This document shows, one piece after another, positions 1-64,000 of a stretch of 64,000 bases of DNA. The notes below the pieces were generated by a model. It searched no databases. It was not told where the DNA came from and saw only the letters and a list, made by a program, of their open reading frames with translations. Position 1 is the first letter of the stretch. The number at the start of each line of letters is the position of its first letter. Source of the DNA: an uncultured Barnesiella sp. (lineage in GTDB: Bacteria > Bacteroidota > Bacteroidia > Bacteroidales > Barnesiellaceae); contig CALUJQ010000009.1 of NCBI GenBank assembly GCA_944320995.1, positions 13,392-77,391 of the forward strand. Reading direction: 5' to 3'. The position numbers were made by a program, and so were the translations under genes.

Positions 1-951
1 CTCATGAGGGGTAAATTTATAATCGTTAATGGAGATATTCCCCAAAAACGAGGCTTCCCATTTAGGGGCAAATTTATAGGTTAAATAGGTTTGATAATCA
101 AAAAACGAAGGCTCGTACTCCCCTTTGGTATCGAGCGAACTCAACAACGTGGAGTTGGTTTTATAACGCAAGCCGTGAAGCTGCGAAAACTTCTTGGTAC
201 TCTGCCCCACCGACGCCGAAGCTCCCAGAAAACTGGCCGAAACCGACCCCTCGAATGCCTCGGGGTGCTTGTAGATAATATCGAGCACCGACGACATCTT
301 GTCGCCATACTCGGCCGAGAAGCCGCCCGACGAGAATCCTACGGCTCCCACCATATTGGGATTGATAATACTCAATCCCTCTTGCTGCCCCGACCGTACC
401 GTGAGCGGGCGATAGACCTCTATACCATTGATATAGACGATATTTTCATCGAAATTCCCCCCTCGTACCGAGTATTGCGAACTCAATTCATTGCTCGAAT
501 TGACACCCGCAAAGGTGGTGAGCATCGCCTCGATACTCCCACCCGAAGCATCGGGCATCAATTTCAAATCCTTGGTGTCGATTGTCTGTAATGTACTGGT
601 TTGCCGACGATGAGTCGCCACCACCACCTCGCTCAACATCTTGGAATTTTTGTTCAACCGCACCGATATAGAGACATCTTTCGTAAGGTTGAGCAACTGC
701 CGCTGCTCTTCGCGATACCCCAGACAAGAATAAATTACCACAATCGAGTCGCCCGCCGGAATAGAGAGCTGATACTCGCCCTTCAAGTCGGTCATCGTGC
801 CCATCGTCGTCCCCGCCACACGCACCGTTGCCAGTTCGATGGGCTGGTTGTCGCCGTCATACACACGCCCCGTGAGCTTCACACGCCCCTGCGCGCCAAG
901 CTGCAACACCGCACCTATCGTGATAAAAAGGAGTAATATCTTGTATCTCAT
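1..951 (-). CDS. TonB-dependent receptor (5' part; runs off the window start)
   Basis: Not in the ORF track because it is open at the edge. Manual translation from ATG at 951: MRYKILLLFITIGAVLQLGAQGRVKLTGRVYDGDNQPIELATVRVAGTTMGTMTDLKGEY (signal peptide + CarboxypepD-like domain), then plug-like SQYSVRGGNFDENIVYINGIEVYRP; no stop down to base 1. Confidence 0.9.
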   Translation of the reverse strand, partial: MRYKILLLFITIGAVLQLGAQGRVKLTGRVYDGDNQPIELATVRVAGTTMGTMTDLKGEYQLSIPAGDSIVVIYSCLGYREEQRQLLNLTKDVSISVRLNKNSKMLSEVVVATHRRQTSTLQTIDTKDLKLMPDASGGSIEAMLTTFAGVNSSNELSSQYSVRGGNFDENIVYINGIEVYRPLTVRSGQQEGLSIINPNMVGAVGFSSGGFSAEYGDKMSSVLDIIYKHPEAFEGSVSASFLGASASVGQSTKKFSQLHGLRYKTNSTLLSSLDTKGEYEPSFFDYQTYLTYKFAPKWEASFLGNISINDYKFTPHE

Positions 952-1087
952 CGGGTTCTATACACACGGTATCTTCTTTTGTCGAAGACACATTTATTAA
1001 ACGCAAAAAAGTGCCGTTCAGTATATCACCCGGCCCAAAAGTGTTGAAAAAAGTTTCCACATATTCCCTCAGAAGAATTAGGTTTTG

Positions 1088-1095
1088 TATCTTTG
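1088..1095 (+). promoter_or_regulatory. Bacteroidetes sigma-A -7 box (TATCTTTG) for the nitroreductase operon
   Basis: Matches TAnnTTTG about 30 nt upstream of the ATG at 1125. Confidence 0.7.
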
Positions 1096-1124
1096 CTCAT
1101 GTAAATGACAAAACCATTATCCTT

Positions 1125-1652
1125 ATGAATAGTCTGCACGACCTGTTGATTCATCGGCGAAGCATTCGCAAATATACCGAAGACGCTCTTTCGCTCGACG
1201 CCGTAAAAACAATTCTCGAAGCGGGGTTGCTCGCTCCTTCGTCGAAACGTTGTACCCCATGGGAGTTCATCGCCGTCGAGGACAAAGCTGTGCTTGCCCG
1301 GCTGGCCGAATGCAAAACGGCAGGAGCCAAACCCATCGAGGGCGCAGCTCTGGCCATCGTCGTTACTGCCGACATGACCCGCACCGACACATGGATCGAG
1401 GATGCCTCGATTGCCGCCATACTCATGCAACTACAAGCTGCCGATTTGGGATTGGGAAGTTGCTGGATACAGGTGCGCAACCGTTTCGGGAGCATGGACG
1501 AACCGGCCGAAGACATTGTGCGCGAAATATTGGGAATCCCTGAAACGATGGGAGTCCTCTGCATTCTCTCCATCGGGCACAAAGACGAGGAGCGCAAACC
1601 CTTCGACGAAGAAAAAATGATGTGGGAGAAAGTCCACATCGGCAAATGGTAA
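1125..1652 (+). CDS. Nitroreductase family protein
   Basis: RRSIRKY, APSS..PWEFI and LGLGSCWI motifs; start moved to MNSLHD. Confidence 0.92.
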   Translation: MNSLHDLLIHRRSIRKYTEDALSLDAVKTILEAGLLAPSSKRCTPWEFIAVEDKAVLARLAECKTAGAKPIEGAALAIVVTADMTRTDTWIEDASIAAILMQLQAADLGLGSCWIQVRNRFGSMDEPAEDIVREILGIPETMGVLCILSIGHKDEERKPFDEEKMMWEKVHIGKW

Positions 1653-1666
1653 AGATATAAAACGAC

Positions 1667-2443
1667 ATGAAAATCATTCTCATCGGAGCCGGGAATTTGG
1701 CCACCCGATTGGCCGTGGCGTTACAGGCGAAAGGGCTTGTACCCGCCTGCGTGTTCAGTCGCACCGAGGAGTCGGCCCGACAGTTGAGCGAGCGATTGGG
1801 TCATTGTCCCTATACTACCGACATAGCCCACGTTCCTGCCGACGGCGACCTATATATCTTTGCCATAAAGGATTCGGCTCTGCACGATTTGCTCCCCCGC
1901 ATACCGGCCAACCGGGGATTGTGGGTCCACACCGCAGGCAGTGTCGATAAAGAGATATTCCGCCCCTTCACCAACCGCTACGGAGTACTTTACCCCATGC
2001 AGACATTCAGCAAGGAACGGGAAGTCGATTTCTCCGAAATCCCCGTCTTTATCGAAGCAAACAACCAAAACGATGCCGACCTGTTGCACGACTTAGCGGG
2101 CAAGCTATCGAACAAGGTCTATCGAGCCGACTCGGAGCAACGCAAATACCTCCATTTAGCCGCGGTATTTGCCTGCAACTTCACCAATCACCTTTATACG
2201 TTGTGCGACCGAATCCTTGCCGAACACGGACTCCCGTTCGAATCGATGCTCCCGCTCATTCACGAAACGGCTGCCAAAGTCGCCCAAATGCCCCCCGCAC
2301 AAGCACAAACGGGACCGGCTATCCGATACGACAGAAACATCATAGAGAAACAGGAAGCGCTGCTCTCCGACCCGCTCATGCGAGAAATTTACTCACTGAT
2401 AAGCCGCAGCATTCACAAAACCCATAACCCCAAAAACAATTAA
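1667..2443 (+). CDS. Rossmann-fold/DUF2520-type oxidoreductase-like protein
   Basis: N-terminal IGAGNLA; HTAGS, YPMQTFSK, HLAAVFACNFTNHL and QTGPAIRYD motifs. Confidence 0.88.
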   Translation: MKIILIGAGNLATRLAVALQAKGLVPACVFSRTEESARQLSERLGHCPYTTDIAHVPADGDLYIFAIKDSALHDLLPRIPANRGLWVHTAGSVDKEIFRPFTNRYGVLYPMQTFSKEREVDFSEIPVFIEANNQNDADLLHDLAGKLSNKVYRADSEQRKYLHLAAVFACNFTNHLYTLCDRILAEHGLPFESMLPLIHETAAKVAQMPPAQAQTGPAIRYDRNIIEKQEALLSDPLMREIYSLISRSIHKTHNPKNN

Positions 2444-2446
2444 ATC

Positions 2447-2971
2447 ATGAGCCGAACCGATTTCGATCTCTCCCGAATAAAAGCCTTCGCTTTCGACGTG
2501 GACGGTGTACTTTCGTCCGACGCCATACCGCTCCACCCCTCGGGAGAGCCCATGCGGGTCATCAATATCAAAGACGGATATGCCTTGCAATTGGCCGCCA
2601 AACTGGGCTATCCCGTCGCCATCATTACCGGCGGACGTACCGAAGCCGTGCGCAAACGTTTCGAAGGGCTGGGCCTCTCGCACGTCTATATGGGAGCAGC
2701 CGTCAAAATTAAAGTTTTCGAACAATGGCTCGCCGAGTGTAACCTCCATGCCGACGAAGTGATGTATATGGGAGACGATATTCCCGACTACGAAATCATG
2801 CGGGTAGTCGGCCTGCCTGCATGCCCGGCCGATGCCGCCCCTGAAATCAAACAGATTGCCCGCTACGTCTCGCCCTGTTGCGGCGGACAGGGGTGCGGCC
2901 GCGACATCATCGAGCAGGTACTGCGCGCACAAGGGAAATGGATGGCCGACAAAACAGCCTTCGGGTGGTAA
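2447..2971 (+). CDS. kdsC: KdsC-like HAD phosphatase (KDO 8-phosphate phosphatase family)
   Basis: [33 protein letters not shown] motifs. Confidence 0.88.
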
Positions 2972-2989
2972 ATCTTTAAAAATAAAATC

Positions 2990-3571
2990 ATGCTATCGCA
3001 CCTCGACAAATACGAAATCTTATTGGCCAGCAACTCGCCGCGCCGCCGCGAACTGCTCGCAGGGCTGGGCATCGAATACCGTGTAACGGCTCTGCCCGAA
3101 GTGGACGAATCATATCCCCCCACCCTCTCGGGCGAGGAGATTCCGCTCTATATCTCGCAAGAAAAGGCTGCCGCCTACCGCGACCAAATGAAGGAGAACA
3201 CCCTGCTCATCACCGCCGACACCATCGTTTGGCTCGACGGTAAAGTCTATGGAAAGCCACACGACACGGCCGATGCCAAAACCATGCTGCGGGCGCTGTC
3301 GGGCAAGACACATACCGTCATCACCGGCGTCACTCTCACAACCCTGCAAAAACAGACCTCCTTCACCGTCTCGACCGAAGTTACCTTTGCCTCCCTCGAC
3401 GACGACGAAATCGACTACTATGCCGATACCTACCATCCGCTCGACAAAGCCGGTGCCTACGGCGTACAGGAATGGATTGGCTACATCGGGGTAACCGGGC
3501 TGCACGGTAGTTACTACAACGTGATGGGGCTTCCTATCCAACGGCTTTATACCGAATTGAAGAAATTTTAA
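2990..3571 (+). CDS. maf: Maf family nucleoside triphosphate pyrophosphatase
   Basis: LASNSPRRRELL, ITADTIV, GKP, DKAGAYGVQ, NVMGLP motifs. Confidence 0.95.
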   Translation: MLSHLDKYEILLASNSPRRRELLAGLGIEYRVTALPEVDESYPPTLSGEEIPLYISQEKAAAYRDQMKENTLLITADTIVWLDGKVYGKPHDTADAKTMLRALSGKTHTVITGVTLTTLQKQTSFTVSTEVTFASLDDDEIDYYADTYHPLDKAGAYGVQEWIGYIGVTGLHGSYYNVMGLPIQRLYTELKKF

Positions 3572-3639
3572 ACCTCCTCCCGAACATGTGAAAGGAGAGG
3601 CTGTTTCTATCTTTTTATTTTCAAAAAACAAAACTATCG

Positions 3640-4824
3640 GTGAACCTATACCTCTTCAATCCCGAGAACGATTTGGCCGTAGCTTTCGGCGGGATAAACT
3701 ATACCCCGCCTCCGGCGGCACAACGCATCGGGAGAGAACTGGCAATCCTTCCCCTTTGGTATGCCGACAATAGCGCACAGAGCACCATTGTCACGCCCGA
3801 CGAATTGCCAGCCGATTTTCTCCATGCGATCGAGCCATTGGGGTTGGAGGCAAATGCCATTACCCTCCGGGAACTCGACGGCCCGACAGTCAAACAGGTG
3901 CATGTGTGGGGGTGGAATCACGATTTGGCCAAGCGGTTGCGGTCGATGGGTATCGACGAAAACTTACTCCCCTCCTCACTCCAGTGCGACACGCTGCGCC
4001 GGCTCTCCCACCGTCGGTTCGCCGCCGAAGCAGGACGATTCCTGTGCGAACAAATCGACTACCCTTTTCCTCAACCGCCGGTGGAACTACATACTCCCGA
4101 CGAGGTGAAAGCATTCACCGAACAGAGCGAACGCAAAGTCCTGAAAGCTCCGTGGTCGGGTAGCGGACGAGGGTTATACTGGAATCTCTACGGATACGAT
4201 ACCGCCCTCGCCCAATGGAGCAATGGAGTATTGCAAAAACAGGGCGTATTGATGGGCGAACCGGTGTACGACAAAACAGCCGACTGGGCCATGGAATTTT
4301 TCAGCGACGGCACACAGGTAACCTTTGCGGGATATTCATCGTTTCTCACCGACAGCCACGGCGCCTATAAAGAGAACCGACTGGCCGGCAACGACATTTT
4401 GGAACAAGAATTGGCCACCGCCGTAGGAATGGAGATTGTAACGGCCGTAAAACAATCGCTCATCAAATTCCTCACCATACACGTCGCACCGCATTACACC
4501 GGCTACTTCGGCATAGATATGATGACTTACCGCAATCCGCAAGGAACTGTACTACTACACCCCTTTGTAGAAATAAACCTCCGTATGAATATGGGTATGG
4601 TGGCCCGCTGTATCGCCGACCGTTTTTTAGTACCGGATAGAAAGGGGATCTATCGGGTAGATTACTTTCCCAAAACGGGAGAACTCTACAGCGACCACAT
4701 GACCCGGCAAACCCAATATCCCATACAAATCAGCAACGGGAAATTTGAGTCGGGATATTTCGCTCTCACACCGGTATTTCCCCACAGCCGATACCGGGCT
4801 AGTATCCAAATCGAGGAGTCTTAA
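3640..4824 (+). CDS. Conserved hypothetical protein with ATP-grasp-like motifs
   Basis: 394 aa; VLKAPWSGSGRG, GEPVYDK, GYFGIDMM and VEINLRMNMG resemble ATP-grasp nucleotide/metal motifs. Confidence 0.75.
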   Translation: MNLYLFNPENDLAVAFGGINYTPPPAAQRIGRELAILPLWYADNSAQSTIVTPDELPADFLHAIEPLGLEANAITLRELDGPTVKQVHVWGWNHDLAKRLRSMGIDENLLPSSLQCDTLRRLSHRRFAAEAGRFLCEQIDYPFPQPPVELHTPDEVKAFTEQSERKVLKAPWSGSGRGLYWNLYGYDTALAQWSNGVLQKQGVLMGEPVYDKTADWAMEFFSDGTQVTFAGYSSFLTDSHGAYKENRLAGNDILEQELATAVGMEIVTAVKQSLIKFLTIHVAPHYTGYFGIDMMTYRNPQGTVLLHPFVEINLRMNMGMVARCIADRFLVPDRKGIYRVDYFPKTGELYSDHMTRQTQYPIQISNGKFESGYFALTPVFPHSRYRASIQIEES

Positions 4825-4928
4825 AAGCGAAAAGAACCGAGGGAAAAGTTATACAGGGAGCGAGGAACAAACCGTAAATTACGGTCAATCAGTAATTTAT
4901 ATATCAACAGTCCAATCCGTACAGGCAC

Positions 4929-5002
4929 AAAAAAAAATTGATTGTCTCGCGACAACCAATCTTTGTTAACCTTAATCTTAATCTAATACTATGAAAAACA
5001 CA
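4929..5002 (-). ncRNA. Putative Bacteroidales paralogous-family small RNA
   Basis: Minus-strand -7 box TACATTTG (5013-5006), then GTGTGTTTTTCATAGTATTAGATTAAGATTAAGGTTAAC, then hairpin ATTGGTTGTC-GCGA-GACAATCAAT plus a U-run ending near 4929. Self-contained unit of about 75 nt. Confidence 0.65.
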
Positions 5003-5179
5003 CGACAAATGTACTGCTTTTTCTGTTATACAACATAATTTTCAAGCATATTTCATACAGTTTTAATATTATTTAATACAGTTAGGCCATTTATCCCGTT
5101 TTTTTATTCCTATCCATTTTATTTCTCACCCCTTTCGAAAGTAATTTCCTTTCCACAGGTTTGTATTATCTTTGCAGCC

Positions 5180-6514
5180 ATGAAAGAATCCTCACCACTC
5201 ATCGAAAAGGCTTGCTGCAACTTGAACATCGACTCGCTCAACGGCATGCAAAAACAGATGCTCGAAACGGACCAACGCCCCAACGACATCATTCTGCTCT
5301 CACCCACGGGTTCGGGAAAGACCTTGGCATTTCTCCTGCCCGTACTGCAACGCATCGATCCCAAAGCGGCCGGCGTACAGGCGCTCATCGTCGTTCCCTC
5401 CCGGGAACTCGCCTTACAAATCGACAGCGTATTGCGCAAGATTGCCGCCGGAATAAAAATCGTTTGCTGCTACGGCGGCCACCCGGTGCGCGAAGAGAGC
5501 AAGTCGCTGGCCGTGGCTCCTGCCCTTATCGTGGGGACTCCCGGCCGCATTGCCGACCACCTGCGTCGGGGACAAATCGTCCTCGACTCGCTCGATACGC
5601 TCGTCCTCGACGAGTTTGACAAGTGCCTCGCACTGGGATTTCAAGATGAAATGAAAGAGATTGTCGCACCGTTGCAACAAGTGCGGAAAAAGATACTTAC
5701 CTCGGCTACCGACAGTGATACTCTACCCGCCTTCACCGCATTGAGGGAACCGGTAAAACTCAATTTTTTAGGACTGAAAAGTGCCGAAGAGACTACCTCC
5801 GAAAGGCTGTCGCTCTACCGCATAAACGCCCCGATAAAAGATAAACTCGACACATTACTCTCCCTTTTGCGTAACCTCAAACCGGGGCTGGCGCTTATCT
5901 TCTGCAACCAACGCGAAAGCGTGGAACGGGTACAACAATTTCTCACCGACCAAGGTATCATCGCCGAGGCTTTCCATGGCGGCATGGAACAACCCGACCG
6001 GGAACGGGCGCTTTGTAAATTCCGCAACCACAGCAGCTATATCTGCGTCTCTACCGACCTTGCGGCCCGAGGGCTCGACATTCCCGAGGTAAAATACATT
6101 ATCCATTACCACCTGCCCGTAGATGTCGAAAGTTTCACCCACCGCAACGGCCGCACGGCCCGTATGCATGCCGAGGGGGAGGCTTTCATCATACTGGGGC
6201 CCTCCGAAACCCTACCTGAATACGCGGCAAATGCCACCGATTTCCAACTCGATCCCAAAGCCGATCTCCTGCAAATCCCACCCATGGCTACCCTGCACTT
6301 CGCCGCCGGCAAGAAAGAGAAAATAAACAAAGGCGACATCGTAGGGTTTCTTACTCAAAAAGGGGAACTTACCGCCGATGAAATAGGTCTTATCGAAATA
6401 AAAGACCATTACAGCTATGTCGCCATACGGCGTGACAAAACTCATGCGACACTTCGTCGCCTCAAAGAGGAAAAGATAAAAGGGAAAAAGGTTAAAATCT
6501 CGTTCAGTTACTGA
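5180..6514 (+). CDS. DEAD/DEAH-box RNA helicase with DbpA-type C-terminal RNA-binding domain
   Basis: SPTGSGKT, PSRELA, GTPGRI, DEFD, SAT, ARGLDI and HRNGRTAR; C-terminal GKKEKINKGDIVGFL. -7 box TATCTTTG at 5167-5174. Confidence 0.95.
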   Translation: MKESSPLIEKACCNLNIDSLNGMQKQMLETDQRPNDIILLSPTGSGKTLAFLLPVLQRIDPKAAGVQALIVVPSRELALQIDSVLRKIAAGIKIVCCYGGHPVREESKSLAVAPALIVGTPGRIADHLRRGQIVLDSLDTLVLDEFDKCLALGFQDEMKEIVAPLQQVRKKILTSATDSDTLPAFTALREPVKLNFLGLKSAEETTSERLSLYRINAPIKDKLDTLLSLLRNLKPGLALIFCNQRESVERVQQFLTDQGIIAEAFHGGMEQPDRERALCKFRNHSSYICVSTDLAARGLDIPEVKYIIHYHLPVDVESFTHRNGRTARMHAEGEAFIILGPSETLPEYAANATDFQLDPKADLLQIPPMATLHFAAGKKEKINKGDIVGFLTQKGELTADEIGLIEIKDHYSYVAIRRDKTHATLRRLKEEKIKGKKVKISFSY

Positions 6515-7194
6515 TTCTCCTCGACCATGCGTTCAAAAGCCTTCCACAGGTTATCTTCGGGTACGGGAGCCGTCACGCTGATCGACTCTTTCGAAACAGG
6601 GTGGATAAACTCGACATGACGGGCGTGCAGCGAAATACCCCCGTCGGGGTTGGAACGCTCGGCCCCATATTTCAAATCGCCTTTGATAGGCGAACCTATC
6701 TTGGCGAGTTGGCAACGGATTTGGTGGTGACGGCCCGTCTTCAGATCGACCTCCAACAAGGTATAGCGGTCGCTTCGTGCCAACACCCGATAATCGAGGA
6801 CCGCCCGTTTCGCTCCCGGTTTCTCCCGGTCATAGGCCATCGACTTATTACTCTTCTCGTTCCGCACCAAATAGTGTACCAATTCGGCACTCTCCTGCTC
6901 GGGTGCATGCTTCACAATAGCCCAATACTGCTTCTTTACCTCGCCGTTGCGAAACATATCGTTGAGCCGCGCCAGCGCCTTGCTCGTTTTGGCAAAGACC
7001 ACCAAACCGCTCACGGGTCGGTCGAGGCGGTGAGTCACTCCCACAAATACATTCCCGGGCTTGTTGTATTTCTCTTTCAACCACGCTTTCAACGTCTCGC
7101 TCAATGGCGTGTCACCGGTCTTGTCGCCCTGCACAATCTCGGAACAAGTCTTGTTCACGATAATCAAATGATTGTCTTCGTAGAGTACCTCCAT
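6508..7194 (-). CDS. RluA family pseudouridine synthase
   Basis: HRLDRPVSG catalytic motif; LKTGRHHQIRCQL; GDLKYG. Confidence 0.95.
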   Translation of the reverse strand: MEVLYEDNHLIIVNKTCSEIVQGDKTGDTPLSETLKAWLKEKYNKPGNVFVGVTHRLDRPVSGLVVFAKTSKALARLNDMFRNGEVKKQYWAIVKHAPEQESAELVHYLVRNEKSNKSMAYDREKPGAKRAVLDYRVLARSDRYTLLEVDLKTGRHHQIRCQLAKIGSPIKGDLKYGAERSNPDGGISLHARHVEFIHPVSKESISVTAPVPEDNLWKAFERMVEENQ

Positions 7195-7433
7195 AGTTCA
7201 CCCTGCTTTTTATTCGAGGCCAAAGATACAACATATCCCCCAAGCATGCAACCCGACAAAGGGAAGCAATGTAATACTTCAATTTTCAAGGAAGAAATAT
7301 ACTTAATTAGTAACATTATTAAAAATTCACAACACCCACTGTGGTATCTAAATAAAACTTACTTTTGCATCGAATTTTTGTAACGGGACCCGGAGTTTTT
7401 ACGTCTCTATAAGAAAACGATAGACAATACACA

Positions 7434-9614
7434 ATGAAACAGTTCCTCTCGGCCATACCGCTTGCGGTGGCTTCCTCTTTCTCGTGCACACTCGGTGCAT
7501 CGCCCGGCTATTCAACCGATTCCGTCGCCATAACTTATACCGACACAACCGGACTCAATGTTGACTCCATCGAAAGTTCTTTGAAACAAGTCAACCTCGA
7601 CGAGGTGACGGTCGAGGCTTCGTCGTGGATACAAAAGGCCGACCGCAACCTGCTCTATCCCAATGCCCAACAAATAAAACAGTCGAGTAACGGTTTGCAG
7701 TTGTTACAAAAATTGCAGATTCCCGGTGTAATCGTGAGCCCTACCGACAACAGCATCGCCCTCGCCGACAAAAGCGAGGTGAGTCTGCGCATCAACGGCC
7801 GCCCCGCCGACAACAAGGAAATTCAAGCTCTCTCGCCCGAGCAGGTCATACGTGTCGAATATATCGACAATCCGGGTGTGCGCTACGGCGAAGTAGGTGC
7901 CGTAATCGATTTTATCGTCAAGAACCCTACCTCAGGAGGCAGTTTCATGGGCGACCTCACCCAGAGTGTCAACCGGGGATTCGGTGAATACTGGTTGGCC
8001 GCCAAGGTCAACAGCGGCAAGTCGGAATTCTCCTACTCGGGCTGGGCCTCGCCCCGTTGGAATATGAAGATGCAGCGCGACAATACCGAGCACTACGAAC
8101 TGCCCGACGGTACCCGCTACACCCGCACCGAAGAAAGTCTCGACGGGAGTCATTTCGAGCAATGGAACAACGGACATTCGCTCAACTACAACTACCTCGA
8201 CCCTCAAAAGCAGATGTTCAACGCCTCGCTCAAATTCTATTACGATCAACAAGAGAATCTCTTTCGAGGTATCCTCACCGACCACTCTCCCGGCGGCAAG
8301 ACCAACCTCATGCTCGACGACTCGAAAAATCACCGCATTAGCCCCTCGCTCAACCTTTACTATCAATACAACTTCGACGAAGACCAACTGCTCATGGCCA
8401 ACGTCGTGACCAGCTACGAGCAACCCAACAGCCACCGTATCTATACCGAGGACGAACTTATTTATACCGACGACTTTGCCACGACTGGCGAATCGCTCGT
8501 CGGCATCGACAACCTCATCAAAAGCCGCACCTACTCGATACTGGGCGAGGTCGATTATGAAAAAAGATGGAAAAACAGCCGCGTTACCGCCGGAATACGC
8601 CACACCCAGTCGTGGATTGAAAATAACTATTCAGAGCAAGGTATCATCGACCGTATGAACCATGGCAACAGCTATATTTTCGGGGAATACTGGATACGGA
8701 CCGGCAAGCACTTCGACTTTTCGGCGGGTATCGGGTACAGCCTCTACTCTTATATACCTCGCGATCGCGAATCGCACACCTATTCCATTTGGCGACCCCG
8801 TTTCACAGCCCGATACACTATCGACGACTATTCGTCGTTACGGTTCAATTTCGTGCGCATGGGCTGCGTCATCAGCCTCGACATGCTCAGTCCCGTAGTG
8901 CAGGACGTTGACGGCACACAGCAATCGACGGGTAATCCCGATGTCAAGCCCTATGCAACCTACAAATACGACTTGCAATACCAATATAACCGTGGCATCT
9001 TCTACGGCAAACTGGGAGCCCTTTATACCCATGCCCCCGGTGCCATCATGCCCGAGAAGGTGTGGGTGGGTAACAAAATCCTCACCCGGTACAACAACCA
9101 GAAGAATGCCGAGGAACTGCGCTTCTACCTCGATGCCCAAGTGACGGCCATACCCGACTGGCTCACCCTCAGTGCCGGCCCTGCTTGGCATCGCTACTGG
9201 ATGCGGGGTAACAACTACACCCATACTTACAACAATTTCTACTGTTACGCCACTTTCGAACTGTCGCACTGGGACTTTTCGCTCGAAGGCATGCTCCAGA
9301 CCAACTTCAACCGGTTTTGGGGCGAGACGCTCGAAGGCGGTGAGAATGTACACACCCTCAAACTCTCTTACAACTACAAAGACTGGAATTTCGGGGTAAT
9401 GGTACTCGATCCCTTTATCAACGACTATAAAGTGAAAAGCGAAAACCGAAACCGCTATGCCGGATACCAGCAGGTAATGACCTCAAACATGATCAAACAG
9501 ATGATTGCCGTCAGCGTGAGCTGGAACCTCAACTGGGGTCGCCGATACGAGGCTGGCGAACAGCGCATCAACAACGTGATAGGCGGCGGAGGAGTCAATG
9601 CCGCCGGGAAATAA
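7434..9614 (+). CDS. Outer-membrane beta-barrel / TonB-receptor-like protein
   Basis: Signal-like N-terminus, VNLDEVTVEA, plug-like RINGR..VIRVEYIDNPGVRY, GNPDVKP, aromatic beta-strand pattern, C-terminal VSVSWNLNWG. Confidence 0.82.
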   Translation: MKQFLSAIPLAVASSFSCTLGASPGYSTDSVAITYTDTTGLNVDSIESSLKQVNLDEVTVEASSWIQKADRNLLYPNAQQIKQSSNGLQLLQKLQIPGVIVSPTDNSIALADKSEVSLRINGRPADNKEIQALSPEQVIRVEYIDNPGVRYGEVGAVIDFIVKNPTSGGSFMGDLTQSVNRGFGEYWLAAKVNSGKSEFSYSGWASPRWNMKMQRDNTEHYELPDGTRYTRTEESLDGSHFEQWNNGHSLNYNYLDPQKQMFNASLKFYYDQQENLFRGILTDHSPGGKTNLMLDDSKNHRISPSLNLYYQYNFDEDQLLMANVVTSYEQPNSHRIYTEDELIYTDDFATTGESLVGIDNLIKSRTYSILGEVDYEKRWKNSRVTAGIRHTQSWIENNYSEQGIIDRMNHGNSYIFGEYWIRTGKHFDFSAGIGYSLYSYIPRDRESHTYSIWRPRFTARYTIDDYSSLRFNFVRMGCVISLDMLSPVVQDVDGTQQSTGNPDVKPYATYKYDLQYQYNRGIFYGKLGALYTHAPGAIMPEKVWVGNKILTRYNNQKNAEELRFYLDAQVTAIPDWLTLSAGPAWHRYWMRGNNYTHTYNNFYCYATFELSHWDFSLEGMLQTNFNRFWGETLEGGENVHTLKLSYNYKDWNFGVMVLDPFINDYKVKSENRNRYAGYQQVMTSNMIKQMIAVSVSWNLNWGRRYEAGEQRINNVIGGGGVNAAGK

Positions 9615-9687
9615 GCCCGGCCGCGAACTTCATTTGCCGCCGGCACGACTGTACACCCATCCGGCACTACGCCACAAAAAAAACAAA

Positions 9688-9722
9688 ACGGGGCTGCATC
9701 GTACATTACGACACAGCCCCGT
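9688..9722. terminator. Palindromic hairpin between convergent genes (GGGGCTG...CAGCCCC); related copy at 54580-54611
   Basis: ACGGGGCTGCATCGTACATTACGACACAGCCCCGT, preceded by an A-run. Confidence 0.65.
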
Positions 9723-9748
9723 CTCTTTGTATGACAAATGTTTCTCGA

Positions 9749-10495
9749 TTACATGTTCATACCGCCGCAGCAGTGGATCACTTGACCCGTTACATACGAC
9801 GACAAGTCCGAAGCGAGGAACGTAGCCACATTGGCCACGTCTTCGGGCGTTCCGCCACGACGCAAAGGAATCTGCTTAGCCCATTCGGCTTTCACCTCAT
9901 CGGAGAGGGCTGCCGTCATATCGGTAATGATGAAACCCGGAGCGATAGCATTGGCACGCACACCGCGCGACCCCAATTCTTTGGCGATAGATTTGGCCAA
10001 ACCGATCATACCGGCTTTCGAAGCCGAATAGTTGCATTGCCCGGCGTTACCCGATACACCTACGACCGAAGCCATATTGATAATGCTTCCGCACTTCTGT
10101 TTCATCATGATAGGCGTAACGGCGTGAACAAAATTGAAGGCCGATTTCAGGTTTACGGTCAACACCATATCCCATTGTTGCTCGGTCATACGCATCATCA
10201 ATCCGTCGCGAGTGATACCCGCATTATTCACCAAAATGTCGATGCGGCCAAAGTCTTTTACGATCTCGGACACTACATTGTGAGCCTCCTCAAAGTTAGC
10301 GGCATTCGAAGCATACCCTTTGGCTTTCACGCCATAAGCGGCAATCTCTTGTTCGGTAGCTTTTCCGTTCTCGTCGATCACGAGGTCGGTAAATGCAATA
10401 TCAGCTCCTTCCGAAGCAAACTTCAAGGCGATAGCTTTTCCGATACCCCTTGCTGCGCCGGTAATTACAGCGACTTTTCCTTCCAATAATTTCAT
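9749..10495 (-). CDS. fabG: 3-oxoacyl-[ACP] reductase
   Basis: TGAARGIG, NNAGITRD, YSASK, NAIAPGFI motifs. Confidence 0.96.
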   Translation of the reverse strand: MKLLEGKVAVITGAARGIGKAIALKFASEGADIAFTDLVIDENGKATEQEIAAYGVKAKGYASNAANFEEAHNVVSEIVKDFGRIDILVNNAGITRDGLMMRMTEQQWDMVLTVNLKSAFNFVHAVTPIMMKQKCGSIINMASVVGVSGNAGQCNYSASKAGMIGLAKSIAKELGSRGVRANAIAPGFIITDMTAALSDEVKAEWAKQIPLRRGGTPEDVANVATFLASDLSSYVTGQVIHCCGGMNM

Positions 10496-10555
10496 AATTT
10501 TCTTTTTCGTAATGCAGGGAAAGGTTTACACGCTCTCCCCTCGGTTAATATATTA

Positions 10556-11134
10556 TTATCGTTTTATTCCATATAAAATAAAATCCAATATGTAGTCTGT
10601 CAGTCTCGACCGGTCTATCCCCATCTCCGAAAAGTTATTACGGATATAAGGCACATCGAGCCCCCGCAAAGCATAGTGCAATACCGCCGCAGTAGCCGTC
10701 ACGTTGGGAATGTGAAACACCCCCTGCTCCACCCCTTCGTTGAGGATATTTCGCAAGAGAGCCTCCTCCCTCAGGTCGATACTCCGGCGTGCCTTTTCCA
10801 CCTTCCAGATATCTCTGAAAAACTCGGCCCGCAGCGTTCCGTTACGTACCACAGTCTCTTTGACAGCCTCCAAACGAATGTTGATATAGCTGAGCAATTT
10901 CTCTTCGGGAGGTAAATCCCGATTGGCCAGTCCTTCGAGCCGGGCATACAGATGTTCCGATTCCGCCTCGACCACAGCCCAGTAAATCTCATTCTTGTTT
11001 TTGAAATAGGTATAAATCGTACGACGGCCTTTCCCCGAAGCCTCGGCAATATCGTTCATCGTAGTTGCCGCTACCCCTTGACGGGCAAACAACTGGCGAG
11101 CTACATCGATAAGCAATTCCCGTGTACGAACCAT
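10556..11134 (-). CDS. TetR/AcrR family transcriptional regulator
   Basis: N-terminal HTH (ARQLFARQG..TTMNDIAEASGKGRRTIYTYF); start set at MVRTRELL. Confidence 0.92.
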   Translation of the reverse strand: MVRTRELLIDVARQLFARQGVAATTMNDIAEASGKGRRTIYTYFKNKNEIYWAVVEAESEHLYARLEGLANRDLPPEEKLLSYINIRLEAVKETVVRNGTLRAEFFRDIWKVEKARRSIDLREEALLRNILNEGVEQGVFHIPNVTATAAVLHYALRGLDVPYIRNNFSEMGIDRSRLTDYILDFILYGIKR

Positions 11135-11375
11135 AATCCTGTTTCTCCTTAGCTGCACATCTGCGCAAAACTTGTGCGAAAATACATATTTTTATCCTTA
11201 TATACCAAAGCATGCCCTTCGTTTTTTCGACCCGCCCTCCAAATCACAAACTTTAACATTGCAATAATTCATTGTAAATCAAACAACTGAACAGTAAATC
11301 GAGGAGAAGAATAAATTTCAAGCTTGAAATATTTGTTTTTTCGATTATTATCCGTACCTTTGCACTCACAAACAT

Positions 11376-11450
<75 letters not shown>

Positions 11451-11454
11451 AGGC

Positions 11455-11482
11455 AAAAGGTCGCTTGCAAGCGACCTTTTTT
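11455..11482 (+). terminator. Intrinsic terminator after tRNA-fMet
   Basis: AAAAGGTCGC-TTGCAA-GCGACCTTTT followed by Ts. Confidence 0.85.
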
Positions 11483-11699
11483 CATATCTGCCACCTTCCT
11501 GACAATTCGGCCTAATCGCCAATTCCTTCTTACATTGGCCTGCAACCATCTTCATTTCATTCCGAAACTCGCATCGGGAATGCGGGAGAGCCATGCAACA
11601 ATACCCTCATCGACACATACACTGCGGTTTCTCCTCAAATGCAACATAAACAGAGAATACACCTTTGGACAGATAGGGGAACCGTCGTAGCCCAAAAAC

Positions 11700-11737
11700 G
11701 CAGAGGGGTGTTGCCCCTCGGGACAGCACCCCTCTGC
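11700..11737 (-). terminator. Hairpin downstream of the SPOR gene
   Basis: GCAGAGGGGTG...CACCCCTCTGC perfect 11-bp stem; A-tract at about 11694-11698 gives a U-tract on the minus strand. Confidence 0.7.
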
Positions 11738-11758
11738 ATATCTGATAAACAATGATTT

Positions 11759-12232
11759 TTACTTGTTAATCAAGAACCAAGCATCGGTAAATTGCGGGTA
11801 CTTGGCTTGCAAAGCCTCGCGAGCCTGTACGGCGGCGGGACGGTTGTCGAACGAGCAGGCAACCACACGGTACCACCCTTCGGCATTTTGAGCCAGTATG
11901 GCAGGATAGCCATCTTCGCGCAAACGCTCGCAAAGACTTTGAGCATTGAGGCGTTGGCGGAAACTACCCACGATTACATTATACGCATTGAGCGAAGCTC
12001 CGTTAGCATCGACTACGTTGAGGCGTTCGCTCTGTTCCCGCACGGGAGCCGTGGTCGAGGGTGTCGTTGCCACAGGTTGCTCCACGACCGGTGCAGGCGT
12101 AGGAGCCGGTTCTTCTATTTTTTTCTCTTGGGCCTTTTCGTAAGCGGCTTTGTAGGCGCTTTGACTCGACTTACATGAAGCCATTCCGGCGATTAACAAA
12201 AGGGATAATCCCCAAATCAAATTCTTTCTCAT
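11759..12232 (-). CDS. SPOR-domain lipoprotein
   Basis: Lipobox-like AGMASC; Pro/Thr linker; YNVIVGSF..NA..L..GY..WYRVVACSF SPOR pattern; start set at MRKNLIW. Confidence 0.9.
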   Translation of the reverse strand: MRKNLIWGLSLLLIAGMASCKSSQSAYKAAYEKAQEKKIEEPAPTPAPVVEQPVATTPSTTAPVREQSERLNVVDANGASLNAYNVIVGSFRQRLNAQSLCERLREDGYPAILAQNAEGWYRVVACSFDNRPAAVQAREALQAKYPQFTDAWFLINK

Positions 12233-12391
12233 AAAGTATTTATTTTTCAAATATTTGTTCGATTTTTTTTCTTCCCAACGAAGACGGTACAAATGTAACA
12301 AATAAACTTTATTACCGAAACCAATCTTGTAAAATTAAAAATATTATTTATCGAACTTTTCTTTCTCTAACCCATATCTGCGCGGTTTGGT

Positions 12392-13519
12392 TCACAAAAC
12401 CCCTTTGGTAGAGGGCAACCGGTTATCGGTAATATCGCGTTTCACCGCCATTTTCAAAGCCCGGGCCAACGCTTTGAAGATTCCCTCGATTTTGTGGTGT
12501 TCGTTTGCCCCTTCGGCTGCAATATGGAGGTTGATACGTGCCGAATCGCTGAACGATTTGAAGAAATGGTAAAACATTTCGGTGGGCATGTCGCCTATCT
12601 TCTCGCGGTGGAAATCGGCCTTCCACACCAGCCACGGCCGGCCGCCGAAATCGAGGGCGACACGGCAAAAGGCATCGTCCATGGGCAACGAAAAGCCATA
12701 ACGGGCGATTCCCCGCTTATCGCCCAAGGCCCGGGCAAAAGCCTCGCCCAGCACGATAGCCGTATCCTCGATTGTGTGGTGTTCGTCGATTTGCAAATCG
12801 CCATTCACCGTAACGGTAAGATCGGCTCCGGAATGACGTCCCAACTGGTCGAGCATGTGGTCGAAAAATCCCAGCCCGGTGTGAATGTCGGTGCGGCCCG
12901 TACCGTCGAGATTCAGAGCGACGTGTACGCAAGTTTCGCTTGTCTGCCGGTCAACCGTAGCCCGCCGGGTCCCGGCGCACAATATCTCGGCCACCTTCCA
13001 CCAATCGTCGGTCACCGCCTCGCATACCGAGCCCAATCCGGCAGCCTCCACCTCGGAGACTCCCCGTTCAGCAGGGGCGAAATAGATGGCTTTGCAACCC
13101 AAATTGGCCGCCAGTTGCACATCGGTGAGGCGGTCGCCTATCACATAGGAGTGTTCCAAATCATACTCCCCGGTCACATACCGGGTGAGCATGGCCGTAC
13201 CCGGTTTGCGTGTAGGAAGATTCTCTTCGGGCAGGGAAACGTCGATACACACTTCGTCGAAACGGATTCCCTCATTTTCAAAGGCCTGTATGATTTTCTG
13301 CTGTGCCGGCCAAAACGTCTCGGCCGGGAACGACGCGCTACCCATGCCGTCTTGATTGGTCACCATCACCCATTCGAAATCGAGACGGGCGGCCACATAG
13401 GCCAAACTTTGGAATACTTTGGGCACAAATTCCAGTTTATCGAGCGAATCGATTTGATAATCTACGGGAGGCTCCACCACCAGTGTACCGTCCCTGTCGA
13501 TAAAAAGCACTCTTTTCAT
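12392..13519 (-). CDS. hisB: Bifunctional histidinol-phosphatase / imidazoleglycerol-phosphate dehydratase
   Basis: FIDRDGT HAD domain fused to [21 protein letters not shown]. Confidence 0.96.
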
Positions 13520-14577
13520 AATTTCACGGATTGGCTGTAACGGCGCAGGGCCTCCATCAAAATATCCATTTCGCCGGCCGCCCCGACCGTGATACGCAGA
13601 CAGTTACCACACAAGGCTACCGAAGAGCGGTTACGCACCACAATGCCCTCGGCCACCAACCACTCATATATGGCCGGGGCATTGTCCATACGCACCAGCA
13701 CAAAATTGGCATCGGTCGGATAGATCTTCACGACAACGGGGAGTTCCTCCAAACGCTCGATGAAGAGAGCCCGTACCGTTAAAATCTCGTCAACCCAACT
13801 GCGTACCTCCCCCTCACGGTCGAGCAGGTCGAGGGCATACCGTTGCACCGGCGCGCTAATGTTATAGGGGTACTTCACCTTGTTGTAGTAACCGATCACA
13901 GAAGGCGACGCGAATGCCATTCCCAACCGCACCCCGGCACTGCCCCACGCCTTCGAGAAGGTTTGCAGTACGACCAAGTTGGGGAATTCGTCCAACCGGC
14001 GTAGCCAAGAGGGGTGCGACGAAAAGTCGATATAAGCCTCATCGACCACCACGATACCGTCGAAAGCGGTAATGAGCCGCTCGATTTCGCCTGCGGGAAA
14101 GGCGTTGCCGGTCGGGTTGTTGGGAGAGCAAAGGAATAGCAGCCGACTGTCGGAATCGACCGCTGCCTCCAAGGCCTCGACATCCAACGAAAAGTCGTCG
14201 TGCAAGGGAACTTCGCGGTACTCCACCCCGTTGATGTCGGCGCAAACCTTATACATGCCATAGGTAGGGACTATCGAAACGGCATTGTTTTTCCCGGGTT
14301 CGCAAAAGATACGATACAACAAATCTATCGCCTCGTCGCTCCCCACCCCGAGAAAGATCTGGTCGGGACGCACACCCCGCTGTCGGGCCAGCCTGTTTTT
14401 CAGCGTTGTCTGCAACGGGTCGGGATAACGGTTATATGGGGCATTGAAAGGACTTTCGTTCGCATCGAGCCACACCGAAGCCTCGCCCGAGAACTCGTTT
14501 CGAGCCGAAGAATAGGGTTTCAGTTGCCGGATATTGGGACGCACCCACTGGTCTATCTGTTTCATATCGTTTTTCAT
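13516..14577 (-). CDS. hisC: Histidinol-phosphate aminotransferase
   Basis: LDANESP, RYPDP, GSDEAID, SPNNPTG, DEAY, TFSKAWG motifs. Confidence 0.96.
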
Positions 14578-14579
14578 TT

Positions 14580-15872
14580 TTAGGATTTCATCGTTTGCAA
14601 CCGTATGGCGACAGCCTCTTTATGAGCGTCCAGCCATTCGGCTTCGGCCATCGTTTCGATTACAGGGCCAAGGTTTTTCAACCCCTCGGGCGAAATCTGC
14701 TGGAATGTAATCTTACGGGTAAAACTGTCGAGGTTCACCCCGCTGTATGCCCGGGCATAACCGCTCGTGGGAAGGGTGTGATTGGTGCCCGAAGCATAAT
14801 CGCCGGCACTCTCGGGCGTATAATAGCCCAAAAATACCGACCCGGCATTGACCACGCCCGCCGCCCATGTCTCGGCGTCGGCCCGGTGGACAATCAAGTG
14901 TTCGGGGGCATAAGCGTTGACAAAATCGAGTTGTTCCTGTTCCCCGTCGAGCAGGACGACCGCACTGTGGACGAGCGACTTGTCTATCCATTCGCGCCGG
15001 GGCAAGCGGCTCGCCTGCCGTTCGATCTCGTCCGGCAGGGCCTCGGCAATCGCCTTGTCGGCCGTCACCAGTATCGACTGGCTGTCGGCGCCATGCTCGG
15101 CTTGCGAAAGGAAATCGGCGGCGAGGAAACGCACATCGGCGCCCGAGTCGGCCACCACCATTACCTCCGACGGACCTGCCGGCATATCGATAGCCACCCC
15201 TTGAATCTGCATCTGCTGTTTAGCCTCCATAACAAAGGGATTACCGGGCCCAAAAATCTTATATACCCGCGGCACGCTCTCCGTCCCGAAAGCCATCGCC
15301 CCGATAGCCTGCACACCTCCCAATTTAAACACTCGATCCACACCGGTCTCGCGGGCGGCATACAGGATAGCCGGCGCTATCTTCCCGTCTCGTCCGGGAG
15401 GAGTACACATCACCACCTCCCGACAACCGGCCAACCGCGCAGGTATCGCCAACATCAACACCGTGGAAAAGAGCGGGGCCGTACCCCCCGGCACATAGAT
15501 ACCCACACGCTCGATACCCACCGGTTTCTGCCAGCACCATACGCCGGGAGTAGTCTCGACTTTCCGAACATCGATGGCTTGCGACGCGTGAAATTTGCGT
15601 ATATTCTCAATCGCTCGGCTTATCGCCTCTTTCAAGACATCGGGGACCGATGCTGCCGCCTCTTCCATCTCTCGGGGAGTTACCCGAAAAGAGTTCAAAT
15701 CGACACCGTCGAATTGCCGTTCATAGCGTTTCAACGCTGAGTCACCTTCACTTCTTATCGACTCCAAAATCTCGCTTACGGTCTGTGTCAACGACGACAA
15801 ATCAATCGTCGAACGGGAGATAATATCCTCCCACTCGCTTCGTTGCGGATACCGCCATACCTTTACTGCCAT
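14580..15872 (-). CDS. hisD: Histidinol dehydrogenase
   Basis: YVPGGTAPLFS, IDMPAGPSE, SQAEH, PEHL, GDYASGTNHTLPT motifs. Confidence 0.97.
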   Translation of the reverse strand: MAVKVWRYPQRSEWEDIISRSTIDLSSLTQTVSEILESIRSEGDSALKRYERQFDGVDLNSFRVTPREMEEAAASVPDVLKEAISRAIENIRKFHASQAIDVRKVETTPGVWCWQKPVGIERVGIYVPGGTAPLFSTVLMLAIPARLAGCREVVMCTPPGRDGKIAPAILYAARETGVDRVFKLGGVQAIGAMAFGTESVPRVYKIFGPGNPFVMEAKQQMQIQGVAIDMPAGPSEVMVVADSGADVRFLAADFLSQAEHGADSQSILVTADKAIAEALPDEIERQASRLPRREWIDKSLVHSAVVLLDGEQEQLDFVNAYAPEHLIVHRADAETWAAGVVNAGSVFLGYYTPESAGDYASGTNHTLPTSGYARAYSGVNLDSFTRKITFQQISPEGLKNLGPVIETMAEAEWLDAHKEAVAIRLQTMKS

Positions 15873-15873
15873 A

Positions 15874-16725
15874 CTACAAAATCATCTTTTCTATGTCCAA
15901 CACCAATATACCCTCGGCTCCGGCTGCTTTCAACCGATTGAGAATCTTCCAAAACCGTTTCTCGTCGAGAACCGTATGCACCGAACACCAATTCTTATCG
16001 GCCAACGGCATGACCGTAGGGCTCTTTATCCCCGGCAATACCGACAGGACCTCATCGAGTTTCACCTGCGGCACATTCATAAGGATATATTTTTTGTCAT
16101 CGGCAACTTGTACCGATTCGAACCGGAACAGCAACTCATCGAGGATCTCCCGCTTTTCGGCCGAGATAGAATCGCTGCCTATCAATACAGCCTCCGACTC
16201 CACGACTTGCTCGACCTCCATCAACCGGTTGCTCACCAGCGTACTGCCCGAACTGACAATATCGAATATCGCGTCGGCCAGCCGAATGCCGGGAGCAATC
16301 TCTACCGACCCGGTAATCACATGTATATCGGCCTTGATACCGTTCCGGTTCAGGTAATCCGAGAGGATACCGGGATACGACGTGGCGATTTTCTTCCCCG
16401 TGAACCACTCCTTGCCGGGGTAATCTATATCCTGCGGTATGGCCAGTGAAAGACGGCATTTGCCGAATCCCAGTTTTTTCAAGACATTCACTGAACTATG
16501 TTTTTCCAACACTTCGTTCAACCCGACAATACCCACATCGGCTACCCCCGAGGCTACCGATTCGGGTATATCGTCGTCGCGCAGGAACAATACCTCGACC
16601 GGGAAATTCCGGGCCGGGACCAACAGGGTTCTCTTTCCTCCCGGGATCTTTATCCCGGCTTCTTCCAACAAAGCCATCGACTCCTCGTAAAGCCGACCTT
16701 TCGACTGAATGGCAATTCTCAACAT
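15874..16725 (-). CDS. hisG: ATP phosphoribosyltransferase (long form)
   Basis: MLRIAIQSKGRL, LRDDDIP, IATSYP, GSVEIAP, DIVSSGSTL; C-terminal regulatory domain. Confidence 0.97.
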   Translation of the reverse strand: MLRIAIQSKGRLYEESMALLEEAGIKIPGGKRTLLVPARNFPVEVLFLRDDDIPESVASGVADVGIVGLNEVLEKHSSVNVLKKLGFGKCRLSLAIPQDIDYPGKEWFTGKKIATSYPGILSDYLNRNGIKADIHVITGSVEIAPGIRLADAIFDIVSSGSTLVSNRLMEVEQVVESEAVLIGSDSISAEKREILDELLFRFESVQVADDKKYILMNVPQVKLDEVLSVLPGIKSPTVMPLADKNWCSVHTVLDEKRFWKILNRLKAAGAEGILVLDIEKMIL

Positions 16726-16755
16726 AATATCTATACTTCTAATGTTTTCCAAACT

Positions 16756-16828
16756 AAAAAAGGCCTACCGCGCGCACGACGGTAAGCCTCCTTATATTTT
16801 CCCTCCATGTTTACACACACTCACCGTC
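16756..16828 (-). promoter_or_regulatory. His attenuator terminator/antiterminator
   Basis: Terminator AGGCTTACCG-TCGTGCGCG-CGGTAGGCCT followed by a T-run (16790-16756). GACGGTGAG (16828-16820) can pair with CTTACCGTC (16786-16778) as an antiterminator. Confidence 0.85.
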
Positions 16829-16880
16829 CCTTCGGGAAAAAGGAATGTACGTGATGATGATGTAAAAATAGAGCTGTCAT
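16821..16880 (-). CDS. hisL: his operon leader peptide MTALFLHHHHVHSFFPKGR
   Basis: ATG at 16880, five His codons (CAT CAT CAT CAC GTA CAT), TGA at 16823-16821; -7 box TATATTTG at 16912-16905. Confidence 0.88.
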   Translation of the reverse strand: MTALFLHHHHVHSFFPKGR

Positions 16881-17005
16881 TTCTCTCGACGGTTAATTTT
16901 TCAGCAAATATAGGCTATTAAAAACAAATTACAAACTTTTTACCCGAATTTCTTTCAAAAATTTATTTTAATCTCTTTTTTTATAACACTCCTATCGTCT
17001 ATTCA

Positions 17006-18022
17006 TTACAAGAAAAGAGATACGGTCCAATAAATACCCGCCGCCAACAAGGCACTCACGGGAATCGTGAGAATCCATGCCACCCAAAGGCTTTGGGTAA
17101 CCCCCCAACGCACGGCCGACAAGCGTTTGGTCGCGCCTACGCCGATAATGGCACCTGTAATCGTGTGGGTCGTGCTCACCGGTATTTTCAGGATTTCGGT
17201 CAGATAGAGGGTAAACGCACCGGCCGTTTCGGCAATGACCCCTTCGAGAGGGGTCACCTTCGTAATCTTGGTTCCCATCGTTTTGACGATCTTCCACCCG
17301 CCCGACATCGTACCCAGCGAAATGGCGGTAAAACACGAAAAGGCCACCCAGTCGGGCAGGTCGGCAATGCTGTTTATGCCCATGCCCAGCCCCATCGAGT
17401 GGGCGGCAATCATGGCCGCGGCGATGATTCCCATCACCTTTTGCGAGTCGTTCAGCCCGTGGCCGACACTGAACATCGCCGACGATACCAGTTGCAACCG
17501 TTTGAACCATACTTCGGCTTTATGCGGCTGAGCCTTACGGCAAATGTGAAGCACCAATATCGTAAACCCGAAAGCCACGACCATACCGATAAAAGGGGCT
17601 AAAAAGATAAAAGCGGCGATTTTCAGGATTATATTGAGCTGTATCGCCTCAAACCCGCTCGCCATGATGGCCGCGCCGGCAAAACCGCCGATCAGGGTAT
17701 GCGACGACGACGAAGGAATCCCTTTCCACCACGTAATCAAGTTCCAAATAATCGCGGCGATAACCCCCGACAAGATGATGGGCAACGTGATAAACTCCTC
17801 GACCACCGTCTTGGAAACGGTATTGGCTATGCCAAAACCTCCGATAATGTATTTGGCTATAAAAAAGGCGACAAAATTGAAAAAGGCCGCCCACAGTACC
17901 GCCTGAAACGGGGTAAGCACCTTCGTCGAGACAATGGTCGCTATCGAGTTGGCCGCATCGTGAAACCCGTTGATGAAGTCAAACAACAGCGCCAATACAA
18001 TGATAATAATCAACAACTCCAT
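17006..18022 (-). CDS. PiT family inorganic phosphate transporter
   Basis: Both PiT signatures, GFHDAANS and GHGLNDSQK; PSSSSH, PVSTTH. Confidence 0.95.
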   Translation of the reverse strand: MELLIIIIVLALLFDFINGFHDAANSIATIVSTKVLTPFQAVLWAAFFNFVAFFIAKYIIGGFGIANTVSKTVVEEFITLPIILSGVIAAIIWNLITWWKGIPSSSSHTLIGGFAGAAIMASGFEAIQLNIILKIAAFIFLAPFIGMVVAFGFTILVLHICRKAQPHKAEVWFKRLQLVSSAMFSVGHGLNDSQKVMGIIAAAMIAAHSMGLGMGINSIADLPDWVAFSCFTAISLGTMSGGWKIVKTMGTKITKVTPLEGVIAETAGAFTLYLTEILKIPVSTTHTITGAIIGVGATKRLSAVRWGVTQSLWVAWILTIPVSALLAAGIYWTVSLFL

Positions 18023-18037
18023 TGTTCAATCCACGGG

Positions 18038-18685
18038 TTAGGCATATTTCACAATCAGCGTTCGCAAGATCTTGCCCACACGCTCGGCCGCATCGGTCGT
18101 CTTCTCCAAGATCTGCATAATCTCCTTGATTTTTATAATCTCTATGCAATCCTGTTCCTCCTCGAAGAGTTTGGTTATAAAGAGTTCATACACGTCGTCG
18201 GCATGATTCTCGATGTCGTGCAAGCGCACGCAATACTCCCGCAAGGCCGAGGGGTCTTTCCGGAATCTATCGAGTTCGTCCATGGCCTTGCAAATATAGT
18301 CCGACTCCTCCTGCACCAACAAGCTCAACTCCTTTCCACTCGCGCCGATAGGACGCGGGTTGTAAATCGAGATACGCTTGGCACAACTGTTTATCCCGTC
18401 GATCACATCGTCCATGTGCGAGGCCAAGGCCTGAATATCTTCCCTGTCGAACGGCGTAATGAAGGTCGTGCCCAATTCGTCGAATATCAGGTGCGACAGG
18501 CGGTCGCCCTCCCGTTCCAAATCTTTAATCTTTTTATAATAGACCGAACGCTCCTCCGGTTTATCGTGCTCCATACTTTCCACCAAAACCGCCGACGCCG
18601 AAACCAACACCTCCGAAAGTTGTTTCAGCAGCGGGAAAAACTTAGGCTCCCGGGGGGTAAAGCGGCTAAAAAAAGAATTTTTCAT
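18038..18685 (-). CDS. DUF47 (PhoU-like) phosphate transport accessory protein
   Basis: LEREGD, FITPFDREDI..LA..MDDVID; co-oriented with the PiT gene. Confidence 0.92.
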   Translation of the reverse strand: MKNSFFSRFTPREPKFFPLLKQLSEVLVSASAVLVESMEHDKPEERSVYYKKIKDLEREGDRLSHLIFDELGTTFITPFDREDIQALASHMDDVIDGINSCAKRISIYNPRPIGASGKELSLLVQEESDYICKAMDELDRFRKDPSALREYCVRLHDIENHADDVYELFITKLFEEEQDCIEIIKIKEIMQILEKTTDAAERVGKILRTLIVKYA

Positions 18686-18955
18686 AAATATATATGTTTC
18701 CTGTAATTATTGCTATTTCTCATAGCCCTATTCCCCGCTTCGTGGGGAGAGATCATACGCTGTATTTTTCATCGCCACAAAGATAACGGAAGAGAAAAAA
18801 CAATCATATTACATTTATTTTAAATTTCTCATTCTCTCAATTTATAACAAACCTAATGTCCGAATGTTCTTTTTCCTCCGCTACACACCATCGGGGAGCA
18901 GCCAAACTTTTGGGCTGCCTTTATTTTTCTATTTTAATTTAGGCAGGCCGTTTTC

Positions 18956-19505
18956 GTCATTCCACGCTGCGACGGTTCTGTCATTCCGCACTTGACGCGG
19001 AATCCATGAATACCGGCAGGAGTACCCGCAAATGAATGCCTCGCCTTCCCCCACGCTGGACCCCGCATCGGGTGCGGGGTGACACGCTCCCTTTTATGTT
19101 CATTCTTCTCAATAGCGAGAAGAACGAACCAAGAAGCGCCACCGCTGTTATCGGGCTTCCTCGCTCGGAGGCTGGCGTCGCCCTCGGGGGCTGCGGAACT
19201 CGCTGCACTCAAACAGTCCTCGCCCGTTTTCCTCGGTCGGCTGGCCTCCTCCCGGCCCGATAAAGGCGGGTTGGTCCTTTGCGACCCCACGCTTGCGGCC
19301 CTACACAAGAGGCACTTCACTGGACCCCGCCGTCTCGGTCATTCCGCACTTGATGCGGAATCCATGAATACCGGCAGGAGGATTGTCCTTTGCGGCCCTA
19401 CGCAAGAGGCACTTTCTGGACCCCGCATCGAGTGCGGGGTGACATGGTGCGCATCGAGGTGCGGGGTAACCACCTATGTCATAACGCGCTACGACGCGGT
19501 ATCTC
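18956..19505. repeat. REP-like palindrome cluster: two inverted doublets flanking a nested-hairpin element
   Basis: GTCATTCCGCACTTGAYGCGGAATCC at 18980-19005 and 19338-19363; inverted variants GGACCCCGCATCGRGTGCGGGGTGAC at 19058-19083 and 19418-19443. Confidence 0.85.
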
Positions 19506-19792
19506 CACGAACGTACCGCCGAGCGTCAGCGATTCGCCCTTCCCTCGAAGAGAAGCAGATCGCAAAAAACAACCCGGATAGAGCAAAGATAAAACAAAAA
19601 ATGAGGATTATAATATTATAAGAATAAAAATGTAAATTTCCTCGATAATATTGATAAAAATTGTTTTCTCCTCACTTCATAACCCCATAAAAATTCTCGA
19701 GGAGATCACCTAACAATCTTGATAAAAGCCGAATGGGGCACAAAAAAATTTTCGATTCTCTATTCATTGCCTATCTTTGCAACAATAAACCT

Positions 19793-20473
19793 ATGACAAA
19801 AATGGATAAAACCGTGGTTGTGGAATCGACCGACGACGGTGTGCCGACCCTCTACCTACCGGAGATGGACGAACACTACCACTCGACCAAAGGAGCGTTG
19901 GCCGAGGCTCGCCACGTCTATATAGAAATGGCATTGCGGGCCTCGGGGAAAACGACGGTCAACCTCTTGGAGGTAGGATTCGGGACCGGACTGAATGCTT
20001 TCCTGTCGCTGCTCGAATCGCAACAATCCCACCGGACAATAGCGTACACGACATTCGAGCTATACCCCCTCTCCCCGGAAGTGACAGGGAAACTGAATTA
20101 TCCGGTCCTCATCGCTCCGGAATGCAGCGAACTGTTTTACCGTTTGCATGACTGCGCATGGAACCGCCCGGTGGCGATAACCCCACGGTTCACCCTGCAC
20201 AAACGACTCGAAGATCTCACCCGCACGACCATAGAAGGAGTGTACGACGTAGTCTATTTCGATGCTTTCGCTCCCGAAAAACAGCCCGAAATGTGGGACG
20301 AACCCATCTTTCGGGAAATTTACGACCACCTCAGCCCCGGGGGTATCCTCACCACCTATTGCGCCAAAGGCGAGATACGGCGGCGGCTGAAATCGGTAGG
20401 GTTCTGCGTGGAACGCCTCCCCGGGCCACCCCACGGGAAACGGGAAATCCTGCGGGCCTCGAAAATCGATTGA
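19793..20473 (+). CDS. mnmD: tRNA mnm5s2U34 methyltransferase (stand-alone MnmD)
   Basis: EHYHSTKGA..EARHVYI, LEVGFGTGLN, YFDAFAPEKQPEMW, VERLPGPP.KRE; -7 box at 19772-19779. Confidence 0.9.
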   Translation: MTKMDKTVVVESTDDGVPTLYLPEMDEHYHSTKGALAEARHVYIEMALRASGKTTVNLLEVGFGTGLNAFLSLLESQQSHRTIAYTTFELYPLSPEVTGKLNYPVLIAPECSELFYRLHDCAWNRPVAITPRFTLHKRLEDLTRTTIEGVYDVVYFDAFAPEKQPEMWDEPIFREIYDHLSPGGILTTYCAKGEIRRRLKSVGFCVERLPGPPHGKREILRASKID

Positions 20474-20477
20474 ACGC

Positions 20478-21083
20478 CTACTCCCCGGCGGGGTCGCCAC
20501 AATCGCCCCGACACACGAGAATATAATACGACTCCTCGCTCTCACCGAACGATTTTACCGTCAATCCCGCCCGGACAAACTGCCCAACCTGCTCGGCCAC
20601 CGGAGGCAACGGTCTCGAAAAAACCCGGTTCGACAAACGGCGGTGTATCGCATTCAAGTGTGACCGCCCTTGTGCATGGGCAATCAACAACCGGCCTCCG
20701 CAATAAAGATTGTCGGTGACCAACTTGAAAATCGTCTCGACCGGATAACGGAAATGGGGGAAAACCGAATAGAGCAAAATGGCGTCGAAACGACCGGCCA
20801 ACCGCTCCCGCTCCACATCGGCTTTCAGAAAATGAACCCCTGCACCCGAATGACGCAGAGAGGCCACCCGCAGCATCTCTTCGGAACGATCTACCGCGAC
20901 AACAGGCACATAGGCCCCTACCCGCTCCCGGATAAACGGTATCATCACCCCGGTGCCCGTACCTACATCGAGGACCGTCTCTCCCGGTTTCAACTGTAAA
21001 ACCGCCAGCAACGCCGCCACTTTCGCCGCATCGCACCGACTCGTCTTATCCCACACACCGGCCACCTCGTCAAAAAAATTCAT
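20478..21083 (-). CDS. Class I SAM-dependent methyltransferase, translationally coupled to hypB
   Basis: VLDVGTGTG motif; its ATG overlaps the hypB stop (ATGA). Confidence 0.9.
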   Translation of the reverse strand: MNFFDEVAGVWDKTSRCDAAKVAALLAVLQLKPGETVLDVGTGTGVMIPFIRERVGAYVPVVAVDRSEEMLRVASLRHSGAGVHFLKADVERERLAGRFDAILLYSVFPHFRYPVETIFKLVTDNLYCGGRLLIAHAQGRSHLNAIHRRLSNRVFSRPLPPVAEQVGQFVRAGLTVKSFGESEESYYILVCRGDCGDPAGE

Positions 21084-21817
21084 CGTACCTCCTCGCCCCC
21101 AAAAAAGGACAATAAATAACCACACCATGCGTCTATCCCGGTACCTCGGGTCGAAGAGGTCTCGAAAAACCGCAGATGCCGGTTGACTTTCAAGGCATTC
21201 CCTTTCAACCGGGCAAGGTCGCTATCGACATAAGGGAGCAAATCGACCTTATTAATCACGCAAACATCGGCCCCGGCAAACATGTAGGGATACTTCAACG
21301 GTTTGTCGTCGCCCTCGGTCACACTCAACAGGACAACCCGCAGGCTCTCGCCCAAATCGAACATCGCGGGACAGACCAGATTACCCACATTCTCGATAAA
21401 CAACAGGCTATCTTTTACCTGCAACTCATCGAAAGCCGACGCCACCATGCGGGCATCGAGATGACAGCCGTTGTGCGTATTGATCTGCACGGCCGGGACT
21501 CCCGAGCGGCGAATGCGCGCAGCATCGTTCTCGGTTTGCTGGTCGCCCTCGATCACGGCAACGTGACGAAAGCCCATTTCGCCGAGCCGTCCGATCGTTC
21601 GCTCGAGCAGCGTGGTCTTACCCGAACCCGGCGAGCTAACCATATTGATGGCCACACACCCGGCCGCACCCCATCGGGTGCGATTTTGCCGGGCCACCCG
21701 GTTGTTCTCACTCAAAATATCCTGCTCTACGGTTATCTCATGCCCGTGGGCTATCCCCCGGCGGTGCATCTCTTCGTGGCTCATTTCATGGCTGCCACAA
21801 CCACATGTCGTACACAT
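21080..21817 (-). CDS. hypB: Hydrogenase nickel-incorporation GTPase
   Basis: MCTTCGC, His-rich stretch, SSPGSGKTT, EGDQ, GCHLDA, ENVGNLVCP, EGDDKPLKYP, INKVD. Confidence 0.96.
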   Translation of the reverse strand: MCTTCGCGSHEMSHEEMHRRGIAHGHEITVEQDILSENNRVARQNRTRWGAAGCVAINMVSSPGSGKTTLLERTIGRLGEMGFRHVAVIEGDQQTENDAARIRRSGVPAVQINTHNGCHLDARMVASAFDELQVKDSLLFIENVGNLVCPAMFDLGESLRVVLLSVTEGDDKPLKYPYMFAGADVCVINKVDLLPYVDSDLARLKGNALKVNRHLRFFETSSTRGTGIDAWCGYLLSFFGGEEVR

Positions 21818-21836
21818 TTTCTTTTTATTTTTAGGA

Positions 21837-22190
21837 TTATTCTTTCCCCTCCTCGACAATCAGCGACGAGAGGCGGAACTCTTGCCCCGATACCAACCGC
21901 GCGGCATAACTCCCGCACCGGGGACATGGCGTATATAACGATGCCGGCCTGAACGTCTCGCCGCAATCGTCACAACGGGCTGCCGGGTCCACCCGGTGGA
22001 TCTCGACCCGGACCCCGGCAAAAGGAGTCCTCTCCAACACCATTCGCAACGAATACGAAAAAGCGTCGTCGTCAATTCCCGACAAGCCGCCGACCGTCAT
22101 CTCGATGGCACACAGCCGGCCGCAGCCATGCCGCCGCATCTCCCGCTCGACCAACTCCACCACACTGCAAGCCAATGACAACTCGTGCAT
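21837..22190 (-). CDS. hypA: Hydrogenase nickel metallochaperone
   Basis: MHELS start; CDDC and CPRC zinc pairs. Confidence 0.96.
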   Translation of the reverse strand: MHELSLACSVVELVEREMRRHGCGRLCAIEMTVGGLSGIDDDAFSYSLRMVLERTPFAGVRVEIHRVDPAARCDDCGETFRPASLYTPCPRCGSYAARLVSGQEFRLSSLIVEEGKE

Positions 22191-22199
22191 CTCGACCCC

Positions 22200-24470
22200 C
22201 TATCTACACCCATTTATCCATGCCGACGCGACCGCCATCTGTCCCACGGCGATGGCGGCATCGTTGCAAGGGACAAGTGCCGGCAAATAGGGCTGCAAGC
22301 CCTGTTGCCTCAACATGGGCATGAGCATATCGACCAACAGCTTATTTTGCAACACGCCCCCGCACAAAACCACCCGGGAGAGCTTCTGCTCGGCAGCCTG
22401 CCTTGCCAACTCGGTACACCACATGGCGGCATAGGTGCGATGAAACGCCGCAGCAATTTCGGCCCGGGAAACCCCGTCGCGCAAATCGTTCAACACGGCA
22501 ATGACCAACCACGAATAATCGAGCGGATTGTCGAGGTCGTACGGATAGATTGTCGAGGTCGTACGGTCGGCAATCTGCTCCAACTTTTGGGGCGCTTCGG
22601 ATTGATACCGGTTGAAATCGGCCACCCCCAACAACGAGGCTACCGCATCGAAAAGCCGTCCGGCACCCGAACTCAACGGCGTATTGATGCGCCGGGCTAT
22701 CATGCGACATATCAACCGGATACGGTCATGCCCCACCCGTTCCACAAAATCGGGAGGCAAAGGCATCTGCTCGCCAAACAACGAATACAAAAGCGATATG
22801 GCCATGCGCCAAGGCTCCCGGGCTGCAATATCGCCTCCCGGCATGGGCAGATACGGGTGGTGCGACAAACGGCGATATTCGGAGCGGGAACAGCGAAGCA
22901 ACTCTCCGCCCCAAACCGTGCAGTCATCGCCATACCCGGTCCCGTCGAGACACAGCGCCAGCACTTCGCCCGTGAGTCCATATTCGGCCATGACCGCTAC
23001 GGCATGGGCGTGATGATGCTGCACCCGATAGACAGGGATATGCCGCTCTGCCGCATACCGTTCGCCCCAAACCGTAGCGGAATAATCGGGGTGCAGGTCG
23101 CAAACCACACAGCCGGCATCGAACCGGAACATGCGCGAAAAATGCGATACCGACTCCTCGAAAAACTTCAAGTTCTCCCGATGAGACAACTCCCCGATAT
23201 ACTGTCCCAACAAAATATCTTTCCTCTTCCCTATCGCAAAACTCGATACCTGCTCGGCCCCGACAGCCAATATCCCCTCGGTCGGCTGTAAATTGTGCAG
23301 CGGTTCGGGCGTATATCCACGGGCTCTCCGTACGGGACGGCACAAACCGTCATACTCGCAAACCACCGAATCATCGACCCGGTTGTATATCTCCCGGTTA
23401 TACGAAACGACCAGATCGACCTGCGCATCGAACAACTCGTGAGCCTCGCCATCGGCAATGACAATGGGGCGTCCGCCCCGGTTTCCGCTGGTTGCCACAA
23501 TACGCCTCAACCCCGGAGCGGCGGCAAACAAGTCGTAATGAATCGCCATATAGGGCAAAAGAACCCCCAACGACTTATATCCGTCGTTCAACCACGGAGT
23601 CCGCCCCCGCTTCTCCCGCAACAGGACAATGGGCCGCCGCCACGAAGTCAACGCCGCACGCTCCTCGTCCGAAAGCATCAAATCGTCGCCGACCGCCTGC
23701 TCGTCGCGATACATCACGGCCAAAGGTTTGGCATCACGCTCCTTCAACCGGCGCACCTTGCCTACCGCCGCTTCGCAATCGGCATCGCACAACAGATTGT
23801 ACCCGCCCAAACTCTTCAACGCAACGATACCACCTTGCGACAAAACCTCGGCAACCCGGGCAACGATACGCTCATAGGAACGCTCCTCCACCCCCTCGGC
23901 ATCGCGCATCGTATAGCATGGCCCGCAATCGTTGCAGGCAATGGGCTGGGCATGAAAACGCCGGTCCTGCACATCGGTGTACTCCTCCCGGCATTTATTG
24001 CACATCTCGAACGAGCCCATCGTAGTCACAGCCCGGTCATAAGGCAACTCCTTGATAATGGAAAAACGCGGCCCGCAATGGGTGCAGTTGATAAAAGGAT
24101 AATTCTTGCGATGGGCTTGACGCTTACGATCCTGCAAACACTCGGGACAAACGGCTATATCGGGACTTATGCGGGTAATATCGCCGCCGGCACTGCGACT
24201 GGGAGCAATCTCGAAGCGGGTGTATCTGTGCCCGTCGTCACACCGGGTCACCGCTATCCGTTCGACCGAAGCTACCGCCGGAGCCGACTCGGACAGGGCT
24301 TTCAAAAAACGCTCCTTTTGCCGGCCGGTGGCCTGCAATACCACCAACACCCCTTCATTGCTATTATCTACATATCCGCACAACCCCATGCCGGTCGCCA
24401 ACCGATAGACATAGGGACGAAAACCCACTCCTTGCACTAAACCGCCGATATGTATGTGATATTGATTCAT
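22200..24470 (-). CDS. hypF: Carbamoyltransferase
   Basis: GLVQGVGFRP, zinc fingers CPEC/CTHCGPR/CNKC/CNDCGP, HHHAH, DGTGYG, SSGAGRLFD, CNDAAIAVGQ. Confidence 0.97.
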   Translation of the reverse strand: MNQYHIHIGGLVQGVGFRPYVYRLATGMGLCGYVDNSNEGVLVVLQATGRQKERFLKALSESAPAVASVERIAVTRCDDGHRYTRFEIAPSRSAGGDITRISPDIAVCPECLQDRKRQAHRKNYPFINCTHCGPRFSIIKELPYDRAVTTMGSFEMCNKCREEYTDVQDRRFHAQPIACNDCGPCYTMRDAEGVEERSYERIVARVAEVLSQGGIVALKSLGGYNLLCDADCEAAVGKVRRLKERDAKPLAVMYRDEQAVGDDLMLSDEERAALTSWRRPIVLLREKRGRTPWLNDGYKSLGVLLPYMAIHYDLFAAAPGLRRIVATSGNRGGRPIVIADGEAHELFDAQVDLVVSYNREIYNRVDDSVVCEYDGLCRPVRRARGYTPEPLHNLQPTEGILAVGAEQVSSFAIGKRKDILLGQYIGELSHRENLKFFEESVSHFSRMFRFDAGCVVCDLHPDYSATVWGERYAAERHIPVYRVQHHHAHAVAVMAEYGLTGEVLALCLDGTGYGDDCTVWGGELLRCSRSEYRRLSHHPYLPMPGGDIAAREPWRMAISLLYSLFGEQMPLPPDFVERVGHDRIRLICRMIARRINTPLSSGAGRLFDAVASLLGVADFNRYQSEAPQKLEQIADRTTSTIYPYDLDNPLDYSWLVIAVLNDLRDGVSRAEIAAAFHRTYAAMWCTELARQAAEQKLSRVVLCGGVLQNKLLVDMLMPMLRQQGLQPYLPALVPCNDAAIAVGQMAVASAWINGCR

Positions 24471-24550
24471 CGATAAAAGTTTTTCAGATATGACGATTAA
24501 ACAATCTCCCCCAAAAAGTTGTTCACTACTTGTATTTAAACTCGTAAATC

Positions 24551-24799
24551 ATGTGCTTGGCCATTCCCGGAAAAATAATCGAAATCGACCGCTCGTCCTC
24601 CCTGTGCATGGCGACCGTCGATTTCGGAGGCGTATATAAACCCATTTGTATCCAGTATATCGAAGCCGACGCCGGCGATTATATTTTGGCCCATGCCGGC
24701 ATGGCCATAACCCGCCTCGATCCCCAAGAGGCCGAAGCGACATTGGAAGATTTCAAAATGCTCGCCGAACAACTTAATCCCAACGGTCATGTGGTATGA
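24551..24799 (+). CDS. hypC: Hydrogenase assembly chaperone
   Basis: MCLAIPG start; YILAHAGMAI. Confidence 0.96.
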   Translation: MCLAIPGKIIEIDRSSSLCMATVDFGGVYKPICIQYIEADAGDYILAHAGMAITRLDPQEAEATLEDFKMLAEQLNPNGHVV

Positions 24800-25877
24800 A
24801 CAGCCATTCCGAAAAAACGAGAACCTCACGACTCTGCTTCGTGCCATTCGGGAACTCGCTACTTTTCCCATCCGCATCATGGAGGTGTGCGGCGGACAGA
24901 CCTATGCCCTGTCGCGTTATCGCATCGAAGAGTTGCTCCCCGATACCATAGAGATGATTCACGGCCCGGGGTGTCCCGTGTGCGTCACCCCCGAAGAGAC
25001 TGTCGCCCGGGCAATCGAGATAGCCCGATTCCCCGGCACGGTACTCTGTACCTTCGGCGACATGATACGGGTTCCCTCGGACGAGGGGTGCAGCCTGCAA
25101 CAACTCAAAGCCGAAGGGAAGGATATACGCATACTCTATTCGCCTCTCGACTCTCTGAAAATAGCCCGGGAAAATCCCGGTAAAGAGGTTGTTTTCTTCG
25201 CCATAGGATTCGAAACCACTACACCGGTATATGCCTTGTTGCTACATGAAATCATCGACAAAAAAATAGACAACCTCACTCTGCTGACCTCGCTGTTTAC
25301 CATACCGGCTGCCGTCTCGTTTCTCGCGCAAGATCCCGAATGCCTCATAAACGGATTGCTTGCCGCCGGACATGTCTGCTCGATTACCGGGACGGAGACG
25401 TATGAACGATTGGCCCGGGAGTTGGAGATGCCTATCGCCATCACCGGATTCGAACCGGCCGACCTGTTATACGGCATCTACCGAGTCGTCCAATTGAAAA
25501 CACAAGGGAGAAACCTCACGGTAAATGCCTATCGAAGAGCCGTACCGGCACAAGGAAACCCCATCGCCCGATTGCAGACGGCCCGATATTTCACGCCCTA
25601 CGACGCCTGCTGGCGAGGCTTGGGCACGATTCCTGCCAGCGGATTGAAACTGCGCCCGCCGTATGAACAATATGACGCCCGAAATCGTTTTTGCAGTGAA
25701 GTAAAACCAGACATTCGACCCTCGGTATGCCGTGCCGGAGAAATCATGAAAGGGAAAATATCGCCCCTGAGATGCCCGCTATTTGGCAACCGTTGTACAC
25801 CCGACACCCCGTTAGGAGCATCTATGGTATCTTCCGAAGGGACCTGCGCTGCCTTTTACCGTTATAAAACGAACTAA
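24789..25877 (+). CDS. hypD: Hydrogenase formation protein
   Basis: MEVCGGQT, GPGCPVCV, GFETT, AGHV, MVSSEGTCAA. Confidence 0.96.
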   Translation: MWYEQPFRKNENLTTLLRAIRELATFPIRIMEVCGGQTYALSRYRIEELLPDTIEMIHGPGCPVCVTPEETVARAIEIARFPGTVLCTFGDMIRVPSDEGCSLQQLKAEGKDIRILYSPLDSLKIARENPGKEVVFFAIGFETTTPVYALLLHEIIDKKIDNLTLLTSLFTIPAAVSFLAQDPECLINGLLAAGHVCSITGTETYERLARELEMPIAITGFEPADLLYGIYRVVQLKTQGRNLTVNAYRRAVPAQGNPIARLQTARYFTPYDACWRGLGTIPASGLKLRPPYEQYDARNRFCSEVKPDIRPSVCRAGEIMKGKISPLRCPLFGNRCTPDTPLGASMVSSEGTCAAFYRYKTN

Positions 25878-25891
25878 AAAAACACCGGAAT

Positions 25892-26932
25892 ATGGAGTTA
25901 CCCAATTGTCCCATACCGACACAAAAATACGACCGCATAACGATGGCGCACGGCGGAGGCGGAAAAATGACCACCCGGCTAATCGAGAAAATATTCTATC
26001 CGGCCTTCTCCAACCGATGGCTCGAACAAGCCCACGACGGGGCCACACTGAACCTCCCCTCCTCACGAATCGCCTTTACGACCGACTCGTTTGTCGTGAA
26101 TCCCCTGTTTTTCCCCGGTGGGAACATTGGCGATTTGGCCGTAAACGGTACGGTCAACGACCTCTTGTGCTGCGGAGCTACACCGCTCTACCTCTCGGCC
26201 GGGTTCATCTTGGAAGAGGGACTGCCCATCGACACGCTCAAAAAAGTGGTACACTCCATGCAAACGGCGGCCGCCAAAGCCGGAGTATCCATTGTCACGG
26301 GCGACACCAAAGTGGTCGAGTTCGGGAAATGCGACAAGCTGTTTATCAACACGGCGGGAATCGGCATCATTCCCGAGAATATCGACATAGGGCTGCACCG
26401 TGTCGTAAAAGGCGATGCCGTCATCGTAACCGGCCCGATAGGCAACCATGGCGTTTCGATTCTCTCTACCCGCGAAAGTCTGGGTTTCGAAAGCTCCATT
26501 CAAAGCGACACGGCGGCCCTCACCCAAATTGTTGCGAAACTACTCTCCGGGATTCCCGACATTCACATCTTGCGCGATCCCACCCGGGGAGGGTTATCGA
26601 GTACCTTGAACGAAATCGCCACGGGAGCCCATGTGACTATCGTTATCGACGAAGCGGCATTGCCTATCGACCCACCGGTGAAAGCGGCCTGCGACCTGCT
26701 CGGATTGGACCCGCTATATGTGGCCAACGAAGGGCTCATGCTCATATTCCTCCCCAACGAATATGCCGAACAGGCCCTACGCATCATTCGCGGCGAACCT
26801 CACGGTGAAAATGCCCGGATAATAGGCCGCGTGACCGACGACAAACGAGCCGAGGTCATTCTGGAACTTGCTTTGGGACAAACACGCGTTATCGATATGT
26901 TGAGCGGAGAACAACTGCCGCGCATTTGTTGA
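25892..26932 (+). CDS. hypE: Carbamoyl dehydratase
   Basis: MAHGGGG, GDTKVV, RDPTRGG, VANEG; C-terminal GEQLPRIC. Confidence 0.97.
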   Translation: MELPNCPIPTQKYDRITMAHGGGGKMTTRLIEKIFYPAFSNRWLEQAHDGATLNLPSSRIAFTTDSFVVNPLFFPGGNIGDLAVNGTVNDLLCCGATPLYLSAGFILEEGLPIDTLKKVVHSMQTAAAKAGVSIVTGDTKVVEFGKCDKLFINTAGIGIIPENIDIGLHRVVKGDAVIVTGPIGNHGVSILSTRESLGFESSIQSDTAALTQIVAKLLSGIPDIHILRDPTRGGLSSTLNEIATGAHVTIVIDEAALPIDPPVKAACDLLGLDPLYVANEGLMLIFLPNEYAEQALRIIRGEPHGENARIIGRVTDDKRAEVILELALGQTRVIDMLSGEQLPRIC

Positions 26933-26951
26933 AACTACAAATCGAAAAACA

Positions 26952-28154
26952 ATGGAAAAAGAACAATCTTTCTATCAAGAACTGAAAGCGAAAGGTTATA
27001 CCCGTCGCCAGTTTCTCAAATTTTGCGGTATCATGGGGGCCATGCTGGGCTTGCAACAAACCGGTCTGGCCCAAGTGGTCAATGCCCTCCAAAGCAAACC
27101 TCGCAAACCGGTCCTCTGGTTTCACTTCCAAGAATGCACCTGTTGCAGCGAATCGTTCCTGCGATCGTCGCACCCGCTCGTCGGACAAATCCTGCTCGAA
27201 ATGATTTCGCTCGACTACTCCGACACGCTCATGGCCGCCAGCGGTTTTCAGGCCGAAGAGGTACGCTACCGCTCCATGAAAGAAAATTGGGGCAAATACA
27301 TCATGGTCGTCGAAGGCTCCGTGCCATTGGGAAATCCCGGATACTGCACCATCGCCGGGCACTCGGCCAAACAGATATTCGACGAAGCCGCCCAAGGGGC
27401 AAGCGCCATCATCGCATGGGGAAACTGTGCCTCATCGGGGTGCGTACAAAGCGCATATCCCAACCCTACCGATACGAAACCCGTGCATAAAATTATTTCG
27501 GGGAAACCTGTTATCAACGTGCAGGGATGCCCGCCCATTGCCGATGTCATGGCGGGAGTCATCACCTATATCCTCACCTTCGACCGGTTGCCCGAACTCG
27601 ATGCCATGGGACGCCCCGTCGCATTTTACGGTCGCCGCATACACGACACCTGCTACCGCCGCCCGGCCTACGATGCCGGACTGTTTGTCGAAGCCTTCGA
27701 CGACGAAAACGCCAAGAAGGGATATTGCCTGTACAAAATGGGTTGCAAGGGCCCCAACACGTTCAACTCCTGCGCCGTTATGAAGTGGAACGAAGGTGTG
27801 AGCTATCCCATACAATCGGGGCACGGCTGTATAGGTTGTGCCGAACCGGGATTCTGGGACGCCGAGCCACTGTATCATCACCTTCCCCACGTGAGAGGAT
27901 TCGGCATCGAGGCCACAGCCGACCAAATAGGATTGGGATTGACAGCCGTTGCCGCAACCGGAGTTGCCGCCCACGCCGTCGTAACCAACATTCAAAAGCG
28001 AAAACTTATCAAAAACCAAATGGATGGCGACGAACTCAATCAAGAGTCTTTTGCCGCAGAAGAGCAACATATCGAACAGGAAGAAAAAGCTCTCGCCCAA
28101 AAGGCCCGTGAACTGGAAAACGAAAAAAGAACCGATAAAACCATTGAATCATGA
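26952..28154 (+). CDS. hyaA: [NiFe]-hydrogenase small subunit (group 1d-like, Tat-exported, C-terminal membrane anchor)
   Basis: Tat signal TRRQFLK; ECTCCSES; WGNCASSGCVQ; GCPP; HDTCYRR; CLYKMGCKGP; YPIQSGHGCIGC; hydrophobic C-terminal helix. Confidence 0.95.
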   Translation: MEKEQSFYQELKAKGYTRRQFLKFCGIMGAMLGLQQTGLAQVVNALQSKPRKPVLWFHFQECTCCSESFLRSSHPLVGQILLEMISLDYSDTLMAASGFQAEEVRYRSMKENWGKYIMVVEGSVPLGNPGYCTIAGHSAKQIFDEAAQGASAIIAWGNCASSGCVQSAYPNPTDTKPVHKIISGKPVINVQGCPPIADVMAGVITYILTFDRLPELDAMGRPVAFYGRRIHDTCYRRPAYDAGLFVEAFDDENAKKGYCLYKMGCKGPNTFNSCAVMKWNEGVSYPIQSGHGCIGCAEPGFWDAEPLYHHLPHVRGFGIEATADQIGLGLTAVAATGVAAHAVVTNIQKRKLIKNQMDGDELNQESFAAEEQHIEQEEKALAQKARELENEKRTDKTIES

Positions 28155-29869
28155 GCAAGCGAATTGTTGTTGACCCTATTACGAGAATCGAAGGACACCT
28201 GCGTATGGAGGCCGATATAGAGAATGGCGTTATTACCGATGCGTTCAGTACCGGGACCATGATACGCGGAATCGAAATCATTGTCAAAGACCGCGATCCC
28301 CGGGACGTTTGGGCTTATGTGGGAAGGGTATGCGGAGTCTGCACCTCCATACATTCGCTCTGTTCGGTCCGGGCTGTCGAGGATGCGTTCGGCATCGTCA
28401 TTCCTCCCAATGCCGAACAGGTGAGAAACCTCATGCAATCGGCCGTCACCATACAAGACCATGTGACCCATTTCTACCAATTGCAAGCGCTCGACTGGGT
28501 CGATGTCATGTCGGCATTGAAAGCCGACCCCCGAAAAGCGGCCGAAGTAGCTCAAAGCATATCGGAATGGCCCAAAAATTCGATCGGATACTTCGCCGAG
28601 ACACAGAAAAAAGTACGACAATTTATCGAAACCAGCAAATTCAGCATCTTCTCGAACGGATATTGGGGACACCCGGCTTACAAACTTCCGCCGGAAGTCA
28701 ACCTCGTAGCCTTGGCCCACTATCTCGAAGCGCTCGAAGTACAAAAAGAGATTGTCAAGGTGCAAACCATTTTCGGCGGGAAAAACCCCCACCCCAATTT
28801 TCTGGTAGGCGGCATGGCTTGCGCCGTCAACATCAACGACCCGAATGCCCTCAATAACGAAAGGCTCAACTTCGTCGCCCAAATCATCGAACGCACACAA
28901 ACTTTCGTCCGCCAAGTCTATCTCCCCGACGTGCTGGCCATACTCTCCTATTACCCCGACTGGACAAAAATAGGCGGAGGATTACGCAATTACATCGCCT
29001 ATGGCGATTATCCCATGGGCAGCTATGGAGAGCTATCGACCTACAAAAGCCCGCGAGGCATCGTGGTCGATAGAGACCTGTCGAAAGTCGTCGAGTTCGA
29101 CCCTTGGGCGATGGACGGATTGCAGGAATTTGTCAACAACTCGTGGTACTCCTATTCGCAAGGGAAAGACGCCGGCCTGCACCCATCGGTCGGAGAGACC
29201 CGGCTGGACTACACGGGCGCAACACCTCCCTACGAATATCTCGACCGCGACCAGCCTTACAGTTGGATCAAGACTCCCCGTTACAAAGGCATGCCCATGG
29301 AAACCGGGCCGTTGGCCCGCAACATCGTAGCTCATGCCTCGGGCGACGAAACTTATCGAGAAATCACACAACGATGCCTCAAACAGTTGAACGTCCCTTA
29401 CGAAGCCATGTACTCTACCGCCGGACGCACATTGGCCCGGGCTATCGAGGCAAACTTGCTGGCCGACTGGCAAACCGACTTTTACACCACGCTGTTGCAA
29501 AATATAAAAAACGGCGATTACCGCATGTTCAACGGGACAAAATGGGAACCCTCCACTTGGCCCCAAACGGCCCGTGGCGTAGGGCTCACCGAAGCTCCGC
29601 GGGGGGCATTGGCCCACTATGTCAACATCGAGGGCAAAAAAGTATCGAATTACCAAATGGTCGTCCCCACCACATGGAACGCCTCGCCCCGCGACACCCG
29701 GGGACAGCACTCGGCTTTCGAAGCCTCCCTCATCGGGACTCCGGTCATCGACCCTCAAATACCACTCGAAATCATTCGCACAATACACTCTTTCGACCCC
29801 TGTATGGCTTGTGCCGTACACTTGTATGACGAGAACGGCGAACATATCCATCGCTGTGAGATGTTCTAA
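28151..29869 (+). CDS. hyaB: [NiFe]-hydrogenase large subunit
   Basis: DPITRIEGH, L1 RVCGVC, GGKNPHPN, EAPRGAL, L2 DPCMACAVH plus a 15-aa cleavable tail. Confidence 0.97.
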   Translation: MSKRIVVDPITRIEGHLRMEADIENGVITDAFSTGTMIRGIEIIVKDRDPRDVWAYVGRVCGVCTSIHSLCSVRAVEDAFGIVIPPNAEQVRNLMQSAVTIQDHVTHFYQLQALDWVDVMSALKADPRKAAEVAQSISEWPKNSIGYFAETQKKVRQFIETSKFSIFSNGYWGHPAYKLPPEVNLVALAHYLEALEVQKEIVKVQTIFGGKNPHPNFLVGGMACAVNINDPNALNNERLNFVAQIIERTQTFVRQVYLPDVLAILSYYPDWTKIGGGLRNYIAYGDYPMGSYGELSTYKSPRGIVVDRDLSKVVEFDPWAMDGLQEFVNNSWYSYSQGKDAGLHPSVGETRLDYTGATPPYEYLDRDQPYSWIKTPRYKGMPMETGPLARNIVAHASGDETYREITQRCLKQLNVPYEAMYSTAGRTLARAIEANLLADWQTDFYTTLLQNIKNGDYRMFNGTKWEPSTWPQTARGVGLTEAPRGALAHYVNIEGKKVSNYQMVVPTTWNASPRDTRGQHSAFEASLIGTPVIDPQIPLEIIRTIHSFDPCMACAVHLYDENGEHIHRCEMF

Positions 29870-29895
29870 AAAACAAATCCTAAAAATTACTCGAC

Positions 29896-30657
29896 ATGAT
29901 AAGCCGGAAAAAATCCTTGCGAGAAGTCTATGTATGGGAATTGCCCGTACGCATATTTCATTGGGCCAATGCCACGGCCATTGTCGTCTTGTGTGTAACC
30001 GGGTATATTATCGGCAACCCTCCCGCCATATTGATTTCCACTCCACCCGATGCCAACTATTGGTTCGGGTGGATACGGTTTATCCATTTTGCAGCCGCCT
30101 TCGTCTTCATTCTCAACTTCTTGGTGCGATTGTATTGGGCTTTTGCCGGAAACTCATTCGCCCATTGGAGCAACTACCTGCCCCTCACGAAAAGACAGTG
30201 GCGAGGTATTTTCGACACCACCAAAGTCGATGTGCTGCTACTGTCGCCCAAACCCGTTTACGACATCGGACACAACAGTTTGGCCGCCTTTACCTACTTC
30301 GGTGTCTTCATTCTGTTTATCGTCCAAACCCTCACAGGCATGGCCATGTATTGCGTCTCGACCAACAACTTTATGGAACCCTTTTTTACATGGCTTCTCT
30401 TTGAATGCGGAGGTTTTTTTGTCGTGCGACAGATACACCACATTGCCATGTGGGCTTTTATCCTTTTCACGATCGCACACATCTATCTCGTGTTTTACCA
30501 CGACTATATCGAACGCAACGGCATAGCCTCCTCGATTATCGGAGGGTGGAAATTCGTCCGGGAAGACTTGGCCGAAGAATATGAAACCGAACAGAAGCAG
30601 CAACAACAAATCCAAAAACAAAAAGATGAAATCTCAAACAGAGCAAAAGAAAAATAA
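29896..30657 (+). CDS. hyaC: Ni/Fe-hydrogenase b-type cytochrome subunit
   Basis: VYVWELPVRIFHW, RFIHF, GHNSLA, RQIHH, AHIY; four hydrophobic segments. Confidence 0.94.
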   Translation: MISRKKSLREVYVWELPVRIFHWANATAIVVLCVTGYIIGNPPAILISTPPDANYWFGWIRFIHFAAAFVFILNFLVRLYWAFAGNSFAHWSNYLPLTKRQWRGIFDTTKVDVLLLSPKPVYDIGHNSLAAFTYFGVFILFIVQTLTGMAMYCVSTNNFMEPFFTWLLFECGGFFVVRQIHHIAMWAFILFTIAHIYLVFYHDYIERNGIASSIIGGWKFVREDLAEEYETEQKQQQQIQKQKDEISNRAKEK

Positions 30658-31156
30658 CAAACCTTTTACCCCACCCGACAAAATCCTCATTTTGGGAGTC
30701 GGCAACCTCATACTCAACGATGAGGGTATCGGGATACACATAATCAACAGGCTCAGTTCCATGAAACTACCTCCCAACATCGACATTCTCGACGGAGGGA
30801 CCGGTGGGTTGGCATTGCTGGAAACCCTCCAAAGCTATCCCCACCTTATCCTTATCGACGCCACTCTCGACAACAATCCGGCAGGCACAATCCGCCGGCT
30901 GTCGCCCAAATACTCCAAAGATTACCCCCCTCTTTTGAGCGCTCATGAAATAGGATTGAAAGAGATGATCGATGCCATGTTATTACTCGGGGAAGCACCC
31001 CAAATCGAGTTGATTGCCGTCAGTGTGCGCAACTGCCGGAGTTTGGGCATGCAACTCTCTCCCGAAGTCAGCAAGGCTATCCCACAAATCGTACAGCTCA
31101 TTCTCGAGATCATCGACGAACTGCAATACGGCAACCGCCCGACCGAAATCATATAA
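30626..31156 (+). CDS. hyaD: Hydrogenase maturation endopeptidase
   Basis: LGVGNLILNDEGIG, DGGTGG, LIDA, SAHEIG; start set at MKSQTEQ. Confidence 0.93.
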   Translation: MKSQTEQKKNNKPFTPPDKILILGVGNLILNDEGIGIHIINRLSSMKLPPNIDILDGGTGGLALLETLQSYPHLILIDATLDNNPAGTIRRLSPKYSKDYPPLLSAHEIGLKEMIDAMLLLGEAPQIELIAVSVRNCRSLGMQLSPEVSKAIPQIVQLILEIIDELQYGNRPTEII

Positions 31157-31322
31157 ATCCCATATCCAACCGCACACCCAAACAACCGCACACAACTTGC
31201 CGGCAAACCCCGCACCCCGGGAAACACCTCTTCACGACTAAAAAGAATGACATTTTTGAATCGCCGATAGAAAAATTTTATGTAACTTGGCCCATCATTC
31301 AAAAATAGCCAATTCTTTATTC

Positions 31323-32168
31323 ATGAAAACAAAAAATTTATTCCTGCTCCTTTTCTGTCTATTCGTATTCTCGTCCCTGCACGCTCAAAACGAACCGGTC
31401 AAAATACTGGCAATCGGCAACAGTTTCGCCGACGACGGCATCGAATACCTCGACGAAGTAGCCATCGCTGCCGGGAAACGCATTATCGTTGCCAACACCT
31501 ACATCGGAGGCTGCTCGCTGGCACAACATGTCGATAACGCCCGACACGATAACCATAACTACCTTTATCGCAAAAACACCGAAGGGAAATATACCGAGGA
31601 GAACGGGAAAAGCCTACTGGAAGCTATCAAAGACGAAAACTGGGACTACATCGTATTCCAGCAAGTGAGTTCGTCGGCCGGCCAATACAGCAGCTACTTC
31701 CCCGAGCTGACCGAGTTGATGGAATATGTACGGGAAAACGCCACCAATCCGAATGTACAATATGCCCTGCAACAAACATGGGCCTATGCCCAGAACTCCA
31801 CTCACCCGGGATTTTTCAGATACGGCAAAAACCAGCAAGCCATGTATGAGGATGTCGTATTTTCCTATGACCAAGCGGCAAAAAAACAAAACATATCGAT
31901 CATCATACCTACCGGAACCGCTATACAAAACGCCCGCAGCAGCAGTTTGGGCGACACCCTTTGCCGCGATGGATACCACTTGGATCTGAAATATGGTCGC
32001 TACACGGCAGCCTGCACGTGGTTCGAAACATTTTTCGGCGAATCGGCCGTAGGCATCGCTTATCGCCCCGAAGGAGTATCCGACCAACAGGCCGCCATTG
32101 CACAACACGCCGCCCACAGGGCCATACTATGCCCCTCCTCGGTAACCGATATGAGCGACTTCAAATAG
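31323..32168 (+). CDS. Secreted SGNH-hydrolase-like protein (DUF4886-type)
   Basis: Signal peptide; ILAIGNSF, YIGGCSL, WDYIVFQQ, QTWAY, RDGYHL. Confidence 0.82.
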   Translation: MKTKNLFLLLFCLFVFSSLHAQNEPVKILAIGNSFADDGIEYLDEVAIAAGKRIIVANTYIGGCSLAQHVDNARHDNHNYLYRKNTEGKYTEENGKSLLEAIKDENWDYIVFQQVSSSAGQYSSYFPELTELMEYVRENATNPNVQYALQQTWAYAQNSTHPGFFRYGKNQQAMYEDVVFSYDQAAKKQNISIIIPTGTAIQNARSSSLGDTLCRDGYHLDLKYGRYTAACTWFETFFGESAVGIAYRPEGVSDQQAAIAQHAAHRAILCPSSVTDMSDFK

Positions 32169-32387
32169 GAATTGATGATATACCCGACGCAACCATAAAT
32201 GGTCCTGTCCCGATTCTCGGGATAAAAAAACAACCTTCACCCCCCTATGCAAAGGCCACCGGGGCTATTCTACCCAAACATTCAGTAAAAATGGTAAACA
32301 TATCGGTAATCGATATACTTGCCGTGACTGGGGAACGCTATAATTTTGTAACCGACAAAGCAAATAGCAACCTTCAAAACATTCCCC

Positions 32388-32888
32388 ATGAACAAACTGA
32401 TAGCCATTACCATTTGCATAGCGGCCTCGATAGGAGGCGGACAACTCTTACATGCACAAGATATGAATACCGAAAAAGAGAACATCAGCCCATTCCCGGT
32501 AGGCGAAAAAAATCCTCCGGTAAACGCCCAATATTTTATCGGGCAATCTTATCTCGCTCCCCTCACCCAGAACAAGGCACTGAACTGCCCCGTCTATAAC
32601 GTAACCTTCGAGCCGGCTTGCCGTAACAACTGGCACAGCCACACCGGCGGACAGATACTTATCGCCGTGGGCGGAAAAGGCTTTTATCAAGAAAAAGGGA
32701 AACCTGCCCGGCTACTTCAACCGGGCGACGTTGTAGAAATTGCCCCCGACGTAATCCATTGGCACGGAGCCGCACCCGACAGTTGGTTCTCGCACCTTGC
32801 CATCGAATGCAACCCGCAAACCAACAAAAACTCATGGTACGAGCCTGTCGATGACGAGCAATACACCCTCGCCACTCAACAGAAATAA
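32388..32888 (+). CDS. Exported cupin-domain protein
   Basis: Signal-like N-terminus; FEPACRNNWHSHTGGQIL and HWHGA..WFSHLAIE cupin motifs. Confidence 0.87.
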   Translation: MNKLIAITICIAASIGGGQLLHAQDMNTEKENISPFPVGEKNPPVNAQYFIGQSYLAPLTQNKALNCPVYNVTFEPACRNNWHSHTGGQILIAVGGKGFYQEKGKPARLLQPGDVVEIAPDVIHWHGAAPDSWFSHLAIECNPQTNKNSWYEPVDDEQYTLATQQK

Positions 32889-33084
32889 AAAGATTTCTCA
32901 ATACCGATATTCCAAAGATTTGCCCGGCTACATGCCCGGGCAACCGCTTTCTCCCGGATTATCCTCCCTTTCATGGTCGCATAGCCCTTTGCCTGCTCTT
33001 GAACTACTCCCTTGTAATAAAACTTAATTTTCTTGTTACTCTGGAAAAAAGAGTCTATTTTTACTTAATGCTATAACAAGGACC

Positions 33085-33969
33085 ATGGGAAGCAACTATT
33101 TCAAATCCCACTATCTTACGACTACCGAAAACGACAAGAAGTGGGGAATTATATGTACAACCGTAGGAATGCAAATCATAGACCCCCACGGAAAATATCC
33201 TATCGGGTCTCACCCCAACAATTATCAATCGGTAAAAAGGGGGCGTATCCTCGATGAATACCAACTTATCTACATAACCCGGGGTGAGGGGTACTTCGAA
33301 TCTACAAACTGCAAACGCACCAAGGTAAAAGCCGGGAATATCCTTTTCTTATTCCCCGGCGAATGGCACTGTTATGCCCCCGACGCCAATACGGGATGGT
33401 CGGAGTATTGGGTAGGATTCAAAGGTCCCAATATAGACAGGCGTGTGCAGTATGGATTCTTCTCTCCCGACCAGCCGATTCTAAATATAGGGTATAGCGT
33501 AGGTATCGAAAATTGTTACCAAGAGATGATCCGGGAAACCGAGCAGGAAAAAACCGGATTCCAAATTCTGGTTTCAAGTATCGTTCTGCACATTCTGGGA
33601 TATGTCATTTACAAGCACAACAACAAATTGTACGAAAGCAACCCCATCGTCGAGAAAATCAATTACGCCCGGAAAATCATGAGAGAACATGTAAACCAGC
33701 CGCTCTCTCCCGAAACAATCGCCACCGACTTGAACCTCAGTTATACATGGTTTCGCCGAGCATTCAAAGAATATACCGGCATCTCGCCGGCCCAATATCA
33801 ACTACAAATGAGGCTCAACCGCGCAAAAGAGCTATTGACCAATTCCAATCTAAACATCTCGGAAATCGCTTACGAACTGGGATTTGAGAGTGTCAGCCAC
33901 TTTTGCACCTTTTTCAAATCGAGAGAGAAATTCACAGCCTCGGAATATCGCGAAAAATTCAAACTTTAA
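33085..33969 (+). CDS. AraC family regulator, likely rhamnose activator (RhaR-like)
   Basis: Cupin-like N-terminus (GRILDEYQLIYIT, FPGEWH) and C-terminal double HTH; adjacent to the rha genes. Confidence 0.88.
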   Translation: MGSNYFKSHYLTTTENDKKWGIICTTVGMQIIDPHGKYPIGSHPNNYQSVKRGRILDEYQLIYITRGEGYFESTNCKRTKVKAGNILFLFPGEWHCYAPDANTGWSEYWVGFKGPNIDRRVQYGFFSPDQPILNIGYSVGIENCYQEMIRETEQEKTGFQILVSSIVLHILGYVIYKHNNKLYESNPIVEKINYARKIMREHVNQPLSPETIATDLNLSYTWFRRAFKEYTGISPAQYQLQMRLNRAKELLTNSNLNISEIAYELGFESVSHFCTFFKSREKFTASEYREKFKL

Positions 33970-34012
33970 AAACGATTACCCTCTCGGTCTATACATACCA
34001 GTCATCAAATTA

Positions 34013-34043
34013 CAGGGCTGAACCCTTACGGGATTCAGCCCTG
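34013..34043. terminator. Hairpin between convergent araC and fucO
   Basis: CAGGGCTGAA-11 nt-TTCAGCCCTG perfect 10-bp stem. Confidence 0.7.
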
Positions 34044-34075
34044 CATGAATTTAAGCGATATTCAGGTAAGCTCTA

Positions 34076-35230
34076 TCATTCAAATGCCGACTCATAGAGA
34101 GCCAAAATATCCGACAAGCTGACCTCCCGAGGATTTCCGGGGGTACAAACATCGGCCAAAGCAGCTTTGGCAAGAGCAGGCAACGAGGCTTTATCGACAC
34201 CCAGCACCGACAATTTTTGCGGAATATTCACCTCGATAGCGAGTTTACGCACCGCATCGACAGCGGCTTGTGCCTTTTCCTTCAAAGAGAGGTTCTGCAC
34301 ATCTACACCCATGGCAACGGCAATGTCGGCATATTTTTCCAACGACGATTCCATATTGAACTGCATGACGTAGGGCAACAAGAGTGCATTGGCCACACCA
34401 TGAGGTATATCAAACATGGCACCCAACGGGTGGGCCATACCGTGTACCAGCCCCAACCCGACATTGGAGAATCCCATACCTGCCACATATTGTGCCAAAG
34501 CCATTTTCTCGCGAGCCTCCATATCGGAGCCATCGGCCACAGCCTTCGGCAAATATTTTGCAATCATTCTTATCGCTTCTATATGGAACATGTCGGTCAA
34601 CTCCCATGCTCCCAAGGTTATATATCCCTCAATCGCATGAGTAAGTGCGTCCATACCCGTTGCGGCGGTCAAGCCCTTCGGCATCGACGACATCAACTCG
34701 GCATCGACAATGGCCAGTACCGGAATATCTTTGGGATCGACACAGACCATCTTTTTGGCATTGCGCTCATCGGTAATCACATAGTTGATAGTCACCTCTG
34801 CCGCAGTTCCTGCGGTAGTGGGCAATGCAATAATCGGCAAACTTTTCTGAGTCGTATCGGCTACACCTTCCAAAGAAACGACATCTGAGAAATCGGGGTT
34901 CTTCGATATGATTCCAATAGCCTTTGCCGTATCTATGGCCGACCCTCCACCCAAAGCGACAATGACATCGGCGCCACACTCTTTCAACACGGCCAATCCG
35001 TCCTGAACATTGGTAACTGTGGGATTTTGCTTTATCTCTGTAAACAACCGATATTGAATATCGGCCTTCTCCAACAGCGACGTGATCCGTTCTACAACGC
35101 CAAACCGAACCAGATCTTTGTCCGAAACCAACAAAACCGAGGTGTACCCTCTCCGTTTAATCTCTTCGGGCAAGACGGCTCTGGCTCCGGCCCCGAAATA
35201 GGACATTTCATTTAATACGATTCTTTTCAT
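34076..35230 (-). CDS. fucO: Lactaldehyde reductase (1,2-propanediol oxidoreductase)
   Basis: GGGSAID, PTTAGTAAEVT, DALTHAIE, HGMAH, DVCTPGNPR; own -7 box TAAATTTG at 35313-35306. Confidence 0.94.
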   Translation of the reverse strand: MKRIVLNEMSYFGAGARAVLPEEIKRRGYTSVLLVSDKDLVRFGVVERITSLLEKADIQYRLFTEIKQNPTVTNVQDGLAVLKECGADVIVALGGGSAIDTAKAIGIISKNPDFSDVVSLEGVADTTQKSLPIIALPTTAGTAAEVTINYVITDERNAKKMVCVDPKDIPVLAIVDAELMSSMPKGLTAATGMDALTHAIEGYITLGAWELTDMFHIEAIRMIAKYLPKAVADGSDMEAREKMALAQYVAGMGFSNVGLGLVHGMAHPLGAMFDIPHGVANALLLPYVMQFNMESSLEKYADIAVAMGVDVQNLSLKEKAQAAVDAVRKLAIEVNIPQKLSVLGVDKASLPALAKAALADVCTPGNPREVSLSDILALYESAFE

Positions 35231-35488
35231 ACTTTTTTATTTGGGCAGTTATATACCACTCCTATTGTATCGGATTGTATATAACTGCTATTGTGAGTAA
35301 TGACACAAATTTAATATATATTTTTAATACTATACCAATCTTTCTGCCCTTTTATCGTCGGCCCTAACAGAGTGTTTCATCTACATAAGACTCGACTTTC
35401 ATGAATCGATAATCAACAAAAGATACATCACTCGTGCAGAAAAAAAGTATCAAAGGATAAAACTCACATGTATCAACGGCCTTTGTTT

Positions 35489-36280
35489 TTACAGATTAAA
35501 CACTCGTTTCAACTCGTCCATTTGCTCTTCGCTCATGCCTTTCGGGGTAAATCCCATCGAACAGGCCGACTCATAAATCTTTGCCGATTTGGTCAAGGTA
35601 TCGATCATATCGAACGGCTCTATCAAATCTTCACCAACGGCCAATGCGCCATGTTTCTCCCACAGCACCACGTCATACTCTTCGAGTTGTTTGATGGTCT
35701 CTTTGGCCAAGAGTACCGAGCCGGGCAAGGCATACGGCACAATGCCTACCCCTTTGGGACAAAATGCTCGGGTTTCGGGTATCATGCTCCACAACAATTT
35801 GGACAACACATCTTTTTGCAGGAATGGCGCATGATGCGTCATGGCCACCAGTTCTATGGGGTGGGTATGGACAACGGCTCTCTCTTTTCGGCCTTTCTGT
35901 ATCAAATAGTTGTGTATCAACAGATGCGACGGAAGTTCCGAAGTAGGACGAATATTTTTCTCGGCTATAATTTCATAATAGTTTCCTTCCGGAGAAATGC
36001 GGATAATCGAAGCATTATCCATCAAATCCCGGTTCACATATCGCATTCTTTTCCCGGTTCCGGTCACGACAAAATAGGCGCCTTTGAGGCTATCCATCTT
36101 CTCGGGCAACTCTATTTTTTCACTGATGGCCTGCAAACTGCGGATTTCATCATCGACATATTCGGTTATATTGTACGAAATGTTTCCGCCGTTCCGCTCG
36201 GCCCAGCCTTTCTCCCACAAATAACCGGCAACTTCGGCTATTTGCGACAACACGTTTTGTATCTCCGTATTATATTTCAT
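35489..36280 (-). CDS. rhaD: Rhamnulose-1-phosphate aldolase
   Basis: GWAERNGGNIS, PTSELPSH, HTHP, WEKHG. Confidence 0.96.
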   Translation of the reverse strand: MKYNTEIQNVLSQIAEVAGYLWEKGWAERNGGNISYNITEYVDDEIRSLQAISEKIELPEKMDSLKGAYFVVTGTGKRMRYVNRDLMDNASIIRISPEGNYYEIIAEKNIRPTSELPSHLLIHNYLIQKGRKERAVVHTHPIELVAMTHHAPFLQKDVLSKLLWSMIPETRAFCPKGVGIVPYALPGSVLLAKETIKQLEEYDVVLWEKHGALAVGEDLIEPFDMIDTLTKSAKIYESACSMGFTPKGMSEEQMDELKRVFNL

Positions 36281-36292
36281 CTTTGATAAATA

Positions 36293-37321
36293 TTAAAAAA
36301 TCGAAGGGAAAAATATCGAGAAAACCAAAGTAAGCAATCCGAACAACAATACGGCGATTGTCTTTCGGGAACAGCCATTCCATTCTTTCAACACGATTCC
36401 CCACACATTAGAAAAAACAACATTCAACGACATCAATATGCTCCACGAGAAGGCCAACAAAATGGGCGAAGATACTAAAAAGGTCTTACCCAATTCCAGC
36501 CCGAAAAACTGCGAGTACCACAACAATCCGGCCAAAGCACAGAATAACACGTTATTCAACAGCGTAGAGCCATCGACCGAAAGATACTCTTTCCCGGTTT
36601 TGTTCTTTATGTTTTGAAAAACACAATAGGCGGCATTGGTGAGAAAACCGCCTGCCGTCACCAAGGAGATGACCGGTAATCCGGCAAACAACGGAGTCGT
36701 ACCCTCTGCGATAAAAGCCTCTTTGATAGGACTCCCGGCATCTAAACCCAAAGCAAAACAGGCACTCATCAACCCTGCCAACAAGGCGACCGAGAGACCT
36801 TTGGTCAACGCAAAGTCCTTTATCGCTTTCTGTTTCTCCTCCTCCGACATATTGCGCGAGCGCAACGTACCGGCATATCCGATCACGGCTATTCCGGCCA
36901 ATGTAATCATGACACCAATCAACAGAATCAATCCGCTTCCCGAGAACAGGTCGGTCCCCGCAAAAAGCGCCGGGAACAAAGTTCCGAATGCCGAACAGGT
37001 TCCTAACGAAACCGACTGTCCCAAAGCGACACCCAAATAGCGCATGCTCAACCCGAATGTCAAACCGCCTATCCCCCAAAGGATACCATAGACGACAGCC
37101 ATTACCGCACCGCCGCTATTCAACAACGAACCTAAATCGGCGCCTTGGGGCAAGGCTATGGCCATTCCGATAATGGGGAATACAAGCCACGCAAATATAC
37201 CTTGAACCAGCCAGAAACTTTCCCAACTCCACCTCTTGATTTTCTTGATGGGTACATAGGAACTCGATTGGCCAAAGCTACCGATGGCGATGATCAACAA
37301 GCCGATTAAAATTTCCATCAT
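36293..37321 (-). CDS. rhaT: L-rhamnose/H+ symporter
   Basis: WSWESFWL, GILWGIGGLTFGLSMRYLGVALG; about ten TM segments. Confidence 0.95.
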   Translation of the reverse strand: MMEILIGLLIIAIGSFGQSSSYVPIKKIKRWSWESFWLVQGIFAWLVFPIIGMAIALPQGADLGSLLNSGGAVMAVVYGILWGIGGLTFGLSMRYLGVALGQSVSLGTCSAFGTLFPALFAGTDLFSGSGLILLIGVMITLAGIAVIGYAGTLRSRNMSEEEKQKAIKDFALTKGLSVALLAGLMSACFALGLDAGSPIKEAFIAEGTTPLFAGLPVISLVTAGGFLTNAAYCVFQNIKNKTGKEYLSVDGSTLLNNVLFCALAGLLWYSQFFGLELGKTFLVSSPILLAFSWSILMSLNVVFSNVWGIVLKEWNGCSRKTIAVLLFGLLTLVFSIFFPSIF

Positions 37322-37325
37322 GCAC

Positions 37326-38579
37326 TTACCGTTTTGAAGTTATATCGCGTTCATAAGCCTCCACCTCGGCGATATATTCCTCGGCGACAGGCACGTTGTT
37401 AACCATGCAGAAGTAATTGTACACATCGTTCCAAGGTAACGTCTTCATCTCTTCCAACAGAGCCAAACGCTCGAAGAATTGATCTTTCGCCTCATATTCG
37501 CGCAGTTTCTCGATTGGCGACAACAAGGCTTGCAGGAAGGCTTTCTGCGTGGCCCGGATACCAATGATATAGGCGCCAATACGATTGATCGAGGCATCGA
37601 AATAATCCAACCCGATATTGACACGACCGAGAGCGTTGGCCCATACAATCTCTTGTGCAAGCATTTGTACCGAATCGTTCAGGATAACTACATGGTCGCT
37701 ATCCCATCTTACAGGACGGCTCACATGCAAAAGTATTTCGGGAGAATACAACAACAGTGACGATATTTTGTCATAGGTCTCTTCGGTCGGGTGGAAGTGT
37801 CCCATATCCAACGTCGCCATCAATCCATTTTTCACGGCATATCCCATATAAAACTCATGCGAACCCACCGTAAAGCTCTCCAGACCAATGCCAAACACCT
37901 TGCTCTCGACCGCATCTTTCACATGTTCAAATTTATGCGCAAAAATCCGGTCCAGCGAATCTTTCAACAGGGAACGATAGTAATAGCGATCTACCGTAAT
38001 ATCTTTCGAACCATCGTGAATCCACAGATTATGGCAGGCTTTATCGCCCAACTGGCGGCCCATTTCGTCGGCGATACGGCGACTGCGAACGGTATGTTCG
38101 ATCCAAAAATCGCGAATTCCCTTGTCCCGGTTCGACAGGGTGAGGTTGCCGCTTTTGGGGTGAGAAAAACTCGTACTGTTAAAATCGAGTTTCATATCAT
38201 TGGCCTTGGCCCAGTCTATCCAGCTTTGGAAATGTTCCGGTTCAATTTGGTCCCGATCTACCTTTTTCCCGCCGAAATCGCCATAAATCGCATGCAGGCT
38301 CAAACGATGCTTCCCGGGGACCAACGATTTCACCTTCTCAATGTCGGCTCTCACCTCGTCTATATTCCGAGCCTTCCCCGGATAATTCCCTGTGGTTTGT
38401 ATTCCGCCCGTCAATACGCCGTCGGACGATTCAAAACCGCTCACATCGTCGGTTTGCCAGCAATGGAGCGACAATGAAATCTGTTGGAGCGCCGCCAATG
38501 CTTTATCAACATCGACCCCCAATTCGGCATAGAGGTCACGAGCCATTTCATACTTTTTCTGAATTAATTCTCGTTTCAT
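37326..38579 (-). CDS. rhaA: L-rhamnose isomerase
   Basis: SLHCWQTDD, NYPGKAR, ESKVFGIG.ESFTVGSHE, GHFHPTE, RPVRWDSDH, LDYFDASINR. Confidence 0.97.
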   Translation of the reverse strand: MKRELIQKKYEMARDLYAELGVDVDKALAALQQISLSLHCWQTDDVSGFESSDGVLTGGIQTTGNYPGKARNIDEVRADIEKVKSLVPGKHRLSLHAIYGDFGGKKVDRDQIEPEHFQSWIDWAKANDMKLDFNSTSFSHPKSGNLTLSNRDKGIRDFWIEHTVRSRRIADEMGRQLGDKACHNLWIHDGSKDITVDRYYYRSLLKDSLDRIFAHKFEHVKDAVESKVFGIGLESFTVGSHEFYMGYAVKNGLMATLDMGHFHPTEETYDKISSLLLYSPEILLHVSRPVRWDSDHVVILNDSVQMLAQEIVWANALGRVNIGLDYFDASINRIGAYIIGIRATQKAFLQALLSPIEKLREYEAKDQFFERLALLEEMKTLPWNDVYNYFCMVNNVPVAEEYIAEVEAYERDITSKR

Positions 38580-38586
38580 AATCGTT

Positions 38587-40062
38587 TTATTTTATAAGTT
38601 CCTTGAATTTCGCATAACCACAATTCCACCGTTCCACATCGCCGGGCATAAAGGTCTCGACACAGACTGCCTCGGCGATCATCTTTCGCATCTCGCTCAA
38701 TGATGAAACAACGCCTTTCGACCAAGCCTGAATCATGATATTCCCGATTGCTGTTGCTTCGGCCGGCCCTGCGACAACACCCTTCCCAATCGAATTGGCC
38801 GTCATCTGCGAGAGCAACCGGTTACGGGAACCGCCACCGATAATGTGAAGCCTCTCGATCGGGAAATCGGCATACGACTGGAATATGTCGAGTACCATGC
38901 GATACTTCATCGCCAAACTCTCGAAAATCAAACGGACATACTCGGCATCGGAGGTCGGGAGTGGCTGACTGGTCCTCCGGCAATAGGCATCGATCGCCTC
39001 CACCATATTCGACGGGTTGACAAACGTGCTGTCGTCGGGATCGATAAACCGCTCAAACGCCGAAGCGCTTTCGGCCATCGCCACCAATTCGGGATAAGTA
39101 TAATCCTTACCTTCCAATTTCCATGTTTTGATACACTGCTCCAAAATCCACATACCCGTGATATTCTTCAAAAAACGAATGGAGCCATCTACACCGCCCT
39201 CATTGGTGATATTATTTCGATTCGCCGACTCCGAAACGACGGGCGACTCTATCTCGATTCCCATCAACGACCAAGTGCCGGAACTCAAATAGGCAAAATT
39301 CCTGTCCTGCGCCGGTATCGCGGCAACTGCCGATGCCGTGTCATGACCGGCCACAGCAACCACCGGCAAACATGGCAATCCTACCTCTTTGGCAATATCC
39401 TCCCTCAACGCTCCTACAACGGTGCCCGGCATTACCATCTTGGCAAAATTTGTCTCGTCCAACCCGACGGTGCGGAGCAACTCCCCGTCGAAATCGCGTT
39501 TATGCACATCTAACAGTTGCGAAGTCGAGGCTATCGTATATTCCGTAACCATATTCCCGGTCAACATATAAGACAGCGCATCGGGGACAAACAGCACTTT
39601 CGAAGCCGCACGCAGCAGAGAAGAGGCGCTCTCTTTCAAGGCATACAGTTGATATAGGCTGTTGAAATTCAAGAATTGAATTCCCGTTCTCCCATATACC
39701 TCATCGCGTGACATCTCTTTCTCGAAAAACCGCTGTGCGGCATCAACCGTATGGGGGTCCCGATAGGCATACGGCAACCCAAGGATCGTTCCATCGTCGC
39801 CCACAAAAACAAAATCGACACCCCATGTATCGATTCCTATCGAATCGATGGTAACGCCCTCTTGGGCCGCAGCTCGCAAACCCTCCTTTATAGACTCGTA
39901 CAGCGAAAAGATATTCCAGAAATAATGGCCTCCGATCTCTATCATTTTATTAGGAAAACGATTCAACTCTTTTATTTTGAGGCCTTCCTGATCGATTGTC
40001 CCTAAAATCGTGCGCCCGCTTGTCGCACCTAAATCAACAGCGATATAATGGTGAGTATTCAT
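38587..40062 (-). CDS. rhaB: Rhamnulokinase
   Basis: DLGATSGR, IDTWGVD, GHDTASAV, SSGTWSL, TNEGG, IIGGGSRN; -7 box TATTTTTG at 40090-40083. Confidence 0.96.
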   Translation of the reverse strand: MNTHHYIAVDLGATSGRTILGTIDQEGLKIKELNRFPNKMIEIGGHYFWNIFSLYESIKEGLRAAAQEGVTIDSIGIDTWGVDFVFVGDDGTILGLPYAYRDPHTVDAAQRFFEKEMSRDEVYGRTGIQFLNFNSLYQLYALKESASSLLRAASKVLFVPDALSYMLTGNMVTEYTIASTSQLLDVHKRDFDGELLRTVGLDETNFAKMVMPGTVVGALREDIAKEVGLPCLPVVAVAGHDTASAVAAIPAQDRNFAYLSSGTWSLMGIEIESPVVSESANRNNITNEGGVDGSIRFLKNITGMWILEQCIKTWKLEGKDYTYPELVAMAESASAFERFIDPDDSTFVNPSNMVEAIDAYCRRTSQPLPTSDAEYVRLIFESLAMKYRMVLDIFQSYADFPIERLHIIGGGSRNRLLSQMTANSIGKGVVAGPAEATAIGNIMIQAWSKGVVSSLSEMRKMIAEAVCVETFMPGDVERWNCGYAKFKELIK

Positions 40063-40248
40063 GGGTATTATTTTTAGTCTCACAAAAATAGGCGTACCGA
40101 TTCTATTTGAATTTTATATTTTGATATTATCCTTATCGATTTTGGCAGTTCTTCAAAAATAAAGGCGGGTAAAGGACAACGGGAAGGAAAACGCGGAGCA
40201 ACGCAAAAAGAAGGAATGTAACAGGTAGAACCAGACGGTGCATCAACG

Positions 40249-40286
40249 AAAAAAGCGTCGAAATCAAATAGATTTCAACGCTTTTT
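40249..40286 (-). terminator. Terminator after tRNA-Asp
   Basis: AAAAGCGTCGAAATC-AAATA-GATTTCAACGCTTTT with A/T runs on both sides. Confidence 0.8.
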
Positions 40287-40288
40287 CG

Positions 40289-40362
40289 CGGTGCGGACGG
40301 GACTCGAACCCGCGACCCCATGCGTGACAGGCATGTATTCTAACCAGCTGAACTACCGCACC
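40289..40362 (-). tRNA. tRNA-Asp (GTC)
   Basis: Reverse complement GGTGCGGTAGTTCAGCTGGTTAGAATACATGCCTGTCACGCATGGGGTCGCGGGTTCGAGTCCCGTCCGCACCG; -7 box TATCTTTG at 40388-40381. Confidence 0.97.
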
Positions 40363-40510
40363 AGTTCCGTTTTGCGAGTGCAAAGATAGAATGCATTTTT
40401 CAATTGTGCAACTCTTCGCTTCAAAAAAGAGGAATATTTCTTCTTAAAAATTTGCCCTTCCACAGAGGTGGTGAAGGAACAATCTCATATTCAACACAAA
40501 GAGCCGTCAA

Positions 40511-41545
40511 CTACAACAAGTGAATATTATACCGGGCACACTCGGCAATCTGCTCCTCGGGCCAAATACTGGCCTGCACCTCGCCGATATGGGCCTTTTG
40601 CAAGAGAAACATCGAAAAACGCGACTGCCCTATTCCGCCTCCTATCGAGAGGGGCAATTCATCATTGAGCAATGCCCGGTGGAACGAGAGTTGTGCCCGT
40701 TCGGGGCAGCCACAAATGTCGAGTTGCCGCAACAAAGCCTCTTTGTCAACCCGGATTCCCATGGAGGAAAGTTCAAACGACGTTTCCAACACCGGATTCC
40801 AAAATATAATATCGCCGTTCAACCCTAAATAGCCATCGCTGTTGGGAGTGGTCCAGTCATCATAGTCGGGAGCGCGGCCGTCGTGGCGGGTACCGTCGCT
40901 CAACTGCTGACCAATCCCGATCAGGAACACGGCACCATACCGGCGGGAGACTGCGGCTTCCCGCTCTTTGGGCGACAACTGTGGATACTCCTGCAAAAGT
41001 TCCTCGGTGTGGATAAAGGTTATCTCGTCGGGCAGCGAAGGGGTAATATGCGGGAATTCTCTATAAATGAGGTTCTCACACTCTTTTATAACGGAATAAA
41101 TACTCCTCACCGTCTGTTTAAGATACTCCAAATTGCGATCTTCACGGGTAATGGTTTTCTCCCAGTCCCATTGGTCCACATAGAGCGAATGGAGGTTGTC
41201 CAACTCCTCATGGGTGCGTATGGCATTCATATCGGTGTAAAGCCCAAACCCCGGAGCAATGTCGTAGGCCCCCAATTTCACCCGTTTCCATTTGGCAAGC
41301 GAATGGACCACTTCGGCTGTCCGCCCACCCATGTCGGCGATAGGGAACGACACGGCCCGCTCGCTCCCGTTCAAATCGTCGTTCAATCCCGTGCCCGAGA
41401 GGACAAAGAGAGGTGCGGTCACCCGACGCAGATTGAGCGCTTTGGCAAGCCGCTCTTGAAAAGCATCTTTCAACATCTTTATGGCCATTTCGGTCGTTTC
41501 GGGCAACAACTTCAATTTATATCTTTGCGGAATAATCAATGACAT
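40511..41545 (-). CDS. asnA: Aspartate--ammonia ligase
   Basis: EVVHSLAKWKR, YVDQWDWE, HDGRAPDYDDW, ELSSMGIRV, SIGGGIGQSR. Confidence 0.97.
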   Translation of the reverse strand: MSLIIPQRYKLKLLPETTEMAIKMLKDAFQERLAKALNLRRVTAPLFVLSGTGLNDDLNGSERAVSFPIADMGGRTAEVVHSLAKWKRVKLGAYDIAPGFGLYTDMNAIRTHEELDNLHSLYVDQWDWEKTITREDRNLEYLKQTVRSIYSVIKECENLIYREFPHITPSLPDEITFIHTEELLQEYPQLSPKEREAAVSRRYGAVFLIGIGQQLSDGTRHDGRAPDYDDWTTPNSDGYLGLNGDIIFWNPVLETSFELSSMGIRVDKEALLRQLDICGCPERAQLSFHRALLNDELPLSIGGGIGQSRFSMFLLQKAHIGEVQASIWPEEQIAECARYNIHLL

Positions 41546-41844
41546 CTGGTTTGTTTTTTATCGATTACGTTATTCAATTAGCACAAAATATTTGCAAATA
41601 TATATCATTTTTCTAATAATAGAAATATTTTTATAACAAATTGTGCCACCAATCAAAAATACTATATCTTTTATCACAAAGAGAGGCAAATATCTTTAAT
41701 TTTCCCAAACCAAAAGGTAAAATAGATTGTTTCTAAAATATACACTTACAAAAATTATATACTTTTGTACGGCAAAGGGAAACGAACCGCGCATTGCTGT
41801 CCCTCCGGTTCTCTTTGTCAACGAAATACAAGACTCAACCCTAT

Positions 41845-42807
41845 ATGGATACGACACGACTTGGCGTTATGCCCGAGCCTATACTCCCCAAAGAGAGTCC
41901 ATGCGACCTCTCTTTCAAACCGATAACATTGGCATCGCTCCCCCAAATAGAGCCCTTTCTTTATCGCCAGACCTACCGCACTTGCGACTTTTCGGTCGGT
42001 GGCATTTACATGTGGATAGACTATTTCGGCTATGAATATTGTATTTGCCACGACACCCTTTTCATCAAAGGGAGTGAAGAAAACAACCTGCAAAACACCG
42101 CTTTTGCCGTACCGGTCGGGGGGGTAAAACTACCCGACGCTCTTCAGTTGTTGAAAAGATACTGTTCCCGGCATGGAATTCCCCTCATCTTATCGGCCGT
42201 ACCCGAACCGGCAGCTCTGGAAATCCAACAACTCTACGGCTGCCCCATTGTCGAGTTGCCCGACTGGGGCGACTACCTTTACCGTGCCACCGATTTGGCG
42301 ACACTGGTGGGCCACCGTTTCAACAAAAAGCGTAACCGGGTGAACAAATTCAAAAACACTTATCCCGACTTCCAATTCGAGCCTATCGAGCCGCACAATT
42401 TACCCGACGTAATCGCATTTTTCAAGACCTATATGCAGGAATACCAAAAAGAAAGTTTGCTTTTCACTTACGAAGAGAGCAAAGTTTTGCAAGTCCTGCA
42501 CGAATATGACAAGCTAAAATTCGAAGGAATCCTGTTGCGGGTATCGGGCAAGATCGTGGCTTTCTCGATTGGAGAGGTCATAGGCGACACGCTTATTGTC
42601 CATATCGAAAAAGCTAAAAAAGAGATTGTCGGAGCATACGAAACAATCAATATGCTCTATGCCCAATATATGACCCAAAGGTTCCCCGATGTAAAACTCA
42701 TCAACCGCGAGGACGACGCCGGGGATCCGGGTCTGCGCGAGGCCAAGCTCTCGTACAACCCCGAGACCATTCTGAAAAAATACAATATCGTTCTCGACAA
42801 CGCATAA
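41845..42807 (+). CDS. DUF2156 / phosphatidylglycerol-lysyltransferase-like domain protein
   Basis: DYLY..DLA.L.G.RF.KKRN.VN.F, HIEKA, INREDDAGDPGLREAKLSY; start uncertain (41845 or 41869). Confidence 0.87.
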   Translation: MDTTRLGVMPEPILPKESPCDLSFKPITLASLPQIEPFLYRQTYRTCDFSVGGIYMWIDYFGYEYCICHDTLFIKGSEENNLQNTAFAVPVGGVKLPDALQLLKRYCSRHGIPLILSAVPEPAALEIQQLYGCPIVELPDWGDYLYRATDLATLVGHRFNKKRNRVNKFKNTYPDFQFEPIEPHNLPDVIAFFKTYMQEYQKESLLFTYEESKVLQVLHEYDKLKFEGILLRVSGKIVAFSIGEVIGDTLIVHIEKAKKEIVGAYETINMLYAQYMTQRFPDVKLINREDDAGDPGLREAKLSYNPETILKKYNIVLDNA

Positions 42808-43288
42808 CGACAATCGTTTCATCTGTCACTACCGGCTCACGGCAGGGTACCGTTGTTGTTCTACGACAAATGCACGCTCCCGAATAGAGGATTGTAAGAA
42901 ATCACACATTCTCGGTTCGGGCTATTTTTATTATCTTCTTGTAAATAAGACAATAGTATTATACTTATTCTTTTAATATTGTATCCGTAACATGTATGCC
43001 AAATTTTTAAATCTATAGACTGATAAAAATAGTAAAGTTTAAAAGCTACAGCAGAAGGGAATCACTTCCCTATATAATAAATCTTTGTTTTCCATATGGC
43101 TGTTGTTCTGTTCTATATTACTACTGTTCTTAACGGGTGAGGCAAGCATATTTCTCTCAAAATCAATTTTGGGGGCACCTTGCTTCAAATCATATTTTAT
43201 AGCATCTTCGCACACAAATAAATTATCAATAATATTATCATTGGCATACTGTTCAAATTATACGAAGAAATTAAGTCGCTTTACTCTT

Positions 43289-44896
43289 TTACTTTATCAT
43301 CTCTTCTTTGAGATCGTTAGATACAAGAATATCTTTCTTCAATTGATCCGATTCTATATTCAGTTTCCCCAATTCAACGACACCAACATTAAACTTATTC
43401 TCAAAAAAGTTATTCAGTAATGCAATAGCTATTTTTTCATTTTGTGAATTTTTGATATAATAATATACCTTCTTAATATATTTAATTTCTCCAACTGTCA
43501 GCAACGACAGATCTGCCACTTTCCCTTTATTCAAATCATTAGGCTCGAATTTTACAAGTCCATTACCATACTGACGTGAATTATCCAAGAAAATTTCTTT
43601 CGCTACGTCTGTTATAAGATAGGCAAACAACACATCTGTATCGATTCCTTGTTTAGGATAAACACCATGAAAGGTAGTAAGGTTACAAATATTTGCTTCA
43701 TTTCGGACAAAGCGCAATCCTTTTCTATTAAATACGGACACCCAAATTGGTGCAGGTGGTCTATTTTCAATTGAATACCATGGTGTACGACTGGCTGTTA
43801 AGTAACGTTTATTAATCCCCATCTGTTCCCCAAGTTTAATATATCTATTGATACTTGAATGGTAATTATTTACACACCCATTAAACAAATAAACAGTTTT
43901 ATTTCTGTCAGCAAGACGTTCAAAATCATTCAATGTAAAGAATGTTTTTGGAGCATCTATTGCTTTACATATACAAGGTATTAAACAGTCTTTAGGAATA
44001 TTGAAATCATCTATTTTAGATTGCTTAAACGTAAAATAATCGTTTGCCCCTGTTGCAATACCTCGTGACACTCGGGCAAAATTAGAAAAAGGGACTAAAT
44101 GATGATATTTAATACTATTACCTTTTTCATAATACGTTTTCCACTTTATATCAACATCAAGTTCTTTAATACTGTATTCCTTATATTCCTCCAAACATTC
44201 ATTTAACTTCTTTATATCTGTTAGAGTTGAAAAACGGACTGTGTCGGATTTTGCATTTTCGCAAAGAAGAATACACGCAGTAGTCAAAGCATCATCAAAA
44301 GCACATTTTGTAAAATCCACAACTACTATATGCTTTAATGTTTTACTTTTTATTAGTGCTCTTTTTACTTCCACACCATAATCTGAGTTTAGAAATTCAG
44401 AAGGTATTATGTACGCCAAACGACCTCCTTCCTGCAACTGAGCAATTGATTTCAGCAAAAAAAGTGTATAAAGGTTTGTAAACCCATTTAGCTTTGTTCC
44501 AAGATGTTCATTTACATCAGGGACATAAGTAACATTATCATAATCATGAAACTTCAAGTATGGAGGATTACACACTATAACATCATATTTTGACTCCCAT
44601 CCGCTTTTAAAATAATCTTTGTTCCAAAGAGTCACCCCATTTGGTCGTTCAGATGCCGCAATTGAAAATATTTTACTATCTATTTCATACGCATCAATAG
44701 GTAATGCCGTTAATTGAGAAAGAATTCGAGAAAAGACACCTAAACCGTATGCAGGTTCAAGGGCCTTAGTTTTATGTTTACCCTGTATGACCCATTTACA
44801 CATAAACATAGCAATGCTTTCAGGAGTGAAAAATTGCGCATACTTCTTACGATGTTCAAACGAAACGGTAGCTACATATTTTTGTTCGGATGTCAT
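43289..44896 (-). CDS. N6-adenine DNA methyltransferase (M.AccI-like, type II)
   Basis: QFFTP, LEPAYGLG (motif I), CNPPY (motif IV), YIIPSEFL..YG, YGNGLVKFEPNDL; low GC. Confidence 0.92.
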   Translation of the reverse strand: MTSEQKYVATVSFEHRKKYAQFFTPESIAMFMCKWVIQGKHKTKALEPAYGLGVFSRILSQLTALPIDAYEIDSKIFSIAASERPNGVTLWNKDYFKSGWESKYDVIVCNPPYLKFHDYDNVTYVPDVNEHLGTKLNGFTNLYTLFLLKSIAQLQEGGRLAYIIPSEFLNSDYGVEVKRALIKSKTLKHIVVVDFTKCAFDDALTTACILLCENAKSDTVRFSTLTDIKKLNECLEEYKEYSIKELDVDIKWKTYYEKGNSIKYHHLVPFSNFARVSRGIATGANDYFTFKQSKIDDFNIPKDCLIPCICKAIDAPKTFFTLNDFERLADRNKTVYLFNGCVNNYHSSINRYIKLGEQMGINKRYLTASRTPWYSIENRPPAPIWVSVFNRKGLRFVRNEANICNLTTFHGVYPKQGIDTDVLFAYLITDVAKEIFLDNSRQYGNGLVKFEPNDLNKGKVADLSLLTVGEIKYIKKVYYYIKNSQNEKIAIALLNNFFENKFNVGVVELGKLNIESDQLKKDILVSNDLKEEMIK

Positions 44897-44899
44897 CAC

Positions 44900-45991
44900 T
44901 CAGAGTTTTATTCCAAAAAGCGATTCAAAGTTTTCTGCATCAAGATAAACTTCACCGCCATCAAATTTAACATAAAAAAGTAAGCGTCCCTTATTGAGTT
45001 CTTTTCTTACACTATGGTGTTCTGGTTCTGTAACTGTTTCGGCAAGGCAAACGCCATCTTGTGATGGTATCTTTATTGTTGTCTTGTTCTGATTCTTTGC
45101 ATCTTGCTCAATAAAATACTTATTATCTTCCAACTCTGGATTAGATATAAGTTCAAGTATATGCTTAAATGATACGCCATAAACTTTATCAAAAAAAACC
45201 TGTACATAAAAATGGGGTACATTGAAGTTCTTTATCCACTTATGTACCACTTTCAAATCTTCCACCTTAGGCGTAATAGAAAGAGAATTCCGTTTCTGGA
45301 TAGCCTTCAAACATTTCTTGATCTCCGAAAGCTTTAATGAAAGGGTTTGAAGACGCTGTGAAGATCTCCATGTGGCAGCACGAAAATCTATAGTCCTTAC
45401 GGAAATCTCATTAAGTTGTTGGAGTATAGGTATAAGTTCTGACCGTTTTTGGCTCAAAAGATCAATATAATTTTCTAAAATATCATCTCTAAGTTTAATA
45501 GCTCTTTCTGTGTTTTCACGCACTATTCTATTAGTTTCATCTGTATATTTATTAATTAAAAAAGCACTTGAACGGACCTCGATACCAGCGACAGCTTTTG
45601 TTACATACATTCCAATTTCATTACTCGGTTTAGAACTAATATCATAACCAAGTGTTTCATCGAAATCCTCCCTCTTGAATAACAAAATATCAGGACGTTT
45701 GCCAATTGTATCCAACTCAGCTTGATAATCATTGAAAAATTTCTCAAACCCAATATCACCAGCAACGAGATCATCTGACTTACCATACCTCACAGCAACT
45801 ATGTTTTGAGAATTGTCATTGATAGCTCTAAATATTACCTCCTCTGCCCAATCCCCTTGCTGTTTATTGGTTATAAATTCCGAGGATGCTTGTGTCGGCA
45901 TCGATGCCTCGCTACGCGGTTCTGAAAAATCAATCAGTCCAGTGTGAATCTTATTACAAATTTTATTGATAATCTCTTTATATACCGCCAT
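44900..45991 (-). CDS. AccI-family type II restriction endonuclease
   Basis: 363 aa directly upstream of the MTase; SSEFITNKQQGDWAE, KRPDILL, GIEVRSS, SITPKVED, YVQVFFD, KNQNKTT. Size and motifs recall R.AccI (from memory). Confidence 0.8.
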   Translation of the reverse strand: MAVYKEIINKICNKIHTGLIDFSEPRSEASMPTQASSEFITNKQQGDWAEEVIFRAINDNSQNIVAVRYGKSDDLVAGDIGFEKFFNDYQAELDTIGKRPDILLFKREDFDETLGYDISSKPSNEIGMYVTKAVAGIEVRSSAFLINKYTDETNRIVRENTERAIKLRDDILENYIDLLSQKRSELIPILQQLNEISVRTIDFRAATWRSSQRLQTLSLKLSEIKKCLKAIQKRNSLSITPKVEDLKVVHKWIKNFNVPHFYVQVFFDKVYGVSFKHILELISNPELEDNKYFIEQDAKNQNKTTIKIPSQDGVCLAETVTEPEHHSVRKELNKGRLLFYVKFDGGEVYLDAENFESLFGIKL

Positions 45992-46509
45992 AATATGATT
46001 TAAAAATATTTATCTATCTTTTACTGAAATAAATTACACTATATTCCTTTCTTCCAAGGATAGATTTTTATACTAAACAAATATAGTTGTTTTCTTGGAG
46101 ATATGATAATTTTTGTACAATATATTTCATCTGTGCATCATGGTTGAAACTCTTTATAAACGTAGAATAAATCTCATTTCCCATTGTTGATGGCAGATAT
46201 ATGATATACTACAAAATGGATCATATAAGACAGACATTGGTGAAATATCTCTGTACAAAAACAGCCCGAAGTCAATATTAAATATAGGAGATTATTCTCT
46301 CAAAGCAGTGTCATTCCTTATTATAACGAATTATAATAAAAGCTTTATCATTTCTTGTTTTTTAGATTTCTCTTCGTAGCTCTACAATATCTCGATAAAC
46401 ATCAAATCACTAATAAACAACATTCTTTCCCTACTCTATTGGGTATCTCTTCCATTTCTTTGTTGTATCTTTGTAAATAAACCAAATGAATCCATAAAAC
46501 GACAAATAT

Positions 46510-49053
46510 ATGAAAAGACTGTTAGGGCCGATTCTTGCCGTCGCACTTATCGCAGGAGCGACGCCCGAAGCCTGCTACGCCAAGAAAAAAAGCAAAAAAG
46601 AGGATAAGAAAGAGCAAGTAAAGGATACGACTGCCAAAGAGTCGAAATACGAAAAACTCATCAAAGGAGCCTCTACCCAAAAAGGCTTGTTCACCCTGCA
46701 TATCACAACCGACAACGACCTGTTGGTCGAGGTGCCCGATTCGCTGATGGACCGCACCTTCCTGCTCTCGAGCCGGGTAGCCGCCACCACCGACCCCAAA
46801 CTGTTCGTGGCCGGCGAGATGACGACTACCCCGTTTATGATACGGTTCAGCAAAAACGGGCAGTCGCTCTTCATGCACCTTGTACAACACCGAAACATTA
46901 TCGATGAAAACGATCCCATAGCCGCTTCGTTCGACAAGAATTTCGGCGACCCCATTATCAAAGCCTTCAAAATTTCGGCCACAAACGGGAAAAATGTAGT
47001 TGTCGATATGAGCGATTTCTTCAAAGGAAATGAAAAAATCATCAGCCCCATACCCGATTTCCCGGCCGGAAGCAGCAATAAGCCGAAAGTCGGCACATAC
47101 ACATCGGCCAACTCTTATATTCTTGAAGCCAAAAGTTTTCCGCAAAACAGCGAGATTCGTTCGATACTGAGTTTTACCGGCGACAACAACTGCACCGTGA
47201 CCATGCATCGTTCGTTGGTACTTCTTCCCGAGCAACCCATGCGTCCCCGCATCTACGACCGCCGGGTGGGATTCTTTTCGAGTACCAAGAACATCTATAC
47301 GAGCGACAAAGACCAGATAGACCGCACACAGTACATACACCGTTGGCGACTCGAACCGAAAGAGGAAGACCGCGAAGCCTATTTCAAAGGCGAGTTGGTA
47401 GAGCCGGCCAAACCGATCGTCTTCTATGTAGATAGTGCATTCCCCGATAAATGGAGAGACATCGTAAAACAAGGTGTGGAGGACTGGAATACCGCTTTCG
47501 AAGCCGCCGGATTCAAAAACGCCGTTATTGCCCTCGACTATCCTAAGGACGACCCCGATTTCGACCCCGACGATATGCGGTACAGTTGTGTGAAATATGC
47601 AGTCACCGATATTGCCAACGCCATGGGGCCAAGCTATGTCGATCCCCGAAGCGGCGAGATACTGAATGCCGATGTCATTTGGTATCACAATGTCATTTCG
47701 CTGGTTCACAGTTGGCGATTCGCCCAGACGGGAGCCGTCGATCCCCGGGTAAGGAAAGAGACTTTCGACAACGATGTCATGCGGGAATCCTTGCGTTACG
47801 TCGCCTCGCACGAGATAGGCCACACGTTGGGACTCATGCACAACATGGGAGCCAGCTACGCCTTCCCTGTCGATTCGCTTCGCAGCCCGTCATTCACGCA
47901 GAAATACGGAACCACCCCCAGCATCATGGATTACGCCCGTAACAACTTCATCGCACAACCCGGCGATTACGAGCGAGGGGTACGCCTCACACCTCCCATA
48001 CTCGGCGTTTACGACATCTATGCCATCAACTGGGGCTACCGACTTATCCCCGACATCGACAATCCCGAGGACGAAATTCCTACACTCGACCGTTGGATTG
48101 CCGAAAAGAAAAACGACCCCATGTACACCTTCGGGGCTCAACAATATCCGGCGACTTTCGACCCTACCGACCAAACCGAGGACTTGGGCAACGACCACTT
48201 CCGTGCCGGCGAACTGGCCATATCGAACTTGAAAATCATCATGCAGAACTTCGAGTCTTGGCTGTTTGACGAAGGAAAAGATTTTACCACCATACAGACC
48301 CAATACGCAGCCATCGTACAACAATACAACCGACATTTACGCCACGTAGTCCCCTATGTCGGAGGGGTGCTCTACAAAGAGGTAAGACAGGGTGAGGACG
48401 AATTGCCCTATACCTATCTCGACAAGGCCACCCAGAAAAAAGCGCTCCGCTGGATCATGAACCAAGCCCGCACCTATCGCGACTGGCTCATGCCCGCCGC
48501 ACTCATGCAACGCATCAACGCGCCGACCGATTACTCCGCCTATATTCACCAATATATCCCCTCCTACCTGCTGAATCCTACCATACTGTTCCGCATCAAG
48601 GAGAGCAGTCATATCGACCCGGCAAACAATTACACGCTCGACAGTTACCTCAACGACCTCATCGGTGAGATCTTCAAGGCCACTTATCGGAATCAAAAAC
48701 TGAACGACGTAGAACGAGACCTGCAAAATGCCGCCATTGCCCAGTTCATGCGCTACTCATCATTACAGCCAAAAGGGACGAGCCGTTCCGGTCTCTTCAC
48801 CGACGAGGTATCGGTCGATATACCCTTCCCATGCAGCCACGACCTGTGCCGCCGCCACAACGGGGAACAATCGTTCACCCGAATTATCCGAGGCCCGGCC
48901 TTGACCACCAGCGACATGGCCCCCTACATGACCGGAGCGCTCAAAAAGGTCCTCGCTTTGTACAAACAAAAAAGAACGACAACAACCGACAGCGCCACCC
49001 GCGACTTCTACGACCACCAAATTATCACGATAGAGAAACTTTTTAATCATTAA
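46510..49053 (+). CDS. Secreted zinc-dependent metalloprotease (EcxA/DUF5117-type Met-zincin)
   Basis: Signal peptide; HEIGHTLGLMHN zinc motif; TPSIMDY Met-turn; GPSYVDPRSGEI. Confidence 0.92.
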   Translation: MKRLLGPILAVALIAGATPEACYAKKKSKKEDKKEQVKDTTAKESKYEKLIKGASTQKGLFTLHITTDNDLLVEVPDSLMDRTFLLSSRVAATTDPKLFVAGEMTTTPFMIRFSKNGQSLFMHLVQHRNIIDENDPIAASFDKNFGDPIIKAFKISATNGKNVVVDMSDFFKGNEKIISPIPDFPAGSSNKPKVGTYTSANSYILEAKSFPQNSEIRSILSFTGDNNCTVTMHRSLVLLPEQPMRPRIYDRRVGFFSSTKNIYTSDKDQIDRTQYIHRWRLEPKEEDREAYFKGELVEPAKPIVFYVDSAFPDKWRDIVKQGVEDWNTAFEAAGFKNAVIALDYPKDDPDFDPDDMRYSCVKYAVTDIANAMGPSYVDPRSGEILNADVIWYHNVISLVHSWRFAQTGAVDPRVRKETFDNDVMRESLRYVASHEIGHTLGLMHNMGASYAFPVDSLRSPSFTQKYGTTPSIMDYARNNFIAQPGDYERGVRLTPPILGVYDIYAINWGYRLIPDIDNPEDEIPTLDRWIAEKKNDPMYTFGAQQYPATFDPTDQTEDLGNDHFRAGELAISNLKIIMQNFESWLFDEGKDFTTIQTQYAAIVQQYNRHLRHVVPYVGGVLYKEVRQGEDELPYTYLDKATQKKALRWIMNQARTYRDWLMPAALMQRINAPTDYSAYIHQYIPSYLLNPTILFRIKESSHIDPANNYTLDSYLNDLIGEIFKATYRNQKLNDVERDLQNAAIAQFMRYSSLQPKGTSRSGLFTDEVSVDIPFPCSHDLCRRHNGEQSFTRIIRGPALTTSDMAPYMTGALKKVLALYKQKRTTTTDSATRDFYDHQIITIEKLFNH

Positions 49054-49123
49054 TATTTATCCGGGCAAACAAAGACGTGAGAAAAAGCATTATTTTTGAA
49101 GCACGTTTTTTGCCACATATAGC

Positions 49124-50353
49124 ATGAAAGAATTTATCCTCACACAAGAAGAGACCGAACGCACCGTTTTAGTGGGATTGATTACCAATACCCAAAACGA
49201 GGCAAAAGCCAATGAATATCTCGACGAACTGGCCTTCTTGGCCGAAACGGCCGGAGCCCTGCCCGTGAAAAAATTCCTGCAACGGCTCGACACGCCCAAC
49301 TCCCGCACATTCGTCGGGACGGGAAAACTGGTCGAGATAAAAACCTATATCGATGAGAACGAAATCGGCATGGTCATCTTCGACGACGACCTTTCGTCGA
49401 AACAGGTACAAAATATCGAACGTGAACTACAAGTAAAAATACTCGACCGCACCAGTCTCATCCTCGACATCTTTGCCAAGCGGGCTCAAACCGCCAACGC
49501 CAAACGTCAGGTTGAGTTGGCCCAATATCAATACCTGTTACCCCGCCTTACCCGTTTGTGGACCCACCTCGAACGGCAGCGGGGCGGTATCGGTATGCGC
49601 GGCCCCGGTGAAACGCAAATAGAAACCGACCGACGGATTATCCTCGACAAAATCTCACACCTGAAAGAGGAGTTGAAAAGCATCGATCGGCAAAAGAGCA
49701 TACAACGCAAAAACCGGGGAAAACTGGTACGCGTAGCCTTGGTAGGATATACCAACGTGGGAAAATCGACGCTCATGAACCTGCTGGCCAAAAGCGAAGT
49801 GTTTGCCGAAAACAAACTATTCGCCACGCTCGACACCACCGTGCGCAAAGTCATTGTCGATAACTTGCCGTTCCTCCTCTCCGACACAGTCGGCTTTATC
49901 CGAAAACTACCCACCCATCTGGTCGATTCGTTCAAATCGACCCTCGACGAGGTGCGCGAAGCCGACTTGCTGATCCATATCGTCGATATTTCACACCCCG
50001 CCTTCGAGGAACAAATCGAAGTGGTGAACAAAACCCTGCAAGAAGTATGCGAATCGGCCGACAAACCCATGATATTGGTATTCAACAAAATCGACGCTTT
50101 TTCATACGTCAAGAAAGCCGACGACGACCTCACCCCGAAAACCCGGGAAAATATCTCTCTCGACGAACTGAAAGAGACTTGGATGGGAAAAATGCACGAC
50201 AACTGCATCTTTATCTCGGCTCGGGAGAAGGAGAATATCGAGGAACTGAAAGCATTGCTTTACCAGCGTGTCAAAGAGATACATACAACCCGATTCCCCT
50301 ACAACGACTTCTTATTTCAACACTACGACGAGATAAACGAAGACGGGGATTAA
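49124..50353 (+). CDS. hflX: GTPase HflX
   Basis: GMRGPGETQIETDRR, VGYTNVGKST, FATLDTT, DTVGFI, NKID. Confidence 0.97.
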   Translation: MKEFILTQEETERTVLVGLITNTQNEAKANEYLDELAFLAETAGALPVKKFLQRLDTPNSRTFVGTGKLVEIKTYIDENEIGMVIFDDDLSSKQVQNIERELQVKILDRTSLILDIFAKRAQTANAKRQVELAQYQYLLPRLTRLWTHLERQRGGIGMRGPGETQIETDRRIILDKISHLKEELKSIDRQKSIQRKNRGKLVRVALVGYTNVGKSTLMNLLAKSEVFAENKLFATLDTTVRKVIVDNLPFLLSDTVGFIRKLPTHLVDSFKSTLDEVREADLLIHIVDISHPAFEEQIEVVNKTLQEVCESADKPMILVFNKIDAFSYVKKADDDLTPKTRENISLDELKETWMGKMHDNCIFISAREKENIEELKALLYQRVKEIHTTRFPYNDFLFQHYDEINEDGD

Positions 50354-50416
50354 TTAATTAATTAATCATTCATTCATATATAACCGGCTATCCACCGAAA
50401 TTTTTTACACTTATCT

Positions 50417-52423
50417 ATGACAAATTATCGAAAACTGACCACCGGCGAAATCGACCGGCTCACTGCACAATTTTGTACCGCCGAAGACTGGACAAAGATC
50501 GACGTAACCGAAAACTTCTCGACCGAAAACATCTCTTACACCAGATTCTCGGGAGAAATCAAACTGGGGACTTTTACCCAAGAAATTCTTCTGCCGGGAG
50601 GATTGAAAAAAAGAGCCGGATTGCATCATGTCACGTTGCACAACTGCTCAATCGGAGACAATACCCTGATAGAGAACGTACCCAACTACATTGCCAATTA
50701 CAACATCGGTAACGACTGCTACATACAAAACGTTAATCTCCTGCTCACCGAGGAAGAGAGTTGTTTCGGTAACAACACCGAGGTCTCGGTACTGAATGAG
50801 ACAGGTGGCCGGGAAGTTCCTATTTACAACCGGCTCTCGGCACAACTGGCCTACATCATCGCCATGTACCGCCACCGGCCCGACCTGATCAAACGGCTGC
50901 GGGAAATGGTCAACAGCTATGCCCTCGCCCGGAAAAACGACCGAGGGACAATCGGGAACCACGTATACATTGTCAACACCGGCACGATACGCAACGTTTG
51001 TATCGGCAACGCCTGCCGGATAGACGGAGCGTCGCGCCTCGAAAACGGCACGGTCAACAGCAACCGGGAAGCCCCAGTTTACATCGGCCCCAATGTGACG
51101 GCCGAAGATTTTATCATCAGTTCGGGAGCTCATGTGAGCGACGGCGTAGTCATGTCGCGATGTTTCATCGGACAAGCCTGCCACCTCACCCACCTCTTCT
51201 CGGCACACGATTCTCTCTTTTTCAGCAACTGTCAGGGCGAAAACGGTGAGGCATGCGCCATCTTTGCCGGCCCTTATACGGTGAGCATGCACAAGTCGAG
51301 CCTGCTTATCGCCGGCATGTTCTCGTTCCTGAATGCCGGTAGCGGTTCGAACCAGAGCAACCACATGTATAAGTTAGGGCCCATTCACCAAGGAGTAGTA
51401 GAGCGCGGTTCAAAGACCACCAGCGACTCCTATATCCTGTGGCCGGCCAAAATCGGTGCCTTCTCCCTCATCATGGGTCGGCACGTCAACCACCCCGACA
51501 CCTCGGGCATGCCTTTCTCCTACCTCATCGAGCATGGCAACCGCTCCTATCTCGTGCCGGGAGCCAACCTCAAAAGCGTAGGGACAATCCGCGATGCCCA
51601 GAAATGGCCCAAACGCGACAAACGTACCGACCCCGACAAACTCGACTGTATCAACTTCAACCTGCTCAGTCCCTACACCATACAAAAAATGTTTCAGGGT
51701 ATCGACACGTTACAAGGTCTCAAAAAGACATCGGGAGAAACATCGGAGTGCTACTCATTCCAAAGCACCACGATTAAAAACAGTTCACTCGAAAAAGGGA
51801 TAAATCTCTACTCAATGGCCATACACAAGTTCATGGGCAACTCGATTATCAAACGGCTCGAAGGGGCCCCCTTTGCCGACATCGACGACCTGCACAACCG
51901 GCTGCAACCGACCGACCCTCTGGGAGAAGGCGAATGGATAGACCTCTCGGGGCTGATTATCCCGAAACAGGCCATGACCGAGGAGATCGACCGCATCGTA
52001 CACAATCCCGATTGCACACTCGAAGCGGTAGAAGCCTTCTTCCGCACCATGCACAAGCGCTATTACGATATGGAGTGGACATGGGTCTGCTCGATGATGC
52101 CCCGTTGGTATGGCAAAACAATTGACCGACTCACAGCCGAAGAGGTCATCGGCATCGTGCGGCAATGGAACGATTCGGTCGTATCGCTCGACCGCATGCT
52201 TTACGACGACGCCCGCAAAGAGTTCTCGATGATTTCGCGCATCGGGTTCGGTGTCGATGGCTCTACCCTACAACGCGATTTCGACTTCGAGCAAGTACGC
52301 GGTGAATTCGAGAGCGACCCCTTCGTCAAGATGGTATGCCGCCATATCGAAGATAAAACCGCACTGGGCAATGAACTTATCGGTCGGCTCAAACAATTGA
52401 AAGACAAAACTATTTGCCAATAA
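50417..52423 (+). CDS. DUF4954-type protein (left-handed beta-helix-like repeats)
   Basis: 668 aa; NETGGREV, GPYTVSMHKSSLLIAG, SGSNQSNHMYKLGP; conserved-looking Bacteroidales protein after hflX. Confidence 0.82.
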   Translation: MTNYRKLTTGEIDRLTAQFCTAEDWTKIDVTENFSTENISYTRFSGEIKLGTFTQEILLPGGLKKRAGLHHVTLHNCSIGDNTLIENVPNYIANYNIGNDCYIQNVNLLLTEEESCFGNNTEVSVLNETGGREVPIYNRLSAQLAYIIAMYRHRPDLIKRLREMVNSYALARKNDRGTIGNHVYIVNTGTIRNVCIGNACRIDGASRLENGTVNSNREAPVYIGPNVTAEDFIISSGAHVSDGVVMSRCFIGQACHLTHLFSAHDSLFFSNCQGENGEACAIFAGPYTVSMHKSSLLIAGMFSFLNAGSGSNQSNHMYKLGPIHQGVVERGSKTTSDSYILWPAKIGAFSLIMGRHVNHPDTSGMPFSYLIEHGNRSYLVPGANLKSVGTIRDAQKWPKRDKRTDPDKLDCINFNLLSPYTIQKMFQGIDTLQGLKKTSGETSECYSFQSTTIKNSSLEKGINLYSMAIHKFMGNSIIKRLEGAPFADIDDLHNRLQPTDPLGEGEWIDLSGLIIPKQAMTEEIDRIVHNPDCTLEAVEAFFRTMHKRYYDMEWTWVCSMMPRWYGKTIDRLTAEEVIGIVRQWNDSVVSLDRMLYDDARKEFSMISRIGFGVDGSTLQRDFDFEQVRGEFESDPFVKMVCRHIEDKTALGNELIGRLKQLKDKTICQ

Positions 52424-52765
52424 TTTGTTCTACATAATGTTTTTCATTATTTTTGTACTACCAACTTAAAAAAACGAAGCCTATGATCTAACACTAAAAA
52501 CAAAAAGATAAATATAAAAGAGCGTTAGCTTTTATTCTTGTTTACTGGAATCTGGAAAATTCAAGCATACATTCAAGAATATAAAGGTTTAACGTCTGCG
52601 CTACATATGGCGTGGACTTAACTTTATTGAATGTATAGGTATTCCAGAACCTCAGTAAACAATAAAGTTCGGTTCCTCGCCACTTTTATATTTACCGGGG
52701 ACTAAAAAACATTTACAAAATCGCTTCATGGAGCCGGGGAGCTAAAACAAAACACACTTAATACG

Positions 52766-54532
52766 ATGAAAACTTTCAAATGGTGGCAAGCGATTTTTGC
52801 TATATGTGCGATTTTATCGGTCTGTCCCGCTTGCAACAATGACGAACCTTCAATGGACGATGAAATCGGCGCAAACGACAATGTTCCAGACCCAGCAGGG
52901 ACAATCCAACTCTCCATGCGAGATCAAGACAGTGGAGATACAAGCATTGATAATATTTCCATCAACAACGAGAATTTCTCGGGGTGGAATACTTCTTTCA
53001 CCTCCTTGGGAGCGGTAAGAGGATTGGGGAATGTAGCCTATATTCCTGCCTCGGGGTGGGCCTCTCAGGTAGCCGTTGTACCGGGCGAGGGTTATGTAGC
53101 TTACGACTCTTCAACAGAACAGTTCTACCGCATCTATGTATTGGATTATATAGTCAGTACAACGGGAGGCATCATAGGTGCCGATGTAAAATACCAAACT
53201 CCCTTCAAAGGGAAAGACGAGGCTATCTCGCTGACGACAAACTCCCTCTCGTTTTCGGAATACGGAGGGATACAAGAACTCATTTTCAACAACTCGAGCA
53301 TAATACCTTTCAAAATCGAAGTCAATATGCCGAATTGCACCGTGTCAAAAGTTTCGACTCAAGATCAACCCTTTTTATCCAACGGTATTTCAATTGATTT
53401 ATATAACTATAATGAATCACCGGAGAGTATAAAAGGCTCCATAACGCTGACTACATTGTATGGTAAAAAAAACACCATCGACATCATACAAGCCGGCCAA
53501 GGTCCATACATTGGGACACCTACGGATCTAATAAATGTATCGCTCGAGGAGCAAGTTAAATATATCGATATAACCAGTAATATCCCATTTGAGGATTTAA
53601 CGGTCGATTGCCCCGACGAGTGGTGCAAAGCCGAGCTTATCAATAATACCCCGTTACTACAAGCGCAAAGCCGCAAAGTCAAATTTATCGGTGACAAAGA
53701 GGTTTCTCCCACAAGAAGCAGCGAATCTGGCAACTCCGCCTCATCATATCAATTGAAACTTTCAATCGATAAAAACGAAGGCTCCCAAACCCGTAATACG
53801 AAGGTCACCATAAGAGTAAAAGACAAAACACTCTCTCATTCTTTACAGATTATTCAAGAAGGATTTATACTTGAAATACGCACCAATAAAATAGGGTTCG
53901 ACAAGAATGCCGGTTCTCGCACAATTACCATCAACACGAATGTAAACGATTGGGAGGCACAAAGTTCGGCCGACTGGTGTACCCTGACCAAAATCGGGAA
54001 CCAAATAATGATTAATGTAACAGACGCAACCGAAGATCGCACAGCTACCGTTACGTTCAAAGATTTTAGCCCGACAATTACCGTTAGACAAAGTAAATAT
54101 GCCGTAGACGATACCTTCAACGAAAACGGTATCGAGGGAACAGTGGGATACATTGGCGATGAAGCAAGATTGATCTATAAACAAGTAAGCGACAACAACG
54201 GTGTCGCTTAGAGTACCGAAAAGGTAATAACCGGAGCGAACAGTGACACCGATGGAGAATACAACATGAGTGTGATTAAAAAGATTCCTTTCTGGCAGGA
54301 CGCTTATCCGGCCTTCCTGCTTTGTGAGCAACTCAATATCAATGGTGTCACAGGCTGGTATTTACCGGCAATAGACGAATTGTCGATTTTACCAGAGAAT
54401 ATAAGCTCAAATTGTTGGTCATCAACAGAATACAATGAACCTTACTATATGGATAGATATGCTTATAGGAGGGAGAAATTTAAAGACTACAAAGACAGTA
54501 AAAATAAAGTTTTAGCTGTTCATAAATTCTAA
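52766..54532 (+). pseudogene. BACON-domain lipoprotein interrupted by an in-frame TAG at 54209-54211
   Basis: Lipobox VCPAC; BACON-like repeats (W..QSSADWC.L). The ORFs 52766..54211 and 54266..54532 share a frame, and the gap reads STEKVITGANSDTDGEYN without a stop. C-terminal WYLPAIDEL..CWSSTE resembles a DUF1566/C-type-lectin-like domain. Confidence 0.75.
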
Positions 54533-54579
54533 CACACATTACCCGGCATAACACGGGTTACCGCACTGCATCAAGTCAA

Positions 54580-54900
54580 GGGGCTGTGTCGCAAACAAGC
54601 GATGCAGTCCCTTGCTATAATCTGCCACTCCGTGCCGAAACACGAATTTCAAAGGATACCATCGCCTATGTCATACCGCGCTACGACGTGGCGGTTTGGT
54701 CATTCTGCGCCGTGATGCGGAATCCAGAGAATACTGTCTGCGGCATTTCCCCGTTTGCAGCCCGGGGCTGGACCCCGCATCGAGTGCGGGGTGACACAGT
54801 GCGCTTCGGGAGTGAGGTGGTATACGCTACGGACATACCACGCTGCGACGCGGAGGTTTGGTCTTTCCGCACCATGGATACAGAACTCAGAAATGACTCG
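54580..54900. repeat. REP-like palindrome cluster, same family as the 19 kb cluster
   Basis: GTCATTCTGCGCCGTGATGCGGAATCC (54699-54725) and GGACCCCGCATCGAGTGCGGGGTGAC (54770-54795, identical to 19418-19443); CCTATGTCATACCGCGCTACGACG resembles about 19473-19497. Confidence 0.85.
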
Positions 54901-54939
54901 GGCGGGAGAGCCTATAAAAAGAATATACGCAGAGAAGAA

Positions 54940-56142
54940 TTATCGACTCTCGCCGTTCAGCAGTTCCTGAAAAAAGACAGAGACCTGTTGCTCGATGTCA
55001 CCGAGCGTGCGCTCTACCCGGCGGTCGTTCCACGAACCGGAGCGACGGGCCTCATCGAGCAGAGTGCGGCTGCGGGCATAGACCTCTTTTTCGAGGCCGA
55101 GCAATTGTTGCGAGATACCGCTACCGTCGGGCCGGAAGAGACGGGCCATGTGCAGGTAGTGCGACCCACTGCCCCGCTCGACAGGGAACGCCTCGCGTTT
55201 CAACGCATTGGACCATTCGCACAGAGGTGAGCGCATCGTATCGCCGTTGGCTTGCAACAAGGCGGGAATACCGCTCTCACAGCCGAGCCACACCGGCAGT
55301 ACTACCGAGCAGGGAGGATACCCCAGCACCGTCCACATCGTCGTGAGCGACGGCGACTCACCCGGCTTTACCCCCTCGATGACCAGCGATGCCGAGGTGC
55401 TGCGGCGGGGTATGAAATCTTGATCGACCACCCACGCGTCGCCCGAAAAATCGCGGCCCAACAAGGTGTGGTAAAACGAACGGGAGCAGACACCGGTAAT
55501 CCACTCGGGAGTAATACCGTCCTCGGCAGCCGCCTGCGAAAACAGCCGCTCGGCGTTGTCGTAACGGATATATCCCGCCCCTTCGTCGCTCCGTCCCGAC
55601 ACCGAATAGTTGGTTCGCAACAGATAACCCTCGGGGCTGTCGGCCACATCGTAACGGGTCACCTCGTAATTGTTCACCTCGAAATAGGCCGCGCCCCCCT
55701 CGGCATCGATAACCCCGAAGTTGGCCTCCACCCCGATGGGCCGGGGCCACGCATCGAGCAAGCGGGCAAAATCATCGACCAAACGGCACATGCCCAACGC
55801 CCGCTTCATCACCACCCCCTCACGATCGGCCAGCGAAGAGGTATCGTTTTTGAGATTATATGAGGCCGTATTCATGATGGCAAAACCTGCACTATTGTAT
55901 CCCGTCCACACCTCGCGGGCCAATGTATCGGAACCGTTGACCACTCCCACGAAAGCAAGCTGGCCCTTGACCGCGTCGAAACGCACGATGCGGTTATTCA
56001 GGTCGGAGGCGTCGCGATGCTTCCACAACAACGGACGGCCATCGGGCGTCGCCCTACCCGAGACCACAGCCGAGGTACACGGATAGACCGGCAAACCAAC
56101 CACACAACACAACAAGAAAAAAAGATACAACCGTCTATACAT
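54940..56142 (-). CDS. Exported Ntn-hydrolase (C45/C69-like peptidase or acylase)
   Basis: Signal peptide ending VYP, then CTSAVVSG (N-terminal Cys nucleophile); TPDGRPLLWKHRD, GYNSAGFAIMN, RTNYS. The upstream 93 aa of the track ORF are repeat-derived. Confidence 0.82.
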   Translation of the reverse strand: MYRRLYLFFLLCCVVGLPVYPCTSAVVSGRATPDGRPLLWKHRDASDLNNRIVRFDAVKGQLAFVGVVNGSDTLAREVWTGYNSAGFAIMNTASYNLKNDTSSLADREGVVMKRALGMCRLVDDFARLLDAWPRPIGVEANFGVIDAEGGAAYFEVNNYEVTRYDVADSPEGYLLRTNYSVSGRSDEGAGYIRYDNAERLFSQAAAEDGITPEWITGVCSRSFYHTLLGRDFSGDAWVVDQDFIPRRSTSASLVIEGVKPGESPSLTTMWTVLGYPPCSVVLPVWLGCESGIPALLQANGDTMRSPLCEWSNALKREAFPVERGSGSHYLHMARLFRPDGSGISQQLLGLEKEVYARSRTLLDEARRSGSWNDRRVERTLGDIEQQVSVFFQELLNGESR

Positions 56143-56159
56143 AACCTTGATTTTATTTA

Positions 56160-56415
56160 CAAAGATAGTGAAAGGCGAGTGCAGAAAGTCAAGCTTGCTT
56201 GAACTTTTTGCCGAGCCGCATCCTGTCTTATCCAAAGATAGCGAAAGACGAGAGCAGAGGCAAACGAAAACAAAGTTTTCAAGTTTGACTATGCCGAGCC
56301 GCATCCTATGTTCTATAAAGATAGTGAAAGGCGAGTGCAGAAAGTCAAGCTTGCTTGAACTTTTTGCCGAGCCGCATCCTATTTTCTGTAAAGATAGCGA
56401 AAGGCGAGTGCAGAA
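56160..56415. repeat. Tandem array of four 73-83 bp units containing -7 promoter-like boxes
   Basis: AAAGATAGYGAAAGRCGAGWGCAGA starts at 56161, 56234, 56317 and 56390; TGCCGAGCCGCATCCT closes units 1-3; units 1 and 3 are identical for about 64 bp. Confidence 0.9.
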
Positions 56416-56562
56416 AAACAAAGCTATTTAAGACTCCTTATGGTGATGAATTCTCTATTATATACCGAGGTTGCAAATAATCAGCACCTCAACAAAAGCA
56501 AACAAGTTTGTTTCTACCCTCGGTTTGCACTATCTTTGTATCGAACAATTAGAGAGAAGATT

Positions 56563-56964
56563 ATGCCACAGTATATTTTTGAATTGGAAATGCAGGTGCG
56601 CGACTATGAGTGCGACATGGAAGGAATTGTCAATAACGCTAACTACCAGCATTATCTCGAACACACCCGCCATGAGTTTTTGGCCGCAGCGGGAATCCCG
56701 TTTGTCGAAATGCGCGAGCGAGGCATCGATCCGGTTGTCAACCGTATAGAAATCAACTATAAATCGCCCTTGCGCAGCCGCGACCGTTTTGTGAGTAAGT
56801 TGTATATGCGTCGGGAAGGGATTAAATTCGTATTCTACCAAGATATTTATAAATTGTCGGGCGAGATGTGTCTCAAAGCGACAGTCGAGACAGTCTGTAT
56901 CTCAAACGGACGAATTTCCCGCGGAGAAGAATTTATTCCCTACTTCGAGAAATTCTTGCAATAA
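56563..56964 (+). CDS. Acyl-CoA thioesterase (YbgC/FadM family)
   Basis: VRDYECDMEGIVNNANYQHYLEHTR hot-dog motif; -7 box TATCTTTG at 56531-56538. Confidence 0.92.
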   Translation: MPQYIFELEMQVRDYECDMEGIVNNANYQHYLEHTRHEFLAAAGIPFVEMRERGIDPVVNRIEINYKSPLRSRDRFVSKLYMRREGIKFVFYQDIYKLSGEMCLKATVETVCISNGRISRGEEFIPYFEKFLQ

Positions 56965-56985
56965 CCCCTACTTTTCCCGCACATC

Positions 56986-58083
56986 ATGAAACAAGAGGCC
57001 CTATACCGTATTGCCCTCTCCCGAGTAAAGGGTATCAACAAATCGCTGGCTCAGCATATCCACGAGACAGTGAAGAGCCTCGAATCGTTCTTTGAACTGC
57101 CCGAAGTCGAACTACAAAAACTCACAGGGATAACCGGTCGTATCCTCCTTGACGAAAATCGCAAAACCGCCCTGCAAGAGGCCCGAAAAGAGATTGAGTT
57201 TATACAGAAGGGGAATATCGTACCACTCTATTTTACCGATCCGGCCTATCCCCAAAAATTGCTCGACTGCATCGACGCGCCTCCGCTACTGTACTACCGG
57301 GGCAATGCCGACTTGAATGCGGCGAAGGTCATCAGTGTAGTGGGAACCCGTCGGGCCACGGAGTATGGTAAAAGTTTTTGCGAAGCGATGATTCGTGATC
57401 TCTCCGCGTATTTCCCGCAGCTGATTGTCGTGAGTGGATTGGCTTACGGGATAGATATTTGCGCACACCGCTCGGCTTTGAAATATGGGCTCGATACCGT
57501 CGCCGTACTGGCCCACGGTCTCGATCATATTTACCCGTCGAGCCATCGCTCTACCGCCGTAGATATTGTTTCGCACGGCGGACTTCTCACCGAATATCCC
57601 GGCTATCACACCATGCATCCGGCCTTTTTTGTGGCCCGCAACCGCATCGTGGCAGGGCTGGCCGATGCGGTCGTTATCGTCGAGTCGCGCGAGAAGGGGG
57701 GAGCCCTTATTACGGCCGGTATTGCCGAGAGTTATCACCGCGATGTATTTGCCTTGCCCGGCAGCATAAAATCCGATACTTCGGCCGGCTGCAACCAGCT
57801 GATACGCCGGAACCGGGCTGCACTCATCACCTCGGCCGACGACCTTGTCGAAGCCATGTGCTGGAATACACCCCGACGAGAAGCGGTGCAACGCTCGCTT
57901 TTCCCCGATTTGACTGCCGAGGAACAGATTATCACCGACTATTTGAAAGAGAAAGGCGAAGGACAAATCAACCGTATGACCGTCGAGCTGAACCAACCGT
58001 TGTCCCAATTATTGTCGATTATGGTAGAGTTGGAATTTAAAGGTGTAGTCAAAGCGTTCCCCGGTGGAGTATATAAATTATGA
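56986..58083 (+). CDS. dprA: DNA-processing protein DprA
   Basis: VVGTRRATEYG, SGLAYGIDICAH, FVARNRIVAGL, GALITA; C-terminal winged helix. Confidence 0.95.
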   Translation: MKQEALYRIALSRVKGINKSLAQHIHETVKSLESFFELPEVELQKLTGITGRILLDENRKTALQEARKEIEFIQKGNIVPLYFTDPAYPQKLLDCIDAPPLLYYRGNADLNAAKVISVVGTRRATEYGKSFCEAMIRDLSAYFPQLIVVSGLAYGIDICAHRSALKYGLDTVAVLAHGLDHIYPSSHRSTAVDIVSHGGLLTEYPGYHTMHPAFFVARNRIVAGLADAVVIVESREKGGALITAGIAESYHRDVFALPGSIKSDTSAGCNQLIRRNRAALITSADDLVEAMCWNTPRREAVQRSLFPDLTAEEQIITDYLKEKGEGQINRMTVELNQPLSQLLSIMVELEFKGVVKAFPGGVYKL

Positions 58084-58087
58084 CAAT

Positions 58088-58120
58088 AACGGGAGAAAAG
58101 AGAGTCGTTCTCCCGTTTTC
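58088..58120. terminator. Hairpin between convergent dprA and CDF genes
   Basis: AACGGGAGAA...TTCTCCCGTT stem followed by Ts. Confidence 0.65.
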
Positions 58121-58146
58121 TCCCGCAGCTGTTTAGGGTTTTGGTG

Positions 58147-59103
58147 TTACAAATAGGGTTGTGTATCGTCGTCGCAGTCATCATGCCCGTCGCAACAATC
58201 GCAATGTCCGTCGCAACGCTCTTCTTGCAATTCCAGTTCAAAAGTGGCATGTTCGATTCCTAACTCACGCAGCGCATGTTTCAATCGATGTTTCACCTCG
58301 TGCATACGCATAATGTCCGACACAACGATATGTGCCGTCAATGCCGTTTGGGTAGTACTGATGGCCCAAACATGCAAATGGTGTACATTGATGACATCGG
58401 GATCGGCCGAAAGTATCGCCTCCACTTTCTGCACATCGATGCTCTCGGGGACGCCGTCGAGCGCCAATCGCAGGCTCTCCTGCAACAAATGCCATGTAGA
58501 ATAGAGAATAACGAGGCCTACCACCAACCCGATAATAGGGTCTATGATATTCCACCCCGTATATTTGATTACAATCCCCGAGACCAATACTCCTACCGAT
58601 ACCAATGTGTCGGCGGCCATGTGCAGATAGGCACCCTTGACATTCAAGTCTTTCGATTTGTCGGCAAAGAAAAGGTAGGCCGTGAAAGCATTGACGACAA
58701 TACCTATCGCCGCCACCCAAGCAATGGCACTGCCGTCGAGCGGGGCAGGATTCCTCAGTTTCTCGATACTTTCGTAAAGGATCACGCCGACAGCCAAAAA
58801 GAGAATGGCCGCGTTGAGCAGCGAGACCAGCACGGTACTTTTCTTGTAACCGTAGGTGTATTGCAAAGAGGGTTTTGCCAACGAGAGCCGCAGGGCGAGC
58901 ATGGCCAATACGAGACTTACCACATCGCTCAGATTATGCCCGGCATCGGACAACAAGGCCAATGAATCATAGAAAAATCCGGCTCCGGCCTCAGCCAATA
59001 CGAAGAGGATATTCAGCACGATACCGATGATAAACGATCGGTTCAGCTTTTGCATATCGGGAGCCGGATGCACATGATGATGGTGGTGATGATGCTCTCC
59101 CAT
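58147..59103 (-). CDS. Cation diffusion facilitator (CzcD/ZitB-like)
   Basis: His-rich N-terminus; LLSDAGHNLSD, HMAAD, HHLHVW; Cys/Asp/His-rich tail. Confidence 0.94.
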   Translation of the reverse strand: MGEHHHHHHHVHPAPDMQKLNRSFIIGIVLNILFVLAEAGAGFFYDSLALLSDAGHNLSDVVSLVLAMLALRLSLAKPSLQYTYGYKKSTVLVSLLNAAILFLAVGVILYESIEKLRNPAPLDGSAIAWVAAIGIVVNAFTAYLFFADKSKDLNVKGAYLHMAADTLVSVGVLVSGIVIKYTGWNIIDPIIGLVVGLVILYSTWHLLQESLRLALDGVPESIDVQKVEAILSADPDVINVHHLHVWAISTTQTALTAHIVVSDIMRMHEVKHRLKHALRELGIEHATFELELQEERCDGHCDCCDGHDDCDDDTQPYL

Positions 59104-59115
59104 GGCCTTTTGCTT

Positions 59116-60174
59116 TTAAAATGGTTTGAAGCCCATGATTTCACGCACTTCGCGCAGCGTCTTTGCCGCGTTTTCACGAGCTTTCTCGGCACCCATTCTC
59201 ACGACACGGGCCAAATAGGCCTCATCGCTTTGTATCTCCAAGAAACGTTCCCGAATAGGCAGCGTCACTTTGAGAATATCTTCGGCCAACTGTTTTTTCA
59301 AATCGCCGTAACGGATTTCGCACGTATTGTATTTCTCTTCGAAATAGGCTACCGTATCGGGCGAAGAGACGATTTTGAGCAAGGTAAACAGATTTTCAAC
59401 CGGCTCGGCCTTAGGCGAATTCGGTGTTTGCGGGCCTTCATCGGTCACGGCCCGCATGATTTTCTTCCGCAATGTTTTTTCATCGTCGATGAGATAAACA
59501 CAATTCCCTTCGGATTTCCCCATCTTCCCCGACCCGTCGAGACCGGGAACCTTTATGGGAGCATTGCCGAAGTTGAAGTTCTGCGGCTCGGCAAAATATT
59601 CGACGCCATAGGTGGAATTGAATCGGCGGGCAAACCGGCGGGTCAGTTCCAAATGCTGTTCTTGGTCTTTCCCCACGGGTACATAGTTGGCATGTTGAAT
59701 GAGAATATCCACAGCCATGAGTGTGGGGTATGTGAGCAAACCGGCATTCACCCGCTTGTTGGAGTTATTCCCGATAATCTCGTGTTCTATGTCGCCCTCA
59801 TTGTCGGTCTTTATACCCAACTGCTTGCGGGCTTTGTCTTTAAAAGAAGCTGTACGCATCAATTCGCCGATACCGACGTGCATGTTCATCAACAGATACA
59901 TCTCCGAAATTTCGGGAATGTCGCTCTGCACAAACAGTGTCGATTTTTCGGGATCAAGACCTGCCGCCAAATATTCGCAAAGGATGTTGCGGACGTTCTC
60001 ATGCAACGTTTTCGGGTCGGGGTGGGTCGTGAGGGCATGCAGGTCGGCAATAAAAAAATAGCTGTCATATTTTGCCTCTTCCTGCATTTTGACAAAATTG
60101 CGCAACGCACCGTAATAATTCCCCAAATGTAAGTTTCCCGTGGAGCGGATTCCACTAACAACAACTTCTTTCAT
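59116..60174 (-). CDS. trpS: Tryptophanyl-tRNA synthetase
   Basis: TGNLHLGNY (HIGH), YPTLMAVDI, VPVGKDQ, KMGKS (KMSKS). Confidence 0.97.
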   Translation of the reverse strand: MKEVVVSGIRSTGNLHLGNYYGALRNFVKMQEEAKYDSYFFIADLHALTTHPDPKTLHENVRNILCEYLAAGLDPEKSTLFVQSDIPEISEMYLLMNMHVGIGELMRTASFKDKARKQLGIKTDNEGDIEHEIIGNNSNKRVNAGLLTYPTLMAVDILIQHANYVPVGKDQEQHLELTRRFARRFNSTYGVEYFAEPQNFNFGNAPIKVPGLDGSGKMGKSEGNCVYLIDDEKTLRKKIMRAVTDEGPQTPNSPKAEPVENLFTLLKIVSSPDTVAYFEEKYNTCEIRYGDLKKQLAEDILKVTLPIRERFLEIQSDEAYLARVVRMGAEKARENAAKTLREVREIMGFKPF

Positions 60175-60340
60175 ATATCGTATAAATTTTATCTTTATCC
60201 AATTTGTTTCATTGTTTTCCGGCAGGCCACCGCACCAAACTCATGAAATGAGCCCTATGCCTAAGGCGACCTTGCAGCCATACTTTACTCGACAAAGGTA
60301 CAAAAATAGTTCTTTCTCAAAAGAAAAACCTTGCCGGCAA

Positions 60341-61135
60341 TTATAAAACGATTTTCCCCGGTTTGTCGGACAGCCGGGAGAATAGGGCTTCGACAATAAT
60401 TGGATTTCCGGCTACAATGGCGATTTTGCGATCGTTACGGAACGACCGTACCACGCCGCCGGCTTCGGTAACGATGAGCATGCCGGCACAAACGTCCCAC
60501 AGATTCAAATTGAATTCCCAGTATCCGTCGAAAAATCCGGCGGCCACGCCACACAGGTCATATGCGGCCGAGCCAAACCGCCGCACACCTCGTACTGTGG
60601 GCAGAATGCGGGCTAAATTGTCGAGATTATTATCGGGATTACGGTCCTTGTCGATAGGAAAGCCCGTAACTACTACCGACTGCTGGGTATCGCTCTTCGC
60701 GGCTACCCGAATGGGACGGCCGTTCAACATCGCACCTCCCCCTTTACAAGCCTCATACAACTCGTTCAGATAAGGAGCATATACCACTCCCAAAATTGTC
60801 TCGCCCTTGTGTTGCAATCCGATAGAGACGGTAAAGACAGGTAGCCCTTGGCTATAATTGGTTGTCCCGTCCAACGGGTCTATGACCCAACAATACTCCA
60901 TATCGCCCGGGTGCATGCCGCTCTCCTCTCCCAAAATGGCATGATGGGGATACACTCGTGAAATTTCGCCGATAATATACCGTTCACTCTCTTTGTCGGC
61001 TACGGTAACAATATCGTGCTGGTTGAATTTCGTTTCGATATTCAAATGATTCCCGCGGAAATAAGAGAGTTGTATTTTACCCGCCTCTTTTGCACAACTC
61101 CGAGCAAATGCGAGCAGTTGTTCCAATTTATCCAT
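60341..61135 (-). CDS. suhB: Inositol monophosphatase family protein
   Basis: ILGEESG, WVIDPLDGTTNY, RRFGSAAYD, WDVCAG. Confidence 0.93.
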   Translation of the reverse strand: MDKLEQLLAFARSCAKEAGKIQLSYFRGNHLNIETKFNQHDIVTVADKESERYIIGEISRVYPHHAILGEESGMHPGDMEYCWVIDPLDGTTNYSQGLPVFTVSIGLQHKGETILGVVYAPYLNELYEACKGGGAMLNGRPIRVAAKSDTQQSVVVTGFPIDKDRNPDNNLDNLARILPTVRGVRRFGSAAYDLCGVAAGFFDGYWEFNLNLWDVCAGMLIVTEAGGVVRSFRNDRKIAIVAGNPIIVEALFSRLSDKPGKIVL

Positions 61136-61212
61136 TTCTATTGAATATTAAACCCGACTCTATTCCCGGGAAAGGGAATAAAGCCGGGCGACTTTTTATC
61201 GTCGATACTTTT

Positions 61213-61689
61213 TTAATCCAAATCCTCTACCTCTTCAATGGGAAGTTGGCGACGGAAAATCTCGCGGAACGAAATCAACGTTTCGGTACGGGACAACCCG
61301 ATAGGTTGCAATTTGGTATGAATGATTTCGAGCAAATGTTGGTTATTACGGGCAAACAATTTGATAAACATATCATACTGTCCTGTCGTAAAATGGCACT
61401 CCACTACCTCGGGAATTTTACGCAACTCCTCTACCACATGGGAGAAATCACCCGGATTTTTCAAATAGAAACCCATATAGGCACACGTTTCAAAACCTAT
61501 CTTATTGGAATCAATGATATACTCCGAACCTTTCAAGATACCTAAATTTACCAATTTTTGCACTCGTTGATGAATTGCCGCTCCCGATACATTGCACTCC
61601 CGTGCTACTTCCAAAAAGGGGATACGAGCATTTGACGCTATAAGTTTCAGAATCTTATAGTCCAATTCGTCCAATTGATGATGTCCCAT
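61213..61689 (-). CDS. Lrp/AsnC family regulator
   Basis: LDELDYKIL..NARIPF..VS...HQRVQKL HTH; ECHFTTGQYD. Confidence 0.93.
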   Translation of the reverse strand: MGHHQLDELDYKILKLIASNARIPFLEVARECNVSGAAIHQRVQKLVNLGILKGSEYIIDSNKIGFETCAYMGFYLKNPGDFSHVVEELRKIPEVVECHFTTGQYDMFIKLFARNNQHLLEIIHTKLQPIGLSRTETLISFREIFRRQLPIEEVEDLD

Positions 61690-61927
61690 GTTTTTCGATT
61701 TTTCTACAACTATTTTATTATTTAGTTTACAAAGATAGTGATAAATTCATATTATTCGCCCAACAATCACGTTAAATTTATATGAAAATACTCTTTCCCC
61801 GGACTCTCACTCACCCGAGCGAACAAGTATAAGTTACAATTCGTAAGCAATATTCTCTTTTACAGGCTCGATTTCGATACAACAGGCTTTGAAACAAGAG
61901 CAATATTATATTTTGTTTTATACTTTT

Positions 61928-61966
61928 CTTTCCGTATCTTTGTAGAAGATAGGATACGGTTTGGCA
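61928..61966 (+). repeat. Degenerate single copy of the 56.2 kb repeat core, in the opposite orientation
   Basis: Reverse complement TGCCAAACCGTATCCTATCTTCTACAAAGATACGGAAAG versus TGCCGAGCCGCATCCTATTTTCTGTAAAGATAGCGAAAG in the array. Confidence 0.7.
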
Positions 61967-62046
61967 TGGCCAAGCGGAGACTGCCGTTTCCTTTTTCCAT
62001 GCCTCTCCCCTTGATTATCTTCGAATCGTCTTATAACCGACCTACT

Positions 62047-62619
62047 ATGATACAAATTTCGCCATTATCCACCCACGACGAAATCGCATTAAAATTCATA
62101 GCGCGTATCTACACCGAATCATTTCCACCGAACGAACGAAGGGAATTTTGCAATGTCGTGCGATTACTCGAAAAGAAGAACGATTTCTCTATTCTTCTTA
62201 TCTCAAGCGAGCATACGCCCATAGGCTTTATCTCCTATTGGGAATGGGACGACTTTATCTATATCGAACACTTTGCCGTGGACAGCCATTACCGAGGCGT
62301 CGGATATGGAGCTGCTGCCATAACCACGTTTTTAGAGCGTATGCACAAACCGGTTGTGTTGGAGGTCGAGATGCCATCGGACTCTATCAGCCAGCGGCGT
62401 ATCGGTTTTTACGAAAGAGTAGGGTTCTCCTTATGCACCCTCCCTTATATCCAACCTCCCTACGCCCCCGATAAAAAGCCTCTCGACCTTTACCTCATGT
62501 CATACGGGGAAATCGACCTGAATCGGAATTTCAACTCCGTCGCCTCTCAAATACACCAAGAAGTCTATGGAGTCTCAAATAAAAACTTGTCACAGACGGT
62601 GAATGCTCCCTTCAAATAA
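62047..62619 (+). CDS. GNAT family N-acetyltransferase
   Basis: YTESFPPNERR, YIEHFAVDSHYRGVGYG, RRIGFYERVGF. Confidence 0.9.
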   Translation: MIQISPLSTHDEIALKFIARIYTESFPPNERREFCNVVRLLEKKNDFSILLISSEHTPIGFISYWEWDDFIYIEHFAVDSHYRGVGYGAAAITTFLERMHKPVVLEVEMPSDSISQRRIGFYERVGFSLCTLPYIQPPYAPDKKPLDLYLMSYGEIDLNRNFNSVASQIHQEVYGVSNKNLSQTVNAPFK

Positions 62620-62740
62620 TTTCGATATGCAAAATGTTAAATCCGATATTTAACATATAAATTCGCGACAAAAAGAAGTCTCCTTAACAACATTATATTA
62701 TTTTTGTACAAAAATATGCCGTGAGGCAAAACGTTTGATT

Positions 62741-63619
62741 ATGAAAAAAGATTCTTTCCTAAAATATTGCCTATACATACTGCTATCTCTCTTTGCGGTA
62801 GCATGTTCTACCGGAGAACGGAAGCCGAAAATCGTTACCGTAACGATACAACCCCAAAAATACTTTGCCGAGAAAATCGCCGGAGACAGATTCGAGATTA
62901 ATTGTATCGTTCCTCCCGGCAGCAATCCCGAGGCATACGACCCCTCCCCCTCCCATCTCGTTCATTTAGGGAAAAGCATAGCTTATTTCAAAATCGGACA
63001 TATCGGTTTTGAATTGGCATGGATGGACAAACTGGCACAAAACAACCCGGATATGAAAATATTCGACAACTCGGAAGGTATCGATATTCTCTCGGGAACT
63101 CACGAACACAACGAAGAGGGTAATCATCACCACCATTTCGATGCCGATCCGCACTCATGGAGTTCGCCCAAGAATGCACGGATTATCGCACAAAACATGT
63201 ACAAGGCCTTCGTAAGCATCGATCCCAACGGGGAAAAAGAATTCCGCAAGAATTACGAGAATCTGTTACTCGAAATAAACAGGGTGGATTCCATCATGAC
63301 CCAACGGCTCGCTCCGGTAAGCGAAACCATGTTTGCCATCTACCACCCCTCCCTCAGCTATTTGGCAAAAGACTACAATCTGCACCAGCTAAGCCTCGAA
63401 TACAACGGGAAAGAGCCCTCGGCCTTTTATTTGAAGAAGGCAGTCGATATTGCCAAAAAGAATAACGTGAAGGTTATCTTTATCCAACAGGAATTCGATG
63501 CCAAACAAGCCGAATCGTTTGCCGCCGAGATTGGAGCCAAAGTAGTTCCTATCAACCCGCTCAGCTACAATTGGAGTGAAGAACTTTTACACATTACCGA
63601 TGCCATCGCTGGACAATAA
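62741..63619 (+). CDS. znuA: Metal (Zn) ABC transporter substrate-binding lipoprotein
   Basis: Lipobox FAVAC; NPEAYDP, His-rich loop, DPHSWSSP, YHPSLSY. Confidence 0.88.
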   Translation: MKKDSFLKYCLYILLSLFAVACSTGERKPKIVTVTIQPQKYFAEKIAGDRFEINCIVPPGSNPEAYDPSPSHLVHLGKSIAYFKIGHIGFELAWMDKLAQNNPDMKIFDNSEGIDILSGTHEHNEEGNHHHHFDADPHSWSSPKNARIIAQNMYKAFVSIDPNGEKEFRKNYENLLLEINRVDSIMTQRLAPVSETMFAIYHPSLSYLAKDYNLHQLSLEYNGKEPSAFYLKKAVDIAKKNNVKVIFIQQEFDAKQAESFAAEIGAKVVPINPLSYNWSEELLHITDAIAGQ

Positions 63620-64000
63620 AATAATCGCCGTAGAAGACCTATGGCTCTCATACGCCGACAAGAATGTCCTCGAAGATATAAATCTGGATATTTTTAAAGG
63701 GGATTTCCTTTTAGTCACCGGGCCTAACGGTGGCGGAAAGACCTCTTTGCTGCGTACCATTCTCGGCTTACAGAAACCGACAAAAGGGGAAATCCTCTTT
63801 TTTGAAAACGGAAGAACCGTATCTTCGCTCGACATCGGCTACCTACCCCAGAAAAACAGCATAGACAGCCGATTCCCCATTACGGTAAAAGAGGTAGTCG
63901 CTTCGGGGCTTATCGGAGAAAACCGGACAAAGGGAATCTCCGACAATAGCCGAATAGAGGAAATGCTCGACCTCATGGGTATATCGGCGTTACGCAATAA
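63600..64000 (+). CDS. znuC: Metal ABC transporter ATP-binding protein (partial, runs off the window end)
   Basis: Manual translation MPSLDNKIIAVEDLW...GPNGGGKT (Walker A)...IGYLPQK..DSRFPITV; overlaps the znuA stop. Confidence 0.88.
   Translation, partial: MPSLDNKIIAVEDLWLSYADKNVLEDINLDIFKGDFLLVTGPNGGGKTSLLRTILGLQKPTKGEILFFENGRTVSSLDIGYLPQKNSIDSRFPITVKEVVASGLIGENRTKGISDNSRIEEMLDLMGISALRN

What the first reader, a model, noticed from the sequence alone, without database searches (positions are those of the whole stretch)
26952..30657. O2-tolerant-type respiratory [NiFe]-hydrogenase in a gut Bacteroidales
Seen: the small subunit has both supernumerary cysteines (ECTCCSES = Cys19; CASSGCVQ = Cys120) and the medial-cluster Pro (YPIQSGHGC), with a Tat signal, TM anchor and cytochrome b; the large subunit keeps NPHPN (His229). 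Established: these define the [4Fe-3S] proximal cluster of O2-tolerant group 1d enzymes such as E. coli Hyd-1. Most gut Bacteroidales are regarded as H2 producers using [FeFe] enzymes. This locus suggests H2 oxidation into the quinone pool, possibly at the microoxic mucosa.
Basis: partly seen in the sequence, partly recalled or inferred. Interest (0 to 1): 0.72.

Follow-up and report, generated by a model that had tools for sequence, protein, structure and literature searches.

The report
Six-cysteine uptake hydrogenase operon in Barnesiella
A gut Barnesiella carries a complete operon for a membrane-bound, hydrogen-oxidising [NiFe] enzyme with the six-cysteine cluster of oxygen-tolerant types; this was already known for its relatives, and it lacks a second tolerance residue.

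Summary
Window 26952-30657 encodes a Tat-exported small subunit, a large subunit and a cytochrome b of a group 1 [NiFe]-hydrogenase. They sit in a ten-gene locus, hypBAF / hypCDE-hyaABCD, at 21080-31156.

By alignment to solved structures the small subunit has Cys19 and Cys120. It also has Glu76, which tracks the six-cysteine (6C) signature in the sequences compared.

The medial-cluster Pro242 and large-subunit His229 also occur in O2-sensitive enzymes.

The large-subunit residue that does discriminate is position 73: Glu in tolerant enzymes, Gln in sensitive ones. Here it is Gly, and Gly or Ala in 115 of the 120 closest homologues. E73A variants of Hyd-1 and Hyd-5 are more O2-sensitive.

The locus also lacks the HyaE/HyaF/HoxR-type helper genes and the large-subunit insertions of classic group 1d enzymes.

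A concatenated tree places it inside the 6C clade (100% bootstrap), but in a Bacteroidales-Calditrichota branch separate from every characterised enzyme.

The host is Barnesiella. Parabacteroides distasonis has the same gene layout. Published work already reports 6C enzymes in the Cytophaga-Flavobacterium-Bacteroides (CFB) group (2015) and group 1d in Parabacteroides (2025-26).

Verdict: a real, ordinary new member of a known kind. Full O2 tolerance is not established.

The parts
21080..21817 (-). hypB, nickel-inserting GTPase. The start was chosen at the ATG after the hypA stop; the longest ORF runs to 21859.
   Evidence: Pfam cobW/HypB/UreG. Same position as the annotated hypB in P. distasonis. 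N-terminus MCTTCGC read.
21837..22190 (-). hypA, nickel metallochaperone
   Evidence: Best NCBIfam match TIGR00100, E 3.7e-21, 75 bits, which is below the 88-bit curated cutoff. Synteny with the annotated hypA of P. distasonis.
22200..24470 (-). hypF, carbamoyltransferase
   Evidence: TIGR00143, 669 bits against a cutoff of 466.
24471..24550 (.). 80-bp divergent intergenic region between hypF and hypC; presumed promoter region for both transcription units
   Evidence: Sequence read. The sigma-70-type scan gave no more sites than shuffled sequence, and it does not cover Bacteroidales promoters. The promoter role is inferred only.
24551..24799 (+). hypC, chaperone
   Evidence: TIGR00074, 66.7 bits against a cutoff of 48.
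24789..25877 (+). hypD
   Evidence: TIGR00075, 420 bits.
25892..26932 (+). hypE
   Evidence: TIGR02124, 459 bits.
26952..28154 (+). [NiFe]-hydrogenase small subunit (HyaA/HoxK-like). Tat signal aa 1-45, three Fe-S clusters, C-terminal membrane anchor and a 54-aa charged tail.
   Evidence: TIGR00391, 481 bits. 3RGW_S E 1.2e-127 and 3UQY_S E 1.1e-124. All Fe-S ligands conserved.
27132..27155 (+). ECTCCSES, holding Cys17, Cys19 and Cys20. Cys19 is the first supernumerary cysteine.
   Evidence: 4C relatives have CTGC.
27306..27326 (+). VVEGSVP, holding Glu76. This residue is Glu in all 6C sequences tabulated and Asp in most 4C ones (Glu in three 4C groups).
27426..27449 (+). CASSGCVQ, holding Cys115 and Cys120. 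Cys120 is the second supernumerary cysteine. Residue 118 is Ser where classic group 1d has Trp.
27930..27989 (+). C-terminal transmembrane anchor of the small subunit
   Evidence: Kyte-Doolittle segment at aa 326-345, aligned to the Hyd-1 and ReMBH anchor.
28151..29869 (+). [NiFe]-hydrogenase large subunit. Ni-Fe ligands Cys76, Cys79, Cys576 and Cys579 are present. A 15-aa C-terminal extension follows His557 (His582 in Hyd-1 numbering).
   Evidence: 3MYR_B E 3.5e-220, 4C3O_A E 1.4e-204, 3UQY_L E 3.2e-190. Residue table.
28319..28348 (+). VGRVCGVCTS. Gly at position 73 (Glu in O2-tolerant enzymes, Gln in sensitive ones) and Ser at position 81 (Gly in classic group 1d).
   Evidence: Role of residue 73 from PMC3940037 and PMC5040170.
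28784..28798 (+). NPHPN, with H214 corresponding to His229. Conserved but not diagnostic.
   Evidence: the same motif is in O2-sensitive 3MYR_B. Present in 120 of 120 homologues. PMC3940037.
29896..30657 (+). b-type cytochrome membrane subunit (HyaC/HoxZ-like), the quinone-reducing module
   Evidence: TIGR02125, 165 bits against a cutoff of 121.5. Four hydrophobic segments and five invariant His.
30626..31156 (+). HyaD/HybD-type maturation endopeptidase. It overlaps the end of the cytochrome b gene.
   Evidence: TIGR00072, 124 bits. The gene is called at the equivalent position in identical metagenome contigs.

Best explanation
The locus encodes a complete, periplasm-facing, membrane-bound uptake [NiFe]-hydrogenase of the six-cysteine (6C) lineage in a gut Barnesiella.

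Mechanism:
- The Tat system exports the folded small-large dimer.
- H2 is split at the Ni-Fe site.
- Electrons pass through a proximal cluster predicted to be [4Fe-3S] (Cys17, 19, 20, 115, 120, 149, plus Glu76), then a medial [3Fe-4S] and a distal [4Fe-4S] cluster.
- They reach a four-helix cytochrome b, which reduces menaquinone. This builds a proton gradient by a redox loop.

In this anaerobe the main acceptor is most likely fumarate, or another anaerobic quinol oxidase. O2 through cytochrome bd would be at most a minor sink.

The 6C cluster probably lets the enzyme survive transient O2 and reactivate quickly. Three features argue for weaker tolerance than E. coli Hyd-1 or the C. necator enzyme: the large subunit has Gly rather than Glu at position 73, the operon lacks the HyaE/HyaF/HoxR helper genes, and the lineage is separate from all characterised enzymes.

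Shown here: gene content, motifs, phylogeny, synteny.
Inferred: direction of catalysis, the quinone and acceptor used, and the degree of O2 tolerance.
For: - All ten genes were assigned by NCBIfam or Pfam (hypA's best match falls below its curated cutoff), with tight spacing or overlaps.
- The small subunit matches 3RGW_S and 3UQY_S at E about 1e-125, with Cys19 and Cys120 aligned. Every Fe-S ligand and Glu76 is present.
- The Ni-Fe cysteines and Glu28, Asp118, Arg509, Asp574 and His582 are present.
- Cytochrome b has five invariant His and four hydrophobic segments.
- The 6C motif is present in 119-120 of the 120 closest homologues.
- In the concatenated small-plus-large-subunit neighbour-joining tree, 6C monophyly has 100% bootstrap, Bacteroidales plus Calditrichota 100%, classic group 1d 100%, and the alternative grouping with group 1e 0%.
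- P. distasonis has the same hypBAF / hypCDE-small-large-cybH-hyaD layout. That orthologue is labelled group 1d and reported as transcribed in the human gut (PMC12578642). It is predicted to respire fumarate with H2 (bioRxiv 10.64898/2026.06.24.733704).
- Gut and faecal metatranscriptome assemblies hold contigs at 99% identity or more that lie over the hyp and hya genes.
- For attenuated tolerance: Gly73; the E73A phenotype in Hyd-1 and Hyd-5; no HyaE, HyaF, HoxR, HoxT, HoxL or HoxV in the window or in 15 related non-proteobacterial loci, although all are found beside the Sutterellaceae loci.
Against: - There is no biochemical or physiological data for any member of this Bacteroidota branch.
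- No fumarate reductase, cytochrome bd or menaquinone genes were found among the ORFs scanned in the 64-kb window, so the acceptor is inferred from general knowledge of Bacteroidales.
- The large subunit alone joins the group 1d clade with only 52% bootstrap, and its best solved relative is a group 1e enzyme.
- The trees are neighbour-joining only.
- E73Q Hyd-1 keeps full tolerance, so the loss of Glu73 need not reduce tolerance if Ser81 or a water molecule restores the hydrogen-bond network.
- The RNA evidence comes from assembled contigs at low depth, similar to neighbouring genes, and DNA carry-over cannot be excluded.
Confidence: 0.8

Rival explanations
1. One reading: a truly O2-tolerant group 1d enzyme, equivalent to E. 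coli Hyd-1. It would let the bacterium oxidise H2 while O2 is present and pass the electrons to O2 through cytochrome bd at the microoxic mucosa.
For: - The complete 6C signature plus Glu76.
- 6C clade membership.
- Removing these cysteines is reported to impair tolerance in the C. necator enzyme (PMC10583674, abstract seen).
- Group 1d genes are enriched 2.6-fold in biopsies over stool, although the authors attribute this to Enterobacteriaceae.
Against: - Gly instead of Glu73. E73A variants of Hyd-1 and Hyd-5 are more O2-sensitive.
- No HyaE, HyaF or HoxR-type genes.
- The host genus is an anaerobe (own knowledge, not tested here).
- The same 6C signature occurs in Syntrophomonas, which I take to be a strict anaerobe. 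If so, 6C does not by itself indicate aerobic H2 use.
- No cydAB was found among the ORFs scanned in the window.
Confidence: 0.15
2. The six cysteines are an inherited lineage trait with no bearing on O2. The enzyme would behave as a standard O2-sensitive anaerobic uptake hydrogenase, functionally like group 1b, 1c or 1e enzymes.
For: [quoted passage not shown]
- The large subunit resembles group 1e in its indels and scores best against 3MYR_B.
- Gly73.
Against: Cys19, Cys120 and Glu76 are kept in essentially all of the 120 closest homologues across wide divergence, down to about 64% identity. This points to purifying selection on the special cluster. A 6C cluster has so far always been found as [4Fe-3S] in solved structures (own knowledge).
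Confidence: 0.2
3. The enzyme works mainly in reverse, or in both directions. It would vent excess reductant from the quinone pool as H2, or recycle H2 made by the cell's own [FeFe]-hydrogenase.
For: - E73Q doubles H2 production by Hyd-1, so changes at residue 73 can shift the catalytic bias.
- P. distasonis is classed as 'H2 flexible'.
- Hyd-1-type enzymes recycle fermentative H2 in Salmonella (Zbell and Maier 2009, seen only as a reference-list entry).
Against: - Producing H2 from menaquinol is strongly uphill (established thermodynamics).
- Every characterised 6C enzyme is biased toward H2 oxidation.
- E73A showed native-like catalysis.
- H2 recycling is itself uptake, so that part is not a real rival.
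Confidence: 0.07

Closest known systems
E. coli hydrogenase-1 (HyaABC) and Salmonella Hyd-5: group 1d, O2-tolerant, solved structures 3UQY, 4GD3, 4C3O
   Same: - Tat-exported small subunit with Cys19, Cys120 and Glu76, and all other Fe-S ligands.
- C-terminal membrane anchor, large subunit, cytochrome b and HyaD protease in the same order.
- Same 6C clade.
- Identity to Hyd-1: 52% (small subunit) and 50% (large subunit).
   Different: - Large-subunit residue 73 is Gly rather than Glu, and residue 81 is Ser rather than Gly.
- Small-subunit residue 118 is Ser rather than Trp.
- The large subunit has no N-terminal extension and lacks four short insertions.
- No hyaE or hyaF.
- hypCDE is fused upstream in the same operon.
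Cupriavidus necator membrane-bound hydrogenase (HoxKGZ): group 1d, 3RGW
   Same: It is the best solved match for the small subunit (E 1.2e-127). It has the same 6C ligands and a cytochrome b partner.
   Different: The C. necator operon carries HoxL, O, Q, R, T and V, needed for maturation in air (own knowledge). None is present here. Large-subunit identity is 49%. The host is an aerobe.
Parabacteroides distasonis hydrogenase locus (NZ_OY725764.1), labelled group 1d in gut surveys
   Same: Identical ten-gene layout, the 6C signature, Gly73 and no accessory genes. Identity is 62% (small subunit) and 61% (large subunit). Same Bacteroidales branch at 100% bootstrap.
   Different: It belongs to a different family (Tannerellaceae rather than Barnesiellaceae). 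It lacks the long charged C-terminal tails on the small subunit and cytochrome b. It is also uncharacterised: its H2 metabolism 'remains to be investigated'.
Allochromatium vinosum HydSL (3MYR): group 1e, Isp-type, standard O2-sensitive
   Same: It is the best solved match for the large subunit (736 bits, 56% identity). It has the same length and indel pattern, and the same NPHPN motif.
   Different: Its small subunit is 4C (CTGC and GG) with Asp76. Its large-subunit residue 73 is Gln. It pairs with Isp1/Isp2 rather than a cytochrome b (own knowledge). A grouping of this branch with group 1e had 0% bootstrap support.

Membership tests
Group 1 membrane-bound respiratory uptake [NiFe]-hydrogenase | Large subunit with the four Ni-Fe cysteine ligands (CxxC near each end), plus a C-terminal extension removed by a dedicated endopeptidase | tested here: met
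   Cys76, Cys79, Cys576, Cys579 and His582 are present, followed by a 15-aa tail. A HyaD-type protease gene lies at 30626-31156.
Group 1 membrane-bound respiratory uptake [NiFe]-hydrogenase | Small subunit with a twin-arginine signal and ligands for three Fe-S clusters | tested here: met
   RRQFLK at aa 18-23. All proximal, medial and distal ligands are conserved.
Group 1 membrane-bound respiratory uptake [NiFe]-hydrogenase | Membrane-integral b-type cytochrome encoded next to the structural genes | tested here: met
   TIGR02125 above its cutoff. Four hydrophobic segments and five invariant His.
Group 1 membrane-bound respiratory uptake [NiFe]-hydrogenase | H2 oxidation coupled to quinone reduction in vivo | not testable with these tools
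   This needs H2-uptake and mutant assays.
6C / group 1d 'O2-tolerant' [NiFe]-hydrogenase | Supernumerary Cys19 and Cys120 around the proximal cluster | tested here: met
   C64 and C164 align to Cys19 and Cys120 of 3RGW_S and Hyd-1. They are kept in 119-120 of 120 homologues.
6C / group 1d 'O2-tolerant' [NiFe]-hydrogenase | Small-subunit Glu76 next to Cys20 | tested here: met
   E121 corresponds to Glu76. It is Glu in all 6C sequences tabulated, and Asp in the group 1e and Hyd-2 references.
6C / group 1d 'O2-tolerant' [NiFe]-hydrogenase | Large-subunit Glu73 (Gln in O2-sensitive enzymes) | tested here: not met
   It is Gly58 here. Among the 120 closest homologues it is G in 102, A in 13, E in 3, S in 1 and L in 1. 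The role of the residue comes from PMC3940037 and PMC5040170.
6C / group 1d 'O2-tolerant' [NiFe]-hydrogenase | Large-subunit His229 pointing at the proximal cluster | tested here: met
   H214 is present, but the residue is invariant in all [NiFe]-hydrogenases, so it does not discriminate.
6C / group 1d 'O2-tolerant' [NiFe]-hydrogenase | Phylogenetic placement within the group 1d clade (HydDB classifies on the large subunit) | tested here: inconclusive
   6C monophyly has 100% bootstrap for the small subunit alone and for the concatenated subunits, but only 52% for the large subunit alone. The branch is separate from all characterised group 1d enzymes. HydDB itself could not be run. The Parabacteroides orthologue is published as group 1d.
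6C / group 1d 'O2-tolerant' [NiFe]-hydrogenase | Dedicated accessory genes (HyaE/HoxO, HyaF/HoxQ, HoxR rubredoxin, HoxT, HoxL, HoxV) beside the structural genes | tested here: not met
   tblastn found all of them beside the Sutterellaceae loci L014 and L015. It found none in the 64-kb window or in the 15 other non-proteobacterial loci searched, which include L001-L009, L040 and others. They could still lie elsewhere in the genome.
6C / group 1d 'O2-tolerant' [NiFe]-hydrogenase | Sustained H2 oxidation in O2, with only the rapidly reactivated Ni-B state formed | not testable with these tools
   This needs protein film electrochemistry and spectroscopy.
Group 1e (Isp-type) [NiFe]-hydrogenase | Four-cysteine proximal cluster and Isp1/Isp2 partners in place of cytochrome b | tested here: not met
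   The enzyme here is 6C, and a cytochrome b gene follows the large subunit. A grouping with group 1e had 0% bootstrap support. Only the large subunit's indel pattern resembles group 1e.

The most novel reading that the evidence does not exclude
The Bacteroidota (and other FCB-group) 6C hydrogenases may form a distinct functional subclass. Its features would be a [4Fe-3S]-type proximal cluster kept under selection in anaerobes, paired with a natural Glu73-to-Gly/Ala large subunit (with Ser81), and no O2-specific maturation factors. If its O2 response or catalytic bias differs measurably from Hyd-1 and ReMBH, two things would follow. The six-cysteine cluster would not be a sufficient marker of O2 tolerance. 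And sequence-based group 1d calls in gut metagenomes would overstate aerobic H2-oxidising potential.
Probability: 0.3. Interest if true: 0.5.

Novelty: new member of a known kind. Interest (0 to 1): 0.3.

Why it matters
Respiratory H2 consumers other than methanogens, acetogens and sulfate reducers are an acknowledged gap in gut H2 budgets. Bacteroidales that carry this operon (Barnesiella, Coprobacter, Parabacteroides) are plausible H2-to-fumarate respirers, and they are common.

The finding itself repeats what surveys already report. The useful addition from this check is a caution. The 'O2-tolerant' label rests on the small subunit alone. This whole branch lacks the large-subunit Glu73 and the aerobic maturation helpers. 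Its O2 behaviour should therefore be measured, not assumed, before 'group 1d' counts in metagenomes are read as aerobic or mucosal H2 oxidation.

Tried and rejected
- Group 1e membership. I considered this because the large subunit's best solved match is A. vinosum 3MYR_B. I rejected it because the small subunit is 6C, a cytochrome b is present, and the grouping had 0% bootstrap support in the concatenated tree. The high score is explained by shared absence of the classic group 1d insertions.
- Recent horizontal transfer of the locus, suggested by GC of 52-58% against about 47% just downstream. This was not pursued as an explanation. The layout is identical in P. distasonis, and the tree follows Bacteroidales taxonomy.
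- Promoter and terminator scan of 20000-32500. The number of sites did not exceed shuffled sequence, and the scan does not cover Bacteroidales promoters, so it was uninformative.
- Search for cydAB, frd or other respiratory genes in the window. None was found among the ORFs scanned (nearly all of those of 200 aa or more).
- Wolf et al. 2016 (Gut Microbes) and Pandelia et al. 2012 could not be read, as neither is held.
- Expression. Only assembled metatranscriptome contigs were available. They show presence at low depth but allow no quantification.
- Structure prediction was not run. Sequence matches to solved structures at E of 1e-125 to 1e-220 make it unnecessary, and model coordinates would not be available for measuring distances.

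Full report
**Anatomy of the locus**

ORF listing and NCBIfam and Pfam scans show a compact ten-gene hydrogenase locus.
- On the minus strand: hypB (21080-21817), hypA (21837-22190) and hypF (22200-24470).
- Across an 80-bp gap, on the plus strand: hypC (24551-24799), hypD (24789-25877), hypE (25892-26932), the small subunit (26952-28154), the large subunit (28151-29869), a b-type cytochrome (29896-30657) and a HyaD-type endopeptidase (30626-31156).
- The plus-strand genes overlap or lie 14-26 bp apart, so they probably form one transcription unit. That is an inference.

**Checking the observation**

Alignment to the solved C. necator small subunit (3RGW_S, E 1.2e-127) and to E. coli Hyd-1 (3UQY_S, E 1.1e-124) gives these correspondences:
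- C62, C64 and C65 of ECTCCSES are Cys17, Cys19 and Cys20.
- C159 and C164 of CASSGCVQ are Cys115 and Cys120.

The other features are also present. These are the Tat motif RRQFLK at aa 18-23, a mature N-terminus aligned with those of Hyd-1 and ReMBH, a C-terminal hydrophobic anchor at about aa 326-346, and Pro242. In the large subunit, H214 of NPHPN aligns to His229 of Salmonella Hyd-5.

It is not a chance pattern. 119 of the 120 closest small-subunit homologues have CTCCSES and all 120 have Cys120. Four-cysteine relatives have Gly at both positions. These include A. vinosum, Alteromonas, the Gallionellaceae loci, Hyd-2 and Sulfurovum.

**Which markers actually discriminate**

- Pro242 is present in all 13 sequences tabulated at that position, 4C ones included.
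[quoted passage not shown] The O2-sensitive A. vinosum large subunit has the same NPHPN motif.

A third small-subunit residue does track the 6C state. Glu76 is Glu in all 6C sequences tabulated and in the window. It is Asp in the group 1e references and Hyd-2, although three other 4C groups also have Glu.

In the large subunit, the discriminating residue described in the literature is position 73. It is Glu in most O2-tolerant enzymes and Gln in sensitive ones (PMC3940037, PMC5040170).
- The window has Gly there (VGRVCGVCTS).
- All Bacteroidales loci have Gly or Ala.
- Calditrichota, Anaeromyxobacteraceae, Sutterellaceae, Hyd-1, ReMBH and HupL have Glu.
- Syntrophomonas, the group 1e enzymes and Hyd-2 have Gln.
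- Among the 120 closest large-subunit homologues the counts are G 102, A 13, E 3, S 1 and L 1.

E73A variants of both Hyd-5 and Hyd-1 show native-like catalysis but increased O2 sensitivity. The inhibition is largely reversible. [quoted passage not shown] Glycine cannot do that through a side chain.

Position 81 is Ser in this branch. In classic group 1d it is Gly, and its backbone amide is the hydrogen-bond partner of Glu73 in Hyd-5. Ser81 might compensate for the missing Glu, but that is speculation.

**Classification**

The small subunit is closest to group 1d structures. The large subunit scores highest against the group 1e A. vinosum enzyme: 736 bits, against 684 for Hyd-5 and 637 for Hyd-1.

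The alignment explains this. The window's large subunit lacks the N-terminal extension and four short insertions shared by Hyd-1, ReMBH, HupL and the Sutterellaceae enzymes. In these it resembles group 1e.

Neighbour-joining trees with bootstrap were built from 36 related loci plus references for groups 1b to 1e:

| Grouping | Small subunit | Large subunit | Concatenated (200 replicates) |
|---|---|---|---|
| 6C monophyly | 100% | 52% | 100% |
| Bacteroidales + Calditrichota branch | 93% | 88% | 100% |
| Classic group 1d | 100% | 98% | 100% |
| This branch grouped with group 1e | not tested | not tested | 0% |

The enzyme therefore belongs to the 6C lineage, but to a deep branch that contains no characterised enzyme. 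HydDB could not be run. The Parabacteroides orthologue is published as group 1d (PMC12578642).

**Accessory genes**

tblastn searches used E. coli HyaE and HyaF and C. necator HoxL, HoxO, HoxQ, HoxR, HoxT and HoxV as queries. All of them were found next to the Sutterellaceae group 1d loci. None was found in the 64-kb window or in any Bacteroidales, Calditrichota, Anaeromyxobacteraceae or Syntrophomonas locus.

In C. necator these factors support maturation in air (own knowledge). Their absence fits an enzyme that is assembled anaerobically.

**Host and distribution**

The closest genomes are Barnesiella metagenome-assembled genomes, several of them from chicken gut. Their large subunits are 89-94% identical. 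The small-subunit protein occurs unchanged in gut metagenome assemblies with the same flanking genes. A Coprobacter large subunit is 82% identical and was seen on 147 contigs. P. distasonis has the same ten-gene layout at about 61% identity. More distant relatives carry names from Bacteroidales, Tannerellaceae, Chlorobi and Calditrichota.

Gut and faecal metatranscriptome assemblies contain contigs at 99% identity or more over the hyp and hya genes. Their depth is low and similar to that of neighbouring genes. This is weak evidence of transcription.

**Mechanism**

The most likely function is periplasmic H2 oxidation. Electrons would pass through the three clusters to a dihaem-type cytochrome b and on to menaquinone, conserving energy by a redox loop. 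For a Bacteroidales, fumarate reductase is the expected main sink. This rests on general knowledge of the order and on the 2026 genome-scale prediction for P. distasonis.

No fumarate reductase or cytochrome bd genes were found among the ORFs scanned in the window, nearly all of those of 200 aa or more. The acceptor therefore remains inferred.

The 6C cluster is under clear purifying selection in this branch. It probably gives protection and fast reactivation after transient O2. Gly73 and the minimal operon argue against equating the enzyme with Hyd-1 or ReMBH.

**Novelty**

- Welsh et al. 2025 list Parabacteroides (group 1d) among the encoders and transcribers of respiratory hydrogenases in the human gut, and say its H2 metabolism 'remains to be investigated'.
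- A 2026 preprint predicts H2-dependent fumarate and nitrite respiration for P. distasonis.

The Gly73 and no-helper distinction is a modest new caution, not a discovery. Interest is 0.3.

Noticed in passing
window 43289-45991 (-): An Eco57I/N6-type DNA methylase and an AccI-family restriction endonuclease lie in a 35-39% GC island, against about 50% for the window as a whole. This is probably a horizontally acquired restriction-modification system.
   Followed up: partly
window 33085-40083: A rhamnose-utilisation cluster lies about 2 kb downstream of the hydrogenase operon, after two small genes. It holds an AraC-type regulator, an Fe-alcohol dehydrogenase (FucO-like), a class II aldolase, RhaT, RhaA and a 498-aa ORF that is probably the kinase.
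   Followed up: partly
window 27990-28151 and 30562-30654: The Barnesiella small subunit (aa 347-400) and cytochrome b (aa 223-253) both end in long cytoplasmic tails rich in Glu, Lys and Gln. P. distasonis, E. coli and C. necator lack these tails. Their function is unknown.
   Followed up: no
window 28319-28348: Large-subunit residue 81 is Ser where classic group 1d has Gly. The backbone amide of Gly81 is the hydrogen-bond partner of Glu73 in Hyd-5. The Bacteroidales branch thus pairs Gly73 with Ser81, against Glu73 with Gly81.
   Followed up: partly
window 12392-16752 (-): A histidine biosynthesis gene run: hisB-like IGPD/HAD fusion, hisC, hisD and hisG.
   Followed up: no
window 31287-32168 (+): A DUF4886 protein lies directly after the hydrogenase operon, and at the same place in identical metagenome contigs. 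No link to the hydrogenase is evident.
   Followed up: no
window 3640-4824 (+) and 54940-56421 (-): Two long ORFs (394 and 493 aa) have no Pfam match. The second overlaps two plus-strand ORFs and may be spurious.
   Followed up: no
L012 (Syntrophomonas MAG), 1458-4950: This locus encodes a 6C small subunit (CTCC and Cys120) with Gln73 in the large subunit and no accessory genes. It is another 6C enzyme in what I take to be a strict anaerobe, with the 'sensitive-type' residue at position 73.
   Followed up: partly
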